A program made the position numbers and the translations under genes. DNA of 64,000 nt from an uncultured bacterium (GTDB lineage Bacteria > Krumholzibacteriota > Krumholzibacteriia > LZORAL124-64-63). The notes beneath the pieces are model-generated. The model searched no databases. It had not been told where the DNA came from and saw nothing but the letters and a program-made list of their open reading frames with translations. Of the stretch, positions 1-64,000 are shown piece by piece (within the stretch, counting starts at the first letter, position 1; every line of letters begins with the position of its first letter). The stretch covers positions 608,001 through 672,000 of the forward strand of contig CAVSGO010000007.1 of NCBI GenBank assembly GCA_963727525.1, read 5' to 3'.

Positions 1-2
1 GC

Positions 3-3000
3 ACGGGGCACCACAACCCGGTGCTCGGCTACTGGAATCCGGACGACGGTGGCACCGCCGGCCACGGCCGCGACCTCGCGGCCGGCCAGTACATCGACGT
101 GAACTCCATCCGCATCTTCCAGTTCGTCGGCGGCGGCCAAGCGCAGGCCACGGACGAGACGAACATCGCCGTGGCCATCGATTCCTCTGGAGTCTGGTCG
201 CCGGGGTACCTCGGCTCCCTGACCAATGCCGACTGGCAGACGGGTCTGCGCTGGACGGAGATCCAGCAGTCGCAGTACGACAATTACACGGATGCGAACG
301 GCGGATTCATCGCCATCGACCTGCGGCAGGAGATGCCACTCAACGCGCTGATCGGCGTGGTCTACACCGTGTTCAATGCCGACGGAACCGTCGCTTTCCA
401 TGTCGGCGATCGCCCCGGCACCGACTCGCGCGGCCTGACGATCGACGAAACCCAGTACTATCGGATGAAGGTCCTCAAGCCGACCCAGCCGGATCCCTAC
501 ACTTACCAGTACGTCCTGCGCAACATCTACAGCCTGGGCGGCACGAACATCGATCCCGAGTCATTCGATCTGCGCATCGAGGCGAAGACCAGCGACGCTC
601 AGCCCCGCCTGGAGACCATCGACGGGCAGGACCCGATCGATTACCTGCGCCTGTTCGGGCTGGACAACAGCAACGGCTCCGGGGGGCCACCCGACGGCCA
701 GCCGGACAAGACCGATACCTATCTCTTCGATCTCACGCGGGGCTTGCTCAAGTTCCCGCTGGACTTCCCTCGGCCCTTCGCCGCGCCGCTGGCGAGGTAT
801 GCGGCCTACGCGGACTTGCCCGACAGTACGGCGCTCACCGGCACGGGATCCTTCATCAAGACCAACGTCCAGCCGGAGATCTATCAGGCGGCGCACTACA
901 ACAACCTCGACAACTTCGCGCGCTTCCAGATCGTGTCGTCCCATGCGGCGGCGTCGAGCAGCTTCAACCTGGGCGTGACCAACATCGAGGAGGGCTCCGA
1001 GACGGTGACCCTCGACGGGAAGACCCTGGTCAACGGCGTCGACTACGAGATCGACTATACCTTCGGCCAGATCACGCTCAAGGGCACGGCAGCCGACCTG
1101 ACGGCCGACAGCCAGATCTCGGTGACGTATCAGTACGCCCCGTTCTTCGGCGGGGGGCAGACGAACCTGCTCGGCCTGAACCTCGGCTACGACCTGGGCC
1201 AGGACAGCAAGCTCACCACCACCTGGCTCTACCAGTCCAACAGCATCGTGGGCTACAAGCCCAAGCTGGGCGAGGAGCCCAGCCACACGCTCGTGGGCAA
1301 CATCAACCTGCAGCACACGCTCAAGCCGTACTTCCTCACCCACGTGGCCAACTTCATCTCGCGGCGCAACAGCGAGAAGGAGAGCACGCTGAGCATCTCG
1401 GCGGAGACGGCGATCTCCATCCCCAATCCCAATACGCGCGGCGAGGTGTACCTGGAGGACTTCGAGGGCATCGACAGCTCCGATGTCATCAGCCTCACCC
1501 GCCTGGGCTGGTCGCAGGCGAGCCGTCCGGTACACGACCAGGACCCGGGGTTCCTGCCGCGCTACCTCGAGGCCACCGGCGATGCCACCTGGGGCGACTA
1601 CACCCCCCGGAATCGTGTATCTGACATCCGCTGGTTCTTGCCCAAGAACCGCGTGTTGCGGCGTTACCTGAACCCGGCGCTGCGCGACCAGGAACGCACC
1701 GAGAGCCAGCAGGTGCTGGAGCTGTGGATGCAGGCCGGGGCAGACGGGTGGACGCCCGATACCTGGGGCGGCATCATGCGCGGCGTGAGCCGCACCGGCC
1801 TCGACCTCACCAAGACGCAGTTCCTCGAGCTGTGGGTGAACGACGGCACGCCCGATCGCACGCAGCGCCGCGGCAAGCTGCACATCGACTTTGGCTCCAT
1901 CAGCGAGGATTTCTTCTGGCCGCAGCGTGGGGACTCGCTCGTCGTGGGCACCGAGCAATGGGAAGACGTCAACCGCGACGGTGTCTTCACCAACGAGGAG
2001 GACATCGGCCTCGACGGGCAGTGGAACGCCGATTTGACGCACGTCGTCAGCGAGGGCGAGCCGTACGACGCCGCCTACAACGACGACGCCGATCCCTTCC
2101 CCGGCATCAACAACACCGCGCGCAACTTCCGCGAGGACTCCGAGGACCTCAACGGCAATACGGTCGTCGACAAGACGAATTCCTTCTTCTCCACGACCAT
2201 CGATCTCGCCGAGACCACGCCGCTGGTGGACGTGGATTACGACTACGCCGAGGACTACCCCAACGATGTCAACGAGCTCGTCGGCGACGGGATCGCCTGG
2301 CGCAAATACCGTATCCGGCTGGGGGACGTGATCGAGGCGGCGGTCGACGGTCTGCCGCGCCTCAACGCCATCACCCACGTGCGCATCTGGTACGAGGACG
2401 ACGCCATCGACGCGCCGCGCAAGCGCGTGCTCCAGTTTTCCGAGCTCACGTTCCTGGGCAGCCGCTGGGAGCGCGACGGCATCCGCCGCGTCGGCACCGA
2501 GGAGCTGTTGCCGCCGGCGGAGCGGGGGCCGAACGAGGAGTTCTTCATAGGCGAGGTGAATACGAAGGAGAACCCCGATTACCACCCGGCCTTCGCGGTA
2601 CACGAGACGAACAACATCCCGGACAAGGAGCAGTCGATCGTCCTCGACTTCAATCAGCTCGAGCCGGGACACCAGGCGCGCATCAGCAAGCAGGTGAGCC
2701 CGAAGGGCGACGATTACACGCGGTACGACCGGCTCACCTGGGACTGGTACAACCCCACGTCCGAGACCGCCGACGTCGACCTTTTCTACCGTGTGGGCGC
2801 CGACACGCTCAATTACTACGAGGTGCGCATGAGATATGCCGACACGCCGGTGCGCACCGGCTGGCGCCGCGTGGTGGTGAATGTAGCTGAACTTGCCAAC
2901 ACGAAGAACGACAGCGCCGATGCCGATGGGATGATTCGCAGCCACATTGCTGATGTCGTCGACGGGCGCGAGTACGAGGTGCGCGTGGTCGGGCGTCCCG

Positions 3001-5564
3001 ACCTGCGCCGCGTGAAACGTTTCTACATCGGTGTGGAGAACAACACCCGGTGGAACATCACGGGTTACGTGTACATGAACGACGTGCTGCTCAAGGGGGT
3101 GAAGAAGGACATCGGCCTGGCCAACCATCTCGGCCTGCGCCTGAACATGGCCGACGTCATCAAGATCGATTTCGACTGGTCGGCGCAGGATGCGGAATAT
3201 CGTGGGCTGTCGAGCGACGCGGGGCAAGGTTATAGCAATGAAGACTGGACGCTGTCCACGAACTTCCGCCTCGACGATTTCATTCCGTTGCTGGGCTTCC
3301 AGTTGCCGGTGAGCCTGAGCCGCCATAAATCGGTGCAGCGGCCGAAGTACGTCACCAACAGCGACATCGAGATCCTCAGCGCGGACGTGCGCAACGAGCT
3401 GTCCACGCTCGATGACCGCGAGAGTTTCTCGGTGCGGCTTAGCCACGAGCCCTCGCGTTCGGCTATCCCGCGTTACGTCATCGATCCCTGGTCGGTGCAA
3501 CTCTCCGGAAGCTGGACGGAGAAGACGAGCCCGCTCGACGATTCCAACGCCCGTACGCTGCAGGGCGGCGTCAACTACGACCTGCGTCTGCCGCTCGACT
3601 CGACCATCGGCCACGTACCGGTGCTGGGCAAGGTGCCCGTGCTCAAGGGGCTGTCTTTGCTGCCCTCGAAGATCAGTCTGAGCGGCAATTTCGCGGGTAG
3701 CGAGCGCAACTCTATCGTACGCGACCTCAATGGCGTCGAGACGCCCCGGCCGTCCACGAAGACGCGGACGGGCACGCTCGCGGGCTCTGCCGACTACACC
3801 GCGTTCCAGATCATCAACGTGGGGTATCGCAACCGGTCGGAGCGCGACCTGCTGCGCCCGAAGGATGTGCTGGGGGTGAACATCGGCGAGGAGAACCGGT
3901 ACTCCCAGGATCTGCAGGTCACCTTCGGCGTGCCCAAGATGGTTCAGTTCCCGTCCAGCAAGGTCTTCGCGCCGGTGCGCGCGGTCGTGAAAGGGATCAA
4001 CGAGTTGCGGCCATCGCTCACCTTCAATGGTGGCTTCGTCGACGTCCATGACCCGACGACTCGGCAGCCGGGCGATCCGCCCGACGTGCGCAGCGTGAGC
4101 AACAGTACGGCCTGGGAATTCCGCGCGAAGGTGCCGGTGGGCACGGCGTTCAAGAATCTCTTCCCGGAGAACAAGCGGACCAGCGCCGAGCAGCAGCGCA
4201 TGATCGAGGAGCAGCGGCGCATCGAACAGCGCGACCGTGCGCGCGGACGGGGCCAGCCCGAGGTGACGCCGCCGGGCGGCGCAGCCACCGATTCCACCCA
4301 GACCTTCCCCGGCCAGGATGAAGATCTCACGCCCGAGGAACGTCTCCAGCGCGAGCAGGAACGCCTGCTGCGCGAGGCGGAGTTGCGCGCCGAGGCTGAG
4401 GCCGCGGAACGGCGCCGCCGCGACCGGGCGATCGCGCCGCCAGGCGGTGCACCGGCCGACACCAGCGGCGCCCCGGCTGACACGACCGGCGCTCTGGCCG
4501 ACACCGCCGGCGCTCCCGCCGACACCACGGGCGCTCCCGCCGACACCACGGCCGCGGCGCCGGGCGGCCGGCCCGCCGCCTGGGATCAGGTGCAGTCGAC
4601 GGCGGACGAGGGGGGCGGTGGCATACACATCCCGAACCCGGTGACGCCGTTGAAGAACCTGCTGCGGAACATCGGTGACATCCAGTTCAGCTATACCGAT
4701 CGCAACACGTCCAGCTACTCGCGTCTGGTCGATCGCGCGCCGTTCCTCTATTCCATCGGTGTCGACCGCACACTCGACGTGCCGGATTCGGCATACGTGG
4801 CCTTCGGCGGTTCGATGGACAAGTCGCTGTCCCTGGCCACCAACACCCAGATCTCGCGCAAAGTGGGTCTGGACCTGAAATACAACCAGCGTACGGGCAC
4901 GCAGAATGCGGCCGGGCGCGTGACCCACGACTACACGCAGGATTGGCCGGATGTGCGCCTGTCGATCAGCGGGGTCGAGGAGTGGGGCATCTTCGGCGGT
5001 AAGAAGACCGATCGTACCGAGACCTGGTTCCGTACGTCGAGTCTGGACCTTTCGTACAAGTTTTCCAAGGCCGTCAATGGCTACTCATCCGACTATTACA
5101 ATCCCCGGCGCACGACCACCATCACGCCGCGCTGGAATTTCACGTTGCAGAGCGGGATGACGATCACGCTCAACGGCACGATCTCGAAGGATCGGCAGAC
5201 CAACAGCGGCACCGAGACGATCAACAACCGCTGGCGCGCCGGTCTCCAGGTACACCACCAGTTCAAGGCGCAGAAGATCCTGGCGAAGCTGGGTCTGTAT
5301 CGTCCGGGCAGCCAGCCGAACATCACGATGGACGTGGATCTGAGCTACCAGTCCAACACGAACGAACGCGTCGTCCCGGGGGCGGCCACGGTCCAGGCAC
5401 CCACGGGTCAGAGGACGCTGAGCTTCGCGCCGCGCTTCAGCTACCAGGTGAGCAAGAACCTCTCCGGCGCGATGCGGCTGAATTTCGATCGCACGTCGAA
5501 CATCGCGACGGACCAGACCACCACCTCCTTCGGGCTGGGACTGGAGGCTACCTTTGTGTTCTAG
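3..5564 (+). CDS. sprA: SprA/Sov-like type IX secretion system outer-membrane translocon (5'-truncated by window edge)
   Basis: Frame is open from position 3, >1847 aa. SprA-like motifs: LRNIYSLG, ITEGSE-like 'IEEGSETVTLDG...GVDYEIDYTFGQI', 'KPKLGEEP', 'YLEDFEG', 'WGGIMR', 'LHIDFGSISED', 'DSEDLNGN'. Beta-strand C-terminus ending in aromatic F. Confidence 0.88.
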   Translation, partial: TGHHNPVLGYWNPDDGGTAGHGRDLAAGQYIDVNSIRIFQFVGGGQAQATDETNIAVAIDSSGVWSPGYLGSLTNADWQTGLRWTEIQQSQYDNYTDANGGFIAIDLRQEMPLNALIGVVYTVFNADGTVAFHVGDRPGTDSRGLTIDETQYYRMKVLKPTQPDPYTYQYVLRNIYSLGGTNIDPESFDLRIEAKTSDAQPRLETIDGQDPIDYLRLFGLDNSNGSGGPPDGQPDKTDTYLFDLTRGLLKFPLDFPRPFAAPLARYAAYADLPDSTALTGTGSFIKTNVQPEIYQAAHYNNLDNFARFQIVSSHAAASSSFNLGVTNIEEGSETVTLDGKTLVNGVDYEIDYTFGQITLKGTAADLTADSQISVTYQYAPFFGGGQTNLLGLNLGYDLGQDSKLTTTWLYQSNSIVGYKPKLGEEPSHTLVGNINLQHTLKPYFLTHVANFISRRNSEKESTLSISAETAISIPNPNTRGEVYLEDFEGIDSSDVISLTRLGWSQASRPVHDQDPGFLPRYLEATGDATWGDYTPRNRVSDIRWFLPKNRVLRRYLNPALRDQERTESQQVLELWMQAGADGWTPDTWGGIMRGVSRTGLDLTKTQFLELWVNDGTPDRTQRRGKLHIDFGSISEDFFWPQRGDSLVVGTEQWEDVNRDGVFTNEEDIGLDGQWNADLTHVVSEGEPYDAAYNDDADPFPGINNTARNFREDSEDLNGNTVVDKTNSFFSTTIDLAETTPLVDVDYDYAEDYPNDVNELVGDGIAWRKYRIRLGDVIEAAVDGLPRLNAITHVRIWYEDDAIDAPRKRVLQFSELTFLGSRWERDGIRRVGTEELLPPAERGPNEEFFIGEVNTKENPDYHPAFAVHETNNIPDKEQSIVLDFNQLEPGHQARISKQVSPKGDDYTRYDRLTWDWYNPTSETADVDLFYRVGADTLNYYEVRMRYADTPVRTGWRRVVVNVAELANTKNDSADADGMIRSHIADVVDGREYEVRVVGRPDLRRVKRFYIGVENNTRWNITGYVYMNDVLLKGVKKDIGLANHLGLRLNMADVIKIDFDWSAQDAEYRGLSSDAGQGYSNEDWTLSTNFRLDDFIPLLGFQLPVSLSRHKSVQRPKYVTNSDIEILSADVRNELSTLDDRESFSVRLSHEPSRSAIPRYVIDPWSVQLSGSWTEKTSPLDDSNARTLQGGVNYDLRLPLDSTIGHVPVLGKVPVLKGLSLLPSKISLSGNFAGSERNSIVRDLNGVETPRPSTKTRTGTLAGSADYTAFQIINVGYRNRSERDLLRPKDVLGVNIGEENRYSQDLQVTFGVPKMVQFPSSKVFAPVRAVVKGINELRPSLTFNGGFVDVHDPTTRQPGDPPDVRSVSNSTAWEFRAKVPVGTAFKNLFPENKRTSAEQQRMIEEQRRIEQRDRARGRGQPEVTPPGGAATDSTQTFPGQDEDLTPEERLQREQERLLREAELRAEAEAAERRRRDRAIAPPGGAPADTSGAPADTTGALADTAGAPADTTGAPADTTAAAPGGRPAAWDQVQSTADEGGGGIHIPNPVTPLKNLLRNIGDIQFSYTDRNTSSYSRLVDRAPFLYSIGVDRTLDVPDSAYVAFGGSMDKSLSLATNTQISRKVGLDLKYNQRTGTQNAAGRVTHDYTQDWPDVRLSISGVEEWGIFGGKKTDRTETWFRTSSLDLSYKFSKAVNGYSSDYYNPRRTTTITPRWNFTLQSGMTITLNGTISKDRQTNSGTETINNRWRAGLQVHHQFKAQKILAKLGLYRPGSQPNITMDVDLSYQSNTNERVVPGAATVQAPTGQRTLSFAPRFSYQVSKNLSGAMRLNFDRTSNIATDQTTTSFGLGLEATFVF
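4446..4550 (+). repeat. Five in-frame 21-nt tandem repeats encoding GAPADTS/GAPADTT/GALADTA/GAPADTT/GAPADTT inside sprA
   Basis: Read directly: GGTGCACCGGCCGACACCAGC, GGCGCCCCGGCTGACACGACC, GGCGCTCTGGCCGACACCGCC, then GGCGCTCCCGCCGACACCACG twice. Confidence 0.95.
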
Positions 5565-6501
5565 ACGTGGCAGGTCCGGGTGGGTCGTCGCCCTCGTGCT
5601 GCTCGGGCTGGCGGGCGCCGTCCGCGCCGACGATGCGCCGGCATTCCACGGCGAACGCGCCCTCGGCTGGGTGCATGCCCAGTGCGACCTGGGGCCGCGT
5701 CCGCCCGGCTCAGCGGCCCTCGAATCGCTGCGCCAGATGATCATCGCTCATGCCGACAGCCTGGGTCTGTCCGCGGTGCGGCTGGAATTCACGACCACCG
5801 ATCCCTGGCGCGGCGGCGAGATCGCCGTGTGCAACATCATCGTGAGCGCCGGGCCGACCGGCGGCCCGCACCTCTGGCTGGGGGCGCACTATGACACCCG
5901 GCCGGCCGCCGATCGCGATGCCGATCCGCAGCGGCGCGACGAGCCTATCCTGGGCGCGAACGACGGCGGCAGTGGCACCGGCATCCTCCTGCACCTCATG
6001 GATCTGCTCGCGGCCCGGCCGCCGGCGCGGGGGGTGGACCTGATCTTCCTCGACGCCGAGGACTCCGGTCCGGCCGGCGATCCGCAGGCGTTCTGCCTGG
6101 GCAGCCAGCACCTGGCGGCTCACTGGCGCGACTTCGGCAATCCCCTGGCCACGGGCGACCCGGTCGGGCTCGTCGTGCTCGACATGTGCGGCCGCACGGG
6201 TGCGAGGTTGCTGCAGGAGGGTTACAGCCGCCAGTCGGCGCCCGACCTGGTGGACGCGGTCTATGGCCGGGCGGCGGATCTCGGGCTCACGACCACGCTG
6301 CCCCTGGCGCCGGGCCCCGCCGTGTTCGACGACCACGTCCCGTTCCTTCTGGCCGGGATCCCGGCGGTGGACCTGATCGAGTTCCCCTTTCCCGAGTGGC
6401 ACACCACGGGCGACGTCCCGGCCATCTGCGGAGCGGCCACCCTGGGCGCGGTGGGGACCCTCGTCGCCAGCCTCTGCTACGTGCCGGCCCCGGGATTCTG
6501 A
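5554..6501 (+). CDS. M28 family zinc metallopeptidase, glutaminyl-peptide cyclotransferase-like, with signal peptide
   Basis: Motifs GAHYDTRP, GANDGGSGTG, LDAEDSG, VLDMCG, DDHVPF, WHTTGD. TTG start after GGAGG, overlapping the sprA stop. Confidence 0.85.
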   Translation: MCSRRGRSGWVVALVLLGLAGAVRADDAPAFHGERALGWVHAQCDLGPRPPGSAALESLRQMIIAHADSLGLSAVRLEFTTTDPWRGGEIAVCNIIVSAGPTGGPHLWLGAHYDTRPAADRDADPQRRDEPILGANDGGSGTGILLHLMDLLAARPPARGVDLIFLDAEDSGPAGDPQAFCLGSQHLAAHWRDFGNPLATGDPVGLVVLDMCGRTGARLLQEGYSRQSAPDLVDAVYGRAADLGLTTTLPLAPGPAVFDDHVPFLLAGIPAVDLIEFPFPEWHTTGDVPAICGAATLGAVGTLVASLCYVPAPGF

Positions 6502-6549
6502 GCGCGCCCGCGGCGGGTGCAAGCGTGGAAACCGGCGTCTAGAACGGGC

Positions 6550-6578
6550 TTGCCACGCCGGGGCCGAACGTCTATATT
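6550..6578 (+). promoter_or_regulatory. Sigma70-type promoter of rimP operon, TTGCCA-N17-TATATT
   Basis: Exact 17-nt spacing in intergenic DNA upstream of rimP. Confidence 0.75.
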
Positions 6579-6616
6579 CGCTGCGAGAGAGAGACCCCAG
6601 ATCCGGGGGTGTTCCG

Positions 6617-6642
6617 GAAGTGGGCGGAAGTCCACTTCTTTT
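6617..6642 (+). ncRNA. rimP leader hairpin / attenuator
   Basis: GAAGTGGGC-GGAA-GTCCACTTC followed by TTTT: 9-bp stem, GNRA loop and U tract between the promoter and rimP, matching the known rimP leader pattern. Confidence 0.75.
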
Positions 6643-6730
6643 CGTGCTTAGGCTTTTCGTTCCGGAAACGTCCGGACACCGGCCCGGGCCGGAACGCCGC
6701 CGGGCGCCTCCGGGTGCGAAGGACGCCGCC

Positions 6731-7426
6731 ATGGCCGAGGAATTCGACCGTTACGCCCTGGCCGATCGTCTGTTCGCCCTGCTGGCCCCCGAACTGGCCG
6801 CCGAGGATATCGACCTCGTGGACGTGCGGGTATTCCGCGGCGGCGGACGCTTGCAGGTGCGGCTGTCCGTGGATCGGGCCGGCGGCGAGCCGATCGATCT
6901 GGCGGGCTGTGCCAGCGCATCGCGTTCGGCGGGTCTGCTCCTCGAGGATGCCGACGTGATCGCCGACGCCTACGTGCTCGAGGTCTCGTCGCCGGGTGTG
7001 CGGCGGCCGTTGCGTACCGACGCCTCCTTCGCTGACGCCGTGGGGCGCGCCGTGGAGCTGCGGGTGCGCGAAGGCGCGGGTCGACCGCGCCGCTTGCGCG
7101 GACGCCTGGATGCCTTTGCGCCCGGTACGCTCACGCTGGCACCGTTGGCGGACGGCGGCGGGAGCGGCAACGAGGCGGCGGGCGACGACGATCCGGACGC
7201 GGATTCCGAACACCCGCCCGAGGCGGACGTGCGCAGTTACGGTCCCGCCCGCGCCATCGCGCGCGCGGCGGTGCTCGAGGCCAATCTGGACGAAGAACTC
7301 GACGTCCAGGCATTGATCAATGCCGACCGCCGCCGTCGCCGTGAAGAACGACGGCAGCAGCGACAGGAACGACAGACGCAGACGCGCGGCCGCGTGCGAA
7401 GTAAGACGCGGCGCGAAGACACCTGA
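6731..7426 (+). CDS. rimP: Ribosome maturation factor RimP
   Basis: YVLEVSSPGVRRPL motif; directly upstream of nusA. Start reassigned to ATG 6731 after AAGGA. Confidence 0.92.
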   Translation: MAEEFDRYALADRLFALLAPELAAEDIDLVDVRVFRGGGRLQVRLSVDRAGGEPIDLAGCASASRSAGLLLEDADVIADAYVLEVSSPGVRRPLRTDASFADAVGRAVELRVREGAGRPRRLRGRLDAFAPGTLTLAPLADGGGSGNEAAGDDDPDADSEHPPEADVRSYGPARAIARAAVLEANLDEELDVQALINADRRRRREERRQQRQERQTQTRGRVRSKTRREDT

Positions 7427-7441
7427 TCCCGGGAGTGGAGC

Positions 7442-8989
7442 ATGGACTACAACGTCATCCAGGCGCTGCAGGCCATAACGCGCGAAAAGCATCTCGACCA
7501 GGCGATCATTCTCGAGTCGCTGGTCGCGGGGCTGCAGTCGGCGGCCAAGAAGAAGCTTGGCGCCGAGGCCAACGTCGACGCCAGCGTCGATCCGGACACC
7601 GGAGAGATGGTGATCGAGCAGGTGAAGACGGTCGTCGATGACGTCGACGACGATGATCTCGAGATCAGCCTCGATGAGGCGCAGATCGAGTTCGGCGACG
7701 AGGTCGAGATCGGCGATCAGGTGCGCTGGGAACTGCCGCTGGAGGAATTCGGCCGCAACGCCATCCTCGTGGCGAAGCAGATCCTCGTGCAGAAGGTGCG
7801 CGAGGCCGAGCGCTCCCAGATCTACGATGAATACAAGGACCTCGTGAACACCATTATCGAGGGCCGCGTGCAGCAGATCGATCGCGGCAACGCGCTCGTC
7901 AATCTGGGCCGCGTGGAAGCGCTGCTGCCGTACCGCGAGCAGATCCGGGGCGAGAAGCTGCGCCAGGGCGGTGCCACCCGGGCGTTCATCATCGAGGTGC
8001 TCGACAACGCCAAGGGTCCGCAGGTGATCCTCTCGCGCAGCCATCCGGGTTTCCTGAAGGCGCTGTTCGAGCAGGAGGTGCCGGAGATCCAGGAGCGCAT
8101 CGTCGAGATCAAGGCGGTGGCGCGCGAACCGGGAACGCGCTCGAAGATCGCCGTCGTCAGCAACGACGATCGCGTGGATCCCGTGGGGTCGTGCGTGGGC
8201 ATGAAGGGCAGCCGCGTGCAGGCCGTCACTCGCGAGCTGGCGGGCGAGCGCATCGACATCGTACCCTGGAGCGCCGAACCCAGCCTGCTGATCTCGCGCG
8301 CGCTCAGCCCGGCCGATGTGAGCCAGATCATCCTGAACCACGAGCGCCGCGAGGCCACCGTGGTGGTGTCGGAAGACCAACTCAGCAAGGCCATCGGCAA
8401 GGAAGGCAAGAACGTTCGCCTAGCCGCCAAGCTCACGGAGTGGAAGATCGACCTCGTCAGTGCGCGCGAGTACGGCATCCGTCAGCGCGTCGCCGACGAG
8501 GTGACGATGGAACTGGAAGAGATGAGCGGCGTCACGCCGGAGCTGGCCCGAGCGCTCGAAGGCGTGGGCATCGATACGATCAGGGCTCTCGCGCAGATCG
8601 ACGCCGAGGCGCTGGCCGGTGTCGACGGCATCGGCCAGGAGACAGCCTCGTCCCTGCAGGCCACGGCGCGTTCCACGCTCGATGAGCTGCGCCGTGTCGT
8701 CGAGGAGACGGTGGCGTCGGAGATGGCCAAGGAAGTGGGCAAGGATCTGTTCGACGAGAGCATCATGTCCGACGGCGGCGTCGAGGAGGACGAGATCGAC
8801 GAGACGGCACACATCGCCGCCCAGGAAGCGGCGGCCGCTGCCGCCGCCGCCGATCCGTTCAGCGGGTTCGAGGCGAAGATCGAGGGTTCTGCCGATGAGG
8901 TGGACGAGGCGGAAGACGCCGAAACCGACGCGAACGATGCTGTGAGCGAGGACGCTGAGCCCAAAGACGACACCGGCGATGACGATTGA
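7442..8989 (+). CDS. nusA: Transcription termination/antitermination factor NusA
   Basis: FGRNAILVAKQ, LFEQEVPEI, AREPGTRSKIAV, DPVGSCVGMKGSRVQAV, AIGKEGKNVRLAAKLT; C-terminal HhH and acidic tail. Confidence 0.98.
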   Translation: MDYNVIQALQAITREKHLDQAIILESLVAGLQSAAKKKLGAEANVDASVDPDTGEMVIEQVKTVVDDVDDDDLEISLDEAQIEFGDEVEIGDQVRWELPLEEFGRNAILVAKQILVQKVREAERSQIYDEYKDLVNTIIEGRVQQIDRGNALVNLGRVEALLPYREQIRGEKLRQGGATRAFIIEVLDNAKGPQVILSRSHPGFLKALFEQEVPEIQERIVEIKAVAREPGTRSKIAVVSNDDRVDPVGSCVGMKGSRVQAVTRELAGERIDIVPWSAEPSLLISRALSPADVSQIILNHERREATVVVSEDQLSKAIGKEGKNVRLAAKLTEWKIDLVSAREYGIRQRVADEVTMELEEMSGVTPELARALEGVGIDTIRALAQIDAEALAGVDGIGQETASSLQATARSTLDELRRVVEETVASEMAKEVGKDLFDESIMSDGGVEEDEIDETAHIAAQEAAAAAAAADPFSGFEAKIEGSADEVDEAEDAETDANDAVSEDAEPKDDTGDDD

Positions 8990-9019
8990 TCGCTGCGCGC
9001 CGGCGAGGAGGCTGGTTTG

Positions 9020-9367
9020 ATGACGACGCCGGCGGCGGCTGCGCAGGAGAGACTGCTGGGGCTGCTGGGCCTGGCCCGCCGGGCCGGCAAGCTGGCCGTG
9101 GGCGCCACGGCGGTCACGCAGCTCGTACGGAGCGGTGCGCGACCGGTGGTGGTGATCGCCGGCGGCGTCGGCGCCTCGCAGCATCGCAAACTCACGGCTC
9201 TGCGGCCGGTGCGCGGAGTCGTGGACGGATTGGTCGATCGTGACGAGATGGCCCATCGCCTCGGGCGCAACGACCTGGTGGTCGTCGCCGTGGCCGATCG
9301 CGGATTCGTCGCGGGACTGATGGAGCTGGGACTTGTCCGTGAGGGGTCGCCCGCGCCGGATGCGTGA
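9020..9367 (+). CDS. L7Ae/L30e-family RNA-binding protein (YlxQ-like)
   Basis: LLGLLGLARRAGKLAVG...LGR..VVVAVADRGF; located between nusA and infB; GAGGAGG RBS. Confidence 0.85.
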   Translation: MTTPAAAAQERLLGLLGLARRAGKLAVGATAVTQLVRSGARPVVVIAGGVGASQHRKLTALRPVRGVVDGLVDRDEMAHRLGRNDLVVVAVADRGFVAGLMELGLVREGSPAPDA

Positions 9368-9402
9368 CCGGCGTGCCTCACCACGGGTGGGAGGTTAGAG
9401 TA

Positions 9403-12261
9403 TTGTCGAGGAAGCTCAGGGTATACGAACTGGCGCGGCACTATGGCGTCGACAGCAAGCAGATCATGTTGCTGCTGCGCAAGATGAAGGTGGAAGCCAA
9501 GAGCCACATGAGCGTGGTCGAGGACGAGCATGTGGACAAGATCCACGCCGTCTTCCAGCGCAAGCGTGAGCTGGCCCGCCAGAATTACGCGCGGGCACAC
9601 AAGATCGACCCGGAGAAGCTCAAGGCCGTGGCGAGTCTGCGTCCGCTGCCCAGGCCCGTGCCTTCCGATGAGTCCGAGACCGCGCCCGAGCCGACCAAGA
9701 AGAAGACGGCGCGCAAGAAGAAGAAGGCGCCGGCGAAGCCGAAGGTCGTGGTCATCAAGCGGACCGGTACGCAGACGGCCGTGGCCAAGGCCGCAGCGGC
9801 GAAGCGCGAGTCCGAGGAGAAGGAGAAGGTTGAGGCCGAGACGAAGGCCAGGGCCGAGCAGGAGCATATCGACGCCGAGCGCGCCGCCCTGCGTGAGGAG
9901 CACAAAGCTGCCCGCCAGTCGCCCAAGCCCAAGCTGGTGAAGAAGGCGCAGATCGAGACGGAGGAGCCCGAGGCCCCGCCTGCGGCCACAGTCGAGGAAT
10001 TGCCGTCGGACGAGACGTCGCGGGAGGCGCCGGCGGCCGCGACCGTGGATGCCCCGGCCGAGGCCTCGGGCCCCGCGGCGGACGCGCAGGAACCGGCGGC
10101 CGAGGCGCCCGGCGAGCCTACGGAATCGGACGGGACGGAGGAGTCCGACGACGACGGCCACCGTCGACCGGTGGTCAAGAACGACGGATACAAGGTCGGC
10201 GACATCGTGCAGGCGGCGCCCGTGGTGCAGGAGGTTGCCGCGAGCGCGGAGGCTGCCAGCGGCGATCGCGCCGGCGCGAGCAAGATGTCGGTGAAGGAAT
10301 CGATCCAGGCGGCCATCCGCAGGCGGCAGGAGGAACGCGATGCGCGCGAACCGGCCGGTGGCCGGCGCAAGCGTACGCGCACGAAGAAGAAGAAGGTCGA
10401 CGAGGCCGAGGTCGACCGTACGCTGAAGCAGACGATGGCGCAGATCGAAACCTCGGGCGGTAGCCGGCGGCGTCGCCGCAAGGGCGGCGGCGGCGAGGCC
10501 GTGGAGGAAGATAACGTCTTGCGAATCACCGAGTTCATTACCGTGCAGGAGCTTGCCGAGAAGCTCGAGGTTCCCGCGCGTGAAATCATCACCAAGCTCT
10601 TCAGCCTGGGTATCATGACCACCATGAACCAGCGCCTGGACAAGGACCACATCGAGGTGCTGGCCGAGGAATACGATCGCGACATCGAGTTCCTCAGCGA
10701 GTACGGCGAGGAGGTCCTGGAGCAGGAAGAAGTGAAGGCGGAGGATCTGGAGACGCGGCCGCCGGTGGTCACCGTGATGGGCCATGTCGATCACGGCAAG
10801 ACCTCGCTGCTCGACCGCATCCGCCGCACCAACGTCATCGCCGGCGAGGCCGGCGGCATCACGCAGCACATCGGCGCCTATCGCGTGGAGACCGAGGGTG
10901 GGCCGATCACCTTCCTCGACACGCCGGGGCACGCGGCGTTCACCGCCATGCGCGCGCGCGGCGCCGGGATCACCGACATCGTGATCCTGGTGGTTGCGGC
11001 GAACGACGGCGTCATGCCACAGACGGTGGAGGCGATCAACCACGCCAAGGCGGCGGGTGTGCCCCTCATCGTGGCCGTGAACAAGATCGATCTGCCTGAC
11101 GCCAAGTCCGACCGAGTGAAGCAGGAACTGACGCAGCACGGTATCCTCGTCGAGGACTTCGGCGGCGAGGTGCTCTGCGCCGAGATCTCGGCGAAGAAGG
11201 GCCTGAACATCGAGCGGCTCCTCGAGCTCGTGCATCTGCAAGCCGAGGTGCTCGAGCTGAGCGCCAGCCCCAAGGGCAAGGCGCGCGGCACCGTGGTGGA
11301 GGCGCGCAAGGAACCGGGCCGCGGCGTGGTGTTCACCGTGCTCATCGAGCAGGGCACGCTGCAGGTGGGCGACATCTTCCTGGTCGGCACCCGCGATGGT
11401 CGCGTGCGCGCCCTGGTGAACGAGCGCGGCGACAAGCTCGAGAGCGTCCTGCCGGGGCAGCCTGCCGAGGTCATGGGCGCCAACGACGTGCCTGAGGCCG
11501 GCGACCGCTTCTACGTCATGGACACGGAGCGCGAGGCGCGCGAGATCGCGAGCAAGCGTCAGCGCGAACTGCGACTGCAGCAGCTCGCGGCGCCGAAGAA
11601 GAAAATCGACCTCGAGAACCTGGCCGAAATGATCAGCGCTGCCGAACTGAAGGAGCTGCCGATCATCATCAAGGGCGACGTCGCCGGTTCCGTCGAGGCA
11701 CTCGCCGATCAGTTCATGGAGCTGGGCACCGCCGAGGTGCAGGTGCGCGTGCTGCACAAGGCCGTGGGTGCGATCAGCGAGTCGGACGTGCTCCTGGCCG
11801 GGAACACCGGTGCCATGATCGTGGGCTTCCACATGCGTCCGGGCAACGCCATCACGGAGCTGGCCAAGGAACATGGGGTGACGATCGAGGTCTTCGACAT
11901 CATCTACGAGGCAGTGGATACGCTCAAGAAGGCGATGTCGGGCCTGCTGGGCTCGGTCCAGCGCGAGGTCTCCACGGGGCGGGCCCAGGTGCGGCAGGTC
12001 TTCCACATTCCGAAGATCGGCCAGATCGCAGGCTCCATGGTCCTGGACGGCAAGATCATCCGCAACAGCCGCGCCCGTCTGGTGCGTGACGAGATGGTGG
12101 TGTTCGAGGGTAAGATCTCCTCGCTCAAGCGCTTCAAGGAAGACACGAAGGAGGTCGCGCAGGGCTTCGAGTGCGGTATCGGCCTGGAGCGCTTCAACGG
12201 CATCCAGGAAGGCGATATCATCGAAGCCTACGAGATCGAGGAAGTGGCGCGGCATCTGTAG
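9403..12261 (+). CDS. infB: Translation initiation factor IF-2
   Basis: N-terminal [69 protein letters not shown] start at 9403 is inferred. Confidence 0.98.
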
Positions 12262-12288
12262 CCGCTGCGAAGGAGCGAGAGCGGCGGC

Positions 12289-13671
12289 ATGGATCCGTAC
12301 AAGACCAACCGGCTCAACGCGGCGATCCAGAAGACGCTCGGCGAGCTGATCGAGACCCAGGTGAAGGATCCGCGCGTCGGATTCGTGACCATCGTGGGCG
12401 TGCATCTCAATCGCGACCATTCCGTGGCCCGGGTCTTCTTTTCGGTGCTCGGCGACGACGAGGAGCGCGAGAAGTCGATCACCGGCCTGCACAAGGCCGC
12501 CGGCTTCCTGCAGAGCCAGGTGGGTAAGGCCCTGCGCTTGCGCACCACGCCCGAACTTCGGTTCGAATACGACGGCAGCCTCGACCGCGGCCTCGGTGTG
12601 GAATCGGTGCTGCGCGACCTCTCCGACCAGGGCGAGTTCCTCAGCGAGGACGAGAAGCGCCGCCGCCTCACCCTGGCCGACTTCGTGCCCGACAGCGCGC
12701 TGCTCGCGGCTCTGCGCGGCGCCACACGGGTATGGGTGATTCCGCACTGGAATCCTGATCCCGATGCGGCCGGATGCGCCCTCGCTCTTGTCGAGGCGCT
12801 GCAGATCCTGGGCAAGGAGGCGCTGTCGTTCCGCTTCCCGGATCCGCCGGTGGGTCTGGTGGGGCTGCCCGGCTGGAACGACCTCGTCCCTCACGTCGCG
12901 GCGCCTGAACTGCTCGCGTCGGCGCCGCCCGATCTGGCCGTGCTCGTCGACTGCCATCGTACCGACCGCACGGGGGAGATGCAGGACACCCTCGACCGCC
13001 TGCCGCAGATCCTGTGCATCGACCACCACCTCATCAGTGGCCGCCGAGCGCCCGTACCCGGCTGGATCGATGCACGCGCCGAGGCCAACGCGACACTCGT
13101 GCACCAGGTGGTGGCCGCGTTGCTCGGCGGCGTGGGCGAATCGCTCACCACGAGCATCGCCACGAATCTCTTCGCCGGCCTCACCGCTGACACCGGCGGG
13201 TTCCGCTTCCGCAACACCACGCCCATGACGTTCGACCTCGCGCGCAGCCTCGCCGCGTGCGGCGTCGACGTGGCCGATGTCACGCACCGCGTGTTGCACC
13301 TGCGCCGCCGCGAAGGGCTCGCCCTCCTGCAGCAAGCCCTTGGCACCTGCGAATTCACTGCGAACGGCCGCGTGGTGACGGCGCGGGCATCGCTGGCCAT
13401 GTTCGCCGAGACGAGCGCCTCGCCCTCGGAGACCGAGGGCTTCGTGAACCTGCTCACCGCCGTCGCGGGCGTGCGATACGCCGCCTTCCTCAAGGAGATC
13501 GAGCCCGATCTCTGGCGCGCCTCGATGCGCGCCATGGGTGACGGCGACGTCCAGGCGATCGCCGCGCAGTGGGGCGGTGGCGGTCACCGCGCCGCCGCGG
13601 GTTGCACGATCGAGGGTGACGGCGACAGCGTCGCTGCCGCGGTAGCCGCGGCCCTCAGCGATCTCCTATGA
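12289..13671 (+). CDS. rbfA: Fusion of ribosome-binding factor A (N-terminal ~115 aa) and DHH/DHHA1 phosphoesterase (NrnA-like)
   Basis: RbfA motifs [11 protein letters not shown] and [16 protein letters not shown], then without a stop [36 protein letters not shown]. Confidence 0.92.
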
Positions 13672-14669
13672 AGCCCGCCGAGGCCAGCGGGATCTTGCTG
13701 CTGGACAAGCCGGTCGGTCCCACGTCCCACGACGTCGTGTTGAACGTGCGCCGCCGTTTTTCCCGCCGCGTGGCGCGCTCCCGCGATCGCCGCTTCAAGG
13801 TGGGCCACGCCGGCACCCTCGACCCGCGCGCCAGCGGACTGCTCCTCGTGCTCACGGGGCGCGGCACGCGGCTGGCGCCGCTACTCGTGGGGCTGGACAA
13901 GGTGTACCAGGCGGAGGTGCGCTTCGGCGTGGCCACCGACACGCTCGATGCCGACGGTACGATCACGGCCACAGCCGCCGTGCCGTCCGCCGTCGACCTG
14001 ACGGCCGCGCTGGCAGCGTTCACTGGCACCATCATCCAGCGGCCGCCGATCTACTCGTCGATCAAGCGCGGCGGCAAGTCGTTGCACGAGCTGGCGCGCG
14101 CCGGCAAGGACGTCGATGAACCGGACGCCCGCGAGGTGACCATCACCAGCTGCGAAGCGCGCGACATCGCCTGGGGCGTCGCCCCGGATGCCGACGAAGC
14201 GAACGCGCTGCCGCCGGCGCCCGACGGCAAGCTCTATCGCCTCGACCTCACCATCGCTTGCAGCAGTGGTACCTACGTGCGCTCGCTGGCGCGTGACCTC
14301 GGCGCGTATCTTGGCACCGTCGCCCACCTTCACGCACTGCGACGCGTGCAGATCGGACCCTACTGCCTGGCCGACGCCCTCGCGCTCGCGGCGTTCGATG
14401 GCGCCGACGACCCGGCCGCCACGCTGCTGCCGCTGGCCCGGGCGCTGGCGCACGTGCCCGCGGTCACCCTCGACGCAGCCACCGCCGCCACGGTGCGGCG
14501 CAGCGGCCACCTCGAGGATACGGGCCTGGCGCTGGAAACCGTGGCGTCGACGCTACGACTGCTCGATCCCGACGGCGCGCTGGTTGCTGTGGCGCGGCGC
14601 GATTCACCGCTTGCGGCGTCGCTGGTGGCGGTGTTCCCGCTCGATCAGGAGGACCGTGGATGCGCATGA
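13668..14669 (+). CDS. truB: tRNA pseudouridine-55 synthase
   Basis: LDKPVGPTSHDVV, KVGHAGTLDP, QRPPIYSSIK, CSSGTYVRSLARDLG. Confidence 0.97.
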   Translation: MKPAEASGILLLDKPVGPTSHDVVLNVRRRFSRRVARSRDRRFKVGHAGTLDPRASGLLLVLTGRGTRLAPLLVGLDKVYQAEVRFGVATDTLDADGTITATAAVPSAVDLTAALAAFTGTIIQRPPIYSSIKRGGKSLHELARAGKDVDEPDAREVTITSCEARDIAWGVAPDADEANALPPAPDGKLYRLDLTIACSSGTYVRSLARDLGAYLGTVAHLHALRRVQIGPYCLADALALAAFDGADDPAATLLPLARALAHVPAVTLDAATAATVRRSGHLEDTGLALETVASTLRLLDPDGALVAVARRDSPLAASLVAVFPLDQEDRGCA

Positions 14670-15775
14670 TCCGCCTCACGGCGCCGTACCTGCGGCGCAT
14701 CGAGGTCGGCGAGACCCACCTCGCGCCCCAGGATACCGGCCCCTGCGCCCTCGCTCTGGGTTCGTTCGACGGCCTGCACCTCGGCCACCAGGAACTCATC
14801 CGCGGCGTGCGCAATGCCAAGCGCCGGCGCGGTCTGAAATCGAGCGTGCTCTTCACGTTCCTGCGGCATCCGCGGCTCGTGCTCGAGGGCGACGTCGATC
14901 AGCCCTTCCTGCTGACGACCTGGCGCGAGAAACTCTCGCTGCTCGCGCGCGAGGACCTCGACGTCGTCGTGGCGGTGGACTTCTGCCAGGCCGTGGCGCG
15001 TCTCGACTATCGCCGCTTCGTGCGCGAGTTCCTGGTGGGGGGCCTTGGCATGACCCACCTCGTGGCCGGTTACGACGTGCATCTGGGCGCGGACCGCGAG
15101 GGCAACGCCGATACCCTCGACGCCCTCGGCGACGAGCTTGATTACACCCTCGAGGTCGTCAGTCCTACCCGCGTGGACGGCGAGACGGTGAGCAGCTCGG
15201 CCATCCGCGCCAGCCTACGCGATGGCCGCGTGCACGAGGCATCCACCATGCTCGGCCGTCAATACTCGGTGTGGGGCGAGGTCGTGCCGGGTGAAGGCCG
15301 AGGCCGCACGATCGGCTATCCCACGGCCAACGTGCGGCCCCTCGACCAGTACAAGCTCTTGCCCCGGCCCGGCGTGTATGCCGTGCGCGTGCAAGTGCCG
15401 GGCGATGTGGTGCCGGGCGATGTGGTGGCCGGTGACGGCGACGGTTGCCTGGGTATCGTGCGGGAGGCGCTGCCAGAGGTCGACCACCACGGCGACCTGC
15501 TCTCGGCCGGCGCCGGATCGTGGCGCCTGTACGGGGGCATGCTCAACTTCGGTCGCGTGCCTACCTTCCACAGCGGCGGCCTCGTCCAGCCCCGCATCGA
15601 GGCCCACATTTTCGACTTCCATGGCGACCTACGTGGCCGCACCGTGAAGGTGGAGTGGCTCGAACGCCTGCGCGACGAACAGAAATTCGCCGGCGTCGGC
15701 GAATTGACCACACAGCTTCAGCGTGACGCCGTGGCTGCCCGCGCGGCCGTCCACGCAGCATCTCTGTCGGATTGA
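14660..15775 (+). CDS. ribF: Bifunctional riboflavin kinase / FAD synthetase
   Basis: GSFDGLHLGH, VSSSAIR, GRTIGYPTAN, PGVYAV, IEAHIFDFHGDLRG, RLRDEQKF. Confidence 0.95.
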   Translation: MRMIRLTAPYLRRIEVGETHLAPQDTGPCALALGSFDGLHLGHQELIRGVRNAKRRRGLKSSVLFTFLRHPRLVLEGDVDQPFLLTTWREKLSLLAREDLDVVVAVDFCQAVARLDYRRFVREFLVGGLGMTHLVAGYDVHLGADREGNADTLDALGDELDYTLEVVSPTRVDGETVSSSAIRASLRDGRVHEASTMLGRQYSVWGEVVPGEGRGRTIGYPTANVRPLDQYKLLPRPGVYAVRVQVPGDVVPGDVVAGDGDGCLGIVREALPEVDHHGDLLSAGAGSWRLYGGMLNFGRVPTFHSGGLVQPRIEAHIFDFHGDLRGRTVKVEWLERLRDEQKFAGVGELTTQLQRDAVAARAAVHAASLSD

Positions 15776-15778
15776 GCG

Positions 15779-15827
15779 TTTGATGAATTGTCATTGGCGC
15801 CGGCGCCATTCGACCTCATTCGTCAAA
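15779..15827. repeat. Imperfect inverted repeat immediately after ribF, with perfect 14-bp core palindrome TGGCGCCGGCGCCA
   Basis: TTTGATGAAT (15779-15788) pairs with ATTCGTCAAA (15818-15827, one G-U); core at 15795-15808. Confidence 0.7.
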
Positions 15828-15895
15828 TCCAGGCTCGTAGAGTTGGTCGGAGTGAGGCCCGCCGGCGCCAGACCGCTTTCCGCCTGGAATCGACG

Positions 15896-15924
15896 TTGCA
15901 AACCCGCCTGGTGCTCTCCATAAT
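15896..15924 (+). promoter_or_regulatory. Putative sigma70-type promoter of glycan cluster, TTGCAA-N17-CATAAT
   Basis: 17-nt spacing, about 40 nt upstream of the GTG start with AGGGAGG RBS. Confidence 0.55.
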
Positions 15925-15964
15925 GGCCAGGACGGCTCGCCTCGACGATCAGGGAGGACGATAG

Positions 15965-18388
15965 GTGCTGCCTTGCCATAAGCTTACCGCAAGAGCGCGC
16001 ATACTGTTGCTCGTACTCGCGTTCGCAATCGTGGCCACCGTGCAGCCGCCACGTCCGGCGATGGCGCAAGACATCCCGCCAGACGCGCTCCAGGAAGCGG
16101 CTCGACGCACGGGTCTGAGTCCCGAGGAACTCTTGCGTCGGTACCAGGAGCAGGCAGGCCAGCAGGCGACATCCGTGGCCGACACCGCGCAGGCGCCGGG
16201 GCGCACCAGCTTGCAGGGCATCGACGATTCCCAGCCGCCGGCCACCGGCCGCGGTGAGACCAGCTACTGGCCAGAGCGCCCCGCGGTGATCTTGCCGGGC
16301 GCGCCCGTCGAGGGGGAGGAGTTGTCGGTGGCCGCGGCTGAGTCGGCCCTCACCGCGTTCAGCACGGCGCCTGCCAAGCTCACGTTCTTCGGCCGCGATT
16401 TTTTCAATCTCCCGCCCAGCACATTCTCGCCGCCGTCGTTCGGCCCGGTGCCCGCCGATTACCTGGTCGGGGTGGGCGACGAGATCGTGGTCGATGTCTA
16501 CGGTGATGTCGAATTCCGCCTCAGCCGCGTGGTCGATCGCGACGGCACCATCATCCTGCCCAAGGGCGGCAAGGTGGTGTGCCATAACCGCACCCTCGCG
16601 CAGGTCACCAAGGCCGTGCGCGAGACTCTCGCGCGGTCGTACTCGGGCATCAACCAGGGCACCATTAACGTAGACGTCACCCTGGGCGCACTACGCGCCA
16701 TCCGTGTCTTCGTAGTCGGCGACGCATCGCAACCGGGCGCCTACGACCTCAGCTCCCTGGCCACGGTGTTCACGGCCCTGTCGGCCTGCGGCGGCCCGGG
16801 CGAGAACGGGAGCCTGCGCGACGTGCGCCTGATGCGCGGCGGCGAGCAGATCGCCGTGCTCGACGTCTACGACTACCTCATGGGCGGCGTGCGCGAGGGC
16901 GACGCCATCCTGCGCGACGGCGACACGGTGTTCGTCCCCCAGCGCGGCCGCACGGTATTGCTGCAGGGCGCGGTGCACCGGCCCGCGTTCTACGAGCTGC
17001 GCCCGGGCGAGGACCTGGGCGACCTGCTGCGCTTCGGCGGCGGTTTCACCCCGCAGGCCGCCACCGAGGTGGTGCACATCGAGCGCATCCTGCCGCCCGC
17101 CCAGCGCCGCCCCGACCTGCCCGACCGCACCTACCGCGACGTGGCCCTCGACCCGGCCACGGGCACCGTGGCCACCCCGGCCGACGGCGCGCTCCTCGAC
17201 GGAGACGTGGTCACGGTGGATGCCATCGAGGATCGCCTCTGGGGCTGGGTCCGGGTGGTGGGTCACGTGAAGCGCCCCGGCCGCTACGAATACCATGACG
17301 GCATGACTGCGTCACAGCTCGTCCAGACCGCCGGCGGCGCCTGGCCCGACGTATTGCGCGACCTCGCCGTGATCGACCGCACCGACACCCAGGAGCACTA
17401 CACGGCCGTCCAGGTGCCCCTGGGCGCCATCCTCCGCGGTGACGCCCCCGACGTACCCCTGCAGGAACGCGACCTGTTGCGCGTCTTCTCGGCCGGCGAC
17501 ATGCTCAACCGCTCGGAAGTGAATGTGAGCGGCGAGGTGAAGAATCCCCAGTCCTTCGCCTACCGCACCGGCATGACCCTGGCCGACGCCCTCGTACGCG
17601 CCGGCGGCCTCCTCGCCGCGGCCGACCCCTCCCGCGTGGAGATCCAGCGCCTACGCGCCGACAAGGTGTTCAGCGACGCCGCTACCCTTCCCGAGGGCAC
17701 CTCGGTGGACGTCATCTTCGTGGCCCTCGACGGCAACTGGATGCAAGGCGAAGCGAGCACGCCGCTGAAGCCATTCGACCGCATTGTCGTGCGCAAGCTT
17801 CCCTGGTACGAATTCCAGCGCGTGGTGACGGTGAAAGGCGAGGTGCTTTACGGCGGCCAGTTCAGCCTGGAGGAAAAGGACGAGACCCTCAGCTCGGTGA
17901 TCACCCGCGCCGGCGGCCTGAAGGCTACCGCCTACGCGCCCGCCGCCCGCGTGGTGCGCAAGAACCTCGGCAACATCGCCGTCGAACTCGTCGCTGCCCT
18001 CGCCCACCCCGGCGGCCCCCAGGACATCATCCTGCAAGACGGCGACCAGATCATCGTCCCCGAACAGCAGTACACGGTGAAAGTTGTCGGCGAAGTCGGC
18101 TTCCCCACTAGCCTGGTCTACGAAAACGGCAAACACATCAACTGGTACGTCAACCGCGCCGGCGGCTTCCTGGAAAAAGCGGACAAGAAGCGCACCAGAG
18201 TCGTCCACCCTAACGGCATGAGCTTGCCAAACAAGGGCAACTCGGAAGTCCTGCCAGGTTCCACGATCGTGGTCCCTGTGCAGCCACCCCCGGAAGGTGC
18301 GAGCACTCTGGAGAAACTGAAGGAGATCGCGGCGATCATGGCGTCGGCGGCGACGATATATCTAGTCATCGATCGGACGACCAACTAA
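15965..18388 (+). CDS. Polysaccharide export protein with multiple SLBB domains (KpsD/Wza-like)
   Basis: Signal peptide; Poly_export motif YLVGVGDEIVVDVYG..VDRDGTIILP; repeated V.GxV.xPGxY...AGG SLBB units. Confidence 0.9.
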   Translation: MLPCHKLTARARILLLVLAFAIVATVQPPRPAMAQDIPPDALQEAARRTGLSPEELLRRYQEQAGQQATSVADTAQAPGRTSLQGIDDSQPPATGRGETSYWPERPAVILPGAPVEGEELSVAAAESALTAFSTAPAKLTFFGRDFFNLPPSTFSPPSFGPVPADYLVGVGDEIVVDVYGDVEFRLSRVVDRDGTIILPKGGKVVCHNRTLAQVTKAVRETLARSYSGINQGTINVDVTLGALRAIRVFVVGDASQPGAYDLSSLATVFTALSACGGPGENGSLRDVRLMRGGEQIAVLDVYDYLMGGVREGDAILRDGDTVFVPQRGRTVLLQGAVHRPAFYELRPGEDLGDLLRFGGGFTPQAATEVVHIERILPPAQRRPDLPDRTYRDVALDPATGTVATPADGALLDGDVVTVDAIEDRLWGWVRVVGHVKRPGRYEYHDGMTASQLVQTAGGAWPDVLRDLAVIDRTDTQEHYTAVQVPLGAILRGDAPDVPLQERDLLRVFSAGDMLNRSEVNVSGEVKNPQSFAYRTGMTLADALVRAGGLLAAADPSRVEIQRLRADKVFSDAATLPEGTSVDVIFVALDGNWMQGEASTPLKPFDRIVVRKLPWYEFQRVVTVKGEVLYGGQFSLEEKDETLSSVITRAGGLKATAYAPAARVVRKNLGNIAVELVAALAHPGGPQDIILQDGDQIIVPEQQYTVKVVGEVGFPTSLVYENGKHINWYVNRAGGFLEKADKKRTRVVHPNGMSLPNKGNSEVLPGSTIVVPVQPPPEGASTLEKLKEIAAIMASAATIYLVIDRTTN

Positions 18389-18480
18389 AGCCGTACGTCG
18401 TTCAATGTGCGGGCCGTTCCGGGACTGATAGCTTTTCAAAAGTAGCGATCGACCGGTATCGCGGCCAAGGGATAGGTGCA

Positions 18481-19446
18481 ATGTCGCGTGATCTCGAGAT
18501 GGCAGATGTCTTGGTCGCACTCTGGCGCGGACGTAAGCTGATCCTGTCGATCACAATCAGCTTCCTGATTGTCGGCATCTTGTATTCACTGTTGGCGGTG
18601 CCGTACTATACCGCAACCGCCACAATTCTACCTCGTTCGGATGAGGCGCCAACGGCTCTGCTCTCCCAGATAGCGCAGTTTACCGGCAATCCGACAATAG
18701 CATCTACGAATTACGAGCAACTCTACAACGAGATCGTCAAGTCCGATCAAATCGTGGATCGTGTCCTCTCTCAAAAGTGGAAGTATCTGGCGCGTCAGGA
18801 TTCTGTGTATGCCTTCCAGATCTTCGGGACTGGCGATAAGGATGCATCGATCAACGACGCGACCGTTCGGGCCCGCAGTCGGCGGTTCTTGCGAGAGAAT
18901 GTCATCATATTTGACCGGGATGTCTTCACAGGATTCATGAAGCTCGAAGTAACTGTCCCGCGAGATCCCCAACTCGCTGCGGACATGGCAAACTTCATCA
19001 TACATGACTTAGAGATCTTTATTGCTGACTGGCGAAACCGAAAGGCTCGCGAGCAGCGGACTTTTGTCGGCGAACGCCTTGAAAAGGTATCGGAAGACCT
19101 CGACAGTGCCCAGGCCCGGCTTACAGAATTTTTAGAAAACAATCGTTCCTATGCTGATTCTCCAGTGTTGCGAGAGCAGTACAATCGTCTGGATCGAGAG
19201 GTGCAGGCGCAGGAGTCGATCTGGGTAGAGTTACGGCGTCAACTCGAACTCGCGAAGATCGAAGAGAACCGAGATCAAGCGACGATTGATATCCTAGATC
19301 GTGCAATCCCGCCAGTTCGAGCGTCTCGACCCAAACGTGGTGTCATAATCGTCTTGCTGACCATCGCAGGCATGCTGATCGCACTTGTGGCGATGGCAAT
19401 CAGACATGAATTCAGGGTGTTGAGAGCCCGAAGGTTGGCAACGTAG
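18481..19446 (+). CDS. wzz: Polysaccharide chain-length determinant (Wzz/GNVR type)
   Basis: N-terminal TM plus YTATATILP, coiled-coil middle, ILDRAIPP..SRPKR plus C-terminal TM. Confidence 0.85.
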   Translation: MSRDLEMADVLVALWRGRKLILSITISFLIVGILYSLLAVPYYTATATILPRSDEAPTALLSQIAQFTGNPTIASTNYEQLYNEIVKSDQIVDRVLSQKWKYLARQDSVYAFQIFGTGDKDASINDATVRARSRRFLRENVIIFDRDVFTGFMKLEVTVPRDPQLAADMANFIIHDLEIFIADWRNRKAREQRTFVGERLEKVSEDLDSAQARLTEFLENNRSYADSPVLREQYNRLDREVQAQESIWVELRRQLELAKIEENRDQATIDILDRAIPPVRASRPKRGVIIVLLTIAGMLIALVAMAIRHEFRVLRARRLAT

Positions 19447-19481
19447 ATGAAGTCGAACGCCCATCCGACCTACGTTCGATC

Positions 19482-20807
19482 GTGGCGAATACGTTGCTGT
19501 CACGGGTACGGTTGGGGCTAGCGATGCGGCGGATCGGATCAATCGTTCTTACAGTCTACGTATGTCTATATTTTGCGATCTTTCTCACCCGAGCTGATGG
19601 CTACCTAAACTTGAAGGGCTACCTCCCTGTTCCCCGTTCAGTCCTAGTCGCTGTCTTGTCGATGCCACTCGTATTTTACTCTTGGGCATTTCATCACTCC
19701 AAGCGGGATGGCGAACCTGGGATTATTCAGGTCCTTTACGCAGCGCGCAGTATTTTCGTCCCATTCCTTTTACTTATAGCCTGGGTGCTGATCTCGACGT
19801 TAATGTTTCACGCCAATTGGGATCAGCACGGCTACTTCATAACATTGTTCGTGAACGATTTATTCGTCTTTGTCTTGTCGTTGATTATCGCGACGCCAGT
19901 TGCAATTTCTCGCCACTGGCGTTTGATCGTACGTTTTGCGTTGTTTTGTATGGTGGCTTCGATCCTAATTGATCTTGTCAGGCCGGGTACGTTTTCACCG
20001 CTAACGAGCAGAGGCGCCGGGTTCGCTGTCAACGCCAATATGGGTGCGTTTTTTACCGCGATATTGCTCGCCGGTTCTCTCGAATACGGCAAGTTCCAGC
20101 GGAATCTACTATATCTAATCCCGGGAGGGCTGGCAATACTGGCAACACTTTCGCGTGGTGGCGCAGTACTTTTCGCGCTCATTCTCGTGGTCTTGACTAT
20201 CTGTATCGGCCGTAAGAATAATTTCATGGATCTAAAGATGAAAGCCGTTTGGAAAAGTGTTGCAGTCGCCGTTTGCCTTATAGTGGCTATTTACGTGGCG
20301 TTCCAGTACGGCAAAGATCGATCGGATTTTGTGGGATCTCTTCTTAGCAATAATCGTGTCTTCCAGTTCGCGGCCGGAACACTTTCAGGGTCACGCGGCG
20401 AACCTCGCCTAAAATTGCTGCATGAATATTTCTATCTGATCGGCGAGAAACCCCTAACGGGTTGGGGGGCGGGATTCAGCGGGACACGTGCGCTCGGACC
20501 GCATAATGAATATCTGCTGATGTGGGTGAACCATGGACTCGTTGGCCTAGTGGTCTATCTCTGGTTTGTGGCAGGGACTCTTCTCTATTTTTTGTCGAGG
20601 CGTCTGTTAGAGGGATTCGTTGTTGCGATCGCCTTTGCGGTCGAAGGATTGTTCAGTCACACACTTTTCGAGCAGCAACCGCTAATTGTTCTGCTCGCCC
20701 TTCTCGTCGCTGCAACATGTAGCGGTGGGAGCCGGTATCGCCAACCTGGCATTGACGCGGGCGGACCTCCGGGTAGCGAGCAGGCTCACGGCGGAAAGGT
20801 GTGTTGA
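19482..20807 (+). CDS. O-antigen polymerase/ligase family membrane protein (Wzy/WaaL-like)
   Basis: Many hydrophobic segments; NANMGA, TLSRGG, PLTGWGAG, PHNEYL motifs; glycan-cluster context. Confidence 0.8.
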   Translation: MANTLLSRVRLGLAMRRIGSIVLTVYVCLYFAIFLTRADGYLNLKGYLPVPRSVLVAVLSMPLVFYSWAFHHSKRDGEPGIIQVLYAARSIFVPFLLLIAWVLISTLMFHANWDQHGYFITLFVNDLFVFVLSLIIATPVAISRHWRLIVRFALFCMVASILIDLVRPGTFSPLTSRGAGFAVNANMGAFFTAILLAGSLEYGKFQRNLLYLIPGGLAILATLSRGGAVLFALILVVLTICIGRKNNFMDLKMKAVWKSVAVAVCLIVAIYVAFQYGKDRSDFVGSLLSNNRVFQFAAGTLSGSRGEPRLKLLHEYFYLIGEKPLTGWGAGFSGTRALGPHNEYLLMWVNHGLVGLVVYLWFVAGTLLYFLSRRLLEGFVVAIAFAVEGLFSHTLFEQQPLIVLLALLVAATCSGGSRYRQPGIDAGGPPGSEQAHGGKVC

Positions 20808-20808
20808 C

Positions 20809-22131
20809 GTGAATCGCGAGGGGGTGACGGCCGCACAGGGAATCCTTGCTAGATTCGGATTGTCTCGAACGGGCGCCGTCGGTCAAGCCGTGACACTCAT
20901 GACAGGCGTAGGTGTATCCCAGATTATTGCATTTGTCGCTACCCCAATTCTCACGCGCATCTATCAGCCGGCCGATTTCGGGCAACTCGCAGTCTTCATA
21001 TCAGTGGTGAGCGTTGTGACGGTGGCTGCCTCGGGGCGGTACGAGCTCGCAATACCCGTAGCGGAGTCGCCTGACGACGCATCTGCGCTCGCAATCTGGA
21101 GTGGAGTGTTGGCCTTCGGAGTAACCACGGTGCTGGCTGCGTTGTTATGGCTATGGTTGACATTGACGCCTACTGCACGATTCGCGGATGTGATTCAGCA
21201 GACATGGTGGACCATTCCACTTGCGGTCTGGTTTTTTGGGACTTGGAAGGTGCTCAATTTCTGGTACACCAGACAAGAGCAGTTTCGACGGATTTCCGTG
21301 TCCCATATCCTGCGTGGATTAGTGACGGTGGGGGTACAAGGGGCTCTCGGTTTCATGGGCTCGCTCGGCGCATTGGGACTCACATTGGGTTATGTCGCGG
21401 GACAGTTCTCGGCCACCGCAATCATGCTGCAAGGATGTGCGCCGAGTTGGTCACTCGAGCGTTTGAGAGGTGTCGAATGGCGTGAACTCCGTCGGGTGGC
21501 GGTCAAGTATAGCGATTTCTTGCGATTCGGGACGGGGCAGGCCCTGGTGAATTCGCTGTCGCAAAATGTCGCGGTCCTGGTTGTGGCTCAGTTCTTCACA
21601 AACGGCGTAGTAGGCCTCTATGCACTCGCGTATCGCATCGTCATGGTACCAATCAACTTGGTAGGGAATTCGGTTCGGCAGATCGTCTACCAACGGCTCG
21701 CCGTGGCGGATCCGGGGGTGCGACGGTATCAAACCTGGCGGCGTTCAACCATGCTGCTAGCAACGATTGCGCTCGGCCCGGTGGTGGTTCTGGCGATATT
21801 CGGCCCGGCGCTTTTTGCTTGGTTGATGGGCGCAGAATGGCGGACGAGTGGTGTCATTGCGCGCGTACTCGCTATCCCACTTGCTATGTCACTCGTCAAT
21901 CCACCTACGACAAGCGTAATGCCGATCCTGCAAAAACAACGCGTCCATATGATTTATGAAATCGTTAGCGTGGTGCTAAGGGTCAGTTGCCTCGTGCTCG
22001 GCGGGTTGGCGGGAAATGTTTTGCTCGCCGTCGGAGCGGCGGGCGGCGTGAATGTCGTCATGAACCTATGGCTGATGGGCTACGTGGCAAGGCTCTTACG
22101 CCGTGAGGTGCAACGTGTGGCCTCGACGTGA
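20809..22131 (+). CDS. wzx: Oligosaccharide flippase (Wzx family)
   Basis: QIIAFVATPILTRIYQPADFG, GRYELAIP, VGLYALAYR, GAEWRTSG. GTG start at 20809 is inferred. Confidence 0.85.
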   Translation: MNREGVTAAQGILARFGLSRTGAVGQAVTLMTGVGVSQIIAFVATPILTRIYQPADFGQLAVFISVVSVVTVAASGRYELAIPVAESPDDASALAIWSGVLAFGVTTVLAALLWLWLTLTPTARFADVIQQTWWTIPLAVWFFGTWKVLNFWYTRQEQFRRISVSHILRGLVTVGVQGALGFMGSLGALGLTLGYVAGQFSATAIMLQGCAPSWSLERLRGVEWRELRRVAVKYSDFLRFGTGQALVNSLSQNVAVLVVAQFFTNGVVGLYALAYRIVMVPINLVGNSVRQIVYQRLAVADPGVRRYQTWRRSTMLLATIALGPVVVLAIFGPALFAWLMGAEWRTSGVIARVLAIPLAMSLVNPPTTSVMPILQKQRVHMIYEIVSVVLRVSCLVLGGLAGNVLLAVGAAGGVNVVMNLWLMGYVARLLRREVQRVAST

Positions 22132-23281
22132 CGACGAACGCGGTGTGGAAGAACCGCGTTCCGGTATAGCAAGCTTTGCTCGCCGCGATATCGCGGTCTT
22201 TCTTCCCTCCCTAGGCGGAGGCGGGGCGGAGAGGGTCGTGGTTCATCTCGTCAAGGAATTCAGACGTCGAGGTATCGATGCCGAAATCGTAGTTGCGGGT
22301 AAGGTTCAAGGGGGAGCCTACATCGATCCCGAATTCCCGGTACGAGAACTAGGCGCCGGAAGGGTCGCTAGTTCTTTAGTGCGCCTCATTGCATATCTGC
22401 GGGAGACACGACCGCACTGTCTCATGACAACACTCGCACATGCGAATGTAGTTGCAATCGTCGCGAATTGGCTCGCTGGGGGAGAATCGCGACTGGTGGC
22501 GCGAGAGGCGAACATGGTCAGCGCTGGACGATCGACTGGATGGCGGGGGCGTATCGTGGCGTCGTTGCAGCGAATTCTCTATAGGCATCTCAATGCCGTG
22601 ATAGCTGTGTCCAACGGTGTTGCCGACGACCTGACCCGGGAGACTGGTGTTCCTAGTACCAGAGTCAAAGTGGTCAGAAACCCGATTGATACTGCGATGA
22701 TCACAGAGAAGGCGGCGAGAAATGAAGAACACGATTGTCAATCGGCACATCGTCGGCCGTTCGTCTTGGCAGTTGGGCGGCTCAGCGTCCAGAAGGACTA
22801 TCCCACCCTCATTAATGCGTTCGCGGCCGTTCGTACTCGGCGCGATGCTCGCCTTGTGATATTGGGGGAAGGGCCGCTGCGCCCGGAGTTGGAACAACTC
22901 ATTGGTAAGTTGGGACTAGCGGAATTTGTCGATTTGCCCGGCTTTATCTCGAATCCCTATGCCCTCATGGCACAAGCGAGCGTGTTCGTACTGTCAAGCC
23001 GTTGGGAAGGCCTGCCTAACGCGCTCATCGAGGCGATGGCGTGCGGAGCAAGGGTAGTCGCGACGGACTGCCCCAGCGGACCGCGGGAACTCCTAGAGGA
23101 TGGTAGACTTGGAAGACTCGTATCTGTCGGGGATGTTCAGGAACTTGCGGATACGATAGTAGATGAGTTGGGGCGGCCGAAACGGCCGGATGTCGCTTCC
23201 TATGTCTTGGAACGCTATCGCGTAGGCTCCGTGGCGACAGAGTATCTGGAAGTCCTTTTGCCGGGCCGCCAAGCGAGGTGA
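22103..23281 (+). CDS. GT4 family glycosyltransferase
   Basis: LGGGGAERV, AVGRLSVQKD, SSRWEGLPNALIEAMACG, DCPSGPRE. Exact start uncertain. Confidence 0.9.
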   Translation: MRCNVWPRRDDERGVEEPRSGIASFARRDIAVFLPSLGGGGAERVVVHLVKEFRRRGIDAEIVVAGKVQGGAYIDPEFPVRELGAGRVASSLVRLIAYLRETRPHCLMTTLAHANVVAIVANWLAGGESRLVAREANMVSAGRSTGWRGRIVASLQRILYRHLNAVIAVSNGVADDLTRETGVPSTRVKVVRNPIDTAMITEKAARNEEHDCQSAHRRPFVLAVGRLSVQKDYPTLINAFAAVRTRRDARLVILGEGPLRPELEQLIGKLGLAEFVDLPGFISNPYALMAQASVFVLSSRWEGLPNALIEAMACGARVVATDCPSGPRELLEDGRLGRLVSVGDVQELADTIVDELGRPKRPDVASYVLERYRVGSVATEYLEVLLPGRQAR

Positions 23282-23285
23282 TCAA

Positions 23286-24455
23286 GTGCGTATAGTCCAT
23301 GTAGTCGCCGGCCTGGGTGGCGGTGGAGCCGAGACGATGCTCTACCGACTGCTTAGCCACGACAAGGAGACGCATTTCGACCACGCCGTGGTGTCGCTCA
23401 TGGGACCCGGCCGACTGAGCGATGGTTTTCGCGCCCGAGGCGTCCCCGTGACCTATCTCGGGTTGAAAAGGGGACAGGTGTCGCTCGACTGTGCTCAACG
23501 TTTGCGCCGTCTCGGGCGCACGCTGACGCCGGACCTGGTCGTAGGGTGGATGTACCATGGAAACTTGGCCGCAAGCTGGTTGCGGCGGTGGGCGCCGCAG
23601 CGGCCACCCCTGGTTTGGAACATTCATCACACGCTGCATCGGCTTGGTGATGAACGTCGCCTGACTCAGTTCGTGATAAAAGCCGGCGCTCTCCTGTCGA
23701 GATCACCTGCCGCGATTGTTTATGTCGCCGAAGTCTCCGCGCGCAGCCACGAAGACCACGGCTACTCGAACATTCACCGCGTTGTTATTCCCAATGGATT
23801 CGATTGTGATACATTTAGATCGGACGACGAGGCGCGGCGAAGAATTCGTGCCCAACTCGGAATAGCAAATGATACGCCGACAATCGGGATCTTCGGGCGC
23901 GCACATGCAGACAAGGACTATGGAAGTTTTTTTGCGGCTCTCGCAAGAGCGCAGGCACGAATGCCGAGACTGGTCGCACTGGCGGCAGGAGCCGGCGTCA
24001 CGGCAGCGAATCAGGACTTGCAGGCGGGCATTCCTGATTGCGCGTCTGCGGGGCAGCTCTGCCTTCTTGGCGAGCGAGAAGATGTCGCGGATTTGATGAA
24101 CGCCGTCGATGTCGTGGTCCTTTCCTCGAGGACCGAGGCGTTTCCGCTCGTAATTGGTGAAGCCATGGCGTGTGGCGTACCATGCGTGACAACGGATGTC
24201 GGTGCGGCGGCGGAACTAGTAGGCGACACGGGCAAAGTCGTGCCGAGTCGTGATCCCCAAGCTTTGGCCGAGGCCATCGTGGCTTTGCTCGCCATGCCCT
24301 ACGAAGAACGCCGGGAATTGGGGCGGCAAGGGCGCCGGCGGATCATCGAACGCTACGGACTGCCGGATGTCGTCGACAAGTATCATCGCCTGTGGGCGAG
24401 TCTCGTCGGTCGTCGCACGAACGTCACACGGGATGAGGGTGGACGTGATGGCTAG
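23286..24455 (+). CDS. GT4 family glycosyltransferase
   Basis: GLGGGGAETML, VIPNGFD, SSRTEAFPLVIGEAMACGVPCVTTDVG. Confidence 0.9.
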   Translation: MRIVHVVAGLGGGGAETMLYRLLSHDKETHFDHAVVSLMGPGRLSDGFRARGVPVTYLGLKRGQVSLDCAQRLRRLGRTLTPDLVVGWMYHGNLAASWLRRWAPQRPPLVWNIHHTLHRLGDERRLTQFVIKAGALLSRSPAAIVYVAEVSARSHEDHGYSNIHRVVIPNGFDCDTFRSDDEARRRIRAQLGIANDTPTIGIFGRAHADKDYGSFFAALARAQARMPRLVALAAGAGVTAANQDLQAGIPDCASAGQLCLLGEREDVADLMNAVDVVVLSSRTEAFPLVIGEAMACGVPCVTTDVGAAAELVGDTGKVVPSRDPQALAEAIVALLAMPYEERRELGRQGRRRIIERYGLPDVVDKYHRLWASLVGRRTNVTRDEGGRDG

Positions 24456-25656
24456 GCGGACTTGTCTTCTCGTAGGCAACTACACGTTTTCGCTGGTGAA
24501 TTTCCGGGGCGATCTGATCCGGGAATTGCAAGGGCTCGGGTTTGATGTCATCGGCTGCGGGCCGCAGCGCGACGTGAACACCGAGCGTGTGCTGGCACAG
24601 CGCGAGGTCCGATTCGTGCAGATCCCCATGGAACGTGTTGGTGCTAATCCGCTTGCCGATCTACGGTCCTTGCTCTTTCTCTATCGTCTATGCCGGCGCG
24701 AGAAGCCCGATCTGGTCTTGAGCTATACCATCAAGCCCGTCATCTACGCTAGTCTGGCAGCTCGAACTGCCGGCTGTCCTCGCATTTTCAGCATGCTCAC
24801 CGGCCTTGGCACGCCCTTCCTGTCGAATGCGATGTCGGTGCGCATCATGCGCGGTCTCATCCGCAACCTCTACCGTCTGGCGCTACGCTACAACGAGAAG
24901 GTGTTCTTCCAGAATGGCGATGATGAGAAGTATTTCCTCGATGCGCGACTCGTGACAAAGCGGCAAGTCGAGCGGACGAACGGGTCCGGGGTGAATGTCG
25001 AGTATTTTGCGGCGCGGCCGGTTCCCGACGGTGCAGCACGATTCCTCATGATGGCGCGGTTACTATCGGACAAGGGCGTGCGGGAGTTCGCGGAGGCGGC
25101 TCGACGGGTCAAGAAAGATCAACCCTCAGCCGAATTCCACCTGGCTGGCATGGTCGAGGACCATCCGAAGGGCATCGCACCCGAGGAGGTTGCCGGCTGG
25201 GAGCGGGCGGGCGTCCTCAAGTACTGGGGCCGTGTCGATGACGTGCGGCCGCTTCTCGAAGCCTGTTCCGTCTACGTGCTTCCGTCGTATCGGGAGGGGA
25301 CGCCGCGTTCCGTGCTGGAGGCAATGGCGACAGGCCGCGCTATCATCACGACAGACGCGCCTGGTTGCCGCGAAACAGTGCAACCGGGCAGGAACGGCCT
25401 CCTCGTACCGATCAAGGACGCGCCGGCCCTCGCCGAAGCCATGGCGCACATGATTGGTGACCCGGCTGGCGTCCGCCGTATGGGGCGCGAATCGCGCGCC
25501 ATCGCGGTCGAGCTTTACGATGTGCGTAAGGTCAACGCGCGGCTCTTGCGCAGCATGGGTCTCGTGTCCGACGCGAAGGGCGACGTGGCAGCCGGTTCGG
25601 CGCGACCTGCCGAGCGTGCCGACAATGCGGCTGTGAGCGAGGAGACGACGCCATGA
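24448..25656 (+). CDS. GT4 family glycosyltransferase (PglA/CapM-like)
   Basis: NFRGDLI, YTIKPVIY, TGLG, FQNGDD, GSGV, ARLLSDKGVREF, LPSYREGTPRSVLEAMATG, TDAPGCRE. ATG at 24448. Confidence 0.9.
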   Translation: MARRTCLLVGNYTFSLVNFRGDLIRELQGLGFDVIGCGPQRDVNTERVLAQREVRFVQIPMERVGANPLADLRSLLFLYRLCRREKPDLVLSYTIKPVIYASLAARTAGCPRIFSMLTGLGTPFLSNAMSVRIMRGLIRNLYRLALRYNEKVFFQNGDDEKYFLDARLVTKRQVERTNGSGVNVEYFAARPVPDGAARFLMMARLLSDKGVREFAEAARRVKKDQPSAEFHLAGMVEDHPKGIAPEEVAGWERAGVLKYWGRVDDVRPLLEACSVYVLPSYREGTPRSVLEAMATGRAIITTDAPGCRETVQPGRNGLLVPIKDAPALAEAMAHMIGDPAGVRRMGRESRAIAVELYDVRKVNARLLRSMGLVSDAKGDVAAGSARPAERADNAAVSEETTP

Positions 25657-26264
25657 CGACCATCTCCCGCTATGGCGGTGACCTGGGTCGGATCGCGGAG
25701 ATCCATCGCGAGGCTTTTCCCGGGTTTTTCCTCGCGCGTCTCGGAATACCGTTCCTGAAGGTCTACTACAACTGGGTCCGCGAATTTCCGCAGGGCATCC
25801 TGATCACGGCCGGCGAGGGCGAGGGCCTCCACGGTTTCGTGGCCGGATTCATCGACTCCCCGGAATTCTATCGCTACTGCCGCAGTCGGCGGCACGAGGC
25901 GATCCTGCCGGTGGCGCAGGGGGTCGTGCGGTCGCCCGGTCTCATCGGCAGGGCGCTCTACAACGTTGCGCGTGTCAAACGCAATGCGAGCGTGACGAGC
26001 GTTTCTGCTGCGGACGAGAGCGAACTCGCCTCGATAGCCGTGCGGCCCGGTGCGGCGAGTCGCGGCCTCGGCGCCAGCCTTGTCACCGCATTCTGCGAAG
26101 CTTCGCGCCAGGCCGGGGCGACAGGTGTCGTACTCACCACCGATCGCGACGACAACGAGGCGGTCAACCGGTTCTATCTCAAGAATGGGTTCGTGGTGCG
26201 GCGCGAGTTCATGAGCGGCAGCAGGCGGGCGATGTTCGAGTACTGGAGGCCACTCGTTCCGTAA
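25653..26264 (+). CDS. GNAT family N-acetyltransferase
   Basis: Acetyl-CoA motif ELASIAVRP..SRGLGASL and NEAVNRFYLKNGF. Confidence 0.88.
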   Translation: MTTISRYGGDLGRIAEIHREAFPGFFLARLGIPFLKVYYNWVREFPQGILITAGEGEGLHGFVAGFIDSPEFYRYCRSRRHEAILPVAQGVVRSPGLIGRALYNVARVKRNASVTSVSAADESELASIAVRPGAASRGLGASLVTAFCEASRQAGATGVVLTTDRDDNEAVNRFYLKNGFVVRREFMSGSRRAMFEYWRPLVP

Positions 26265-26267
26265 GGG

Positions 26268-27413
26268 CTAGCTGCCCAATGCCCCCCTCACCGCCCCCAC
26301 CACGTCTTCCACATCCCCGTCCGACAACCCCGGGTGCAATGGCAGGCTGATCAGCCGCTGGAACGCGTCGTAGGCGACCGGGAAGTCCTGGGGTTTGTAC
26401 CCGTACTTGTCCCTGAAGTACGGGTGCGTGTGCACTGGGATGAAATGCACGCTGGTGCCGATATTCTGGCTGGCGAGGTATTCGATGGTCTGATTCCGCG
26501 TCACGTTCAGCTCTTCGAGGCGCAGGCGGATCGGGTAGAGGTGCCAGGCGCTGCTCACGTTGGGGCGTTCCACCGGTAGGATGAGGGGCAAGTTGCGGAA
26601 GGCTTCGTTGTAGAGGTGGACGACCTCGCGGCGGCGTTTCTGCATGCGGTCCAGTTTTCGCAGTTGGGCGAGGCCGAGGGCGGCCATGATATCCGGCATG
26701 TTGTACTTGAAGCCGGGCATCACGACCTCGTAGAACCAGCTGCCGCCCTTGTCGTAGCGTTTCCAGGCGTCGCGGTTCATGCCGTGGAGGCTGACGACGC
26801 GGGCCTGGTCGATGAATTCGGGGGTGCCGGTCAGCATGCCGCCCTCGCCGGTGGTGAGGTTCTTTGTGGCGTAGAAGCTGAAGGCGACCGGGTTGTCCGT
26901 GGAGCCGATCTTGCGGTCCTTGATCTCGGCGGGCAGGGCGTGGGCGGCGTCCTCGATGAGGTGGAGGCCATGGGTGTGGGCGAGGGCGGCGAGGGAGTCC
27001 ATGTCGCAGGGGTGGCCGCCGTAGTGGACCGGGATGAGGGCCTTCGTGCGGGGGGTGATGGCGGCGGCGACCTGGGCCGGGTCGAGGTTCAGGGTGTCCG
27101 GTTCCACGTCCACCAGTACGGGGGTGGCGCCCACGTGCTCGATCACCGACACCGTCGAACAGAATGTCATGGTGCTGGTGATGACCTCGTCGCCGGGACC
27201 GATTTTCAATACCGCCAGCGCGGTGTGCAGGGCGGCGGTACAGGAACTGATCGCCAGGGCCGCGGGACTGCCCAGATATGCGGCAAAATCCGCCTCGAAT
27301 CGTTTGCACTTGGGGCCGGTGGTGAGCCAGCCGGAGCGCAGGCTCTCGGTGACCTCCTGGACCTCGTCGTCATCGACGAAAGGCGGGGAAAACGGCAGAA
27401 AACGGTCGCGCAT
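26268..27413 (-). CDS. DegT/DnrJ/EryC1/StrS family PLP-dependent sugar aminotransferase
   Basis: SGWLTTGP, SSCTAALH, IEDAAHA, FSFYATKNLTTGEGG, GFKYNM. ATG at 27413 after AGGAGG. Confidence 0.93.
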   Translation of the reverse strand: MRDRFLPFSPPFVDDDEVQEVTESLRSGWLTTGPKCKRFEADFAAYLGSPAALAISSCTAALHTALAVLKIGPGDEVITSTMTFCSTVSVIEHVGATPVLVDVEPDTLNLDPAQVAAAITPRTKALIPVHYGGHPCDMDSLAALAHTHGLHLIEDAAHALPAEIKDRKIGSTDNPVAFSFYATKNLTTGEGGMLTGTPEFIDQARVVSLHGMNRDAWKRYDKGGSWFYEVVMPGFKYNMPDIMAALGLAQLRKLDRMQKRRREVVHLYNEAFRNLPLILPVERPNVSSAWHLYPIRLRLEELNVTRNQTIEYLASQNIGTSVHFIPVHTHPYFRDKYGYKPQDFPVAYDAFQRLISLPLHPGLSDGDVEDVVGAVRGALGS

Positions 27414-27620
27414 GGGCCCTCCTACGGGTCGAACCGGGTGCGATGAACATAGGACCGATGGTTGGCTGCGTAAAGTGGGAACACGGCTTGCTATGGTGCA
27501 GAATGTACGCATTTTCTGTAAAAAACGGCACAAGTTTTCCTCAAAACCGCCGATGAGAGCTTGTCTCACGCCAACCGTTAGCTATTGTTCGGCTCGCCGG
27601 CCATGGAGGGTGGATCCTTG

Positions 27621-28340
27621 ATGCGTTCGTTCGACCTCGCTGCAAGTGTGATAGGGCTCGTCTTGCTATCACCCGTGTTCCTGCTCGTCGCCCTCGCCAT
27701 CGTCGTCCTCAGCCCCGGTCCGGTGTTCTTCCGGCAGGTGCGGGTCGGGCGTTACGGGCAGCCGTTCACGCTGGTGAAGTTCCGCAGCATGGTGCATCGC
27801 CGCCGTGTCGACGGTCCGCTGGTGACCGCTTCCGGCGACAACCGCATCACGCCGTTGGGGCGCTGGTTGCGGCGCACGAAGATGGATGAGTTGCCCCAGC
27901 TCTGGAACGTGGTGTGCGGCCACATGGCCCTGGTGGGCCCGCGGCCGGAGGTGCCGCGTTATGTCGACGCGTATCCCGAGCTGTACGCGCCGGTGTTGCG
28001 GCATCGGCCAGGCATCACGTCGGCGTGCACGCTCGCGCTCAGGGAGGAGGAGCGGCTGTTGCAGCAGGCGGCCGATCCGGAGCGCTTCTACCTTGAGGAG
28101 ATCCTGCCGCGGAAGATCGAGGCCTACCGCCGCGAGGCCCGCGAGCAGAGCTTCGGGCGCAATCTGCGCACCATCGTGGCCACCGTGTTGCCGCGGGCGG
28201 AACTGGTGCCGCAGGTCGATCTGCCCTTCCACGGGCTGTCGCGTCGCGCGACGATGCCCGCGCGCATGGCGGCGCCGAAGCCGCGCCTCGTCGCCCTTGG
28301 CGACGATCTGGCCCCGGCCAAGATCCGTATCAGTGCGTGA
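27621..28340 (+). CDS. Initiating phosphoglycosyl transferase (bacterial sugar transferase, PglC-like)
   Basis: RSFDL, PGPVFFRQVRVG, KFRSM, RITPLGRWLRRTKMDELPQLWNV, LVGPRPE, RPGIT. Confidence 0.93.
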   Translation: MRSFDLAASVIGLVLLSPVFLLVALAIVVLSPGPVFFRQVRVGRYGQPFTLVKFRSMVHRRRVDGPLVTASGDNRITPLGRWLRRTKMDELPQLWNVVCGHMALVGPRPEVPRYVDAYPELYAPVLRHRPGITSACTLALREEERLLQQAADPERFYLEEILPRKIEAYRREAREQSFGRNLRTIVATVLPRAELVPQVDLPFHGLSRRATMPARMAAPKPRLVALGDDLAPAKIRISA

Positions 28341-28407
28341 ACGTCGCTGACGCCCGCGCGCCACACCCGACATCGCCCGCGGGCGATGCAGACGAAGGTT
28401 CGAGACC

Positions 28408-29049
28408 ATGGACGCCCCCAAGCCCGACATGCCCCAGCCTGAGAAGCCCAAGAGCAAGAATATCACCTGGACCGAATCGACCATCTCCTACGACCAGCGC
28501 GTCGAGCGCAATCGCCACCACGGCGCGGTGATCTGGTTCACCGGCCTCTCGGGTTCGGGCAAGTCGACCCTGGCCAAGGTCATGGAGAAGGAGCTCTTCG
28601 AGCGGGGGTGCCACTGCTACATCCTCGACGGCGACAACGTCCGCCACGGTCTGAACCGCGACCTCGGCTTCAGTCCGGCCGACCGCACCGAGAATATCCG
28701 GCGTATCGGCGAGGTGGCCAGCCTGATGCGCGACGGAGGGCTGCTCTGCCTCACGGCCTTCATCTCGCCGTATCGTACCGATCGCGACAGCGCCAGGGCG
28801 GTGTGCCCCGCGGACTCGTTCATCGAGGTCTACTGCCGGTGCGCCCTCGCTGAGTGCGAGCGCCGCGACCCCAAGGGCCTCTACAAGAAGGCCCGAGCCG
28901 GGGAAATCCCTGAATTCACGGGGATTAGCGCGCCGTACGAGGAGCCGGAGAACGCCGAGGTGATTCTCGACACCGACGCCCTCTCGCCCGGCGAGTGCGC
29001 GGAGCAGCTCCTGGCGTACCTGGAGGAACGCGGGCTCCTGAACCGGTGA
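28408..29049 (+). CDS. cysC: Adenylyl-sulfate kinase
   Basis: [59 protein letters not shown]. Confidence 0.97.
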
Positions 29050-29077
29050 CCCCGGTCCGGCCTCTTTCCAAATTCGC

Positions 29078-29106
29078 TTGCGTGCTCCAGTCAGGAAATC
29101 TATATT
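29078..29106 (+). promoter_or_regulatory. Sigma70-type promoter of rpsO-pnp, TTGCGT-N17-TATATT
   Basis: 17-nt spacing; same TCTATATTC context as the rimP and TBDR promoters. Confidence 0.7.
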
Positions 29107-29117
29107 CTTCGGGCCTT

Positions 29118-29154
29118 GAAAGGCGCGGGCTGTCCCTCGCCTTTCTACGTTTTT
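29118..29154 (+). terminator. Terminator-like hairpin in rpsO leader
   Basis: GAAAGGCG...CGCCTTTC stem with inner GGG/CCC, followed by TACGTTTTT. Confidence 0.55.
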
Positions 29155-29289
29155 CTTGATTGCACGGCGGGTTGGCCGAATTCACTCCAGCGCTCCAGCG
29201 GCGAACTCCAAGTCGCAGCCGCGGGCCACGGAAGCCAGCCTGCAGCCATCGTGACAACACGACACGTCCAGATCCAGGAGGTTCTGACG

Positions 29290-29559
29290 ATGGCATTGAC
29301 CAAAGAGCAGAAAGACGGCGTGATCGCCAAGTATCGCAAGCACGACAGCGACTCCGGTTCGCCGGAGGTCCAGATCGCGCTGCTGACCGAACGCATCAAC
29401 ACGCTCTCCGCACACTTCAAGATGCACGCGAAGGATCACCACTCCCGTCGCGGCCTCCTGAAGATGGTGGGACAGCGCAAGCGTTTGCTCAACTACCTCA
29501 AGAAGAAGGACCTTGACGGTTATCGCGCCCTCATCAAGGACCTCGGCTTGCGGGGATGA
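29290..29559 (+). CDS. rpsO: 30S ribosomal protein S15
   Basis: [48 protein letters not shown]. Confidence 0.99.
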
Positions 29560-29732
29560 TTTGCGGCATACCTGATGGATCCGGATGGGCTCCGGCACAC
29601 GATGAATACGTAGAGTAACCACGGTCGCGGCGACTCCGTTCGGCGCGACCGCTCCATATGCCCGTCGCCGGAGCCGGCCGCCATAGGGGTGGCCCGCGGA
29701 AAGCAGCGGTTGCGGAAGGAAGAAGAAGGAAG

Positions 29733-31928
29733 ATGGAAAAGCACGTTGTCAGCATGGAGATGAACGGGACGACCTACAGTCTCGAGACCGGTCGCATGGC
29801 CAAGCAGGCGAGCGGGTCATGTATCGTGCGGATGGGGGATACCATGTCCCTCGTGACCGTCACGGCGGATAAGGGACGCAGCAGCGCGGACTACCTGCCG
29901 CTGTTCGTGGAGTACCGCAACAAGACTTACGCGGCCGGCAAGATTCCCGGCGGGTTCTTCAAGCGCGAGGCGCGCCCGACGGAGCGCGAGACCCTCTCCG
30001 CCCGGCTCATCGATCGGCCGCTGCGCCCGCTCTTTCCCGATGGGTATCGCCACGAGACGCAGATCGTCGCCTTCATCGTCAGTGCCGATCCCGAATTCCA
30101 CGCCGACGTGCTGAGCATCACGGGCGCGTCGATGTCGCTGGCCCTGAGCGAGGTGCCGTTCACCGACATCGTGTCGGGTGTGCGTGTGGGGCGCGTGGAT
30201 GGGGAGTTCATCGTGAACCCCGGCTTCACACAGCTCGTGGATTCGGACATGGACCTCGTGGTCGCGGGCACCGATGACATCGTGTGCATGATCGAGGGCG
30301 GCTGCAAGGAAGTGAGCGAACAAGATCTGCTCGATGGCATCGAGTTCGGCCACACCTGGATCCAGAAGCTGAATGCCCTGCAGCGCGAGCTGCTGGCCAA
30401 GGCCGGCGGCAAGACCAAGTGGGAGATGTCCGAGGTCAAGGTGAACACCGAGCTGCTGAACAAGGTGGAGAGCCAGGTTGGCGTCGAGATGAAGGCGGCG
30501 ATCCGCATCCACGGCAAGCACGAGCGTTCCGAGGCCACCGCCGCCGTGGCCGCCAAGGTGAAGGCCGCGTTCACCGGCGCCGACGGCGAGCCCGATCCCG
30601 AGGCTGGCTCCATGGTCGGCAAGCTCGAGAAGAAGTACCTGCGCGACATGATCCTCGACGAGAAGGTGCGCGCCGACGGCCGTGACCTCACCACGGTGCG
30701 GCCCATCACCATCGAGTGCGGCGTGCTGCCGCGAGCGCACGGCTCGTGCCTGTTCACACGCGGCGAGACGCAGTCGCTGGGCGTGGCCACGTTCGGGTCG
30801 AAGCAGGCCGAGCAGCGCGTCGAGCCGCTGAACACGGAGCAGTACTGGAGCAAGTACTACCTGCACTATAATTTCCCGCCCTTCAGCGTGGGCGAGGTGG
30901 GCCGCTACAGCGGCACAGGCCGGCGCGAGATCGGTCACGGCAAGCTGGCCGAGCGCGCCATCCAGCCGCTGCTGCCCGACCTGGAGGACTTCCCGTACAC
31001 CGTGCGTCTGGTGTCGGACATCCTCGAGTCGAACGGCTCCAGCTCCATGGCGTCGGTGTGCTCGTGCAGCATGGCGCTGCTCGATGGGGGCTGCCCGCTG
31101 AAGAAGCACGTGGCCGGTATCGCCATGGGCCTGATCAAGGAAGGTGACCGCGTCGCCGTGCTCACCGACATCCTCGGCCTCGAGGACCACCTGGGCGACA
31201 TGGACTTCAAGGTCACGGGCACGATGGACGGCATCACGGCCTTCCAGCTCGACACCAAGATCGCCGGCATCAGTCGTGAGATCATGCAGAAGGCCCTGAA
31301 CGATGCGCGCGCCGCCCGCGAGCACATCCTGAAGCTGATGATCGAGGCGCTGCCGGAACGTCGCCTGGCGATGTCGCCTTACGCTCCCAAGATCACGACC
31401 CTGCAGATCCCGGTGAACAAGATCGGCGAGCTGATCGGCCCGGGAGGCAAGGTGATCAAGAAGATCCAGGAGCAGACCGGCGCCACCATCGAGGTGGACG
31501 ACGAGGGCAACGTCTTCGTGTCGGCGATCGACCAGGACAGCGGCCAGGCGGCCGTCGAATGGATCCGCGGCATGATGGCCGAGCCCGAGGTGGGCCGCAC
31601 CTATCGCGGCCGCGTGGTCTCGATCGTGGACTTCGGCGCCTTCGTGGAATACTTGCCGGGCAAGGAAGGGTTGCTGCACATCTCGGAGCTGGAGTACTTC
31701 CGCGTGGGCAACGTGGCCGACGTGCTGCACGAGGGCGAGGTCATCGACGTCAAGCTGGTCGAGGTCGACAGCCGGTCCGGCAAGGTGCGCCTGAGCCGCA
31801 AAGCGCTGCTACCCAAGCCCGAGGGTTACGTGGAACCGGAGCCGGGATCCGGCGACCGCGACCGTGGCGGCCGTAGCGGCGGCGGTCGTGGCGGCGATCG
31901 TGGCGGTCGCGGCGGACGGCGTCGCTAG
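29733..31928 (+). CDS. pnp: Polyribonucleotide nucleotidyltransferase
   Basis: AAGKIPGGFFKRE, RLIDRPLRPLF, FTRGETQ, HYNFPPFSVGE, ESNGSSSMAS, EDHLGDMDFKV; KH and S1 domains; RGG tail. Confidence 0.99.
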   Translation: MEKHVVSMEMNGTTYSLETGRMAKQASGSCIVRMGDTMSLVTVTADKGRSSADYLPLFVEYRNKTYAAGKIPGGFFKREARPTERETLSARLIDRPLRPLFPDGYRHETQIVAFIVSADPEFHADVLSITGASMSLALSEVPFTDIVSGVRVGRVDGEFIVNPGFTQLVDSDMDLVVAGTDDIVCMIEGGCKEVSEQDLLDGIEFGHTWIQKLNALQRELLAKAGGKTKWEMSEVKVNTELLNKVESQVGVEMKAAIRIHGKHERSEATAAVAAKVKAAFTGADGEPDPEAGSMVGKLEKKYLRDMILDEKVRADGRDLTTVRPITIECGVLPRAHGSCLFTRGETQSLGVATFGSKQAEQRVEPLNTEQYWSKYYLHYNFPPFSVGEVGRYSGTGRREIGHGKLAERAIQPLLPDLEDFPYTVRLVSDILESNGSSSMASVCSCSMALLDGGCPLKKHVAGIAMGLIKEGDRVAVLTDILGLEDHLGDMDFKVTGTMDGITAFQLDTKIAGISREIMQKALNDARAAREHILKLMIEALPERRLAMSPYAPKITTLQIPVNKIGELIGPGGKVIKKIQEQTGATIEVDDEGNVFVSAIDQDSGQAAVEWIRGMMAEPEVGRTYRGRVVSIVDFGAFVEYLPGKEGLLHISELEYFRVGNVADVLHEGEVIDVKLVEVDSRSGKVRLSRKALLPKPEGYVEPEPGSGDRDRGGRSGGGRGGDRGGRGGRRR

Positions 31929-31939
31929 GCCATGGTAGC

Positions 31940-33208
31940 GTGACCATGAATCTCTCTCGTTACCAGAACGAGCAACCGCCCCGCCGGCGCATTCTGCCCG
32001 GCGGGGCGGTCCTTCTCGAGGTGCCGATGCCCGGTGCGCACTCCGTGAGCTTCGGCATATGGCTGCGGCGCGGCAGCAGCGACGAGGCGGCCGACCGCAG
32101 CGGGCTATCGCATTTCCTCGAGCACATCGTCTTCAAGGGCTCGCAGTCGCGGTCGGCTTACGAGATCGCCGCGGCCTTCGACGCCCTCGGCGCCAGCGTC
32201 GACGCCTACACCACCAAGGACCACGTGGCCTTCAGCATCAAGGTGCTGCCGGAGTACTTCCCGGCGGCCGTGGTGGTGCTGGCCGATATGGTGCTTCGCC
32301 CGGCTCTCGACCCCGCCCAGATCGCCCTGGAGCAGGAGGTGGTGTGCGAGGAGATCCAGGAGGCGCGCGATACGCCCGAGGATCTCCTGCACGACGCCTT
32401 CGCGGCCCACGTGTACGGCGATCACCCGCGCGGCCGGCCGATCCTGGGCACGCCCGAGTCGGTGAACGCGCTGGACGCCGGGTTGCTGCGTACCGAGCAC
32501 GGGCGGCTGTTCAGTGGGGCTAACCTCATCCTCAGCCTGTCTGGCCGGCTGGAGCCCGGCTTCGCCGAGACCGTGGGGGAGGTCTTCACACCGGCCGGCG
32601 ACGACGCGCCGCCGCCGCGGGCCGCCGCGGATGCGCCGGCGTCGGGTTCGGTATCGTCGCGGCTCGAGCTGCACGGCCCGATCCTGCAGAGCTACTTCGA
32701 GATCGGCAACCGCGGCGTGGCCTATCTCGATGAGGACCGCGTGCCGGTCTTCTTGCTGAGTAATATTCTCGGCGGCGGCATGAGCAGCCGCATCTTCCAG
32801 GCCGTACGCGAGCGGGAGGGCCTGGCCTACACGATCTACACCTACAGCGACATGGGCCGCGACGTGGGGCTCGTGAGCTGCGCCGGTAGCTGCTCTCCCG
32901 GGAAGGAGGCGCGCCTGCACGATCTGGTGCGTTCCGAGTACGCCCGCTTCCTGCGCGACGGCGTCACTATCGATGAGCTGGCCGCGAATCAGGCGCAGAT
33001 CAAGTCGCAGCTCATCTTCTCCCTCGAGGGCGTCACGAATCAGATGGCGCGCGCGGCGAAGAACGAGAGCCTCTTCGGCCGCTGGGTGCCGCTGGTGGAG
33101 TTGGTGGCCCGTATCGACGCGGTCGACCGCGACACCATCGCGCGCTGCGCGGAGACGTACTTCCATCCTGATCGATTGGTGATCGCGACGCACGGGCCGG
33201 CGCGGTAG
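31940..33208 (+). CDS. M16 (pitrilysin/insulinase-like) zinc peptidase
   Basis: Inverted zinc motif HFLEH, LGGGMSSRIFQAVREREGLAY; usual position after pnp. Confidence 0.93.
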   Translation: MTMNLSRYQNEQPPRRRILPGGAVLLEVPMPGAHSVSFGIWLRRGSSDEAADRSGLSHFLEHIVFKGSQSRSAYEIAAAFDALGASVDAYTTKDHVAFSIKVLPEYFPAAVVVLADMVLRPALDPAQIALEQEVVCEEIQEARDTPEDLLHDAFAAHVYGDHPRGRPILGTPESVNALDAGLLRTEHGRLFSGANLILSLSGRLEPGFAETVGEVFTPAGDDAPPPRAAADAPASGSVSSRLELHGPILQSYFEIGNRGVAYLDEDRVPVFLLSNILGGGMSSRIFQAVREREGLAYTIYTYSDMGRDVGLVSCAGSCSPGKEARLHDLVRSEYARFLRDGVTIDELAANQAQIKSQLIFSLEGVTNQMARAAKNESLFGRWVPLVELVARIDAVDRDTIARCAETYFHPDRLVIATHGPAR

Positions 33209-33280
33209 GGAGCAAGCGCGTCTGCAGCAGGTCGCGCGGGAATGGGCTGGAGCTGCGCGACGGCGCTTTTCGCGGATGGG

Positions 33281-34438
33281 CTACAGCGCCAGCTTGTACC
33301 CCTGCCCGCTCTTTTCCAGTGCATACCGCCAGCCGAGTCGGTCGACGGTCGTCTGGGTGGCGGGGGCCAGCTCGCCGTCGTGGACGAGGTTCTGCAGGTC
33401 GTCGGGGAAATTTCCATGCTGGTAATGGAAGAGGACGGCGGCCTCGATGACCTCGGCCCGGACCTGGCGCAGGCGGAGGTCGCGGCAGGCTTGCTGGTTG
33501 GCGTCGAGGTAGGATATGGGCACGGCGTTGGCCGACGCCTGGAGTGGGGCGACGGGCGCGGCCAGACCGATCACTGCGCTCTCGCCGAAGACCATGGGCA
33601 GCCAGCGGAATGCGCCGACGCCCAGGACGCCGACCACCACGAGTGCGGTCACCAGCGGGTTCTTCAGGTGGCGGGCGCGGCGCTCGCGGCGTTTGCGCAA
33701 CGGATCGTCCTCGCCGGCGGTGATCTCGTCCTCCGGCTGACACACTTCGATCCAGCCCTCGTCCAGGAAGGTCTTCAGCGTCTCGCGCGTGGTGAAGCTG
33801 TCGACGCGGGCGTGACGCACGATGCGCCCGAGGGGGCGGCCGCTCAGTGCCAGCTTGTAGATGCGCGCGGCGGTGAGGGAGAGAGCGTCGTCGGCCGGCG
33901 CCGTGCGGCCGTTGCGGAACGAGATGAGGGCCGAATCGAGGATCTGCCGGAGCTGCGTCTCCTCGTCGAGGCGGCGTGCGGCTTCCATGAGTAGACTCTG
34001 CACGTCCACCTGGATGCGGCCGCGCACGCCCGGCGGCGTGTCCTTGGTGGCGGTGAAGTGGTAGCGGCCGCGGCGCAGCTTCATGCCGCGGTGGGCCATC
34101 TCCACGGCCACGGACTTGAGGACCTGGATGAGCTGCGCGTCGTCCATGAGCTGCTCGGAGATGAGGATCTCCGTGAGGTCGAGTGAGCTGTTCTTGCGCA
34201 CGAAACCGATGTGCGTCCACTTCTCATCGTTGAAGAAGCCGTAGTTGCGCAGGTAGACCTCGAGCGGATCGGGCGCCTCGCTGCGGCGGTCGCGCGTGGA
34301 GATGAGGATTCCCTTGTCGAAGATGAATACCATCTCGCGCTGGCCTTCCAGGATGAGGAAGCCCGATTTCTGCTGGCTCGCGATGAGCTGCAGGATCTCC
34401 GCGAGATTGAAGTCTTTGAGCTGGCCTTCGAGAGCCAT
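33281..34438 (-). CDS. DUF4388 (PATAN-like) domain membrane protein with pilin/GspG-like periplasmic tail
   Basis: MALEGQLKDFNLAEILQLIASQQKSGFL...QSLLMEAARRLDE; one TM; C-terminal FHYQHGNFPDDLQNLV..WRY. Confidence 0.78.
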   Translation of the reverse strand: MALEGQLKDFNLAEILQLIASQQKSGFLILEGQREMVFIFDKGILISTRDRRSEAPDPLEVYLRNYGFFNDEKWTHIGFVRKNSSLDLTEILISEQLMDDAQLIQVLKSVAVEMAHRGMKLRRGRYHFTATKDTPPGVRGRIQVDVQSLLMEAARRLDEETQLRQILDSALISFRNGRTAPADDALSLTAARIYKLALSGRPLGRIVRHARVDSFTTRETLKTFLDEGWIEVCQPEDEITAGEDDPLRKRRERRARHLKNPLVTALVVVGVLGVGAFRWLPMVFGESAVIGLAAPVAPLQASANAVPISYLDANQQACRDLRLRQVRAEVIEAAVLFHYQHGNFPDDLQNLVHDGELAPATQTTVDRLGWRYALEKSGQGYKLAL

Positions 34439-34478
34439 CGATGTCCTCCTGCGCGCGACGAGTCGCTACGCGACGTTT

Positions 34479-36551
34479 CTATGGGCGGCCCGGTCCGGGC
34501 GCCGTGTCTGTCGTCAATCCCTGGATCAGACGCTCGGGTAGCCGCTGGCGCAGATGCACGGCGTCGATGAGGCCGCCCAGCGCGACCAGTGCCAGCAGCG
34601 CCACACCGATACCCACCGGCCACAGCGCGAGGCCGGGCCAGCCGGCTATGGGCAGCGGCAACCACGTGGGGTGGATCGTTTCCTCGGCCAGCACCAGACC
34701 CGGCGTCTGCCAGGCGGCGGCTGGGTCGAGCGTCCAGGCGAAGCCGGCCAGGTACAAACCGCACGCCACCGTGAAGATGCGCACGACGGCCTTGCCCGTC
34801 TCGCCCAGGGCGAGGTAGCCGGCCCCAGGTACGAAGCGCGCGAGCCGGCACAGGCTGGCCGAGCGCGCCAGACCGGCGGCGCGGCTGCGGTTCTTCAGCA
34901 GAGTGGCCAGCACCATCTCGCTGCGGGCCCGATTCGCGGTCTCGCCGCAGGCATGGCAGAGCCAGGCGCCCTCGCGGTCGAGGCAGCAGTCGCGGCAGAT
35001 TTCGACGCCGCAGTTATCGCAATTGCGGGTCTCTTCCTGGTTGCTCCACCAGAACGTGAGCAGCAGGGCGACCACCAGCAGACCACCGAGCATGAGGAAC
35101 GGCGGCAGCGGCGGGGCGCCGAGGAACGCGTTCCACGCGGCGAGGTCGGCGAGCGGCGGATAGTGCGCGGCTTCTGCGTGGGCCGACGCGCGTAGCTGCG
35201 TGCGTTCGAGCCCCAGGTACACGACCGGAGAGAAGTTGTGGCTGCCTGTGGCTTCCCACACCGGCGGTTCGAAACCGAGATCGCGCGCGTCTTGCAGCGC
35301 CTGACCAGCCTCGGGCACGAAGAGCTTCTTGAAGTACACCTGGGCGAGGTTGTAAGGGATCTCCCCGCGCGTGGGCGCGAGGTCGCGCGCGCGGCGGAAG
35401 TCGCCGACAGCGTCGTCATACCGGCTCTGGAAGTAGGCGTTGTTGGCCAGGCCCACGATGGCCGGCACGAGGTCGGGCTGCTGGCCGAGGGCCTCGCGGT
35501 AGAGGTCGCTGCTGTCGGTGAAGCGTCCGCGCCGTGCTTCCTGGATGGCCAGGGCCGTCTGCAGACGCGCGCGCCGCGCCGGTTGCTCGGCGTCGGCCAG
35601 GCGTTCGCGCAGATCGGCGATGAGGGCGGGATCTGCCGGCAGCGTACTGGCGCGGCCGAGCAGTACCGTCTCGCTGCCGGGGTCGAGCGTGACCACGGCC
35701 TCGCGCAGCGGCGGCCAGTTGGGGAACACGAGCACCATGGTGGCGAGCCAGGCGCCCAGCAGCAGCGAACGGTTGCGACCGCGGGCCTGGATCATCAGCG
35801 GGATCGACAGCAGGGCCAGGCCGCCGAGCACGCCTGGCCGCGCCAGCACCACCGCGACCACCACGAATAGCGGCGTCCAGGTGGCGAAGCCGCGGCGGTG
35901 GTCGCGAAGGTTGATCGCCGCGAGATCATGGGCGATGTAGCGCCAGTAGACGGCAAGGTACGCACCCACCACGACGGCCCAGAACAGCGTCACGAAGACG
36001 AGCAGGCCTTGGTGGGCGAGCATGAGCAGGCGCGGGCTGGCCAGCGGTTCGTTCCACGCCGTGAGCACCGACTTGGGCAAGGCCCAGATCAGTCCGGCCG
36101 GATCGATGCGCTCGAGGGCCTGTGCCACCTGCCACCAGCGCACACGCGCCCGGTCGGCCCCGGACGCCACCGCCTCGTTGAGCAGGTGCTCGGCCTGGTT
36201 GAAGTCGCCCGACTCGGCGGCGCGGCGGGCCTGGAGGAAACGCAATTCCGCGGCCACCGGGTCGTCGAAGCGCGGCGGCGATTGCGGCGGCCGGGATCGT
36301 GGCAGCGATGTGGCCTCGATGTCCGGCAGCAGCGTGCGGCTGATACCGAGATTGGCCGAGGCGGCCTCCTCGGGGGAGGGCGGCACCACATGGGGCAGCG
36401 TGTCCAGCGGCGCCTCGATCGCGATCCCCATGGCCGGAATACCGACGATGAGTCCCAGCGTGACCGTCATCAACATGAAGCCGTAGCGCGAGTTGCGACG
36501 GCCGCAGGTGGCGGTTCCGGAGGCCTGTGATCTGTGTTTTTGCGTCTTCAT
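34479..36551 (-). CDS. Polytopic membrane protein with TPR repeats and Cys-rich zinc-binding segment
   Basis: TPR-like helices (YREALGQQPD..AIVGLANNAY, YNLAQVY), several TM segments, CDNC..ICRDCC..LCHAC. Start uncertain (36551 or 36476). Confidence 0.75.
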   Translation of the reverse strand: MKTQKHRSQASGTATCGRRNSRYGFMLMTVTLGLIVGIPAMGIAIEAPLDTLPHVVPPSPEEAASANLGISRTLLPDIEATSLPRSRPPQSPPRFDDPVAAELRFLQARRAAESGDFNQAEHLLNEAVASGADRARVRWWQVAQALERIDPAGLIWALPKSVLTAWNEPLASPRLLMLAHQGLLVFVTLFWAVVVGAYLAVYWRYIAHDLAAINLRDHRRGFATWTPLFVVVAVVLARPGVLGGLALLSIPLMIQARGRNRSLLLGAWLATMVLVFPNWPPLREAVVTLDPGSETVLLGRASTLPADPALIADLRERLADAEQPARRARLQTALAIQEARRGRFTDSSDLYREALGQQPDLVPAIVGLANNAYFQSRYDDAVGDFRRARDLAPTRGEIPYNLAQVYFKKLFVPEAGQALQDARDLGFEPPVWEATGSHNFSPVVYLGLERTQLRASAHAEAAHYPPLADLAAWNAFLGAPPLPPFLMLGGLLVVALLLTFWWSNQEETRNCDNCGVEICRDCCLDREGAWLCHACGETANRARSEMVLATLLKNRSRAAGLARSASLCRLARFVPGAGYLALGETGKAVVRIFTVACGLYLAGFAWTLDPAAAWQTPGLVLAEETIHPTWLPLPIAGWPGLALWPVGIGVALLALVALGGLIDAVHLRQRLPERLIQGLTTDTAPGPGRP

Positions 36552-36762
36552 TCCAGGTTGCAAATCCCGGGAGTGGATACGACAATGACCGCGGTCCGTG
36601 CGGCGGCGCCCACTTCGGGGTTCCGGCGGACCGGGAGGTGGCGAAATGCCACATCCTTTCCCTGCGGGTCGCATGTATCAATGACCGTGCCGACCGTCGC
36701 CCGAACCGTCCGGTTCTTTCTCCGGCTTCCTTGACGCGGCGTGGACGGTCCCGGGCTCGAGG

Positions 36763-36778
36763 TGCAAGTGGCGTACCG
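36763..36778 (-). promoter_or_regulatory. Putative sigma54 (-24/-12) promoter for the TPR-DUF4388 operon
   Basis: Minus strand reads CGGTACGCCACTTGCA versus consensus TGGCACG-N4-TTGCW, with GG-N10-GC spacing. Confidence 0.45.
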
Positions 36779-36907
36779 TCATCAGGTTGGCAAGGATGCC
36801 CGGAAGCGGCCATTCGCGAGGGTACGGCCGCGCGGCGGACCGACCGCGGGTGCGGCCACGGCGCCGGCCGTGCAAATATCCCGCTTCGGCTCCCAAGAGG
36901 CGCATTC

Positions 36908-38689
36908 GTGAAGGTGCTGGTGCGTGCATCGCGTGATCTCTGGATCCGCGCGGTTCTGGTGGTCCTGGCCGGACTCTGTGGCCTGGCCGGGCTCCTCATC
37001 GAGATCGGTGCGCGGTCGGCCTTGCAGCGGGGGCGGATGGTCGAGGCGCTCTTCGCCGCGGCCGTGGTGTTGTTTCTCGCCGAGCAGGGCTACGCGGCCC
37101 GGCTGGCGCCCAACTGGCGCACCTTCGTGCGCGCGCGCTGGCCGGGGCTCATCCTCACGGTCTTGCTGATCCTGCAGGTGGCGGTGGTGGCTCTCGCCAG
37201 CGACGCGCACTGGCTGTCGCGTCTCACCGCCGCCGTGCACGTGCGCTCGCTCACCCAGCTCTACCTGGTCCTCGCGCAGTGCTACGTGCTCGCGTTGTTC
37301 GCGGTGAACCTGCCGCGGTTGCACACGCGCTTCGCGTCGCTGCGCCTGCGGCCGGGCCTGGCGTTCCTGCTGGTGTTCGCCCTGCTCATCTTCATGGGGA
37401 CCGGTATGCTCTGCCTGCCGCGTGCCACCCCGCTCGATGCTCCCATCAGCTTTCTCGACGCGCTGTTCACGTCCACGAGCGCCGTGTGCGTGACGGGGCT
37501 CATCGTGCGCGACACGGGCAGCATGTTCACGCCCCTTGGGCAGACGGTGATCCTCGTGCTTATCCAGCTCGGCGGCCTCGGCATCATGTCGCTCACCGCA
37601 GCGCTGAGCCAGCTTCTGGGCCAGGGCATCGGCATCCGCGAGAGCAGCTTCATGCGCGAGATCTTCCAGGTGCCGGTGCTGCACGAGGTGGGCAAGCTGC
37701 TGCGCTTCATCGTACTGTGGACGCTGCTGGCCGAGAGCGTGGGTGCCCTCGTGCTCTATGCCGCGCTGGCACCGGTGGTGCCGGACCCGCGGTCACGCCT
37801 GTTCTGCGCCGTGTTCCACTCGATTTCCGCCTTCTGCAACGCGGGCTTCAGCACTTTCAGCGACTCGCTCGAGGGGCTCGCCGGCAACACTCCGGTGATC
37901 GCCACCATCTCCGCGCTGCTCATCGTCGGGGGCCTGGGCTTCACCGTGGTGCTGAACCTGTTCGTCTGGCTGCGCGCGCGACGCCGCCGCTGGAAAGGGC
38001 GCGGAAGTCCGGCCAAGGTGCGCCTCACACTTCAGACACGTGTCATGCTCGTGGGCACCGTCGGCCTGCTCGCCGTGGGCACCGCGGCGCTCTTGCTGCT
38101 GGAATGGCGCGGCGCCTTCGCGGGCGTGCCATGGCCGCAGCGGCTGGGGCTGGCGTTCTTCCAGTCCGCCACGTGCCGCACGGCGGGGTTCAATAGCGTG
38201 AGCCTGTCATCGCTTTCGCCGCCATCGCTGTTCATGATGATCGTGCTGATGTTCATCGGGGCCGGCCCCGGTTCCACGGCGGGCGGCGTGAAGATCACCA
38301 CGCTGGCCGTGGTGTGGGCGGAGCTGCGCTCGATCGCCGGCAGCCTGAATCAGGTGCGCCTGGGCGACCGCGAGATCGGCAACCTCGCGCTGCAACGCGC
38401 GACGGTCGTGGTGGCGTCGGGCGCGGTGATCGCGGCGCTGGGCACGTTCGTCTTGCTGGTCACCGAGGGCGACGATCTGCTGACGGTGGCCTTCGAGGTG
38501 ATCTCGGCCATGGGCACGGTGGGCCTGAGCCTGGGGCTCACCATGCTGCTCTCGCCGTTCGGCCGCGTGATCATCATCCTGCTGATGTTCATCGGCCGGC
38601 TCGGCATACTCACCTTCGCCTACGGTTTCGTCGGCCAGAGCCGCGACCGGGACGTGCGGTTCCCCACGGGGAATCTGATGATCGGCTGA
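36908..38689 (+). CDS. trkH: TrkH/KtrB potassium uptake membrane subunit with extra N-terminal TM region
   Basis: FTSTSAVCVTGL, IQLGGLG, FHSISAFCNAGFS, RTAGFN, FIGAGPGSTAGGVK, SAMGTVGLS, MFIGRLG. GTG start at 36908 inferred. Confidence 0.93.
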   Translation: MKVLVRASRDLWIRAVLVVLAGLCGLAGLLIEIGARSALQRGRMVEALFAAAVVLFLAEQGYAARLAPNWRTFVRARWPGLILTVLLILQVAVVALASDAHWLSRLTAAVHVRSLTQLYLVLAQCYVLALFAVNLPRLHTRFASLRLRPGLAFLLVFALLIFMGTGMLCLPRATPLDAPISFLDALFTSTSAVCVTGLIVRDTGSMFTPLGQTVILVLIQLGGLGIMSLTAALSQLLGQGIGIRESSFMREIFQVPVLHEVGKLLRFIVLWTLLAESVGALVLYAALAPVVPDPRSRLFCAVFHSISAFCNAGFSTFSDSLEGLAGNTPVIATISALLIVGGLGFTVVLNLFVWLRARRRRWKGRGSPAKVRLTLQTRVMLVGTVGLLAVGTAALLLLEWRGAFAGVPWPQRLGLAFFQSATCRTAGFNSVSLSSLSPPSLFMMIVLMFIGAGPGSTAGGVKITTLAVVWAELRSIAGSLNQVRLGDREIGNLALQRATVVVASGAVIAALGTFVLLVTEGDDLLTVAFEVISAMGTVGLSLGLTMLLSPFGRVIIILLMFIGRLGILTFAYGFVGQSRDRDVRFPTGNLMIG

Positions 38690-38710
38690 CGCCGCGGGAG
38701 GTTGGATCGC

Positions 38711-39391
38711 ATGCTCAAGGTGGTCGTTTTCGGACTGGGACGTTTCGGGGCCTCGGTCGCCACGTCGCTCTACGAACAGGGTGCGGAGGTTCTCGCCATC
38801 GATCGCGCGTTACGCCTGGTGGAGGACGTGAAGGATCAGGTGTCCGTGGCCATCGCCTGCGACGCCACGCAGCGGGCGTCGCTCGAAGCGTACGACATCA
38901 GCCACATGGACGTGGCGGTGGTGGGCATCGGCACGAATTTCGAGGCGTCGGTGCTGGTGACGATGAACTGCCGCGAGCTTAAGGTGCCGAGGATCATCGC
39001 CAAGGCGCTCAACCCGATGCAGGCACAGGTGCTGCGGTCGGTGGGCGCGCACCGCGTGATCATGCCGGAGGAGGAGATGGGAGAGCGTCTGGCGAATCAC
39101 CTGTTGCACGGCTCGGTGGTGGACTTCGTGGAGCTGCCCGACGGCTTCTCGCTGCGACGCATCCCGATCCCGGCCGATTGGGCAGGCAAGAAGCTCGCCG
39201 ACCTCAAGCTGCTCGGCGACCGCCGGCTCAACCTGATCCAGATCGTGCGGCCGCAGCGCAAGCTGAGCGATCCGGCCGACCAGGAGAGCGACGTGCTCAA
39301 GATCCCGCTGCCCCATGGCGAGACCGCCCTGGAAGCCGGCGACTTCATCGATGTCATCGGGCCAGATACTGCCCTGCGCAAGTACTTATGA
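38711..39391 (+). CDS. trkA: TrkA/KtrA potassium uptake regulatory RCK subunit
   Basis: VFGLGRFG Rossmann motif, IAKA, VIMPEEEMG; adjacent to trkH. Confidence 0.92.
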   Translation: MLKVVVFGLGRFGASVATSLYEQGAEVLAIDRALRLVEDVKDQVSVAIACDATQRASLEAYDISHMDVAVVGIGTNFEASVLVTMNCRELKVPRIIAKALNPMQAQVLRSVGAHRVIMPEEEMGERLANHLLHGSVVDFVELPDGFSLRRIPIPADWAGKKLADLKLLGDRRLNLIQIVRPQRKLSDPADQESDVLKIPLPHGETALEAGDFIDVIGPDTALRKYL

Positions 39392-39582
39392 CGGAGATGA
39401 AGGGGGAATTTCCCCTTTGCGGAACCGAGCGGTCGAGGTATGTTGAGCCCGTATTGAGAGTCGATAAGGAATTCCCTAAGGAGCGAGTGTAGCTTCCGGC
39501 GCCGGAGGCTGCGGGAGTTCCCCAACCAGCGCGGTCCATGGTCTGGCACCCGGACCTCCGCGCGGACGTAAGGAGAGAAGTC

Positions 39583-40206
39583 ATGAAGTTGCGGACCATT
39601 GCCTTGCTGACCGTTGTCGCGGCTCTCGTCGCGCTAGCCGGTTGCTCGTGCAAGGAATACGAGGATCAGATCACGGCTCTGGACCAGCAGATCGCCGACC
39701 TGCAGGGCCAGATCGGCGAGCGGGAAGCCACGCTGGCGGAGTGCAACGACATCTCCAACGAGCTGCGCGACAAGCTGAAGGATGCCAAGTCCGAGAACGC
39801 GACCCTGGTCACGCAGATGAACGAGACGGTCATCATCACGCTGGACCAGAGCGTGACCTACTCGTCGAGCCAGTACATCGTTCTGGACACCATGGTCAGC
39901 ACGCTGCAGGCCATTGCCGACGTGATCGGCCAGCATCCCGACTGGGAAGTCTATGTCGAGGGCTACACCGACGACACGAAGATCCTCGAGGAGTTCCAGG
40001 ACCGGATCCCGTCGAACTGGGAGCTTGGTGCGCTGCGCTCGGGCGCGATCACTCGCTACCTCACCAACCAGCTCAATCTGGATCCGAAGCGGTTCGCGGT
40101 GGTGAGCTACGGCCCCTACCGTCCGGTGGCCGACAACGACACCGCCGACGGCCGCGCGCAGAACCGCCGCGTGCGCATCGTGCTGCACAAGCCGGAGAAG
40201 AGCTAG
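39583..40206 (+). CDS. OmpA/MotB-type peptidoglycan-binding lipoprotein with coiled coil
   Basis: Lipobox LAGC; VEGYTDD, SNWELGALRS, SYGPYRPVADNDTADGRAQNRRVRI. Confidence 0.88.
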   Translation: MKLRTIALLTVVAALVALAGCSCKEYEDQITALDQQIADLQGQIGEREATLAECNDISNELRDKLKDAKSENATLVTQMNETVIITLDQSVTYSSSQYIVLDTMVSTLQAIADVIGQHPDWEVYVEGYTDDTKILEEFQDRIPSNWELGALRSGAITRYLTNQLNLDPKRFAVVSYGPYRPVADNDTADGRAQNRRVRIVLHKPEKS

Positions 40207-40231
40207 GCCTCACGCCGACTCTGCACGGATC

Positions 40232-40263
40232 GCGGCCCCCGACTCGCGAGAGTCGGGGGCCGC
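40232..40263. terminator. 14-bp perfect stem with GCGA loop between convergent genes
   Basis: GCGGCCCCCGACTC-GCGA-GAGTCGGGGGCCGC followed by TCGTTCT. Confidence 0.75.
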
Positions 40264-40298
40264 TCGTTCTGTCTGCGGTGTCTCGGGCTCCGCCGCGG

Positions 40299-41459
40299 CT
40301 AGCGCATCGCGACGACGTCGCGGCAACCCGCGATCGCCGCGTCGATGTGGGCCTCGGTATTGAAGGGGCCGATCGAGAAGCGCACCGTGCCCTTGGGCGT
40401 GGTGCCGATGCCTTCGTGGGCGAGGGGGGCGCAGTGCAGGCCGGTGCGGGTGGCGATGTCGTGCTCCACGTCGAGGATCATGCCGGCCTCGCCGGCCTCG
40501 AAGTCGCCGATGTTACAGCAGACGACGGGCAGGTGGTGATCGCTGACTCCGGCGCAGTAGAGCGTCACCTTCGGAGTGTCGCGCAGGCCGGCGATGAGTC
40601 GCGCCGCCAGGTTCGTCTCGTGCTGACGGATGCCGTCGATCCCCTGCGCGTTCACCCAGTCGAGGCCGGCGCCCAGGCCCGCGATGCCCACGGTGTTGAG
40701 CGTGCCCACCTCGCAACGGTAGGGGAATTCGTCGAGGTGTGTGCGCACCGCCGACTTCACGCCCGTGCCGCCCCAGCGGATGGAGCGGATGGGCACGTCC
40801 ACGCCCACGATCATGCCGCCGATTCCCGTCGGCCCCATCAACGACTTGTGCCCGGTGAAAGCGAGGAGGTCGACGCCCCAGGCTTCCATGTCGATGGGCA
40901 CCACGCCCGCCGTCTGCGCGGTGTCGAGTGCGAAGAGCACACCCTTCTCCTTGCAGATGCGGCCGATCGCCGCCGCGTCCTGGATCGTGCCGATCACGTT
41001 GGAACCATGATTGACGATGACCAGCCGCGTGTTCGGCTTGATCGCGCGCGCGATGGCGTCAGGGTCGACGAAGCCCTGAGCGTCGAAGCCCACCAGGTCG
41101 TGGGTGATGACGCCGTCCCGCTCCATCACGTAGAGCGGCCGCAGCACCGAGTTGTGTTCGAGCGTGGTGGAAACCACGTGATCGCCCGGCTGGCACACGC
41201 CCTGGATGATGAGGTTGAGCCCGTCGGACGCGTTGGCGCCGAAGATGACGTGATTGTAATCGTGCGCCGGATTGTTGAAGAAGGCGTCGAGTTTGCGCCG
41301 CGTCCCATCGACCATGAGCCCCGCCTCGACCGCGAGATCATATCCCGATCGGCCGGGGTTTACCCCGTAGTTGCGGTAGAAATCGGCCATGGCATCGATG
41401 ACGACGGGAGGCTTCGGGAAGGCGGTCGCAGCATTATCCAGATAGATGACATCGCTCAT
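40299..41459 (-). CDS. Class-V PLP aminotransferase, cysteine desulfurase family
   Basis: YLDNAATAFPKP, EHNSVLRP, DTAQTAG, FTGHKSLMGPTG, RTGLHCAPLAH. ATG at 41459 after GAGGAG. Confidence 0.92.
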   Translation of the reverse strand: MSDVIYLDNAATAFPKPPVVIDAMADFYRNYGVNPGRSGYDLAVEAGLMVDGTRRKLDAFFNNPAHDYNHVIFGANASDGLNLIIQGVCQPGDHVVSTTLEHNSVLRPLYVMERDGVITHDLVGFDAQGFVDPDAIARAIKPNTRLVIVNHGSNVIGTIQDAAAIGRICKEKGVLFALDTAQTAGVVPIDMEAWGVDLLAFTGHKSLMGPTGIGGMIVGVDVPIRSIRWGGTGVKSAVRTHLDEFPYRCEVGTLNTVGIAGLGAGLDWVNAQGIDGIRQHETNLAARLIAGLRDTPKVTLYCAGVSDHHLPVVCCNIGDFEAGEAGMILDVEHDIATRTGLHCAPLAHEGIGTTPKGTVRFSIGPFNTEAHIDAAIAGCRDVVAMR

Positions 41460-41496
41460 GCTGACTCCTCTCGAACGACGAGACGATCCGGCCCCG

Positions 41497-41525
41497 AATA
41501 TTGCGCATGGACCCGGGGGAGGCAA
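41497..41525 (-). promoter_or_regulatory. Putative promoter TTGCCT-N17-AATATT for the desulfurase-like gene
   Basis: -35 comes from the left arm end of the inverted repeat; 17-nt spacer. Confidence 0.5.
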
Positions 41526-41602
41526 GGAGAGGTGGGGATGGGGGCCGGGTCCTTCGAGCGGACGCCGGGCGGACCCGGCCCCCATCCCCACCTCTCCTTG
41601 CC
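41521..41602. repeat. Perfect 32-bp inverted repeat with 18-nt spacer (MITE/REPIN-like palindrome)
   Basis: GGCAAGGAGAGGTGGGGATGGGGGCCGGGTCC (41521-41552) and its exact reverse complement (41571-41602). Confidence 0.95.
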
Positions 41603-41626
41603 ACCGCCCAGGGGCGTGGGTATGAT
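41598..41626 (+). promoter_or_regulatory. Putative promoter TTGCCA-N17-TATGAT for SPOR-ppi-uvrA
   Basis: -35 comes from the right arm end of the inverted repeat; 17-nt spacer. Confidence 0.65.
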
Positions 41627-41666
41627 CGCGAGAGACTTGGCCCCAATGTAAAGATGAGGTGTGGGC

Positions 41667-42218
41667 ATGAAGAGATCATTGGTCGTGTTGATGGCGGTGC
41701 TGGTGCTGGCGGGGTGTGGCAAAAAGAATGAGAAACAGGAGACGATGGTACCGCAGGGGATGCAGCAGACGACGGTGACGTCGGAGGCGGCGGATTCGGC
41801 GGGAGCGCTGGGGGACTCTCTGGCGGAGGCGGCGGGGCAGATGCCGGACATGCCGGCGAGCGCGGGCGAAGTGCCGCTGCAGTCGCTGGACGAGCCGACC
41901 GGGACGCCGCCGAGGAGCGAACCGCAGCCGGTGCGGCACACGGAACCGGAAAGGCCGGCGCGCACGGCCACGGCGCCGCCCGCCGGCGGTTCGTATGCCG
42001 TGCAGGTGGGGGCATTCGAGCGCTCGGTGTACGCCGACAAGCGGGTCGCGGCCCTGGGCGACGCGGGTATCTCCGCGCGGATCGAGACGGCTCAGGTCAA
42101 TGGCGTCACCTATCACCGGGTGATCGTGCCGGGGCTGCCGACCCTGGACGAGGCGCGGAGTCTGGCGGCGCGGGTCGAACGTGATCTGGGCTTCGCCACT
42201 CTGGTCCGCAAGCGCTAG
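41667..42218 (+). CDS. SPOR-domain lipoprotein
   Basis: Lipobox LAGC, low-complexity linker, YAVQVGAF...YHRVIVPG..EARSLAAR. Confidence 0.88.
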   Translation: MKRSLVVLMAVLVLAGCGKKNEKQETMVPQGMQQTTVTSEAADSAGALGDSLAEAAGQMPDMPASAGEVPLQSLDEPTGTPPRSEPQPVRHTEPERPARTATAPPAGGSYAVQVGAFERSVYADKRVAALGDAGISARIETAQVNGVTYHRVIVPGLPTLDEARSLAARVERDLGFATLVRKR

Positions 42219-42272
42219 ATTGTCCGACCGACATCCGTACGTGCCACCACCCCTCGCGCCTGGAGGACGACA

Positions 42273-43034
42273 ATGAGCCGGCTCCCATCGATCCGCCGTC
42301 TGCTGGCGGTTGCGCTGGTCCTCGCCCTGCGCGGGCTGCCGGCCGTGGCGGCCGCGCCGGCCGACCAGGCGCCGTTCGTCCGGCTGCACACCGGCGCCGG
42401 CACCATGGTCCTGGTACTTTTTCCCGAGCTGGCACCGCACCATGTCGACCAGTTTCTGCACCTGGCGACCGCGGGATTCTACGACGGCACGACGTTTCAT
42501 CGCATCGTGCCCGGCTTCGTGATCCAGGGCGGCGATCCCCAGAGCCGGGACATGGACCCACGCAACGACGGTTTCGGCGGACCGACACTCGCCGACGTGC
42601 TCACGCCCGGCGAGCAACAGGGCCTGACGCAGGCGTTCGCACCGATCGCGGCCCGCGGTTACGGCGGGCTCGATCTGAGCCTGCGGGCGAATCTCGCAGG
42701 CGAGTATTCGAAGACGGCCAAGCACCTGCGCGGCAGCGTGAGCATGGCGCACGGGCGGGACGGGTGGGCGGGTAGCCAGTTCTTCATCTGCCTCGATGCC
42801 ACACCGCAGTTCGATCGGCAGTACTCCATCTTCGGTCAGGTGATCGCCGGGATGGCGGTGGCCGATTCCATCGCGGCCGGCGCGACGATGCCCAGCATCA
42901 GCCAGCACGCCCAGCACCCGGTGCCCATCACCAGCATCGAGGTGCTCACGGGCGCGCAGGCGCTCACGGCCGACGAGCGTGCGGCCTACGAGAAGACCAT
43001 GGCCGACCTCGCGACGGCCGGCAGCACCTGGTAG
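42273..43034 (+). CDS. Exported cyclophilin-type peptidyl-prolyl isomerase
   Basis: GFYDGTTFHRIVPGFVIQGGDP, GSVSMAH, AGSQFFI, YSIFGQVIAGM; signal peptide. Confidence 0.93.
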   Translation: MSRLPSIRRLLAVALVLALRGLPAVAAAPADQAPFVRLHTGAGTMVLVLFPELAPHHVDQFLHLATAGFYDGTTFHRIVPGFVIQGGDPQSRDMDPRNDGFGGPTLADVLTPGEQQGLTQAFAPIAARGYGGLDLSLRANLAGEYSKTAKHLRGSVSMAHGRDGWAGSQFFICLDATPQFDRQYSIFGQVIAGMAVADSIAAGATMPSISQHAQHPVPITSIEVLTGAQALTADERAAYEKTMADLATAGSTW

Positions 43035-43050
43035 AACGGAGAGGCGGCGG

Positions 43051-45933
43051 ATGGCGTCGACAGCCAAGGCTTCGCACGACATGGCGCCATGCGGCGACGA
43101 CAGGCGCAGGCCTGGAGAGATCGTCGTCAAGGGCGTGCGGGTGCACAACCTGAAGAACCTCGACCTGCGGCTTCCGCGTCGCCGGCTCGTGGTGGTGACG
43201 GGTCCGAGCGGTTCGGGCAAGTCGTCGCTGGCCTTCGACACGCTCTACGCTGAGGGACAGCGCCGTTACATCGAGAGCCTGTCGAGCTATGCGCACCAGT
43301 TCCTCGACCAGTTGCCCAAACCCGATGTCGACCGCATCGAGGGATTGTCGCCGTCGCTGGCCATCGACCAGAAGGGACTGGGCACGAGTCCGCGTTCCAC
43401 CGTCGGCACCACCACCGAGATCTACAACTTTCTGCGCCTGCTGTACGCTCGCTGCGGCACGTCGGTATGTCCCGATTGCAATCTGCCGGCGACGAACCGG
43501 CCGCTCGCCGACATCGAGGCCGAGATCCTCGCCCTGCCGGCCGGTGCGCGCTTCCTCTTGCTGGCACCCGTGGTGCGTGGGCGGCGCGGGCAGCACCGCA
43601 AGCTGCTCGACGACCTCGTGACGCAGGGCTACGTGCGCGCGCTCATCGATGGCGAGCTGGTGGAACTGGACAGCGACCTCGACCTGGCGGCCGGCAAGCG
43701 GCACGATATCGCCGTCGTCGTTGACGGACTCACGCGGCGCGAAGGCATTCGCGAGCAGCTCCACGCCTCGCTCGAGGCCGCGGCCGCGCTTGGCGATGGC
43801 GCGGTGATCGTGTGGCAAGACGGCGACCAGACCTACTACAGTCGCGATGCGAGCTGCCCCGGCTGCGGCCGCGGATTCCCCGCCCTCGACCCGCGCCTCT
43901 TCTCGTTCAACTCACCGGCCGGATCGTGTCCAGAGTGCAACGGCCTGGGCACGCTGCGGACCATCCCGGCCGACCTGCTGGTGCCCGATCCGTCGCTCGG
44001 ACTCGCCGATGGCGCCGTGGAGTTTCTCAAGGGCAAGGAATCGAGCTGGCTCTACACGCAGATCGAGGCGCTGGCCGGAGCCATGGGATTCGAGCTCGCC
44101 ACGCCGTGGCGCGATCTGTCGACGGATGCGCGCGCGACGCTGTTGCACGGACTGAGCGGCGATACCGACCGGCGCCTGCAGGACCACGTGCACTACCAGG
44201 CCTTCCTCAAGGGCTGGCCGGGTCTGGTACCCGAGCTGGTGCGGCGTCATCGCGAGACCAAGTCGGAGCGTATCCGGGCCAACCTCGAGAAGATCATGGC
44301 CGAGGAACCTTGCCCCACCTGTGACGGCTACCGTTTGCGGCCGGAGGCGCTCCACGTGCAGGTGGCGGGCAAGCACATCGGTGAGGTGGCGTCGCTCACG
44401 TTCACCGAACTGGAGGCGTGGTCTGCCGGCGTGGAGTTCACCGGCGCGCGGGAGCGCGCGGTCGCCACGCCCATCGTGGCGCAGATCCGCCACCGCCTGG
44501 AGTTCCTGCTGCGCGTGGGGGTGAGCTACCTGTCGCTGGCGCGCGGCACGCGCACACTGTCCGGCGGAGAGGGTCAGCGCGTGCGCCTGGCCACGCAGGT
44601 GGGCTCGCAGCTCACCGGCGTGCTCTACATCCTCGACGAGCCGAGCGTGGGCCTGCATCATCGCGATATCCACCGGCTCATCGGCACGTTGCAAGCACTG
44701 CGCGATCGCGGCAACAGCGTGGTGGTGGTGGAGCATGATCGCGATGTCATGCTCGCCGCCGACCACATCATCGACCTCGGTCCCGGCGCGGGCGAGCACG
44801 GCGGCTGGCTGGTGGCACAGGGCACGGTGCGCGAGGTCATGGCCACCGAGGGCAGCGCCACCGGCGACTTCCTCGCCGGGCGCGTGGGCGGCGGCGGTCC
44901 GGCTCCCCTGTCCAACCACGGGAGTCCACCGGCGGAGCACTGGCTGAGCCTGTCCGGCCTGCGCGGCCGCAACCTCAAGGGTATCGACCTCACGCTGCCG
45001 CTGGGGCGCCTGACCGTGGTCACGGGTGTATCCGGCTCGGGCAAGAGCACGGCGGTGAACGACACGCTGTACCGCGTGCTCTCGAACCGCTTGCACCGGG
45101 CGCGCAAGCGCCCCGAGCCGTTTGACGACCTCGCGGGTCTGGAACACCTGGACGGCGTGGTCATGGTGGACCAGTCATCCATAGGACGCACGCCGCGGTC
45201 GACGCCGGCGACGTACACCGGCCTGTATGGCCACGTCCGCCGCTTGTTCGCGCAGACCGGCCTGGCGCGCATGCGCGGGTACGACGCCGGGCGATTCAGC
45301 TTCAACACCGCCGGCGGTCGTTGCGAGGTCTGCGAGGGCGCGGGCATGCGCCGGTTGACCATGGATTTTCTGCCCGACGTGGAGGTGCTCTGCGAGGAAT
45401 GCGGTGGCCGCCGGTTCGATCGCGAGACGCGCGAGGTGCACTTCAAGGGCCAGGACATCGCCCAGGTGCTCGACATGAGCGTCGACCAGGCGGCCGAACT
45501 CTTCGCCAGCGTCCCTCCCTGCCGCAAGATCCTTGAAGTCATGCAGGGCGTGGGCCTGGGTTACCTGCGACTGGGCCAGGCCGGCGCCACGCTCAGCGGC
45601 GGCGAGGCGCAGCGTCTGAAGCTGGTGAAGGAGCTGGCGCGCGGCGGCACGAGGCCCACGCTGTACATCCTCGACGAGCCCACCACCGGATTGCACTTCT
45701 GCGACGTCGACCGCCTCATGCACGTGCTGGCGCAGCTTCTGGAGCGCGGCAACACGGTGGTGGTGATCGAGCACAACCCCGAGGTGATCCGTCGGGCGGA
45801 CCATGTGATCGATCTGGGTCCGGAGGGCGGCGCCGGCGGGGGCGAGATCGTGGCCCAGGGCAGCCTGGGCGACATCATGGCCAGCGAGGAATCCTACACC
45901 GGCGCCATGCTACGTGAGCTGTTCGCGTCCTGA
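43051..45933 (+). CDS. uvrA: Excinuclease ABC subunit A
   Basis: HNLKN, TGPSGSGKSSLAFDTLYAEGQRRYIES, FSFNSPAGSCPECNGLG, LSGGEGQRVRLATQVGS; second ABC domain GVSGSGKST and LSGGEAQRLKL. Confidence 0.97.
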   Translation: MASTAKASHDMAPCGDDRRRPGEIVVKGVRVHNLKNLDLRLPRRRLVVVTGPSGSGKSSLAFDTLYAEGQRRYIESLSSYAHQFLDQLPKPDVDRIEGLSPSLAIDQKGLGTSPRSTVGTTTEIYNFLRLLYARCGTSVCPDCNLPATNRPLADIEAEILALPAGARFLLLAPVVRGRRGQHRKLLDDLVTQGYVRALIDGELVELDSDLDLAAGKRHDIAVVVDGLTRREGIREQLHASLEAAAALGDGAVIVWQDGDQTYYSRDASCPGCGRGFPALDPRLFSFNSPAGSCPECNGLGTLRTIPADLLVPDPSLGLADGAVEFLKGKESSWLYTQIEALAGAMGFELATPWRDLSTDARATLLHGLSGDTDRRLQDHVHYQAFLKGWPGLVPELVRRHRETKSERIRANLEKIMAEEPCPTCDGYRLRPEALHVQVAGKHIGEVASLTFTELEAWSAGVEFTGARERAVATPIVAQIRHRLEFLLRVGVSYLSLARGTRTLSGGEGQRVRLATQVGSQLTGVLYILDEPSVGLHHRDIHRLIGTLQALRDRGNSVVVVEHDRDVMLAADHIIDLGPGAGEHGGWLVAQGTVREVMATEGSATGDFLAGRVGGGGPAPLSNHGSPPAEHWLSLSGLRGRNLKGIDLTLPLGRLTVVTGVSGSGKSTAVNDTLYRVLSNRLHRARKRPEPFDDLAGLEHLDGVVMVDQSSIGRTPRSTPATYTGLYGHVRRLFAQTGLARMRGYDAGRFSFNTAGGRCEVCEGAGMRRLTMDFLPDVEVLCEECGGRRFDRETREVHFKGQDIAQVLDMSVDQAAELFASVPPCRKILEVMQGVGLGYLRLGQAGATLSGGEAQRLKLVKELARGGTRPTLYILDEPTTGLHFCDVDRLMHVLAQLLERGNTVVVIEHNPEVIRRADHVIDLGPEGGAGGGEIVAQGSLGDIMASEESYTGAMLRELFAS

Positions 45934-45959
45934 TTTCGCGCCGAGTCCGCATTACCGGC

Positions 45960-45988
45960 TTGGCTAACGCCAGTGGTCGGCTTAGATT
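45960..45988 (+). promoter_or_regulatory. Putative promoter TTGGCT-N17-TAGATT for gcv operon
   Basis: 17-nt spacing in intergenic DNA; -10 is one mismatch from TATATT. Confidence 0.45.
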
Positions 45989-46106
45989 TCTGCCCGACGG
46001 GGCCGGCCGTCCCGGTCGCGACCGCGCGCCGGTTCCTGCCACCATCAGCGTCGATCCGCCCACGGCGGATCCCGGCCATGGCGCCCCTAGCCGCAGGAGA
46101 CCCGAG

Positions 46107-47261
46107 GTGAACGACCCGATGGTGCTCAAGCTCACCCCCCTGTCAGCCTGGCACGAGGCGCACGGCGCCCGCATGGTGCCCTTCGCCGGTTTCTCCATGC
46201 CCGTCCAATACGAAGGTGTGCTCGCGGAGCACGCCACGGTGCGCGAGAAGGTGGGGCTCTTCGACATCACGCACATGGGCGAGGTGTACGTCGATGGCCC
46301 CGCGGCCGGCGACTGGATCTCGGGACTGGTGACCAACAAGACCGCCGACGTCGCACCGGGCAAGGTGGTTTACACTGCCATGTGCCGCGAGGACGGCGGC
46401 GTGCTCGACGACATGCTCGTGTACCGCCTCGCCGAAATGCGCTGGCTCATCGTGATGAATGCCTCCAATCATGACAAGATCGTCGCCTGGTTGCACGACC
46501 ACGTGCCCACCAGTGGCGTCACCCTCGACGATGCGAGCGAGCGCACGGCCCTCATCGCCGTCCAGGGCCCCGAGGCGAACGTGCTCGTGAAGCGCCTCGC
46601 CCGCCTGCGCGATCGGTCCGACGCGATCGACGCGCTCGAGTTCTACACCCACTTCACCCTGGGCGATTGGATCGTCTCGCGCACCGGCTACACCGGTGAG
46701 CATGGCTACGAGCTGTACGTGCCCAACGCCGATGCGCTCCCGGTGTGGGAAGAATTGCTAGGAGCCGGAGCCGATCTGGGCGTCAAGCCCATCGGCCTGG
46801 CGGCGCGTGATACGCTGCGATTCGAGGCGTGCTACTGCCTCTACGGTCACGAGCTGGACGAGGACACGACGCCCCTGGAGGCTGGCATCGGCTGGGCGGT
46901 GAAGCTCAAGAAGAGTGACGGCTTCGTCGGACGCGATGCGCTCGTGCGGCAGAAGGACGCCGGCGTGCCGCGCAAGCTCGTGGGTCTGGAATTCGAGGGC
47001 CGCGCCATCGCCCGGCAGGATATGCCGGTGCTGGTCGGCGGCCAGCAGATGGGCCGGATCACCAGCGGCACCTTCAGCCCCACGCTGAAACGGGCTCTGG
47101 CCCTGGCCCTCGTGCGTGTGGATGCCGTGAAGGCGGATGTCGACGAGGGGGACCTGGCGGTGGAGATCCGCGGCAAGCAGGTCGCGGCCCGTCTCGTGCC
47201 CATTCCGTTCCTGGCGGCGCGGGTCAAGGGTGATCCGCGGGCCCAGCGTACCCTGGACTAG
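46107..47261 (+). CDS. gcvT: Glycine cleavage system aminomethyltransferase T
   Basis: MVPFAGFSMPVQY, GLFDITHMGE, IAVQGP, SRTGYTGEHGYE, GLAARDTLRFEA, LYGHEL. Confidence 0.97.
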   Translation: MNDPMVLKLTPLSAWHEAHGARMVPFAGFSMPVQYEGVLAEHATVREKVGLFDITHMGEVYVDGPAAGDWISGLVTNKTADVAPGKVVYTAMCREDGGVLDDMLVYRLAEMRWLIVMNASNHDKIVAWLHDHVPTSGVTLDDASERTALIAVQGPEANVLVKRLARLRDRSDAIDALEFYTHFTLGDWIVSRTGYTGEHGYELYVPNADALPVWEELLGAGADLGVKPIGLAARDTLRFEACYCLYGHELDEDTTPLEAGIGWAVKLKKSDGFVGRDALVRQKDAGVPRKLVGLEFEGRAIARQDMPVLVGGQQMGRITSGTFSPTLKRALALALVRVDAVKADVDEGDLAVEIRGKQVAARLVPIPFLAARVKGDPRAQRTLD

Positions 47262-47272
47262 AGGAGCGAACC

Positions 47273-47650
47273 ATGGTTCCCGACGATCGCAAGTACACCC
47301 AGGAACACGAGTGGGTCCAGATCGACGGCGAGGTCGGCATGGTCGGCATCACCGATCACGCGGCGAACGAGCTGGGTGATATCGTCTTCGTCGAGCTGCC
47401 CGACGTGGGCAGCGAATTCAGCATGGGCGACGCCGTGGGCACGATCGAATCCGTGAAGGCGGTCGCCGATCTCTACATCCCGATCAGCGGGGAAGTCGTC
47501 GAGATCAACCAGGCCGTGGTGGACAGCCCGGAACTGGTGAACTCATCGCCCATGGACGACGGCTGGCTGATCAAGGTACGCCTGGTCGACGGCTCCGAAC
47601 TGGAGAAGCTGCTCGACGCCGGCGCCTACGAAGACATCCTGGGAGGCTGA
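47273..47650 (+). CDS. gcvH: Glycine cleavage system H protein
   Basis: YTQEHEWV, GITDHA..LGDIVFVELP, lipoyl site IESVKAV. Confidence 0.98.
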   Translation: MVPDDRKYTQEHEWVQIDGEVGMVGITDHAANELGDIVFVELPDVGSEFSMGDAVGTIESVKAVADLYIPISGEVVEINQAVVDSPELVNSSPMDDGWLIKVRLVDGSELEKLLDAGAYEDILGG

Positions 47651-47658
47651 TCCGCATC

Positions 47659-49026
47659 ATGGCCTACGTGCCGCACACGAACGAGGACGTCCAGTCCATG
47701 CTGGAGGCGATCGGGGTCGACTCCGTCGCTGATCTTTTCGCCAGTCTGCCGGAGCAGGCGCGCCTGGGGCGCGACCTCGAGCTGCCGCGCGGTCTCACGG
47801 AGGAAGAGGTGCGACGCCAGCTCAAGGCGCTGGCCGCACGCAACCTCAGCCAGGAAGACCTCACGTCGTTCCTCGGCGGCGGCGTCTACGATGCGATCAT
47901 CCCGGCCGCCTGCGAGGCGATCTGCAGCCGCAGCGAGTTTCTCACAGCCTACACGCCCTACCAGGCTGAGGTGAGCCAGGGCACGCTGCAGGTGATCTAC
48001 GAGTGGCAGACGTTCCTCACGCGGCTCACGGGTCTGCCGGTGGCCAACGCCAGCATGTATGACGGCGCCACCGCGCTGTCCGAAGCGCTGAACGTGGCGA
48101 TGGCGCAGCGTCGCAAGCGGCGCGTGATCCTGCCCGCCACGCTCAACCCGCGCTATCGCCGCGTGGTGCTGACGTCGCTGGCCGGCCTCGACGTGGAGTT
48201 CGCCACCGCACCGGCCACGCGCGACGGCGTGATCGACGTCGCCGCGCTCCGCGAGCTGGCCACCGCCGACACGGCCGCTGTCGTCGTGCAGAACCCCAAC
48301 TACCTGGGCCTGCTCGAACAGGTGGACGTGGTGAGCGCCGCGGCGAAGGCCAACGGTGCGCTGCTCGTGGCGTGCGTCAATCCGGTGTCGCTCGCCCAGG
48401 TGAAGGCGCCGGCCGAGTATGGTGCCGATCTGGCCGTGGGCGAGGCGCAACCGTTCGGCGTGCCGTGCGGCTTCGGCGGCCCGCTCCTGGGCTTCTTTAC
48501 CTGCTCCGACGCCCTCACGCGCCGCATGCCCGGCCGCGTGGTCGGCCGCACCGTCGACCGCGAGGGCCGCGACGCCTTCGTGCTCACGCTGCAGACGCGC
48601 GAGCAGCACATCCGCCGCGAGAAGGCCACGAGCAACATCTGCTCGAACCAGGGCCTGAACATGCTGCGTGCCACGGTATACCTGGCCATGCTCGGCGGTA
48701 CCGGCCTGCGCGATCTGGGCGAGGCCAACCGCGTGCGCTGCGAGGCCCTGCGCCGCAAGCTCGCCGCCGTGCCCGGGGTGACCCTGCCGTTCGACGGCCC
48801 GGTGTTCAACGAGTTCGTGGTGCGCGTGCCTGGCTCCGCCCGTGCGTTCCGGCAGTTCGCCCATGCGCACGGCATCCTCGCCGGCATACCCCTTCTGGGC
48901 ATCGCCGGCTGCGGAGAGAGGGACCTGCTCGTGGCCGTCACGGAGAAGCGCACGGCCGCGGAGATCGAACGTTACGCCGAGGTGCTGCAGACCTACGCGA
49001 CCAGCCGCCAGGAGGTGACGGCATGA
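47659..49026 (+). CDS. gcvPA: Glycine dehydrogenase subunit 1
   Basis: EFLTAYTPYQAEVSQGTLQ, NASMYDGA, LQTREQHIRREKATSNICSNQ. Confidence 0.97.
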   Translation: MAYVPHTNEDVQSMLEAIGVDSVADLFASLPEQARLGRDLELPRGLTEEEVRRQLKALAARNLSQEDLTSFLGGGVYDAIIPAACEAICSRSEFLTAYTPYQAEVSQGTLQVIYEWQTFLTRLTGLPVANASMYDGATALSEALNVAMAQRRKRRVILPATLNPRYRRVVLTSLAGLDVEFATAPATRDGVIDVAALRELATADTAAVVVQNPNYLGLLEQVDVVSAAAKANGALLVACVNPVSLAQVKAPAEYGADLAVGEAQPFGVPCGFGGPLLGFFTCSDALTRRMPGRVVGRTVDREGRDAFVLTLQTREQHIRREKATSNICSNQGLNMLRATVYLAMLGGTGLRDLGEANRVRCEALRRKLAAVPGVTLPFDGPVFNEFVVRVPGSARAFRQFAHAHGILAGIPLLGIAGCGERDLLVAVTEKRTAAEIERYAEVLQTYATSRQEVTA

Positions 49027-50528
49027 GCGAGCCCATCCTCACGCAGACGCGCTGCCAGCGCTGGCTCGCCGATCGTCAGCCCACGCTCTTCGAGCAGGGC
49101 CGCGTCGGCCGGCGCGCCTTGACGATGCCGCCCTGGGATGGCGAGCCGGTCGACGCGTCGCTGCCCGCCGCGCACTGCCGCGCGGAGGCTGCCGATCTGC
49201 CCGACCTCAGCGAACCCGAGGTGATGCGTCACTTCACGCTGCTGTCGAACCTGAACCATCACATCGAGCGTGGCATGTATCCGCTCGGCAGCTGCACGAT
49301 GAAGTACAACCCGCGCCTCAACGAGCAAATCGCCGCCCTGCCGGGCTTCGCCGCCCTTCATCCAGAGCAGGACGCGGACGACGTCCAGGGACTGCTCGCC
49401 GCGCTGGCGCTGCTCGAGCAGTACCTGTGCGAGATCACCGGTTTCGCCGCCTGCAGCCTCATGCCGGCGGCGGGTGCGCACGGCGAGTTCCTGGGCATGC
49501 TCGTCATCCGCGCGCACCATGTCGCCAGCGGCGAGGGACAGCGCCGGGAGATCCTGATTCCCGACAGCGCGCACGGGACCAATCCGGCGTCGGTAGTGCT
49601 CGCCGGCATGACGCCCCGCACCATCGTCTCGCGCCCGGACGGCCGCATCGATCTCGACGCGCTGCGCGCCGCCGTCGGCCCGCAGACGGCCGGCATCATG
49701 ATCACCAATCCCAACACCCTCGGGCTCTTCGAGACGGACATCATCGAGGTGGCGCGCATCATCCACGATGCCGGCGGCCGCCTGTACATGGATGGCGCCA
49801 ACTTCAACGCTATCCTCGGTCAAGCCCGTCCCGGCGACATGGGCTTCGACGTCGTGCACCTGAATCTGCACAAGACGTTCTCGACGCCGCACGGTGGCGG
49901 CGGCCCCGGCGCCGGCCCCATCTGCGTCACCGCCGAGCTGGCCCCGTACCTGCCCGGTCCGCGGCTGGTCGAGAGCGATGGCCGCTTCGACTTCGACCGT
50001 CCGGTGCTGCACGACGGCGCGGCCATCCACAGCTACCTCGGCAACGTGGGCGTGTGCCTGCGCGCCCTCGCCTATATCCTGCGCAATGGGCACGATGGCC
50101 TGAAGCGCGTGAGCGAGATGGCGGTGCTCAATGCCAACTACCTGCTTGCGCAGCTGCGCGACATCCTGCCGGTCGATCACCCCGACGGTTGCCTGCACGA
50201 GTTTGTCGCCAGCGGCGTGCGCTGGCGCGACGAGTACGGCGTCAAGACGCTCGACATCGCGAAGCGCCTGCTCGACTTCGGCATCCACGCGCCGACGATC
50301 TACTTTCCGTTGATCGTGGAGGAAGCGCTGATGATCGAGCCCACCGAGACCGAGACCAGGGAGAGCCTGGACCGCTTCGTCGCGGCCCTGCGCCAGATCC
50401 AGGAAGAAGCGCGGACGCAGCCCGCGGTCGTACTCGGCGCACCGCACTCGACACCGGTGGCGCGCCTGGACGAAGCGCGCGCGGCCCGTCAGCCCGACCT
50501 GCGCTGGCTCGGCCCCTGCAACTGCTGA
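49023..50528 (+). CDS. gcvPB: Glycine dehydrogenase subunit 2
   Basis: YPLGSCTMKYNP, SAHGTNPAS, TNPNTLGLFE, HLNLHKTFSTPHGGGGPG, MIEPTETE. ATG at 49023 overlaps the gcvPA stop. Confidence 0.97.
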   Translation: MSEPILTQTRCQRWLADRQPTLFEQGRVGRRALTMPPWDGEPVDASLPAAHCRAEAADLPDLSEPEVMRHFTLLSNLNHHIERGMYPLGSCTMKYNPRLNEQIAALPGFAALHPEQDADDVQGLLAALALLEQYLCEITGFAACSLMPAAGAHGEFLGMLVIRAHHVASGEGQRREILIPDSAHGTNPASVVLAGMTPRTIVSRPDGRIDLDALRAAVGPQTAGIMITNPNTLGLFETDIIEVARIIHDAGGRLYMDGANFNAILGQARPGDMGFDVVHLNLHKTFSTPHGGGGPGAGPICVTAELAPYLPGPRLVESDGRFDFDRPVLHDGAAIHSYLGNVGVCLRALAYILRNGHDGLKRVSEMAVLNANYLLAQLRDILPVDHPDGCLHEFVASGVRWRDEYGVKTLDIAKRLLDFGIHAPTIYFPLIVEEALMIEPTETETRESLDRFVAALRQIQEEARTQPAVVLGAPHSTPVARLDEARAARQPDLRWLGPCNC

Positions 50529-50539
50529 GCGAGGACGCC

Positions 50540-51298
50540 GTGGCCCGTCTCCGAGTGATCACCGATGGACCCCGCACCGGGGCCGACAACATGCGCTGGG
50601 ACACGGCGCTGCTCGACGCTTACCGCCCCGATGACGATCCGATCCTGCGTATCTATCGCTGGTGGCCGCCCGCCGTGTCTTATGGCTACAATCAGAAGCT
50701 TGCCGACTTCGACGACGCGGCGGTCCACTCACGCGGCTTCGGACTGGTGCGCCGCCCCACGGGCGGGCGCGCAATCCTGCACGCCGACGAGCTGACCTAC
50801 TGCGTCGTGGGTGCCTCGCCGTCGGCGCTCTTCGGGGACTCGCTGCACGCCACGTACATGCGGATCAACCAGGCGCTGGTCGTGTTCCTGCGCGGACTCG
50901 GCTACCAGGCCGAGATCTCCGGCGGCGAATCGCGGCATGAACTGCGCGGTGCACTCTGTTTCAAGAGCGCGGGGCAGCATGAGATCCGCGTCGGCGGCCT
51001 CAAACTCATCGGTTCGGCCCAGCGTCGTACAGGTGGGCGCTTCCTGCAGCACGGGTCGATCCTCACCGGGCCGGGCCACGCGGAACTCGTGGAGTGCCTG
51101 ATCCCCGAGCGCCGCTCGCTCACGCGCGAGCAACTCCTCGCCTTGACGACCGACCTCGCCCAGCTCCGCGGTCGCCCGCTCACGGAGGCGGACTTCGCCG
51201 ACTTGACGCAGCGCCTTGTGGTCGCCTTCGCCGAAACGTTCGATCTCGAACCCGATGTGACGCAGTTCGCGTTGCCGAGCGCCGACGCCGAGGCGTGA
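50540..51298 (+). CDS. Lipoate-protein ligase / octanoyltransferase (LipM/LplA family)
   Basis: NMRWDTALL, LRIYRW, VRRPTGGRAILH, CF, KLIGSAQRR, LQHGSI. GTG start at 50540 inferred. Confidence 0.9.
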   Translation: MARLRVITDGPRTGADNMRWDTALLDAYRPDDDPILRIYRWWPPAVSYGYNQKLADFDDAAVHSRGFGLVRRPTGGRAILHADELTYCVVGASPSALFGDSLHATYMRINQALVVFLRGLGYQAEISGGESRHELRGALCFKSAGQHEIRVGGLKLIGSAQRRTGGRFLQHGSILTGPGHAELVECLIPERRSLTREQLLALTTDLAQLRGRPLTEADFADLTQRLVVAFAETFDLEPDVTQFALPSADAEA

Positions 51299-51355
51299 TA
51301 CCGTCGCTCATTCCCGCTGATGCCGGAACCGACGGCAGTGGCTGCAGAGGGTGAT

Positions 51356-51388
51356 GAGATTCTCCTGTCGGTTGGAATCTCCCTTTTT
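51356..51388 (+). terminator. Possible intrinsic terminator of gcv operon
   Basis: GAGATTC-N12-GAATCTC-CC-TTTTT. Confidence 0.4.
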
Positions 51389-51519
51389 CTCGGTACCACG
51401 TGATGGACCTCGAGGCGGTGCGCGGCGCCGGCGTCGTCCCGCCCATGCATCAGCGACGCCGGCCCCCGAAGGAGCCGGCGCCGCCATCGCCCCCACAGCG
51501 ACGAAGGGATGTGCGAGGA

Positions 51520-52794
51520 TCAGAAGACGAGGTGGCTGCTCACGGCGACGCCGAGGCCGCGGGTGTCGCTCGGAGCGAAGCCGCCGCGGTTCATCACGGC
51601 GAGGTCGAGGCACAAGGGGCCGGCGCGCAGGCCGAGGCCGCCGGCGAGGGAGCTGCCGCTGGGGCCGCCGACGCTGGCGCCGAGGCGCGGGACGAGCCAG
51701 CCGAGGAGTCGCCATTCGGCGCCGGCACCGAGTTGTGGGCGCGTGCTGGTGTTGCCGCGGGTCTCGAAGACCTGCACCCAGTCGGCAGCGAGGAGGAGGC
51801 GGTCTGTTGCGTGGCTCGCGCCGAGGCGAACGCGTCGGGGCAGGGTGGACGTGTAGCCGGTGACGGCATACGTGGTGTCGGAATCGACAACGGCGTTGTC
51901 GAGGTTGTCGTTGTTCGCGGCGATTCCGACGGCGGTGACCGCGTAGACCCGCCGCTCCGGATTGTCGGACCAGCTCAGCGAGCTCATGGCATTGTCGATC
52001 GCCAGGCCGAACGACCAGCCGCCGCGAGCCTGGAGCGTGGCGCCCAGATCCAGGGCGTAGCCGCTGCCACCCTCCGCGGTGACGGCCGCGACCATCGCCT
52101 CGCCGTCGATGGCGTCGAAGGTGGTCGTGAGGCTACCGTGGGCGTCCTCGATGTGCATCTCGTAGAAGCCGCGCAGGTAGCGCGCGTTGGCGCCCACGGC
52201 GAGGCGGCCCACCGGTAGTGTGGCGACGGGGGTTCCGTACGAGAGCGTCGCGGCGCCGACGGCGTAGGCCTCGCCCCAGGTGTCCTGGAAGTCGACGGTC
52301 GCGCCCAGCTCGTTGCCGAAGAGCACGAGGTCGAAGAAGTCACGATCGAGGTTGCCGTGGCCAGCGCCGAAGCCCTGCACGCTGAACGCGAAGTTGGCGA
52401 CCTGCAGGCCGAGAGCGGAGGCGCGCACGTCGGCATCGAGGCTGAACCCGCTCTGGGGAACGTCGGCGAGGATACGTTCCTTGGCGGCCTGGTCGAGTGT
52501 GGCGCCGGAGACCTCGTTGTAGCGCGCCAGCGAGAACGCGTTGTTGTGCACGTCGACGGCCACGCCGAAGAGGCCCACCGTGACGCCGCGGCTGAATGCG
52601 AGATTGGCGGGGTTGTACTCCACGGCATCGAGGCCGGTGGCGGTCGCGGTCGCGGCGCCGGCCATGGCCCAGGCGCGGGTGGCTCCCTGGGCGTGGGCGG
52701 TGGCGGGCGCGCCGGCGTGCAGGAGCAGGAATATGAGCACGGGCGCCGTGATACCGCTCGGGATGCATCCGAGAGAGAGTCCATGTCGCTTCAT
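51520..52794 (-). CDS. Outer-membrane beta-barrel protein (FadL/PorV-like fold, DUF5723/TraF-like)
   Basis: Signal peptide; ATRAWAMAGA...NPANL plug-like N-terminus, GYALDLGA, LPRRVRLG, GAEW..PRLG; C-terminal F. Confidence 0.7.
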   Translation of the reverse strand: MKRHGLSLGCIPSGITAPVLIFLLLHAGAPATAHAQGATRAWAMAGAATATATGLDAVEYNPANLAFSRGVTVGLFGVAVDVHNNAFSLARYNEVSGATLDQAAKERILADVPQSGFSLDADVRASALGLQVANFAFSVQGFGAGHGNLDRDFFDLVLFGNELGATVDFQDTWGEAYAVGAATLSYGTPVATLPVGRLAVGANARYLRGFYEMHIEDAHGSLTTTFDAIDGEAMVAAVTAEGGSGYALDLGATLQARGGWSFGLAIDNAMSSLSWSDNPERRVYAVTAVGIAANNDNLDNAVVDSDTTYAVTGYTSTLPRRVRLGASHATDRLLLAADWVQVFETRGNTSTRPQLGAGAEWRLLGWLVPRLGASVGGPSGSSLAGGLGLRAGPLCLDLAVMNRGGFAPSDTRGLGVAVSSHLVF

Positions 52795-52830
52795 CGCCAA
52801 GTCCTTCGTGGGACCGGTTCGCACCGGTCG

Positions 52831-54891
52831 CTAGTCGTCGCTGACCCGCACGTCCAGGCGGATGACGCCGTGGACCTCGAGATAGTCGGTGGTGAGCACG
52901 CGGACGGGCTCGCCGTCGGTGCTGGGCAGGTGCACTTCCAGCACCGAGTAGAGACCTTCGGTGGCGAGCACCTGGGTGTCGTCGGCCGTGAGAGCCACCA
53001 GCGGGTGGCTCGTCACGGGTTCCGTCACGGTGTGGCCCTGGGGATCGACCTCGGCGGCCGCGATCGACAGCGGGCCGATGGCCAGGAGAGGGTCGGTCCG
53101 GATGCTGGTGGTATCGGTGGCGAAGAGCACACGCAGTTCCACGCCCACGGGGAGGTGGTTGAGCACCTCGAGGTCGGCGAGCGCGTCGCCGGCGTGGTCG
53201 CGCAGGAGGTTGCGGGTATCGGTGTCGAGGCCGAGGGCGTTCGGGTCGCCGTAGATGCGCGAATCGTCGACCACGAACTCCACCGGCGCCTCGATGTGCC
53301 AGTCCACGACGGCGTGGTCGCCGGCATGGACGGTGCCGATGGTGCCGTCGCCGCCCACGTGCACGCCGCCCGTCAGGGTGATGTGCGTGGGCAGGTTGTT
53401 CAGGAAATCGACGATCGTGCTGTTAGCCTCGTCGAGCACGATGGTGGTGACCTCGGCGCGGTCGACCTCGCCGGCGGCGATGCGCTGGGTGATGGCCAGC
53501 TCGCGCACGTCGCCGCTGGCCGAAGTGCCACTGAGAGCGAGGTCGGCGTCGGCCTCGATGCCGGCCGTGTTGGCCAGGGCGAGTGTGAGCGTGGCTCGCG
53601 TGAGCTGGAGTCCGCTCAGTTCCTCGGGCAGATCGATGTCGGCGTCGATCGCGTCGACGGTGTACTCGGTCGCGGGTACCGAACCGGTGACGCTGGCGAA
53701 GGTGATCCTGCCGGCGCCGAGCTGTGCGCGCAGGCCGTCAGTGGACGTCAGGTGCACGCTGCCGCCGGCGCTGCCGGGCGAGGTGACGTCGACCTCGGCG
53801 ACGATCGCGTTGAGGGGCACGCTGTCGGCGGCCCGCACGATGCGGCCGCCGAAGTCGACGGCGGCGGCGATGGTGGCGCCGGGTGCGAGGTCGTAGACCT
53901 GCTGCAAGGGCTGCTCGTCGAGGTCGACGATGGACGGCCACGTGACGACGGCGTGGCAGGGGATGGGCATCGCGTTGGTCACATCGAGGGTGGCGGCGCC
54001 GTCGGCGATCACGGCTTGCAGTACGCCGTAGTCGGCCGGCAGGTCCGTCGTGAACGTGGTGTGCAGCTCCTGGGCATCGATGACGGCGCTGGCCTCGTCG
54101 ACGGTGAGGTCGGCGAAGTCGGCGTGGACGGAGATGTTGGCCGCGGCATCGACGACCACGAACGCGCCCTCGCTACCGGGCGAGCCGCCGGTCAGTTGCA
54201 CGCTCACCTCGCCCGGTAGCCAGGCGCCGGTGAGGTCGGCCGTCTGCACGGCATCGGCGCCGGGGGCGATGGCGTCGAAATCGATGGTGACGAACGCACT
54301 GCCGGTGGCCGGGTCGACGAGCGCGAGCATGAGGTGGTCGGCGCCGGCGTCGGCGGAGACGGGCACCGGAAGGCCGTTGTGCACCGTCACCGTGAGCGAG
54401 CCGCTCGCGAGGTGCGCGCTGTCGACGTCGGCAAGGTCGTGAGGATCGCTCGACTGGGCGATCGGGAACGGAGGCACGGGCAGCGTCTGACCGTCGAGGC
54501 CCGCGGCAACGGGATAGAGGTCGGCGAGGGTGAAGTCGAAGTCGACCGGCGCGGCGAGGTCGAGCGTGAAAGCGCCGAGGCTGGTGTCGATGGTCTGTTC
54601 GGGGATATCGGCGGCGAGGTCGAAATCGAGGGCCACCGTGTCTGCATCGCCGTCGACGACGAAGCCGAGAACGGCGTCGCCCAGCTCGGTGAGATAGGCC
54701 TCGTCGTCGATCACATCGGCGATGTCGAGGCGCTCCTGGCCGAGCGGCACCACGACCTGCGTGGTGAACGTGGGCAGGGCGGGCTTTTCGATGTCGCAGC
54801 CCGCGGCCCCGAGCAGGGCGAGCGCGATGAGTCCCCCACCGGCAGCGGCGTGCGGCAGGTTCGGGCGACGGGGACGGTACCGGACGGGCAT
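52831..54891 (-). CDS. Large acidic beta-rich lipoprotein of unknown function
   Basis: Lipobox AAGC then DIEKPALPTFTTQVVVPL; repeated L.V.N.LP(V/I) strands; upstream of the barrel gene on the same strand. Confidence 0.7.
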   Translation of the reverse strand: MPVRYRPRRPNLPHAAAGGGLIALALLGAAGCDIEKPALPTFTTQVVVPLGQERLDIADVIDDEAYLTELGDAVLGFVVDGDADTVALDFDLAADIPEQTIDTSLGAFTLDLAAPVDFDFTLADLYPVAAGLDGQTLPVPPFPIAQSSDPHDLADVDSAHLASGSLTVTVHNGLPVPVSADAGADHLMLALVDPATGSAFVTIDFDAIAPGADAVQTADLTGAWLPGEVSVQLTGGSPGSEGAFVVVDAAANISVHADFADLTVDEASAVIDAQELHTTFTTDLPADYGVLQAVIADGAATLDVTNAMPIPCHAVVTWPSIVDLDEQPLQQVYDLAPGATIAAAVDFGGRIVRAADSVPLNAIVAEVDVTSPGSAGGSVHLTSTDGLRAQLGAGRITFASVTGSVPATEYTVDAIDADIDLPEELSGLQLTRATLTLALANTAGIEADADLALSGTSASGDVRELAITQRIAAGEVDRAEVTTIVLDEANSTIVDFLNNLPTHITLTGGVHVGGDGTIGTVHAGDHAVVDWHIEAPVEFVVDDSRIYGDPNALGLDTDTRNLLRDHAGDALADLEVLNHLPVGVELRVLFATDTTSIRTDPLLAIGPLSIAAAEVDPQGHTVTEPVTSHPLVALTADDTQVLATEGLYSVLEVHLPSTDGEPVRVLTTDYLEVHGVIRLDVRVSDD

Positions 54892-55133
54892 GGGCGGCTC
54901 CTTGGCGACTCTTCCAGAGGCATCGAGATGAACGGGGCAATACGGCGGCTATGGAAGTTCTGTACCACCGGCCACGGCCGGGAGGCGCGATGGCGCACGG
55001 GACACGAGGTGCCACGATGGGGAATCATCGGCCACGACGCGGAGGGCACGGGAAGGGCGACAGCAGGAGCGGACGCATGTGACATTGCGCGGATGCGGCG
55101 CGCCGGGCGGGCATCTTGCACGATCGCCGCTGC

Positions 55134-55162
55134 TTGCTCTCGACGGGAGGCGCCCCTAGTAT
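55134..55162 (+). promoter_or_regulatory. Putative promoter TTGCTC-N17-TAGTAT for ABC operon
   Basis: 17-nt spacing in the divergent intergenic region. Confidence 0.4.
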
Positions 55163-55234
55163 CTAGGATCTGATATCGAGAGCCGAACGATCGACGGACG
55201 GTCGTGCCGGCCGCAGGCAACGGAAAGGCCACGA

Positions 55235-56221
55235 GTGCTCCGCGACATTGGCCGACGACTTCTAATGGCATGCCTGCTCGTACTGGGGCTGCTCACCGCG
55301 GTCTTCTTCGTGGTCCACGCCATGCCCGGCGATCCGGCGTCGCTGGTATTCGAGTCCGACCTCTCGGCCGGCCAGCGGACGCTGATGCGCGAGCGCCTCG
55401 GACTCGATGCGCCGTTGCTGGTGCAGTACGGCCGCTGGCTCGGTGGCGCCGTGCACGGCGATCTCGGCATGAGCCTGCGCCAGCAACGACCGGTGGCCGC
55501 CGTGGTCGGCGAGGCGATCGGACCCACGCTCCTGCTCACCTTCAGCGCGTTCCTGGTGGAACTCGGCGGTGCGATCCTGGCCGGCGTGGCGATGGCGCGC
55601 TGGCGTGGTCAACGGCGCGAGTGGGCGCTGAACACCGGCGGTCTCGTGCTCTATTCGCTACCCTCGTTCTGGCTCGGACTCATGGCGATCATGGTGTTCG
55701 CGCGCGGCCTGGGCTGGTTCCCCGCCGGTGGCATGCGGGCGCCCGATGCGGCCTACTTCTCCGTCGCGCACCGCGCGCTGGACATGCTGCGGCATCTCGT
55801 GTTGCCGGTCGCGGTACTGGGACTCGGCAACTTCGCGGTGACGGCGCGTTTCGTACGCAACGCGCTGGGCGAGGTGCTCGAGCAGGACTACATCCTCGCG
55901 GCGCGCGCGCGGGGCCTGCCCGAGCGCACCATCATCTGGCGACACGGACTGCGCGCCGCCCTCCTGCCCGTGGTCACACTCGTGGGACTGGGGTTGCCGC
56001 AACTCCTGGCCGGGGCAGTGGTGGTGGAGGAGGTCTTCGCCTGGCCGGGCATGGGCCGGGTGACCATCGCGGCGCTCTTCGCGCGCGACTATCCCGTCAT
56101 CATGGCGACGACGGCGATCGCCGCGGTACTCGTGGTGCTGGGCAACCTCGTGGCCGACCTGCTCTACCAGTGGGCGGATCCCCGCGTGCGGCTGGGAGGT
56201 GAACGTTCGTGGCGCGGCTGA
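55235..56221 (+). CDS. Peptide/nickel ABC transporter permease (DppB/OppB-like)
   Basis: MPGDPA, LGLDAPLLVQYGRWL..GDLGMS, DYILAARARGL, VEEVFAWPGMG, RDYPV. Confidence 0.93.
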   Translation: MLRDIGRRLLMACLLVLGLLTAVFFVVHAMPGDPASLVFESDLSAGQRTLMRERLGLDAPLLVQYGRWLGGAVHGDLGMSLRQQRPVAAVVGEAIGPTLLLTFSAFLVELGGAILAGVAMARWRGQRREWALNTGGLVLYSLPSFWLGLMAIMVFARGLGWFPAGGMRAPDAAYFSVAHRALDMLRHLVLPVAVLGLGNFAVTARFVRNALGEVLEQDYILAARARGLPERTIIWRHGLRAALLPVVTLVGLGLPQLLAGAVVVEEVFAWPGMGRVTIAALFARDYPVIMATTAIAAVLVVLGNLVADLLYQWADPRVRLGGERSWRG

Positions 56222-57102
56222 TGCGACGCGATGCGATACCGGCTCTGCGGAGCTGGCGTGCGGCGTGGCGCGGGCGTCTCGACCTGCGCATCGGCCTCGT
56301 GCTCGTGGCCCTCGCGGTGCTGCTGGCGCTGGGGGCCGACGTCTTCGCGCCGGGCGATGCGGCGGCGCCGGGGCCGAGCGCGGCGCGGTTGCTCGCACCG
56401 GGGCCCGGACACTGGCTGGGGACCGACGCGCTCGGCCGCGGCGTGGCCACGCGCCTCGTGCACGGTAGCCGTGTGTCGTTGCTCGTGGGCTGGGTGAGCG
56501 TCCTCGCGGCGGTCATGGTGGGCGCCTTCGTGGGGCTAGCGGCCGCACTCGGTCCCCGGGTGGTCGATCGCCTGCTGATGGCGGTCACGGATGTCTTCCT
56601 GGCGTTTCCCCGCGTCTTTCTCGTTCTGTTGCTCGTTGCGCTGACGCGACCGTCGCTCCTTCTGGTCATGGTCGTGCTGGGGCTCACCGGCTGGATGGAC
56701 GTGGCGCGGCTCGTGCGCGCCGAGGCGTTGAGCCTGCGCGAACGCGACTTCGTGGCGGCGGCGCGCGGGCTGGGGCAGAACCCATGGCAGGTGGCCTGGC
56801 GCCACGTGCTGCCGAATGTGCTGCCGGTGCTGGTGGTTTCGGCGACCCTGCGCGTGGGGGGGGCGATCCTGCTGGAGTCTTTCCTCAGCTACCTCGGACT
56901 CGGCGCGCAGGAACCGACGGTGAGCTGGGGGGCCATGATCGCGCAGGGACGGGCCTACCTGCTCGACGCCTGGTGGCTGACGGCGTTTCCCGGCATGGCC
57001 ATCGCACTCACGGTGCTGGGTTACAACCTGCTGGGCGACGGATTGCGCACCTGGCTCGACCCGCGCGCCGAGTTGCAGGAGGGCGGCCATGGTTCCCGCT
57101 GA
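56209..57102 (+). CDS. Peptide/nickel ABC transporter permease (DppC/OppC-like)
   Basis: HWLGTDALGR, GSRVSL, ERDFVAAARGLG, RHVLPN, LSYLGLG, SWGAMI, LGDGLR. Confidence 0.93.
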   Translation: MARLMRRDAIPALRSWRAAWRGRLDLRIGLVLVALAVLLALGADVFAPGDAAAPGPSAARLLAPGPGHWLGTDALGRGVATRLVHGSRVSLLVGWVSVLAAVMVGAFVGLAAALGPRVVDRLLMAVTDVFLAFPRVFLVLLLVALTRPSLLLVMVVLGLTGWMDVARLVRAEALSLRERDFVAAARGLGQNPWQVAWRHVLPNVLPVLVVSATLRVGGAILLESFLSYLGLGAQEPTVSWGAMIAQGRAYLLDAWWLTAFPGMAIALTVLGYNLLGDGLRTWLDPRAELQEGGHGSR

Positions 57103-58855
57103 TCTGCTACGCGTGCAGGGGTTGACGGTGCAGTACGCCGGCAGCGACGTGCCGGCCCTGGATGCATGCGACCTGCAGATCGCGGCCGGCGGGACGCTCG
57201 CCGTGGTCGGCCCCTCGGGCAGCGGCAAGACGACGCTGGCTCGCGCCCTCCTCGGTCTGTTGCCGCGCGGCGCGGTGCGGGCGGGCACGCTCACGTGGCG
57301 CGGCCACGAGCTGGGCGACGAGGACCTCTGGCGGCGGCTGCGCGGCCTGGAGATCGGGCTCGTGCTCCAGGATCCGCAAACCGCGCTCAATCCCGTCCTC
57401 ACGGTGGGCGAGCAGATCGCCGCGCCGCTGCGCGCCCACCAGAAACTCGCGCCTGCGGCGGCGGCCCGACGGACCGAGGCGCTCATGGCCGAGGTGCGGT
57501 TGCCCGACCCGGCGCGGCTCGCGCGCTGCTACCCCCATGAGCTGAGTGGCGGCATGCGGCAGCGCGTGGGGGTGGCCGCGGCGCTGGCGGCATCGCCGTC
57601 CCTGCTGGTGGCCGACGAGCCGACCGCGGCGCTGGACGTGTCGACGCAGCGCGAGATCCTCAACCTGCTGCGCTCGCTGCAACGGACGCGGCGGCTCGCA
57701 CTGATCTTTGTCACGCACGACCTCGCGATCGTTCCGCTGGTCGCCGACCGCGTGCTCGTCCTCGCCGAGGGCGTGGTGGTCGAGGAGGGTTCGGTCGCGA
57801 ACGTGATGGCTGCGCCGAGGCACGCCGTCACGCGCGCCCTCGTCGGCGCCGTGCCGCCGGATCGTGCGTCGGCGGAATCGACCCTGCCCGTGCTCGCGGC
57901 GCGAGGCATCGGTGTCACGCTCACGGGGCCGCGTGGTCGGCGGCAGACCGTCGTCACCGATGTCGATCTCGATCTCGTCCCCGGTCAGACACTCGGCCTG
58001 GCCGGAGAATCGGGCTGTGGCAAGACGACGCTGGCGCGTGCGCTCGTGCGCCTCGTGCCGGCTACCGGTTCGTTGCGTTTGGCCAACCACGACCTCTTCG
58101 CGGCGCGCGGCGCGGCGCTGCGCCGGCTGCGTCGCGGCGTTCAACTCGTCTTCCAGGATCCGGCGGCCGCGCTCGATCCGCGGCAGACGGTATTCGATGC
58201 GCTGAGCGACGCGTCGACCGCCTCGGGGCGTCATGGCGAGACGGCTTGGCGGGCGGCGGCGAACCTGTTGGCCGAGGTCGACCTGCCCATCTCGGTGGGG
58301 CGCAGCTATCCCCACGAACTGTCAGGTGGGCAACAGCGCCGCGTCGTCCTGGCGCGCGCCCTGGCCGCGGAACCGTACGTGATCATCGCCGACGAGCCGA
58401 CGACCTCCCTCGATCCGCCCACCCAGGTGCACGTGCTCGAGACGCTGCACGACCTGCAGGCGCGGCGCGGTCTCGCCATTCTCCTGATCTCGCACGATCT
58501 GGGCTTGCTGATGCGGGTGTGCCACCGCGTGGCCGTGATGTTCGCCGGCCGTATCGTCGAGGTCCTGCCTACGACGGGGGGAGGGGAGGCGATGCATCCC
58601 TGCACACGCGACCTGCTCGCCGCCTCGCCGACGGCGCCTCGCGACCTGCAGGAACCCCGGAATGGCGTGCCTCCGCCGCCCGTGGACCCGGTCGCGGCCG
58701 CGCGCCATGGATGCCCCTACGCGGTGCGTTGTCGGCAGCGGCAACCGTCGTGTCTGCAAGCGATTCCCGACCTCCTGCCGGTAGGCTCGGGGCACTTTGT
58801 CCGCTGCCCCATCGTCGCAGGGCCCGTGCAAGAGCAATACATTGACACGGTATAG
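57089..58855 (+). CDS. Fused double ABC ATPase (DppD-DppF-like) with C-terminal Cys cluster
   Basis: GPSGSGKT, YPHELSGGMRQR, ADEPT; second domain GESGCGKT, YPHELSGGQQRR, ADEPT; tail GCPYAVRC..C..C. Confidence 0.93.
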   Translation: MVPADLLRVQGLTVQYAGSDVPALDACDLQIAAGGTLAVVGPSGSGKTTLARALLGLLPRGAVRAGTLTWRGHELGDEDLWRRLRGLEIGLVLQDPQTALNPVLTVGEQIAAPLRAHQKLAPAAAARRTEALMAEVRLPDPARLARCYPHELSGGMRQRVGVAAALAASPSLLVADEPTAALDVSTQREILNLLRSLQRTRRLALIFVTHDLAIVPLVADRVLVLAEGVVVEEGSVANVMAAPRHAVTRALVGAVPPDRASAESTLPVLAARGIGVTLTGPRGRRQTVVTDVDLDLVPGQTLGLAGESGCGKTTLARALVRLVPATGSLRLANHDLFAARGAALRRLRRGVQLVFQDPAAALDPRQTVFDALSDASTASGRHGETAWRAAANLLAEVDLPISVGRSYPHELSGGQQRRVVLARALAAEPYVIIADEPTTSLDPPTQVHVLETLHDLQARRGLAILLISHDLGLLMRVCHRVAVMFAGRIVEVLPTTGGGEAMHPCTRDLLAASPTAPRDLQEPRNGVPPPPVDPVAAARHGCPYAVRCRQRQPSCLQAIPDLLPVGSGHFVRCPIVAGPVQEQYIDTV

Positions 58856-58870
58856 GCCAATCTCTATATT
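58842..58870 (+). promoter_or_regulatory. Near-consensus sigma70 promoter TTGACA-N17-TATATT for the TBDR operon
   Basis: Perfect -35 and 17-nt spacer; overlaps the last codons and stop of the ABC ATPase. Confidence 0.8.
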
Positions 58871-59058
58871 CAAGCACCAGTTGCAAGTATGGACGCTGGC
58901 CGGGAGTTCCGCGCTTTGCGAGTTGCAGGATGACCGGATTGAAGGTTCCCCACACAACGCCAGGCTGAAGGTCGGTGCCTGAGATCATTCAAGTCTTTCG
59001 CGGGTCCGCCCGGTACACCGTCGTGACCGAGGCGGGTTCGTTCGAAAGGAGCCACAGC

Positions 59059-62000
59059 ATGCTCCGGCGTTTCCGTGTCCTGCGGATGCTCGTCGTGTTG
59101 AGTCTAGTGGGGCTGGTCGTTGCCGGCGTCCCATCGCGCGTCTGGGCCCAGGGTGCTCCGGCGATGATCAAGGGAACCGTCGTCGATGGCGAGAGCGGAG
59201 AACTGCTCGACTACGCCAACGTCGTCATCAAGGGGACGACGCGTGGCACCATGTCGCTGGGCGGTGGCGCGTTCTACTTCCGCGACATTCCCGCCGGCAC
59301 CTACACCATCCAGATCCTCTACCTAGGCTACGAGCCGGCCGAGCGGACCGTGACCGTGGCGCCGGGCGAGACCAAGACGCTCGAGTTCCGGATGAAGGTG
59401 ACCATCGTCGAGACCCTCGGCGAGTTCGAGGTCGACGCTGCCAGCTACATGGTCGACGTGAAGGGTATGAAGACCAGCCACGACATCGGCGCGGAGAAAT
59501 TCGAGCAGTTCGCGATCGACTCCGTGGAGGACGCTCTGGCGCGCCAGGCCGGTATCGTGATGCGCGCCGGCCAGCTCTACGTGCGCGGCGGCCGCTCGGG
59601 CGAGGTCCAGACCCAGATCGACGGCGTGTCGGTGGACAACCCCATCGGTGGCGGGACGCTTTCGGTGTCGACCCTCGCCGTCGAGAACGTCCAGGCCGTG
59701 ACCGGCGGTCTCGACGCCGAGTACGGCAACGCGCTCTCCGGCGTCGTGAACATCACCACCAAGACCGGTAGCCGCGAGAAGTTCGAGGGCGGTCTGCGCT
59801 TCCTGACCGACGACTTCGGTCGCCAGGACCGCACCTACACCAACTTCGACCGCTTCGAGTACGGCTTCGGCGGCCCGTCGCCCGTGAAGAACCTCACCTA
59901 TTACGTGTCGGGCGACCTCGTCTGGTCGGACAACGAGAACTTCTCGGTGGCCAACCGTCCCGAGTACTCCATCAATTTCGGCGACAAGAACCTCTTCACG
60001 CTGCGTCGCCGTCAGGCCAACAGTGTGCGTGGGTCGGCGAAGCTGGCCTACTACTTCGACGACAAGAGCAAGAAGCTCCTTACCGCGGAATACACGTACT
60101 CGGCGTCGTGGGATCAGTACTACTCGCCGAACTGGAGCGTCGAAGGTTACGTCCAGAAGCTGATCTACATGCCGCAGGTCATCTCGTTGAGCCGATTCGG
60201 GGGCGACAATGCGGACACGTACCTGTACACGGGCTCGCAGATCCCGGTGTACTACGGTCCCTGGTACGATCAGATGCTGGCGACGGCGCGTCCGGCCGTG
60301 GTGCTCGATTCCCACAACTCCAGCGCCACCCGGCATACCGTGCCGATCATGCAGGTACGTTCGGCCGCGTCCGGCGACGTCTTCACTGTCGCGGCCCAGC
60401 CGTCGTTCGAGGGTTTTCGCTATCCGTATTCGCAGTTCTCGAACGTGGCCGAGGATTCCTCGTACGTATACTTCAATTCGGCCAATAACGACCGCCAGAA
60501 CACGAAGCTCAGCCAGAGCGCCAAGCTGGTCTGGCGCCACAGCCTGAGCGAGGATACATTCTACACGGTGCGCCTGGCGCTCGTGGCGTTCGACACGCAT
60601 GTCGACGTCAATGGCAAGGATCCTTACCAGTACAGTCACGGCGGCATCTACTCTCCGGGGTTGTTCTCGGGACAGACGACGATCTACACCACCGCGAACG
60701 ACTACTACACCGACCGGCTGAATCCGCTGTATGTGACCACAAGCGACTACCCGCGCTGGGAAGAACAGTACAGCCGCACCTATCAGCTCAAGTTCGACCT
60801 GACGAGCAGCCGGTGGAAGGGACACCTGGCGCGAACCGGTCTGCTCTTCGTCTACAACGATCTGGCCGAGACGTCGCTGAGCTCGCCGGCCATCGAGTCG
60901 CGCGACCGCTACACGCTCGAGTACCAGCTCGGTGCGAACCGCAACGTGTTCCATACGTACAATCCCGAGGCCTCGTGGTACATCCAGGACCGCTGGGAAT
61001 ACGAGGGCATGGTGGTCAACTACGGATTCCGCTGGGACATGTTCTCGCCGGGGTCGGCGGCCGAGATCCTCCTGCGGAACAACGACGTCGACCGCAACGT
61101 GGTGAAGTACAAGACGCAGTTCTCGCCGCGCCTGGGCTTCGCGTTCCCGATCACGGAGCGTGACGGCTTCAGCTTCTTCTACGGCCGCTTCATCCAGTTC
61201 CCCGATCGCGCGAATCTCTTCGCGAGCCAGCAGGTGGTGGGCAATCAGGGCACCCTGGGCAACCCCAATCTCAACGCCGAGACGACCATGACCTACCAGG
61301 CCGCCATCCAGCACCAGTTCACCGACTACCTGGCCGGTTCGTTCGCCATCTACTCGAAGGACATCTACGACCTGATCTCGGCGACGCAGGTCACCGACAG
61401 CGAGACCGGCAACACGCTGTACCGGTACATCAACAAGGCCTACGCCTCGGCGCGCGGTGTCGAGCTGTCGCTGAACAAACGGTTCAGCGACAGCTTCAGC
61501 TTCGACGTGGCGTACACCTTCGCGTATGCCGACGGCGTGGCGTCGTCCACGGAGTTCGGTACCAATTCCGAGGGTCTCGCCTACCTGCCGAGCCAGGAGC
61601 TGCCGCTGGACTGGGATGTCCGCCATGCGATCAACGTGGGTCTCTACCTCGCGGAACCTGGCTCGTGGTCAGGTTCCGTGGACATGGCCTACAATAGCGG
61701 CTTCCCCTGGACGCCGAACGACCGCTTCGCCAAGCGCCAGGATCCCTTACTCGAGAACAGCAAGCGTTTGCCGTCGACGTTCAACGTCAACATCCAGTTC
61801 CGCCGCGAGCTGAATGTCTACGGGCAGCACCTCACCCTGGAACTCCAGGGGCTCAACCTGCTCAACGAGGATGAGCCACAGGCCCCGGGGCAGAACATCC
61901 TCCCCGGCCTGCAGAACGCCACGTCCGCGTATTACTCTTACTTGACGGAAACGGGCAAGTTCGGCGGCGCATTCCTGCAGGACCAGAACGGCGACACGTT

Positions 62001-62082
62001 CAACGAATTCATTCCGATCAACGATCCCCGGGTGTTTGGGGCGCATCGCCTGTTCCGGGTCGGACTCGGGTGGAAGTTCTAG
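59059..62082 (+). CDS. TonB-dependent receptor with N-terminal carboxypeptidase-regulatory-like domain
   Basis: Signal peptide; IKGTVVDGESGELLDYANVVIKGT; plug YVRGGRSGE..IDGV, TGGLDAEYGNALSGVVNITTK; FSPRLGFAFPI, GNPNL; C-terminal RVGLGWKF. ATG at 59059 after AAGGAG. Confidence 0.93.
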   Translation: MLRRFRVLRMLVVLSLVGLVVAGVPSRVWAQGAPAMIKGTVVDGESGELLDYANVVIKGTTRGTMSLGGGAFYFRDIPAGTYTIQILYLGYEPAERTVTVAPGETKTLEFRMKVTIVETLGEFEVDAASYMVDVKGMKTSHDIGAEKFEQFAIDSVEDALARQAGIVMRAGQLYVRGGRSGEVQTQIDGVSVDNPIGGGTLSVSTLAVENVQAVTGGLDAEYGNALSGVVNITTKTGSREKFEGGLRFLTDDFGRQDRTYTNFDRFEYGFGGPSPVKNLTYYVSGDLVWSDNENFSVANRPEYSINFGDKNLFTLRRRQANSVRGSAKLAYYFDDKSKKLLTAEYTYSASWDQYYSPNWSVEGYVQKLIYMPQVISLSRFGGDNADTYLYTGSQIPVYYGPWYDQMLATARPAVVLDSHNSSATRHTVPIMQVRSAASGDVFTVAAQPSFEGFRYPYSQFSNVAEDSSYVYFNSANNDRQNTKLSQSAKLVWRHSLSEDTFYTVRLALVAFDTHVDVNGKDPYQYSHGGIYSPGLFSGQTTIYTTANDYYTDRLNPLYVTTSDYPRWEEQYSRTYQLKFDLTSSRWKGHLARTGLLFVYNDLAETSLSSPAIESRDRYTLEYQLGANRNVFHTYNPEASWYIQDRWEYEGMVVNYGFRWDMFSPGSAAEILLRNNDVDRNVVKYKTQFSPRLGFAFPITERDGFSFFYGRFIQFPDRANLFASQQVVGNQGTLGNPNLNAETTMTYQAAIQHQFTDYLAGSFAIYSKDIYDLISATQVTDSETGNTLYRYINKAYASARGVELSLNKRFSDSFSFDVAYTFAYADGVASSTEFGTNSEGLAYLPSQELPLDWDVRHAINVGLYLAEPGSWSGSVDMAYNSGFPWTPNDRFAKRQDPLLENSKRLPSTFNVNIQFRRELNVYGQHLTLELQGLNLLNEDEPQAPGQNILPGLQNATSAYYSYLTETGKFGGAFLQDQNGDTFNEFIPINDPRVFGAHRLFRVGLGWKF

Positions 62083-62132
62083 TTTTCCGCTGCCGGCGGG
62101 CCGTCCCGTCGGTGGGCAGGAGAGGAACGACG

Positions 62133-64000
62133 ATGAGATTGAGCTGCAGCAGGGACACACGCCGACCAGGGATGAGTCTCGTCTCGGCCATCGCCCTCTT
62201 CGCGATCATGGTGAGCGCGGCCTCGGCCTTTGCCTGGAAAGATCCCGATACGTTCGGTGGCGGGCCGTACGATCCCCATAGCGCGCTGGTGACGCACGGC
62301 GAGTACGTCATGAACGTGGGCAACCTCCAGATCAACATCACCAACTGGGGATTGATCGGTTCCTACCCTGGCTCGGGGTACACTTTCTCGGACGCACCGT
62401 CGGCACAATGGCCGGCCGGTAGCGGCAACGAGTACCTGTTCGCCGCAGGTATCTGGATCGGCGGTGTCTTGCTGGGGCAGACGGTGGTCTCGACGGGCCA
62501 GTACCAGCAGGAGATCACGGCGCGCGGCGAGGTCGCGGAGGATACGATCTACGAGGCCAAGGCCGCGCAACTCGTCCGGCCGGCCGGGAACTCGATTGCC
62601 AGCGGCCGCCGCTTTCCCGAACCCGACTCCAATGACGACGGGGACACATTCCCGTCGCCACCGTACGCCTCGGGCGTCCCGCTGGTCGACGAGGAAGTGC
62701 TCAACGGCTACGACGACGACGGTGATGGCCTGATCGATGAGGATTTCGCGCAGATCGGCAACCAGATGTTCGTGACCACGGAGTACGACAACACGCGGCT
62801 TGCCCAGCAGCGGTACCCGGATCACACGCCGATGAATCTGGAAGTGATCCAGTCGACCTACGCCTGGGAGAGCGATCTGGCGGACAACTTCGTGGGATTC
62901 AGCTACGCCATCGCGAATATCGGCGTAACCACGATAAGCAACGTCTACATCGGATTCTTCGCCGATGCCGACATCGGCCCGCGCAGCGGAACGAACGTCG
63001 CGTCCGATGACATGGTGGGCTCCTACTCCGGACCCGTGCGTGCGTCGGATGGGTCCTGGGTACCCGTCGAGGTCGGCTACATGTACGATGCCGCGGAGAA
63101 CAACCGCCTCGACGGCTACTTCGGCATCGCGTTCCTCGGACACGACACCGACCCCTCCGGCCTCCACGCGCCGAAGCGTGTGCAGCTCCGGTCGTTCCAG
63201 CGGTTCTCAGGCTCCTCGAGCTTCCAGCAAGGCGGCGATCCGACCAACGACAACGAGCGCTACGAACTGCTCAGCCGCCAGGAGCGCGATCAGAACTCGC
63301 CCCCGGGCAAGGCCGACGACTACCGGTTCCTCGTCTCTGGCGGTCCATTCGAGACCCTTGCGCCTCAGGATACGTTGCACTTCGACGTGGCCATGGCCGT
63401 GGGGCCGGGGCTCAATGGGCTCCTTTCCGTCTGTGCGGAGGCCACGCTCACGTATTTCGGCAACTACTTCGATCAGATCACCTCGGCGACCAATCATCAG
63501 GACGAACAGTTCAATCCCGGCATGAACGGGCGGGAGGCGCGGGTTTGTCGTGACGACTTCGTGCCGCCCGAGGCCTTCGATCAGATCCGTCCGGACTTTG
63601 GCGACACGTCGTGCGTGTCGCAGAGCTATCTGCTTGCGCAGCCCGCGCTGTCGAGCGCGGAGGTCTTCTCCTACATCGATCCGCTCGGCCATCGCAAAGA
63701 CTGCGCCTACGTCAACCTCGACAACTGTTTCGAGTGCTATCGCCAGAAGCCCCATACCCTGGGACAGTCGGCCGAAGATGCCCGGTGCACCCAGGCCGAT
63801 GTCGAGCAGTACTGGGATTGCAACCAGTCGGACCACGGTCCCGGTTGCACGGGCGTCGACGGCAACGAGACGCAGGTGAAGTGGCTGGTCGGCATGGCGC
63901 CGCCTCCGCCGGGGATGCGTGTCTGGCCCACCGACGACACCGTGCACGTGTACTGGGATGATCTGAGCGAGAATACGCCGGACGTTCGCCTCAACTTGAT
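62133..64000 (+). CDS. Large secreted protein downstream of TBDR (putative T9SS cargo), 3'-truncated; absent from supplied ORF track
   Basis: Manual translation from ATG 62133 (AGGAGAGG RBS): MRLSCSRDTRRPGMSLVSAIALFAIMVSAASAFAWKDP...VGNLQINITNWGLIG...SAQWPAGSGNEYLFAAGIWIG...YDDDGDGLIDEDF...YIGFFADADIG...DYRFLVSGGPF...APPPPGMRVWPTDDTVHVYWDD. No stop seen before the window end. Confidence 0.85.
   Translation, partial: MRLSCSRDTRRPGMSLVSAIALFAIMVSAASAFAWKDPDTFGGGPYDPHSALVTHGEYVMNVGNLQINITNWGLIGSYPGSGYTFSDAPSAQWPAGSGNEYLFAAGIWIGGVLLGQTVVSTGQYQQEITARGEVAEDTIYEAKAAQLVRPAGNSIASGRRFPEPDSNDDGDTFPSPPYASGVPLVDEEVLNGYDDDGDGLIDEDFAQIGNQMFVTTEYDNTRLAQQRYPDHTPMNLEVIQSTYAWESDLADNFVGFSYAIANIGVTTISNVYIGFFADADIGPRSGTNVASDDMVGSYSGPVRASDGSWVPVEVGYMYDAAENNRLDGYFGIAFLGHDTDPSGLHAPKRVQLRSFQRFSGSSSFQQGGDPTNDNERYELLSRQERDQNSPPGKADDYRFLVSGGPFETLAPQDTLHFDVAMAVGPGLNGLLSVCAEATLTYFGNYFDQITSATNHQDEQFNPGMNGREARVCRDDFVPPEAFDQIRPDFGDTSCVSQSYLLAQPALSSAEVFSYIDPLGHRKDCAYVNLDNCFECYRQKPHTLGQSAEDARCTQADVEQYWDCNQSDHGPGCTGVDGNETQVKWLVGMAPPPPGMRVWPTDDTVHVYWDDLSENTPDVRLNL

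Follow-up and report, generated by a model that had tools for sequence, protein, structure and literature searches.

The TonB-dependent receptor gene and the adjoining gene for a large exported protein, here called X, would make up the 5' portion of an outer-membrane operon that is conserved in, and whose downstream genes are known from, relatives of the analyzed stretch of DNA (64,000 nucleotides; the window). After the receptor and X, the operon would continue with a PorV/PorQ-family barrel, then a GWxTD protein and, in most cases, ExbB-ExbD-ExbD-TonB. We favor, with a probability of roughly 40%, its interpretation as a TonB-dependent uptake operon in which X would be a surface accessory protein that is delivered by the T9SS and held by the barrel.

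Results

Receptor gene and its surroundings

An earlier note had described a TonB-dependent receptor and, 50 nt behind it, an ORF of more than 620 aa; the sequence confirmed this pair (Table 1), with a spacer of exactly 50 nt and 622 codons of X within the window. The receptor exceeded the Pfam cut-offs for TonB_dep_Rec_b-barrel (73.8 bits; cut-off 27), CarbopepD_reg_2 (67.4; 32.2), CarboxypepD_reg (62.2; 32.3), and Plug (31.9; 23.9), an architecture that corresponds to the 'Oar subclass' in the available text of PMC6434023. Its signal peptide ends ...VWA/QG. NCBIfam yielded no SusC/RagA match and generic receptor matches only, all sub-threshold, and the nearest solved sequences, YncD and PqqU, matched in the plug region only. 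The sequence GAAAGGAG lies immediately 5' of the receptor start codon. A sigma-70-like promoter match in an AT-rich patch overlapped the 3' end of the ABC ATPase gene that precedes the receptor, ∼190 nt 5' of the receptor start; two such sites were found, compared to 0.8 expected from shuffles. An Rfam search of positions 58780 to 59120 gave no match at E ≤ 1. GC3 was 0.83 to 0.88 in the receptor and X ORFs, like that of other genes of the window.

Upstream of the receptor is an Opp/Dpp/Nik-type ABC importer with no binding-protein gene beside it. Of the closest cassette loci, all eight that extend 10 kb upstream have this importer ahead of the receptor, whereas the eight loci from other cassette clades that extend equally far all lack it; we therefore regard it as specific to its clade and outside the cassette core. 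The same eight closest loci share, in synteny, a divergent gene pair: one gene encodes a lipoprotein of 686 aa that belongs to no known family (52831–54891; lipobox LLGAAGC), and the other encodes an outer-membrane barrel of the DUF5723 type (51520–52824). The upstream context varies by clade (Opp importer, V-type ATPase, EB_dh). SprA, located 54 kb from the pair, shows only that a T9SS is present in the genome.

Table 1. Positions of the receptor, X, and neighboring features in the window
Feature	Positions	Strand	Basis or details
T9SS translocon SprA/Sov	3..5564	+	5'-truncated by window start; TIGR04189 400.9 bits (cut-off 200); Pfam SprA_N
Divergent pair, lipoprotein and DUF5723 barrel	51520..54891	-	context
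Opp/Dpp/Nik-type ABC importer	55235..58855	+	permeases 55235–56221 and 56209–57102; fused double ATPase 57089–58855
Sigma-70-like promoter match, TTGACA-17-TATATT	58842..58870	+	11/12 positions; consensus match only
TonB-dependent receptor, 1007 aa	59059..62082	+	ATG 59059, TAG 62080–62082; Pfam
Receptor CarboxypepD_reg N-terminal extension, aa 37–115	59167–59403	+	Pfam
Receptor Plug, aa 143–229	59485–59745	+	Pfam
Receptor barrel match, aa 461–934	60439–61860	+	Pfam
Spacer from receptor to X, 50 nt	62083..62132	+	Shine-Dalgarno-like AGGAGAGGA at 62118–62126
X, 5' 622 codons	62133..64000	+	ATG 62133, open to window end
X Sec signal peptide, aa 1–34	62133..62234	+	read from sequence; helix 12–33 in model
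X family-defining N-terminal domain, beta-supersandwich, aa 47–450	62271..63482	+	domain model
X acidic loops DSNDDGD and DDDGDGLIDED, aa 165–204	62625..62744	+	alignment
X Cys-rich module, nine Cys at aa 434–572	63432..63848	+	residue count
X first beta-sandwich (FN3-like) start, APPPP...VHVYWD	63897..64000	+	model and motif; ends at window edge
X second sandwich (aa 766–840), linker (865–878), C-terminal domain (880–962)			past window; from full-length X (P0003) only

Protein X

Full-length X (P0003) comprises 962 aa, is 100% identical to the window part, and is encoded on a 2,365,901-base contig. All of the motifs quoted in the earlier note were recovered (VGNL at residue 62, ITNWG 69, WPAGSG 93, EYLF 100, DSNDDGD 165, DDDGDGLIDED 194, APPPP 589, and VHVYWD 604). 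Direct reading of the N-terminus, ...AIMVSAASAFAW, revealed no lipobox Cys; thus, the signal peptide is of the non-lipoprotein type, as had been proposed. The tail excepted, X matched no family in Pfam or NCBIfam, and by its sequence we class it as a T9SS cargo of an unnamed, undescribed family.

The whole-protein model of X had a pLDDT of 87.6 and a pTM of 0.80, and that of its N-terminal domain reached 95.0 and 0.93. Cluster representatives matching X at E ≤ 0.001 numbered 1375, and among the matches listed the best stretch was mostly the part at aa 47 to 450. Foldseek related this domain (TMq 0.38–0.43) to the non-catalytic N-domains of GH116, GH94, GH15, and dextran dextrinase; the predicted fold is thus one seen mainly in such domains of carbohydrate-active enzymes, with a match that is weak (TMq <0.45) and generic and that points to no ligand. 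The domain belonged to no known enzyme family according to Pfam, NCBIfam, and Foldseek. Within its acidic loop region, D169, D171, E187, D196, D198, E203, and D204 were invariant in alignments of 96 and of 66 sequences. Judging from the motif type, these loops probably bind Ca, and one homologue carries the NCBI name 'EF-hand domain-containing'. The Cys-rich region that had been noticed contains nine Cys, several of which are retained in the family consensus (CAEA, DNCFEC, and GCTG) and may form disulfides.

A T9SS-type C-terminal domain, as anticipated by the earlier note, is present at the end of full-length X, with the motif ...VYPNPATRD... Its match to TIGR04183 was weak (17 bits; cut-off 23), as were those to the PorZ and PorU tails, and other members of the family exceeded the cut-off for Por_Secre_tail or FlgD_ig. 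Two homologues are named 'T9SS type A sorting domain-containing protein' by NCBI. The best NCBIfam match was the PorZ tail (22–31.5 bits in the five family members scanned), the top PDB profile match was the PorU tail (6za2; E 3.5e-4), and the modeled tail resembled both. X lacks the PorZ beta-propellers and the PorU peptidase domain (NF052228, 22 bits versus 260; NF033707, 13.5 versus 420).

Conservation of the cassette and the downstream barrel

Among 55 related loci that could be assessed on both sides, 25 contained both a receptor upstream of X and a PorV/PorQ-family gene downstream of it, 29 contained neither, one had the barrel only, and none had the receptor only; receptor and barrel thus co-occur all-or-none around X. 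The PorV/PorQ-family gene that had been predicted to follow X was found in relatives at 25 of 25 receptor-bearing loci of this set. The further claim that X homologues are linked to receptors held in part: where the upstream sequence reached 1.5 kb or more, 26 of 66 family loci had the receptor on that side and 40 lacked it. Most family members are unlinked paralogues; the closest relative of X (L058; 59% identity) neighbors other T9SS cargo genes but neither a receptor nor a barrel, and another (L006; 54%) has no receptor upstream and downstream sequence too short to assess. The recurring triplet of receptor, X, and PorV-like gene that the earlier note mentioned is present in Krumholzibacteriota, Latescibacterota, and Eisenbacteria MAGs; the cassette is kept in several deep clades of three candidate phyla with X identities down to about 30%.

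The GWxTD gene was observed in 19 of 21 cassette loci and the ExbB-ExbD-ExbD-TonB set in 14 of 18 (ExbB 14/18, TonB 14/17); no Ton genes were present in four cassette loci whose downstream sequence extended 5 kb or more. The earlier note mentioned neither this GWxTD gene nor the Ton motor genes, nor the rival role of receptor-like proteins in secretion. Intergenic gaps in the cassette are mostly tens of bases or less. The distance from receptor stop to X start was estimated as mostly about 0 to 70 nt, the exceptions being three loci with overlapping start estimates, one of 95 nt, and an outlying locus (L043).

The barrel encoded 3' of X scored 182 to 214 bits against NF033709 (cut-off 90) in all four cases tested, with a higher score for PorQ than for PorV in each and both below the equivalog cut-offs. 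Between relatives, the barrel is about 70 to 85% identical and X 52 to 68%. A barrel orthologue (P0289), encoded on a contig whose length equals that of the X contig (2,365,901 bases), is 75% identical to that of a related locus (L025). A complex model of this barrel with X residues 845 to 962 scored 0.93, compared to 0.00 for the best of three controls. Among solved complexes, 116 of 157 attained this mark, as did 2 of 215 mismatched pairs; these counts hold only roughly here because our own alignments were used. At least 99% of contacts agreed between runs, and the partner pLDDT was at least 85. The tail of X is thus predicted to dock on the PorQ-like barrel of the same genome, with an interface that is confident in silico. 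Solved T9SS tail-PorV assemblies exist, and the score may reflect likeness to them; the same pass could probably be obtained for many T9SS tails.

Discussion

In the uptake reading, X would enter the periplasm via Sec and cross the outer membrane via the T9SS with its C-terminal domain as the recognition signal. It would retain this domain, as PorZ does on PorQ or PorU on PorV, and the domain would dock on the dedicated 310-aa PorQ-like barrel encoded beside it, leaving X held at the cell surface. A cargo gene next to its cognate shuttle gene has precedent in the available text of PMC12618676. The Ca-stabilized beta-supersandwich head could then capture, and perhaps trim, a ligand, with a glycan being likelier and a peptide or metal chelate being possible in this clade because the Opp-type importer adjoins. 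We infer that X would hand this ligand to the receptor, for which the co-encoded Ton motor would supply the energy. The least supported step, and one we regard as unlikely, is that X sits on the receptor as a true lid in the manner of SusD, as the earlier note had proposed.

TonB-receptor-like proteins have also been implicated in secretion, including PorF (available text of PMC12704123) and the TonB-dependent transporter Oar (that of PMC6434023), and we counted these, along with a receptor copurifying with PorV (PMC8564354), against the uptake reading. The cassette might instead be T9SS attachment or late-stage machinery, with the receptor akin to PorF and X plus barrel akin to PorZ-PorQ or PorU-PorV; in that case, X would anchor cargo through a surface glycan, for example LPS, to which it would bind, and the role of the receptor would lie in secretion or attachment instead of nutrition. 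This chief alternative is somewhat unlikely in our estimation, although it agrees with the closeness of the X tail to those of PorZ and PorU, the preference of the barrel for PorQ, conservation of the barrel exceeding that of X, as expected of a machine part, and a head fold often tied to sugar binding. The gene order also matches, for in porU-porV a large tail-bearing protein is followed by the barrel. Moreover, the proteins that co-immunoprecipitated with PorV of Cytophaga hutchinsonii include SprA and a receptor sharing 32.8% identity with PorF, as given in the available text of PMC8564354. What argues against a machinery role is that each lineage contains many paralogues of X without the linkage (29 of 55 loci), frequently beside other cargo genes, as is typical of cargo, that X lacks propellers and peptidase domain, that the barrel falls under both equivalog cut-offs, and that a clear receptor plug with a Ton motor alongside in most loci fits ordinary import.

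X and the barrel could also be a self-contained T9SS cargo-anchor pair, such as a surface enzyme or adhesin, lying by inherited synteny between the receptor and the main Ton operon and uncoupled from the former. In this superphylum, operons of the ExbB-ExbD-ExbD-TonB type have a housekeeping function, free X paralogues work without a receptor, some cassettes lack Ton genes, and the upstream context differs by clade. Such independence is difficult to reconcile with the all-or-none co-occurrence of receptor and barrel, a linkage that survives deep divergence, and minimal intergenic gaps, and we consider it quite improbable. Still more so, indeed very improbable, is a receptor that works outward like Oar of Myxococcus, with X or the GWxTD protein as its cargo. 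The CarboxypepD_reg extension, plug, barrel, and adjacent Ton genes do match Oar and its Ton system, and GWxTD proteins possess N-terminal signal peptides and have no known role; however, X already carries a T9SS export signal, and the architecture is widespread in ordinary importers, forming a large subclass according to the available text of PMC6434023.

In the literature searched, we found no description of the combination of receptor, T9SS-tailed X, PorQ-like barrel, GWxTD protein, and Ton motor; each part has its counterparts. As in SusCD/RagAB of Bacteroidota, a large TonB-dependent barrel with a CarboxypepD_reg-type extension precedes the gene of a presumably surface-exposed accessory protein, and the presumed logic is surface capture followed by TonB-driven import. 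In contrast to SusD, X lacks a lipobox, does not match SusD in Pfam, has an all-beta structure where SusD has a helical TPR fold, and would travel by the T9SS to be anchored by a separate barrel rather than by lipid; the receptor lacks a SusC/RagA NCBIfam match, and a GWxTD protein and Ton motor are added to the operon. PorZ-PorQ and PorU-PorV of Porphyromonas gingivalis likewise pair a large T9SS-tailed protein with a 14-strand barrel of the PorV/PorQ family, and the tail resemblance and the confident predicted interface extend the likeness, whereas X has neither propellers nor peptidase domain, the barrel is sub-cut-off for PorQ and PorV, X has many paralogues, and the pair shares its operon with receptor and Ton genes.

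PorF (PG0534) and CHU_1606 are, by description, TonB-receptor-like outer-membrane proteins with functional or physical ties to the T9SS and PorV, a link of the same kind as that suggested here by gene order; the available portions of PMC12704123 and PMC8564354 describe no gene cluster like the present one. Oar of Myxococcus xanthus shares the receptor architecture and a neighboring dedicated ExbB/ExbD/TonB set but is needed for PopC secretion; according to PMC6434023, the TonB-dependent transporter is the route of PopC across the outer membrane. The available text of that paper mentions neither a PorV-like barrel nor a T9SS tail nor a GWxTD protein. In Flavobacterium johnsoniae, type B cargo genes are linked to their own PorP/SprF-like shuttle or anchor genes, and the available text of PMC12618676 assigns the pairing of type A tails with the PorV family to a single general PorV. 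The present cassette resembles those pairs in linking a cargo gene to its own barrel gene and differs in combining a type-A-like tail with a PorV/PorQ barrel instead of a type B tail with a PorP/SprF barrel.

Receptor and leader region

The window has a G+C content of ∼67%, and the nearest relatives of its proteins are found in Krumholzibacteriia metagenome-assembled genomes. The features discussed here are collected in the table below. The receptor is TonB-dependent by its Pfam matches to Plug (31.9 bits, cut-off 23.9; residues 143-229) and to the barrel domain (73.8 bits, cut-off 27), and it carries an N-terminal CarboxypepD_reg-type extension at residues 37-115 (PF13620, 62.2 bits; PF13715, 67.4 bits). 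Such an extension ahead of the plug defines the Oar subclass of TonB-dependent transporters in the available text of PMC6434023, and by architecture alone the receptor would be a member. NCBIfam returned generic receptor matches, all below threshold, with no match to the SusC/RagA model TIGR04056 (cut-off 368 bits) at E ≤ 1 and none to T9SS-specific models; the distant cassette receptor of L066 reached 54 bits against TIGR04056, confined to model positions 2-127. The promoter-like site ahead of the receptor suggests that receptor and partner may begin their own transcription unit. A riboswitch or leader RNA at this position was rejected, as Rfam yielded nothing at the gathering threshold for the whole window and nothing at E ≤ 1 for 58780-59120.

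Table. Positions of the features discussed, in window coordinates.
Feature	Coordinates	Strand	Remarks
SprA, 5'-truncated by window start	3-5564		TIGR04189, 401 bits
SprA with following M28 peptidase gene	3-6501		11-base overlap
Two family-less ORFs beyond the M28 gene	6572-8380 and 8420-9256	-
Poly_export/SLBB protein	15965-18388		flanks lower-G+C block
Lower-G+C block	18400-25700		G+C 0.53-0.63 vs ∼0.67-0.70
Divergent pair: 686-aa family-less lipoprotein (lipobox LLGAAGC) and 434-aa DUF5723 outer-membrane barrel	51520-54891	-
Opp/Dpp/Nik-type ABC importer: two permeases and fused double ATPase	55235-58855		directly upstream of receptor
Promoter-like site	58842-58870		11/12 positions
TonB-dependent receptor, 1007 aa	59059-62082	+	every Pfam domain above cut-off
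X ORF	62133 to beyond 64000		622 codons in window; 50 bases past receptor TAG; preceded by AGGAGAGGA

Sequence and predicted fold of the partner protein

The large secreted partner (X) is represented in full by the database protein P0003 (962 aa), which is 100% identical to the portion in the window. The earlier note had ascribed to X a cleavable, non-lipoprotein signal and a series of sequence motifs; an N-terminal signal peptide without a lipobox Cys was indeed present, as were all of the motifs, with nine Cys falling within residues 434-572. X is not a SusD/RagB protein: it has no lipobox and no SusD Pfam match, and its model is mainly β. The whole-protein model (66-sequence alignment; pLDDT 87.6, pTM 0.80) comprised, in order, a β-rich head (residues ∼47-445), the Cys-rich region, β-sandwich domains with a helical insert, a linker (865-878) modeled at low confidence, and a β-sandwich tail (880-962).

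The C-terminus of X reads ...NIFVYPNPATRD...GIYLYVV...GKFVVVR. The T9SS C-terminal domain predicted for the complete protein was upheld by the modeled tail strands (886-960), which resemble the tails of PorZ (5m11) and PorU (6za2), but not by TIGR04183, where the match was weak (17 bits, cut-off 23); PF18962 gave no match at E ≤ 1, and the PorZ and PorU tails were also matched weakly in NCBIfam. Tail models scored above cut-off in 10 of the 30 distant X-family members scanned, eight of them with FlgD_ig (cut-off 27) and two with Por_Secre_tail (36.4 and 28.4 bits), and two X homologues carry NCBI names of T9SS sorting-domain proteins. With its predicted seven-strand β-sandwich tail, and in a genome that bears a T9SS as the SprA gene of the window shows, X would be type A cargo. 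Known T9SS components that share such a tail were considered and rejected. PorZ (NF052228, 22 bits where 260 are needed) matched in the tail alone, and X has a supersandwich head instead of two β-propellers; the PorU sortase (NF033707, 13.5 bits where 420 are needed) likewise matched in the tail alone, and the head of X lacks an invariant Cys.

Modeled on its own, the head was of high confidence (96 sequences; pLDDT 95.0, pTM 0.93). Its Foldseek neighbors were the non-catalytic N-terminal supersandwich domains of GH116, GH94, GH15, GH65, dextran dextrinase and aldose epimerase, a weak likeness (TMq 0.29-0.43, identity 7-12%). X is not a hydrolase or phosphorylase of the GH116, GH94, GH15 or GH65 type, since only the N-domain is alike and neither the catalytic (α/α)6 domain nor a GH Pfam match was found. 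The invariant residues are nearly all acidic (D169, D171, E187, D196, D198, E203, D204, D219, D278 and D373, together with N71 and G76), H231 is almost invariant, and two DxDxDG-type loops are putative Ca sites. The head is the module that defines the X family: a search with X recovered 1375 cluster representatives at E ≤ 0.001 and, among the matches listed, the best stretch was mostly the head. As for the possibility, raised in the earlier note, that the domain might prove to be a known enzyme family, X fitted none; a PDB profile search found tails alone, Foldseek found non-catalytic N-domains, and X outside its tail had no Pfam or NCBIfam match. A language-model atlas returned unnamed T9SS-tail clusters and nothing else, and tblastn within the window found no further X paralogues or PorV-like gene. 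In one database protein, P0233 (834 aa), an X-family head comes straight after the terminal part of an ABC ATPase of the oligopeptide type (ABC_tran, oligo_HPY); this fusion is probably a run-through gene call, and it hints that in some other genome an X gene directly follows the ABC ATPase gene with no receptor in between.

Conserved neighbors of X in related genomes

A scan of species-representative genomes gave 76 X-family loci, none of them from the window's own genome, and it is from these relatives, all uncultured, that the genes downstream of X are known. Neighbors were typed with Pfam and NCBIfam in three loci of different clades (L003, L020 and L066), which shared one order: a receptor of the same type, X, a PorV/PorQ-family barrel, a GWxTD-domain protein, ExbB, ExbD, ExbD and TonB. 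Seed profiles from these three loci, with a receptor profile specific to this cassette type, were then run across all loci. The receptor lay upstream of X in 26 of the 66 loci with at least 1.5 kb of upstream sequence, and the barrel lay downstream in 28 of the 60 with at least 1.2 kb of downstream sequence. Where both sides could be assessed (n = 55), 25 loci had both genes, 29 had neither, one (L072) had the barrel alone, and none had the receptor alone. The PorV/PorQ-family gene anticipated downstream of X was recovered in relatives, with all four barrels tested scoring above the family cut-off (NF033709, 182-214 bits; cut-off 90) and the barrel adjoining X in all 25 two-sided loci bearing the receptor. 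Among the 30 cassette loci, GWxTD was present in 19 of 21 that could be assessed, ExbB in 14 of 18 and TonB in 14 of 17, and intergenic gaps were mostly tens of bases or smaller.

The GWxTD proteins of the cassettes scored 55-76 bits against TIGR04514 (cut-off 28; four of four copies); we found no mention of GWxTD in the open-access literature, and likewise no solved structure or function. Seven loci (L001, L003, L008, L025, L031, L043 and L067) have a second, more distant GWxTD gene past the Ton genes, ∼7-8 kb downstream of X, so that GWxTD proteins recur in the cassette neighborhood; in L003 this second gene is preceded by genes for an outer-membrane efflux (OEP) protein and an ABC ATPase. 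In L066, from Eisenbacteria, the upstream context (4313-7108 of that locus) is unlike that of the window: before the receptor come an EB_dh protein (heme-binding, ethylbenzene-dehydrogenase-like) and a barrel that matches Phenol_MetA_deg and the PorV family weakly.

A Pfam scan of 73 neighbors of the 29 non-cassette loci and L006 revealed no PorV; it did reveal a FadL-type barrel, an ordinary receptor at a distance of two genes in L052, and several further T9SS-tail proteins. The unlinked X paralogues frequently sit amid clusters of T9SS-tail genes encoding β-helix, cadherin-like, BNR or FG-GAP domains (L058, 8388-15425; also L075, L076, L010 and L027). Large family-less ORFs beside the X paralogues at L016, L059, L061 and L063 may be tandem paralogues.

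Distribution of the cassette on the X tree

A FastTree phylogeny of X was built from 58 full-length rows, leaving out 19 loci with fragments shorter than 700 aa. Cassette membership was clustered without forming one clade, requiring 6 changes (5 of them forced by well-supported branches) compared with 17.1 expected after shuffling; 0 of 500 shuffles were as low. Cassette clades occurred in Krumholzibacteriota (two or more) and Eisenbacteria, and the Latescibacteria locus L019 has the receptor, its sequence being too short for the tree. X from the window fell in a 12-row clade of which 10 rows are cassette members. Its sister, L058 (59% identity), lies amid other cargo genes and has no receptor and no barrel, and the receptor is likewise absent from L006. 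Six records titled 'uncultured Fibrobacteraceae bacterium' (L001, L002, L007, L008, L010 and L011) fell within Krumholzibacteriia clades, both for X and for the whole operon, and these titles may be mislabeled.

The PorQ-like barrel and predicted docking of the X tail

The candidate barrel of the window's genome, P0289, has 310 aa, is 75% identical to the barrel of the relative L025, and lies on a contig equal in length to that carrying P0003 (2.37 Mb). Conservation was higher for the barrels (identity ∼70-85%) than for X (52-68%). Their scores fell short of the equivalog cut-offs for PorQ (NF033711, 78-119 vs 220 bits) and PorV (NF033710, 65-88 vs 250 bits), and the profiles place the cassette barrel in the PorV/PorQ family as neither PorQ nor PorV proper. 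P0289 and X residues 845-962 were modeled together, each supplied as its own alignment, so that the calibration counts are only rough. The complex scored 0.93 (best of three controls, 0.00), with at least 99% contact agreement between runs and a partner pLDDT of at least 85. On these rough counts, 116 of 157 solved complexes attained that mark, as did 2 of 215 mismatched pairs. The model supports a putative binding of the X tail to P0289 and does not address specificity. Because assemblies of T9SS tails with PorV have reportedly been solved already, the result may reflect family likeness.

Other features of the window

The Opp-type importer has no adjoining gene for a substrate-binding protein. 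It was rejected as part of the cassette core, being present in 8 of the 8 closest loci but in 0 of 8 in other cassette clades. In 8 loci the lipoprotein/DUF5723 pair keeps its synteny with the opp genes, and NCBIfam gave nothing for it beyond a faint N-terminal PorV-family match of the DUF5723 barrel. That barrel is not the predicted PorV, for it scored 22 bits against PorV_fam (cut-off 90) and is encoded upstream on the opposite strand. The arrangement recalls the surface lipoprotein BamH held by the FadL-type barrel BamG (as described in the excerpted text of PMC12611786); identity with BamG was rejected for both barrel types, one cassette barrel scoring 15 bits against the 250 needed and the DUF5723 protein giving no match at E ≤ 0.01. 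The lower-G+C block holds genes for surface polysaccharide, namely Wzz, a Wzy/O-antigen ligase-like protein, a flippase and three GT4 glycosyltransferases. Genes of the GNAT, DegT aminotransferase and sugar-transferase kinds also lie at its flanks, and the block resembles a variable island for O-antigen or EPS.

Discussion

Our analysis shows that the receptor, the T9SS-tail protein and the PorQ-like barrel travel together, all or none, usually in the company of GWxTD and a Ton motor. A TonB-dependent uptake unit is the most economical mechanism for such a set. The T9SS would deliver X as a surface accessory protein of this unit; X would retain its tail, which would tether it to the dedicated barrel as PorZ is tethered to PorQ and PorU to PorV (precedents described in the accessible portion of bioRxiv 10.1101/2020.05.13.094771), and the receptor would carry out TonB-dependent import through a putative contact with X. 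The pairing of a cargo gene with its own shuttle gene is established for type B tails, according to the part of PMC12618676 available. The predicted head fold hints at a glycan as the ligand of X.

A role of the cassette on the secretion side draws real weight from the literature. In the sections of PMC8564354 at hand, the material that co-purified with PorV and SprA in Cytophaga included a receptor sharing 32.8% identity with PorF, and in those of PMC6434023 Myxococcus Oar, which shares the CarboxypepD_reg-plug-barrel architecture and is served by a Ton system of its own, is needed for PopC secretion. If X were itself a machine part, however, its numerous free paralogues would be hard to accommodate, and it has neither the propellers of PorZ nor the peptidase domain of PorU. 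A broader reading, possible but tentative at roughly three chances in ten, is that the cassette specifies an undescribed outer-membrane machine of uncultured FCB phyla, in which the receptor, the barrel-held T9SS protein and a GWxTD subunit would form one complex, either as a T9SS-docked lid replacing the lipoprotein lid of SusCD or as an ancestral, operon-encoded PorF-PorV/PorQ link.

Feeding through a TonB-dependent barrel capped by a lipoprotein, as in Bacteroidota, is generally taken as the hallmark of the superphylum's outer membrane. To our knowledge, it is not known how the many 'orphan' CarboxypepD_reg-type receptors of phyla without SusD are equipped. The cassette unites a receptor, T9SS cargo of an unnamed family, a PorQ-like barrel, GWxTD and a Ton motor within a single block the size of a transcription unit, kept in three candidate phyla. 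Two orphan families, that of the X head domain and GWxTD, thereby gain an initial context, and the cassette supplies a concrete four- or five-protein set for co-assembly modeling and testing. Searches of the open-access literature found nothing on Krumholzibacteria or Krumholzibacteriota together with T9SS and no description of the combination (T9SS, PorV/PorQ, TonB); each component type is known, and the combination is undescribed as far as those searches reach.

Among known systems, type IX secretion requires the TonB-receptor-like PorF and a receptor of this kind co-purifies with PorV, both without explanation in the available text of PMC12704123 and PMC8564354. The cassette receptor is comparable with Myxococcus Oar in its domain architecture, a likeness of architecture alone.
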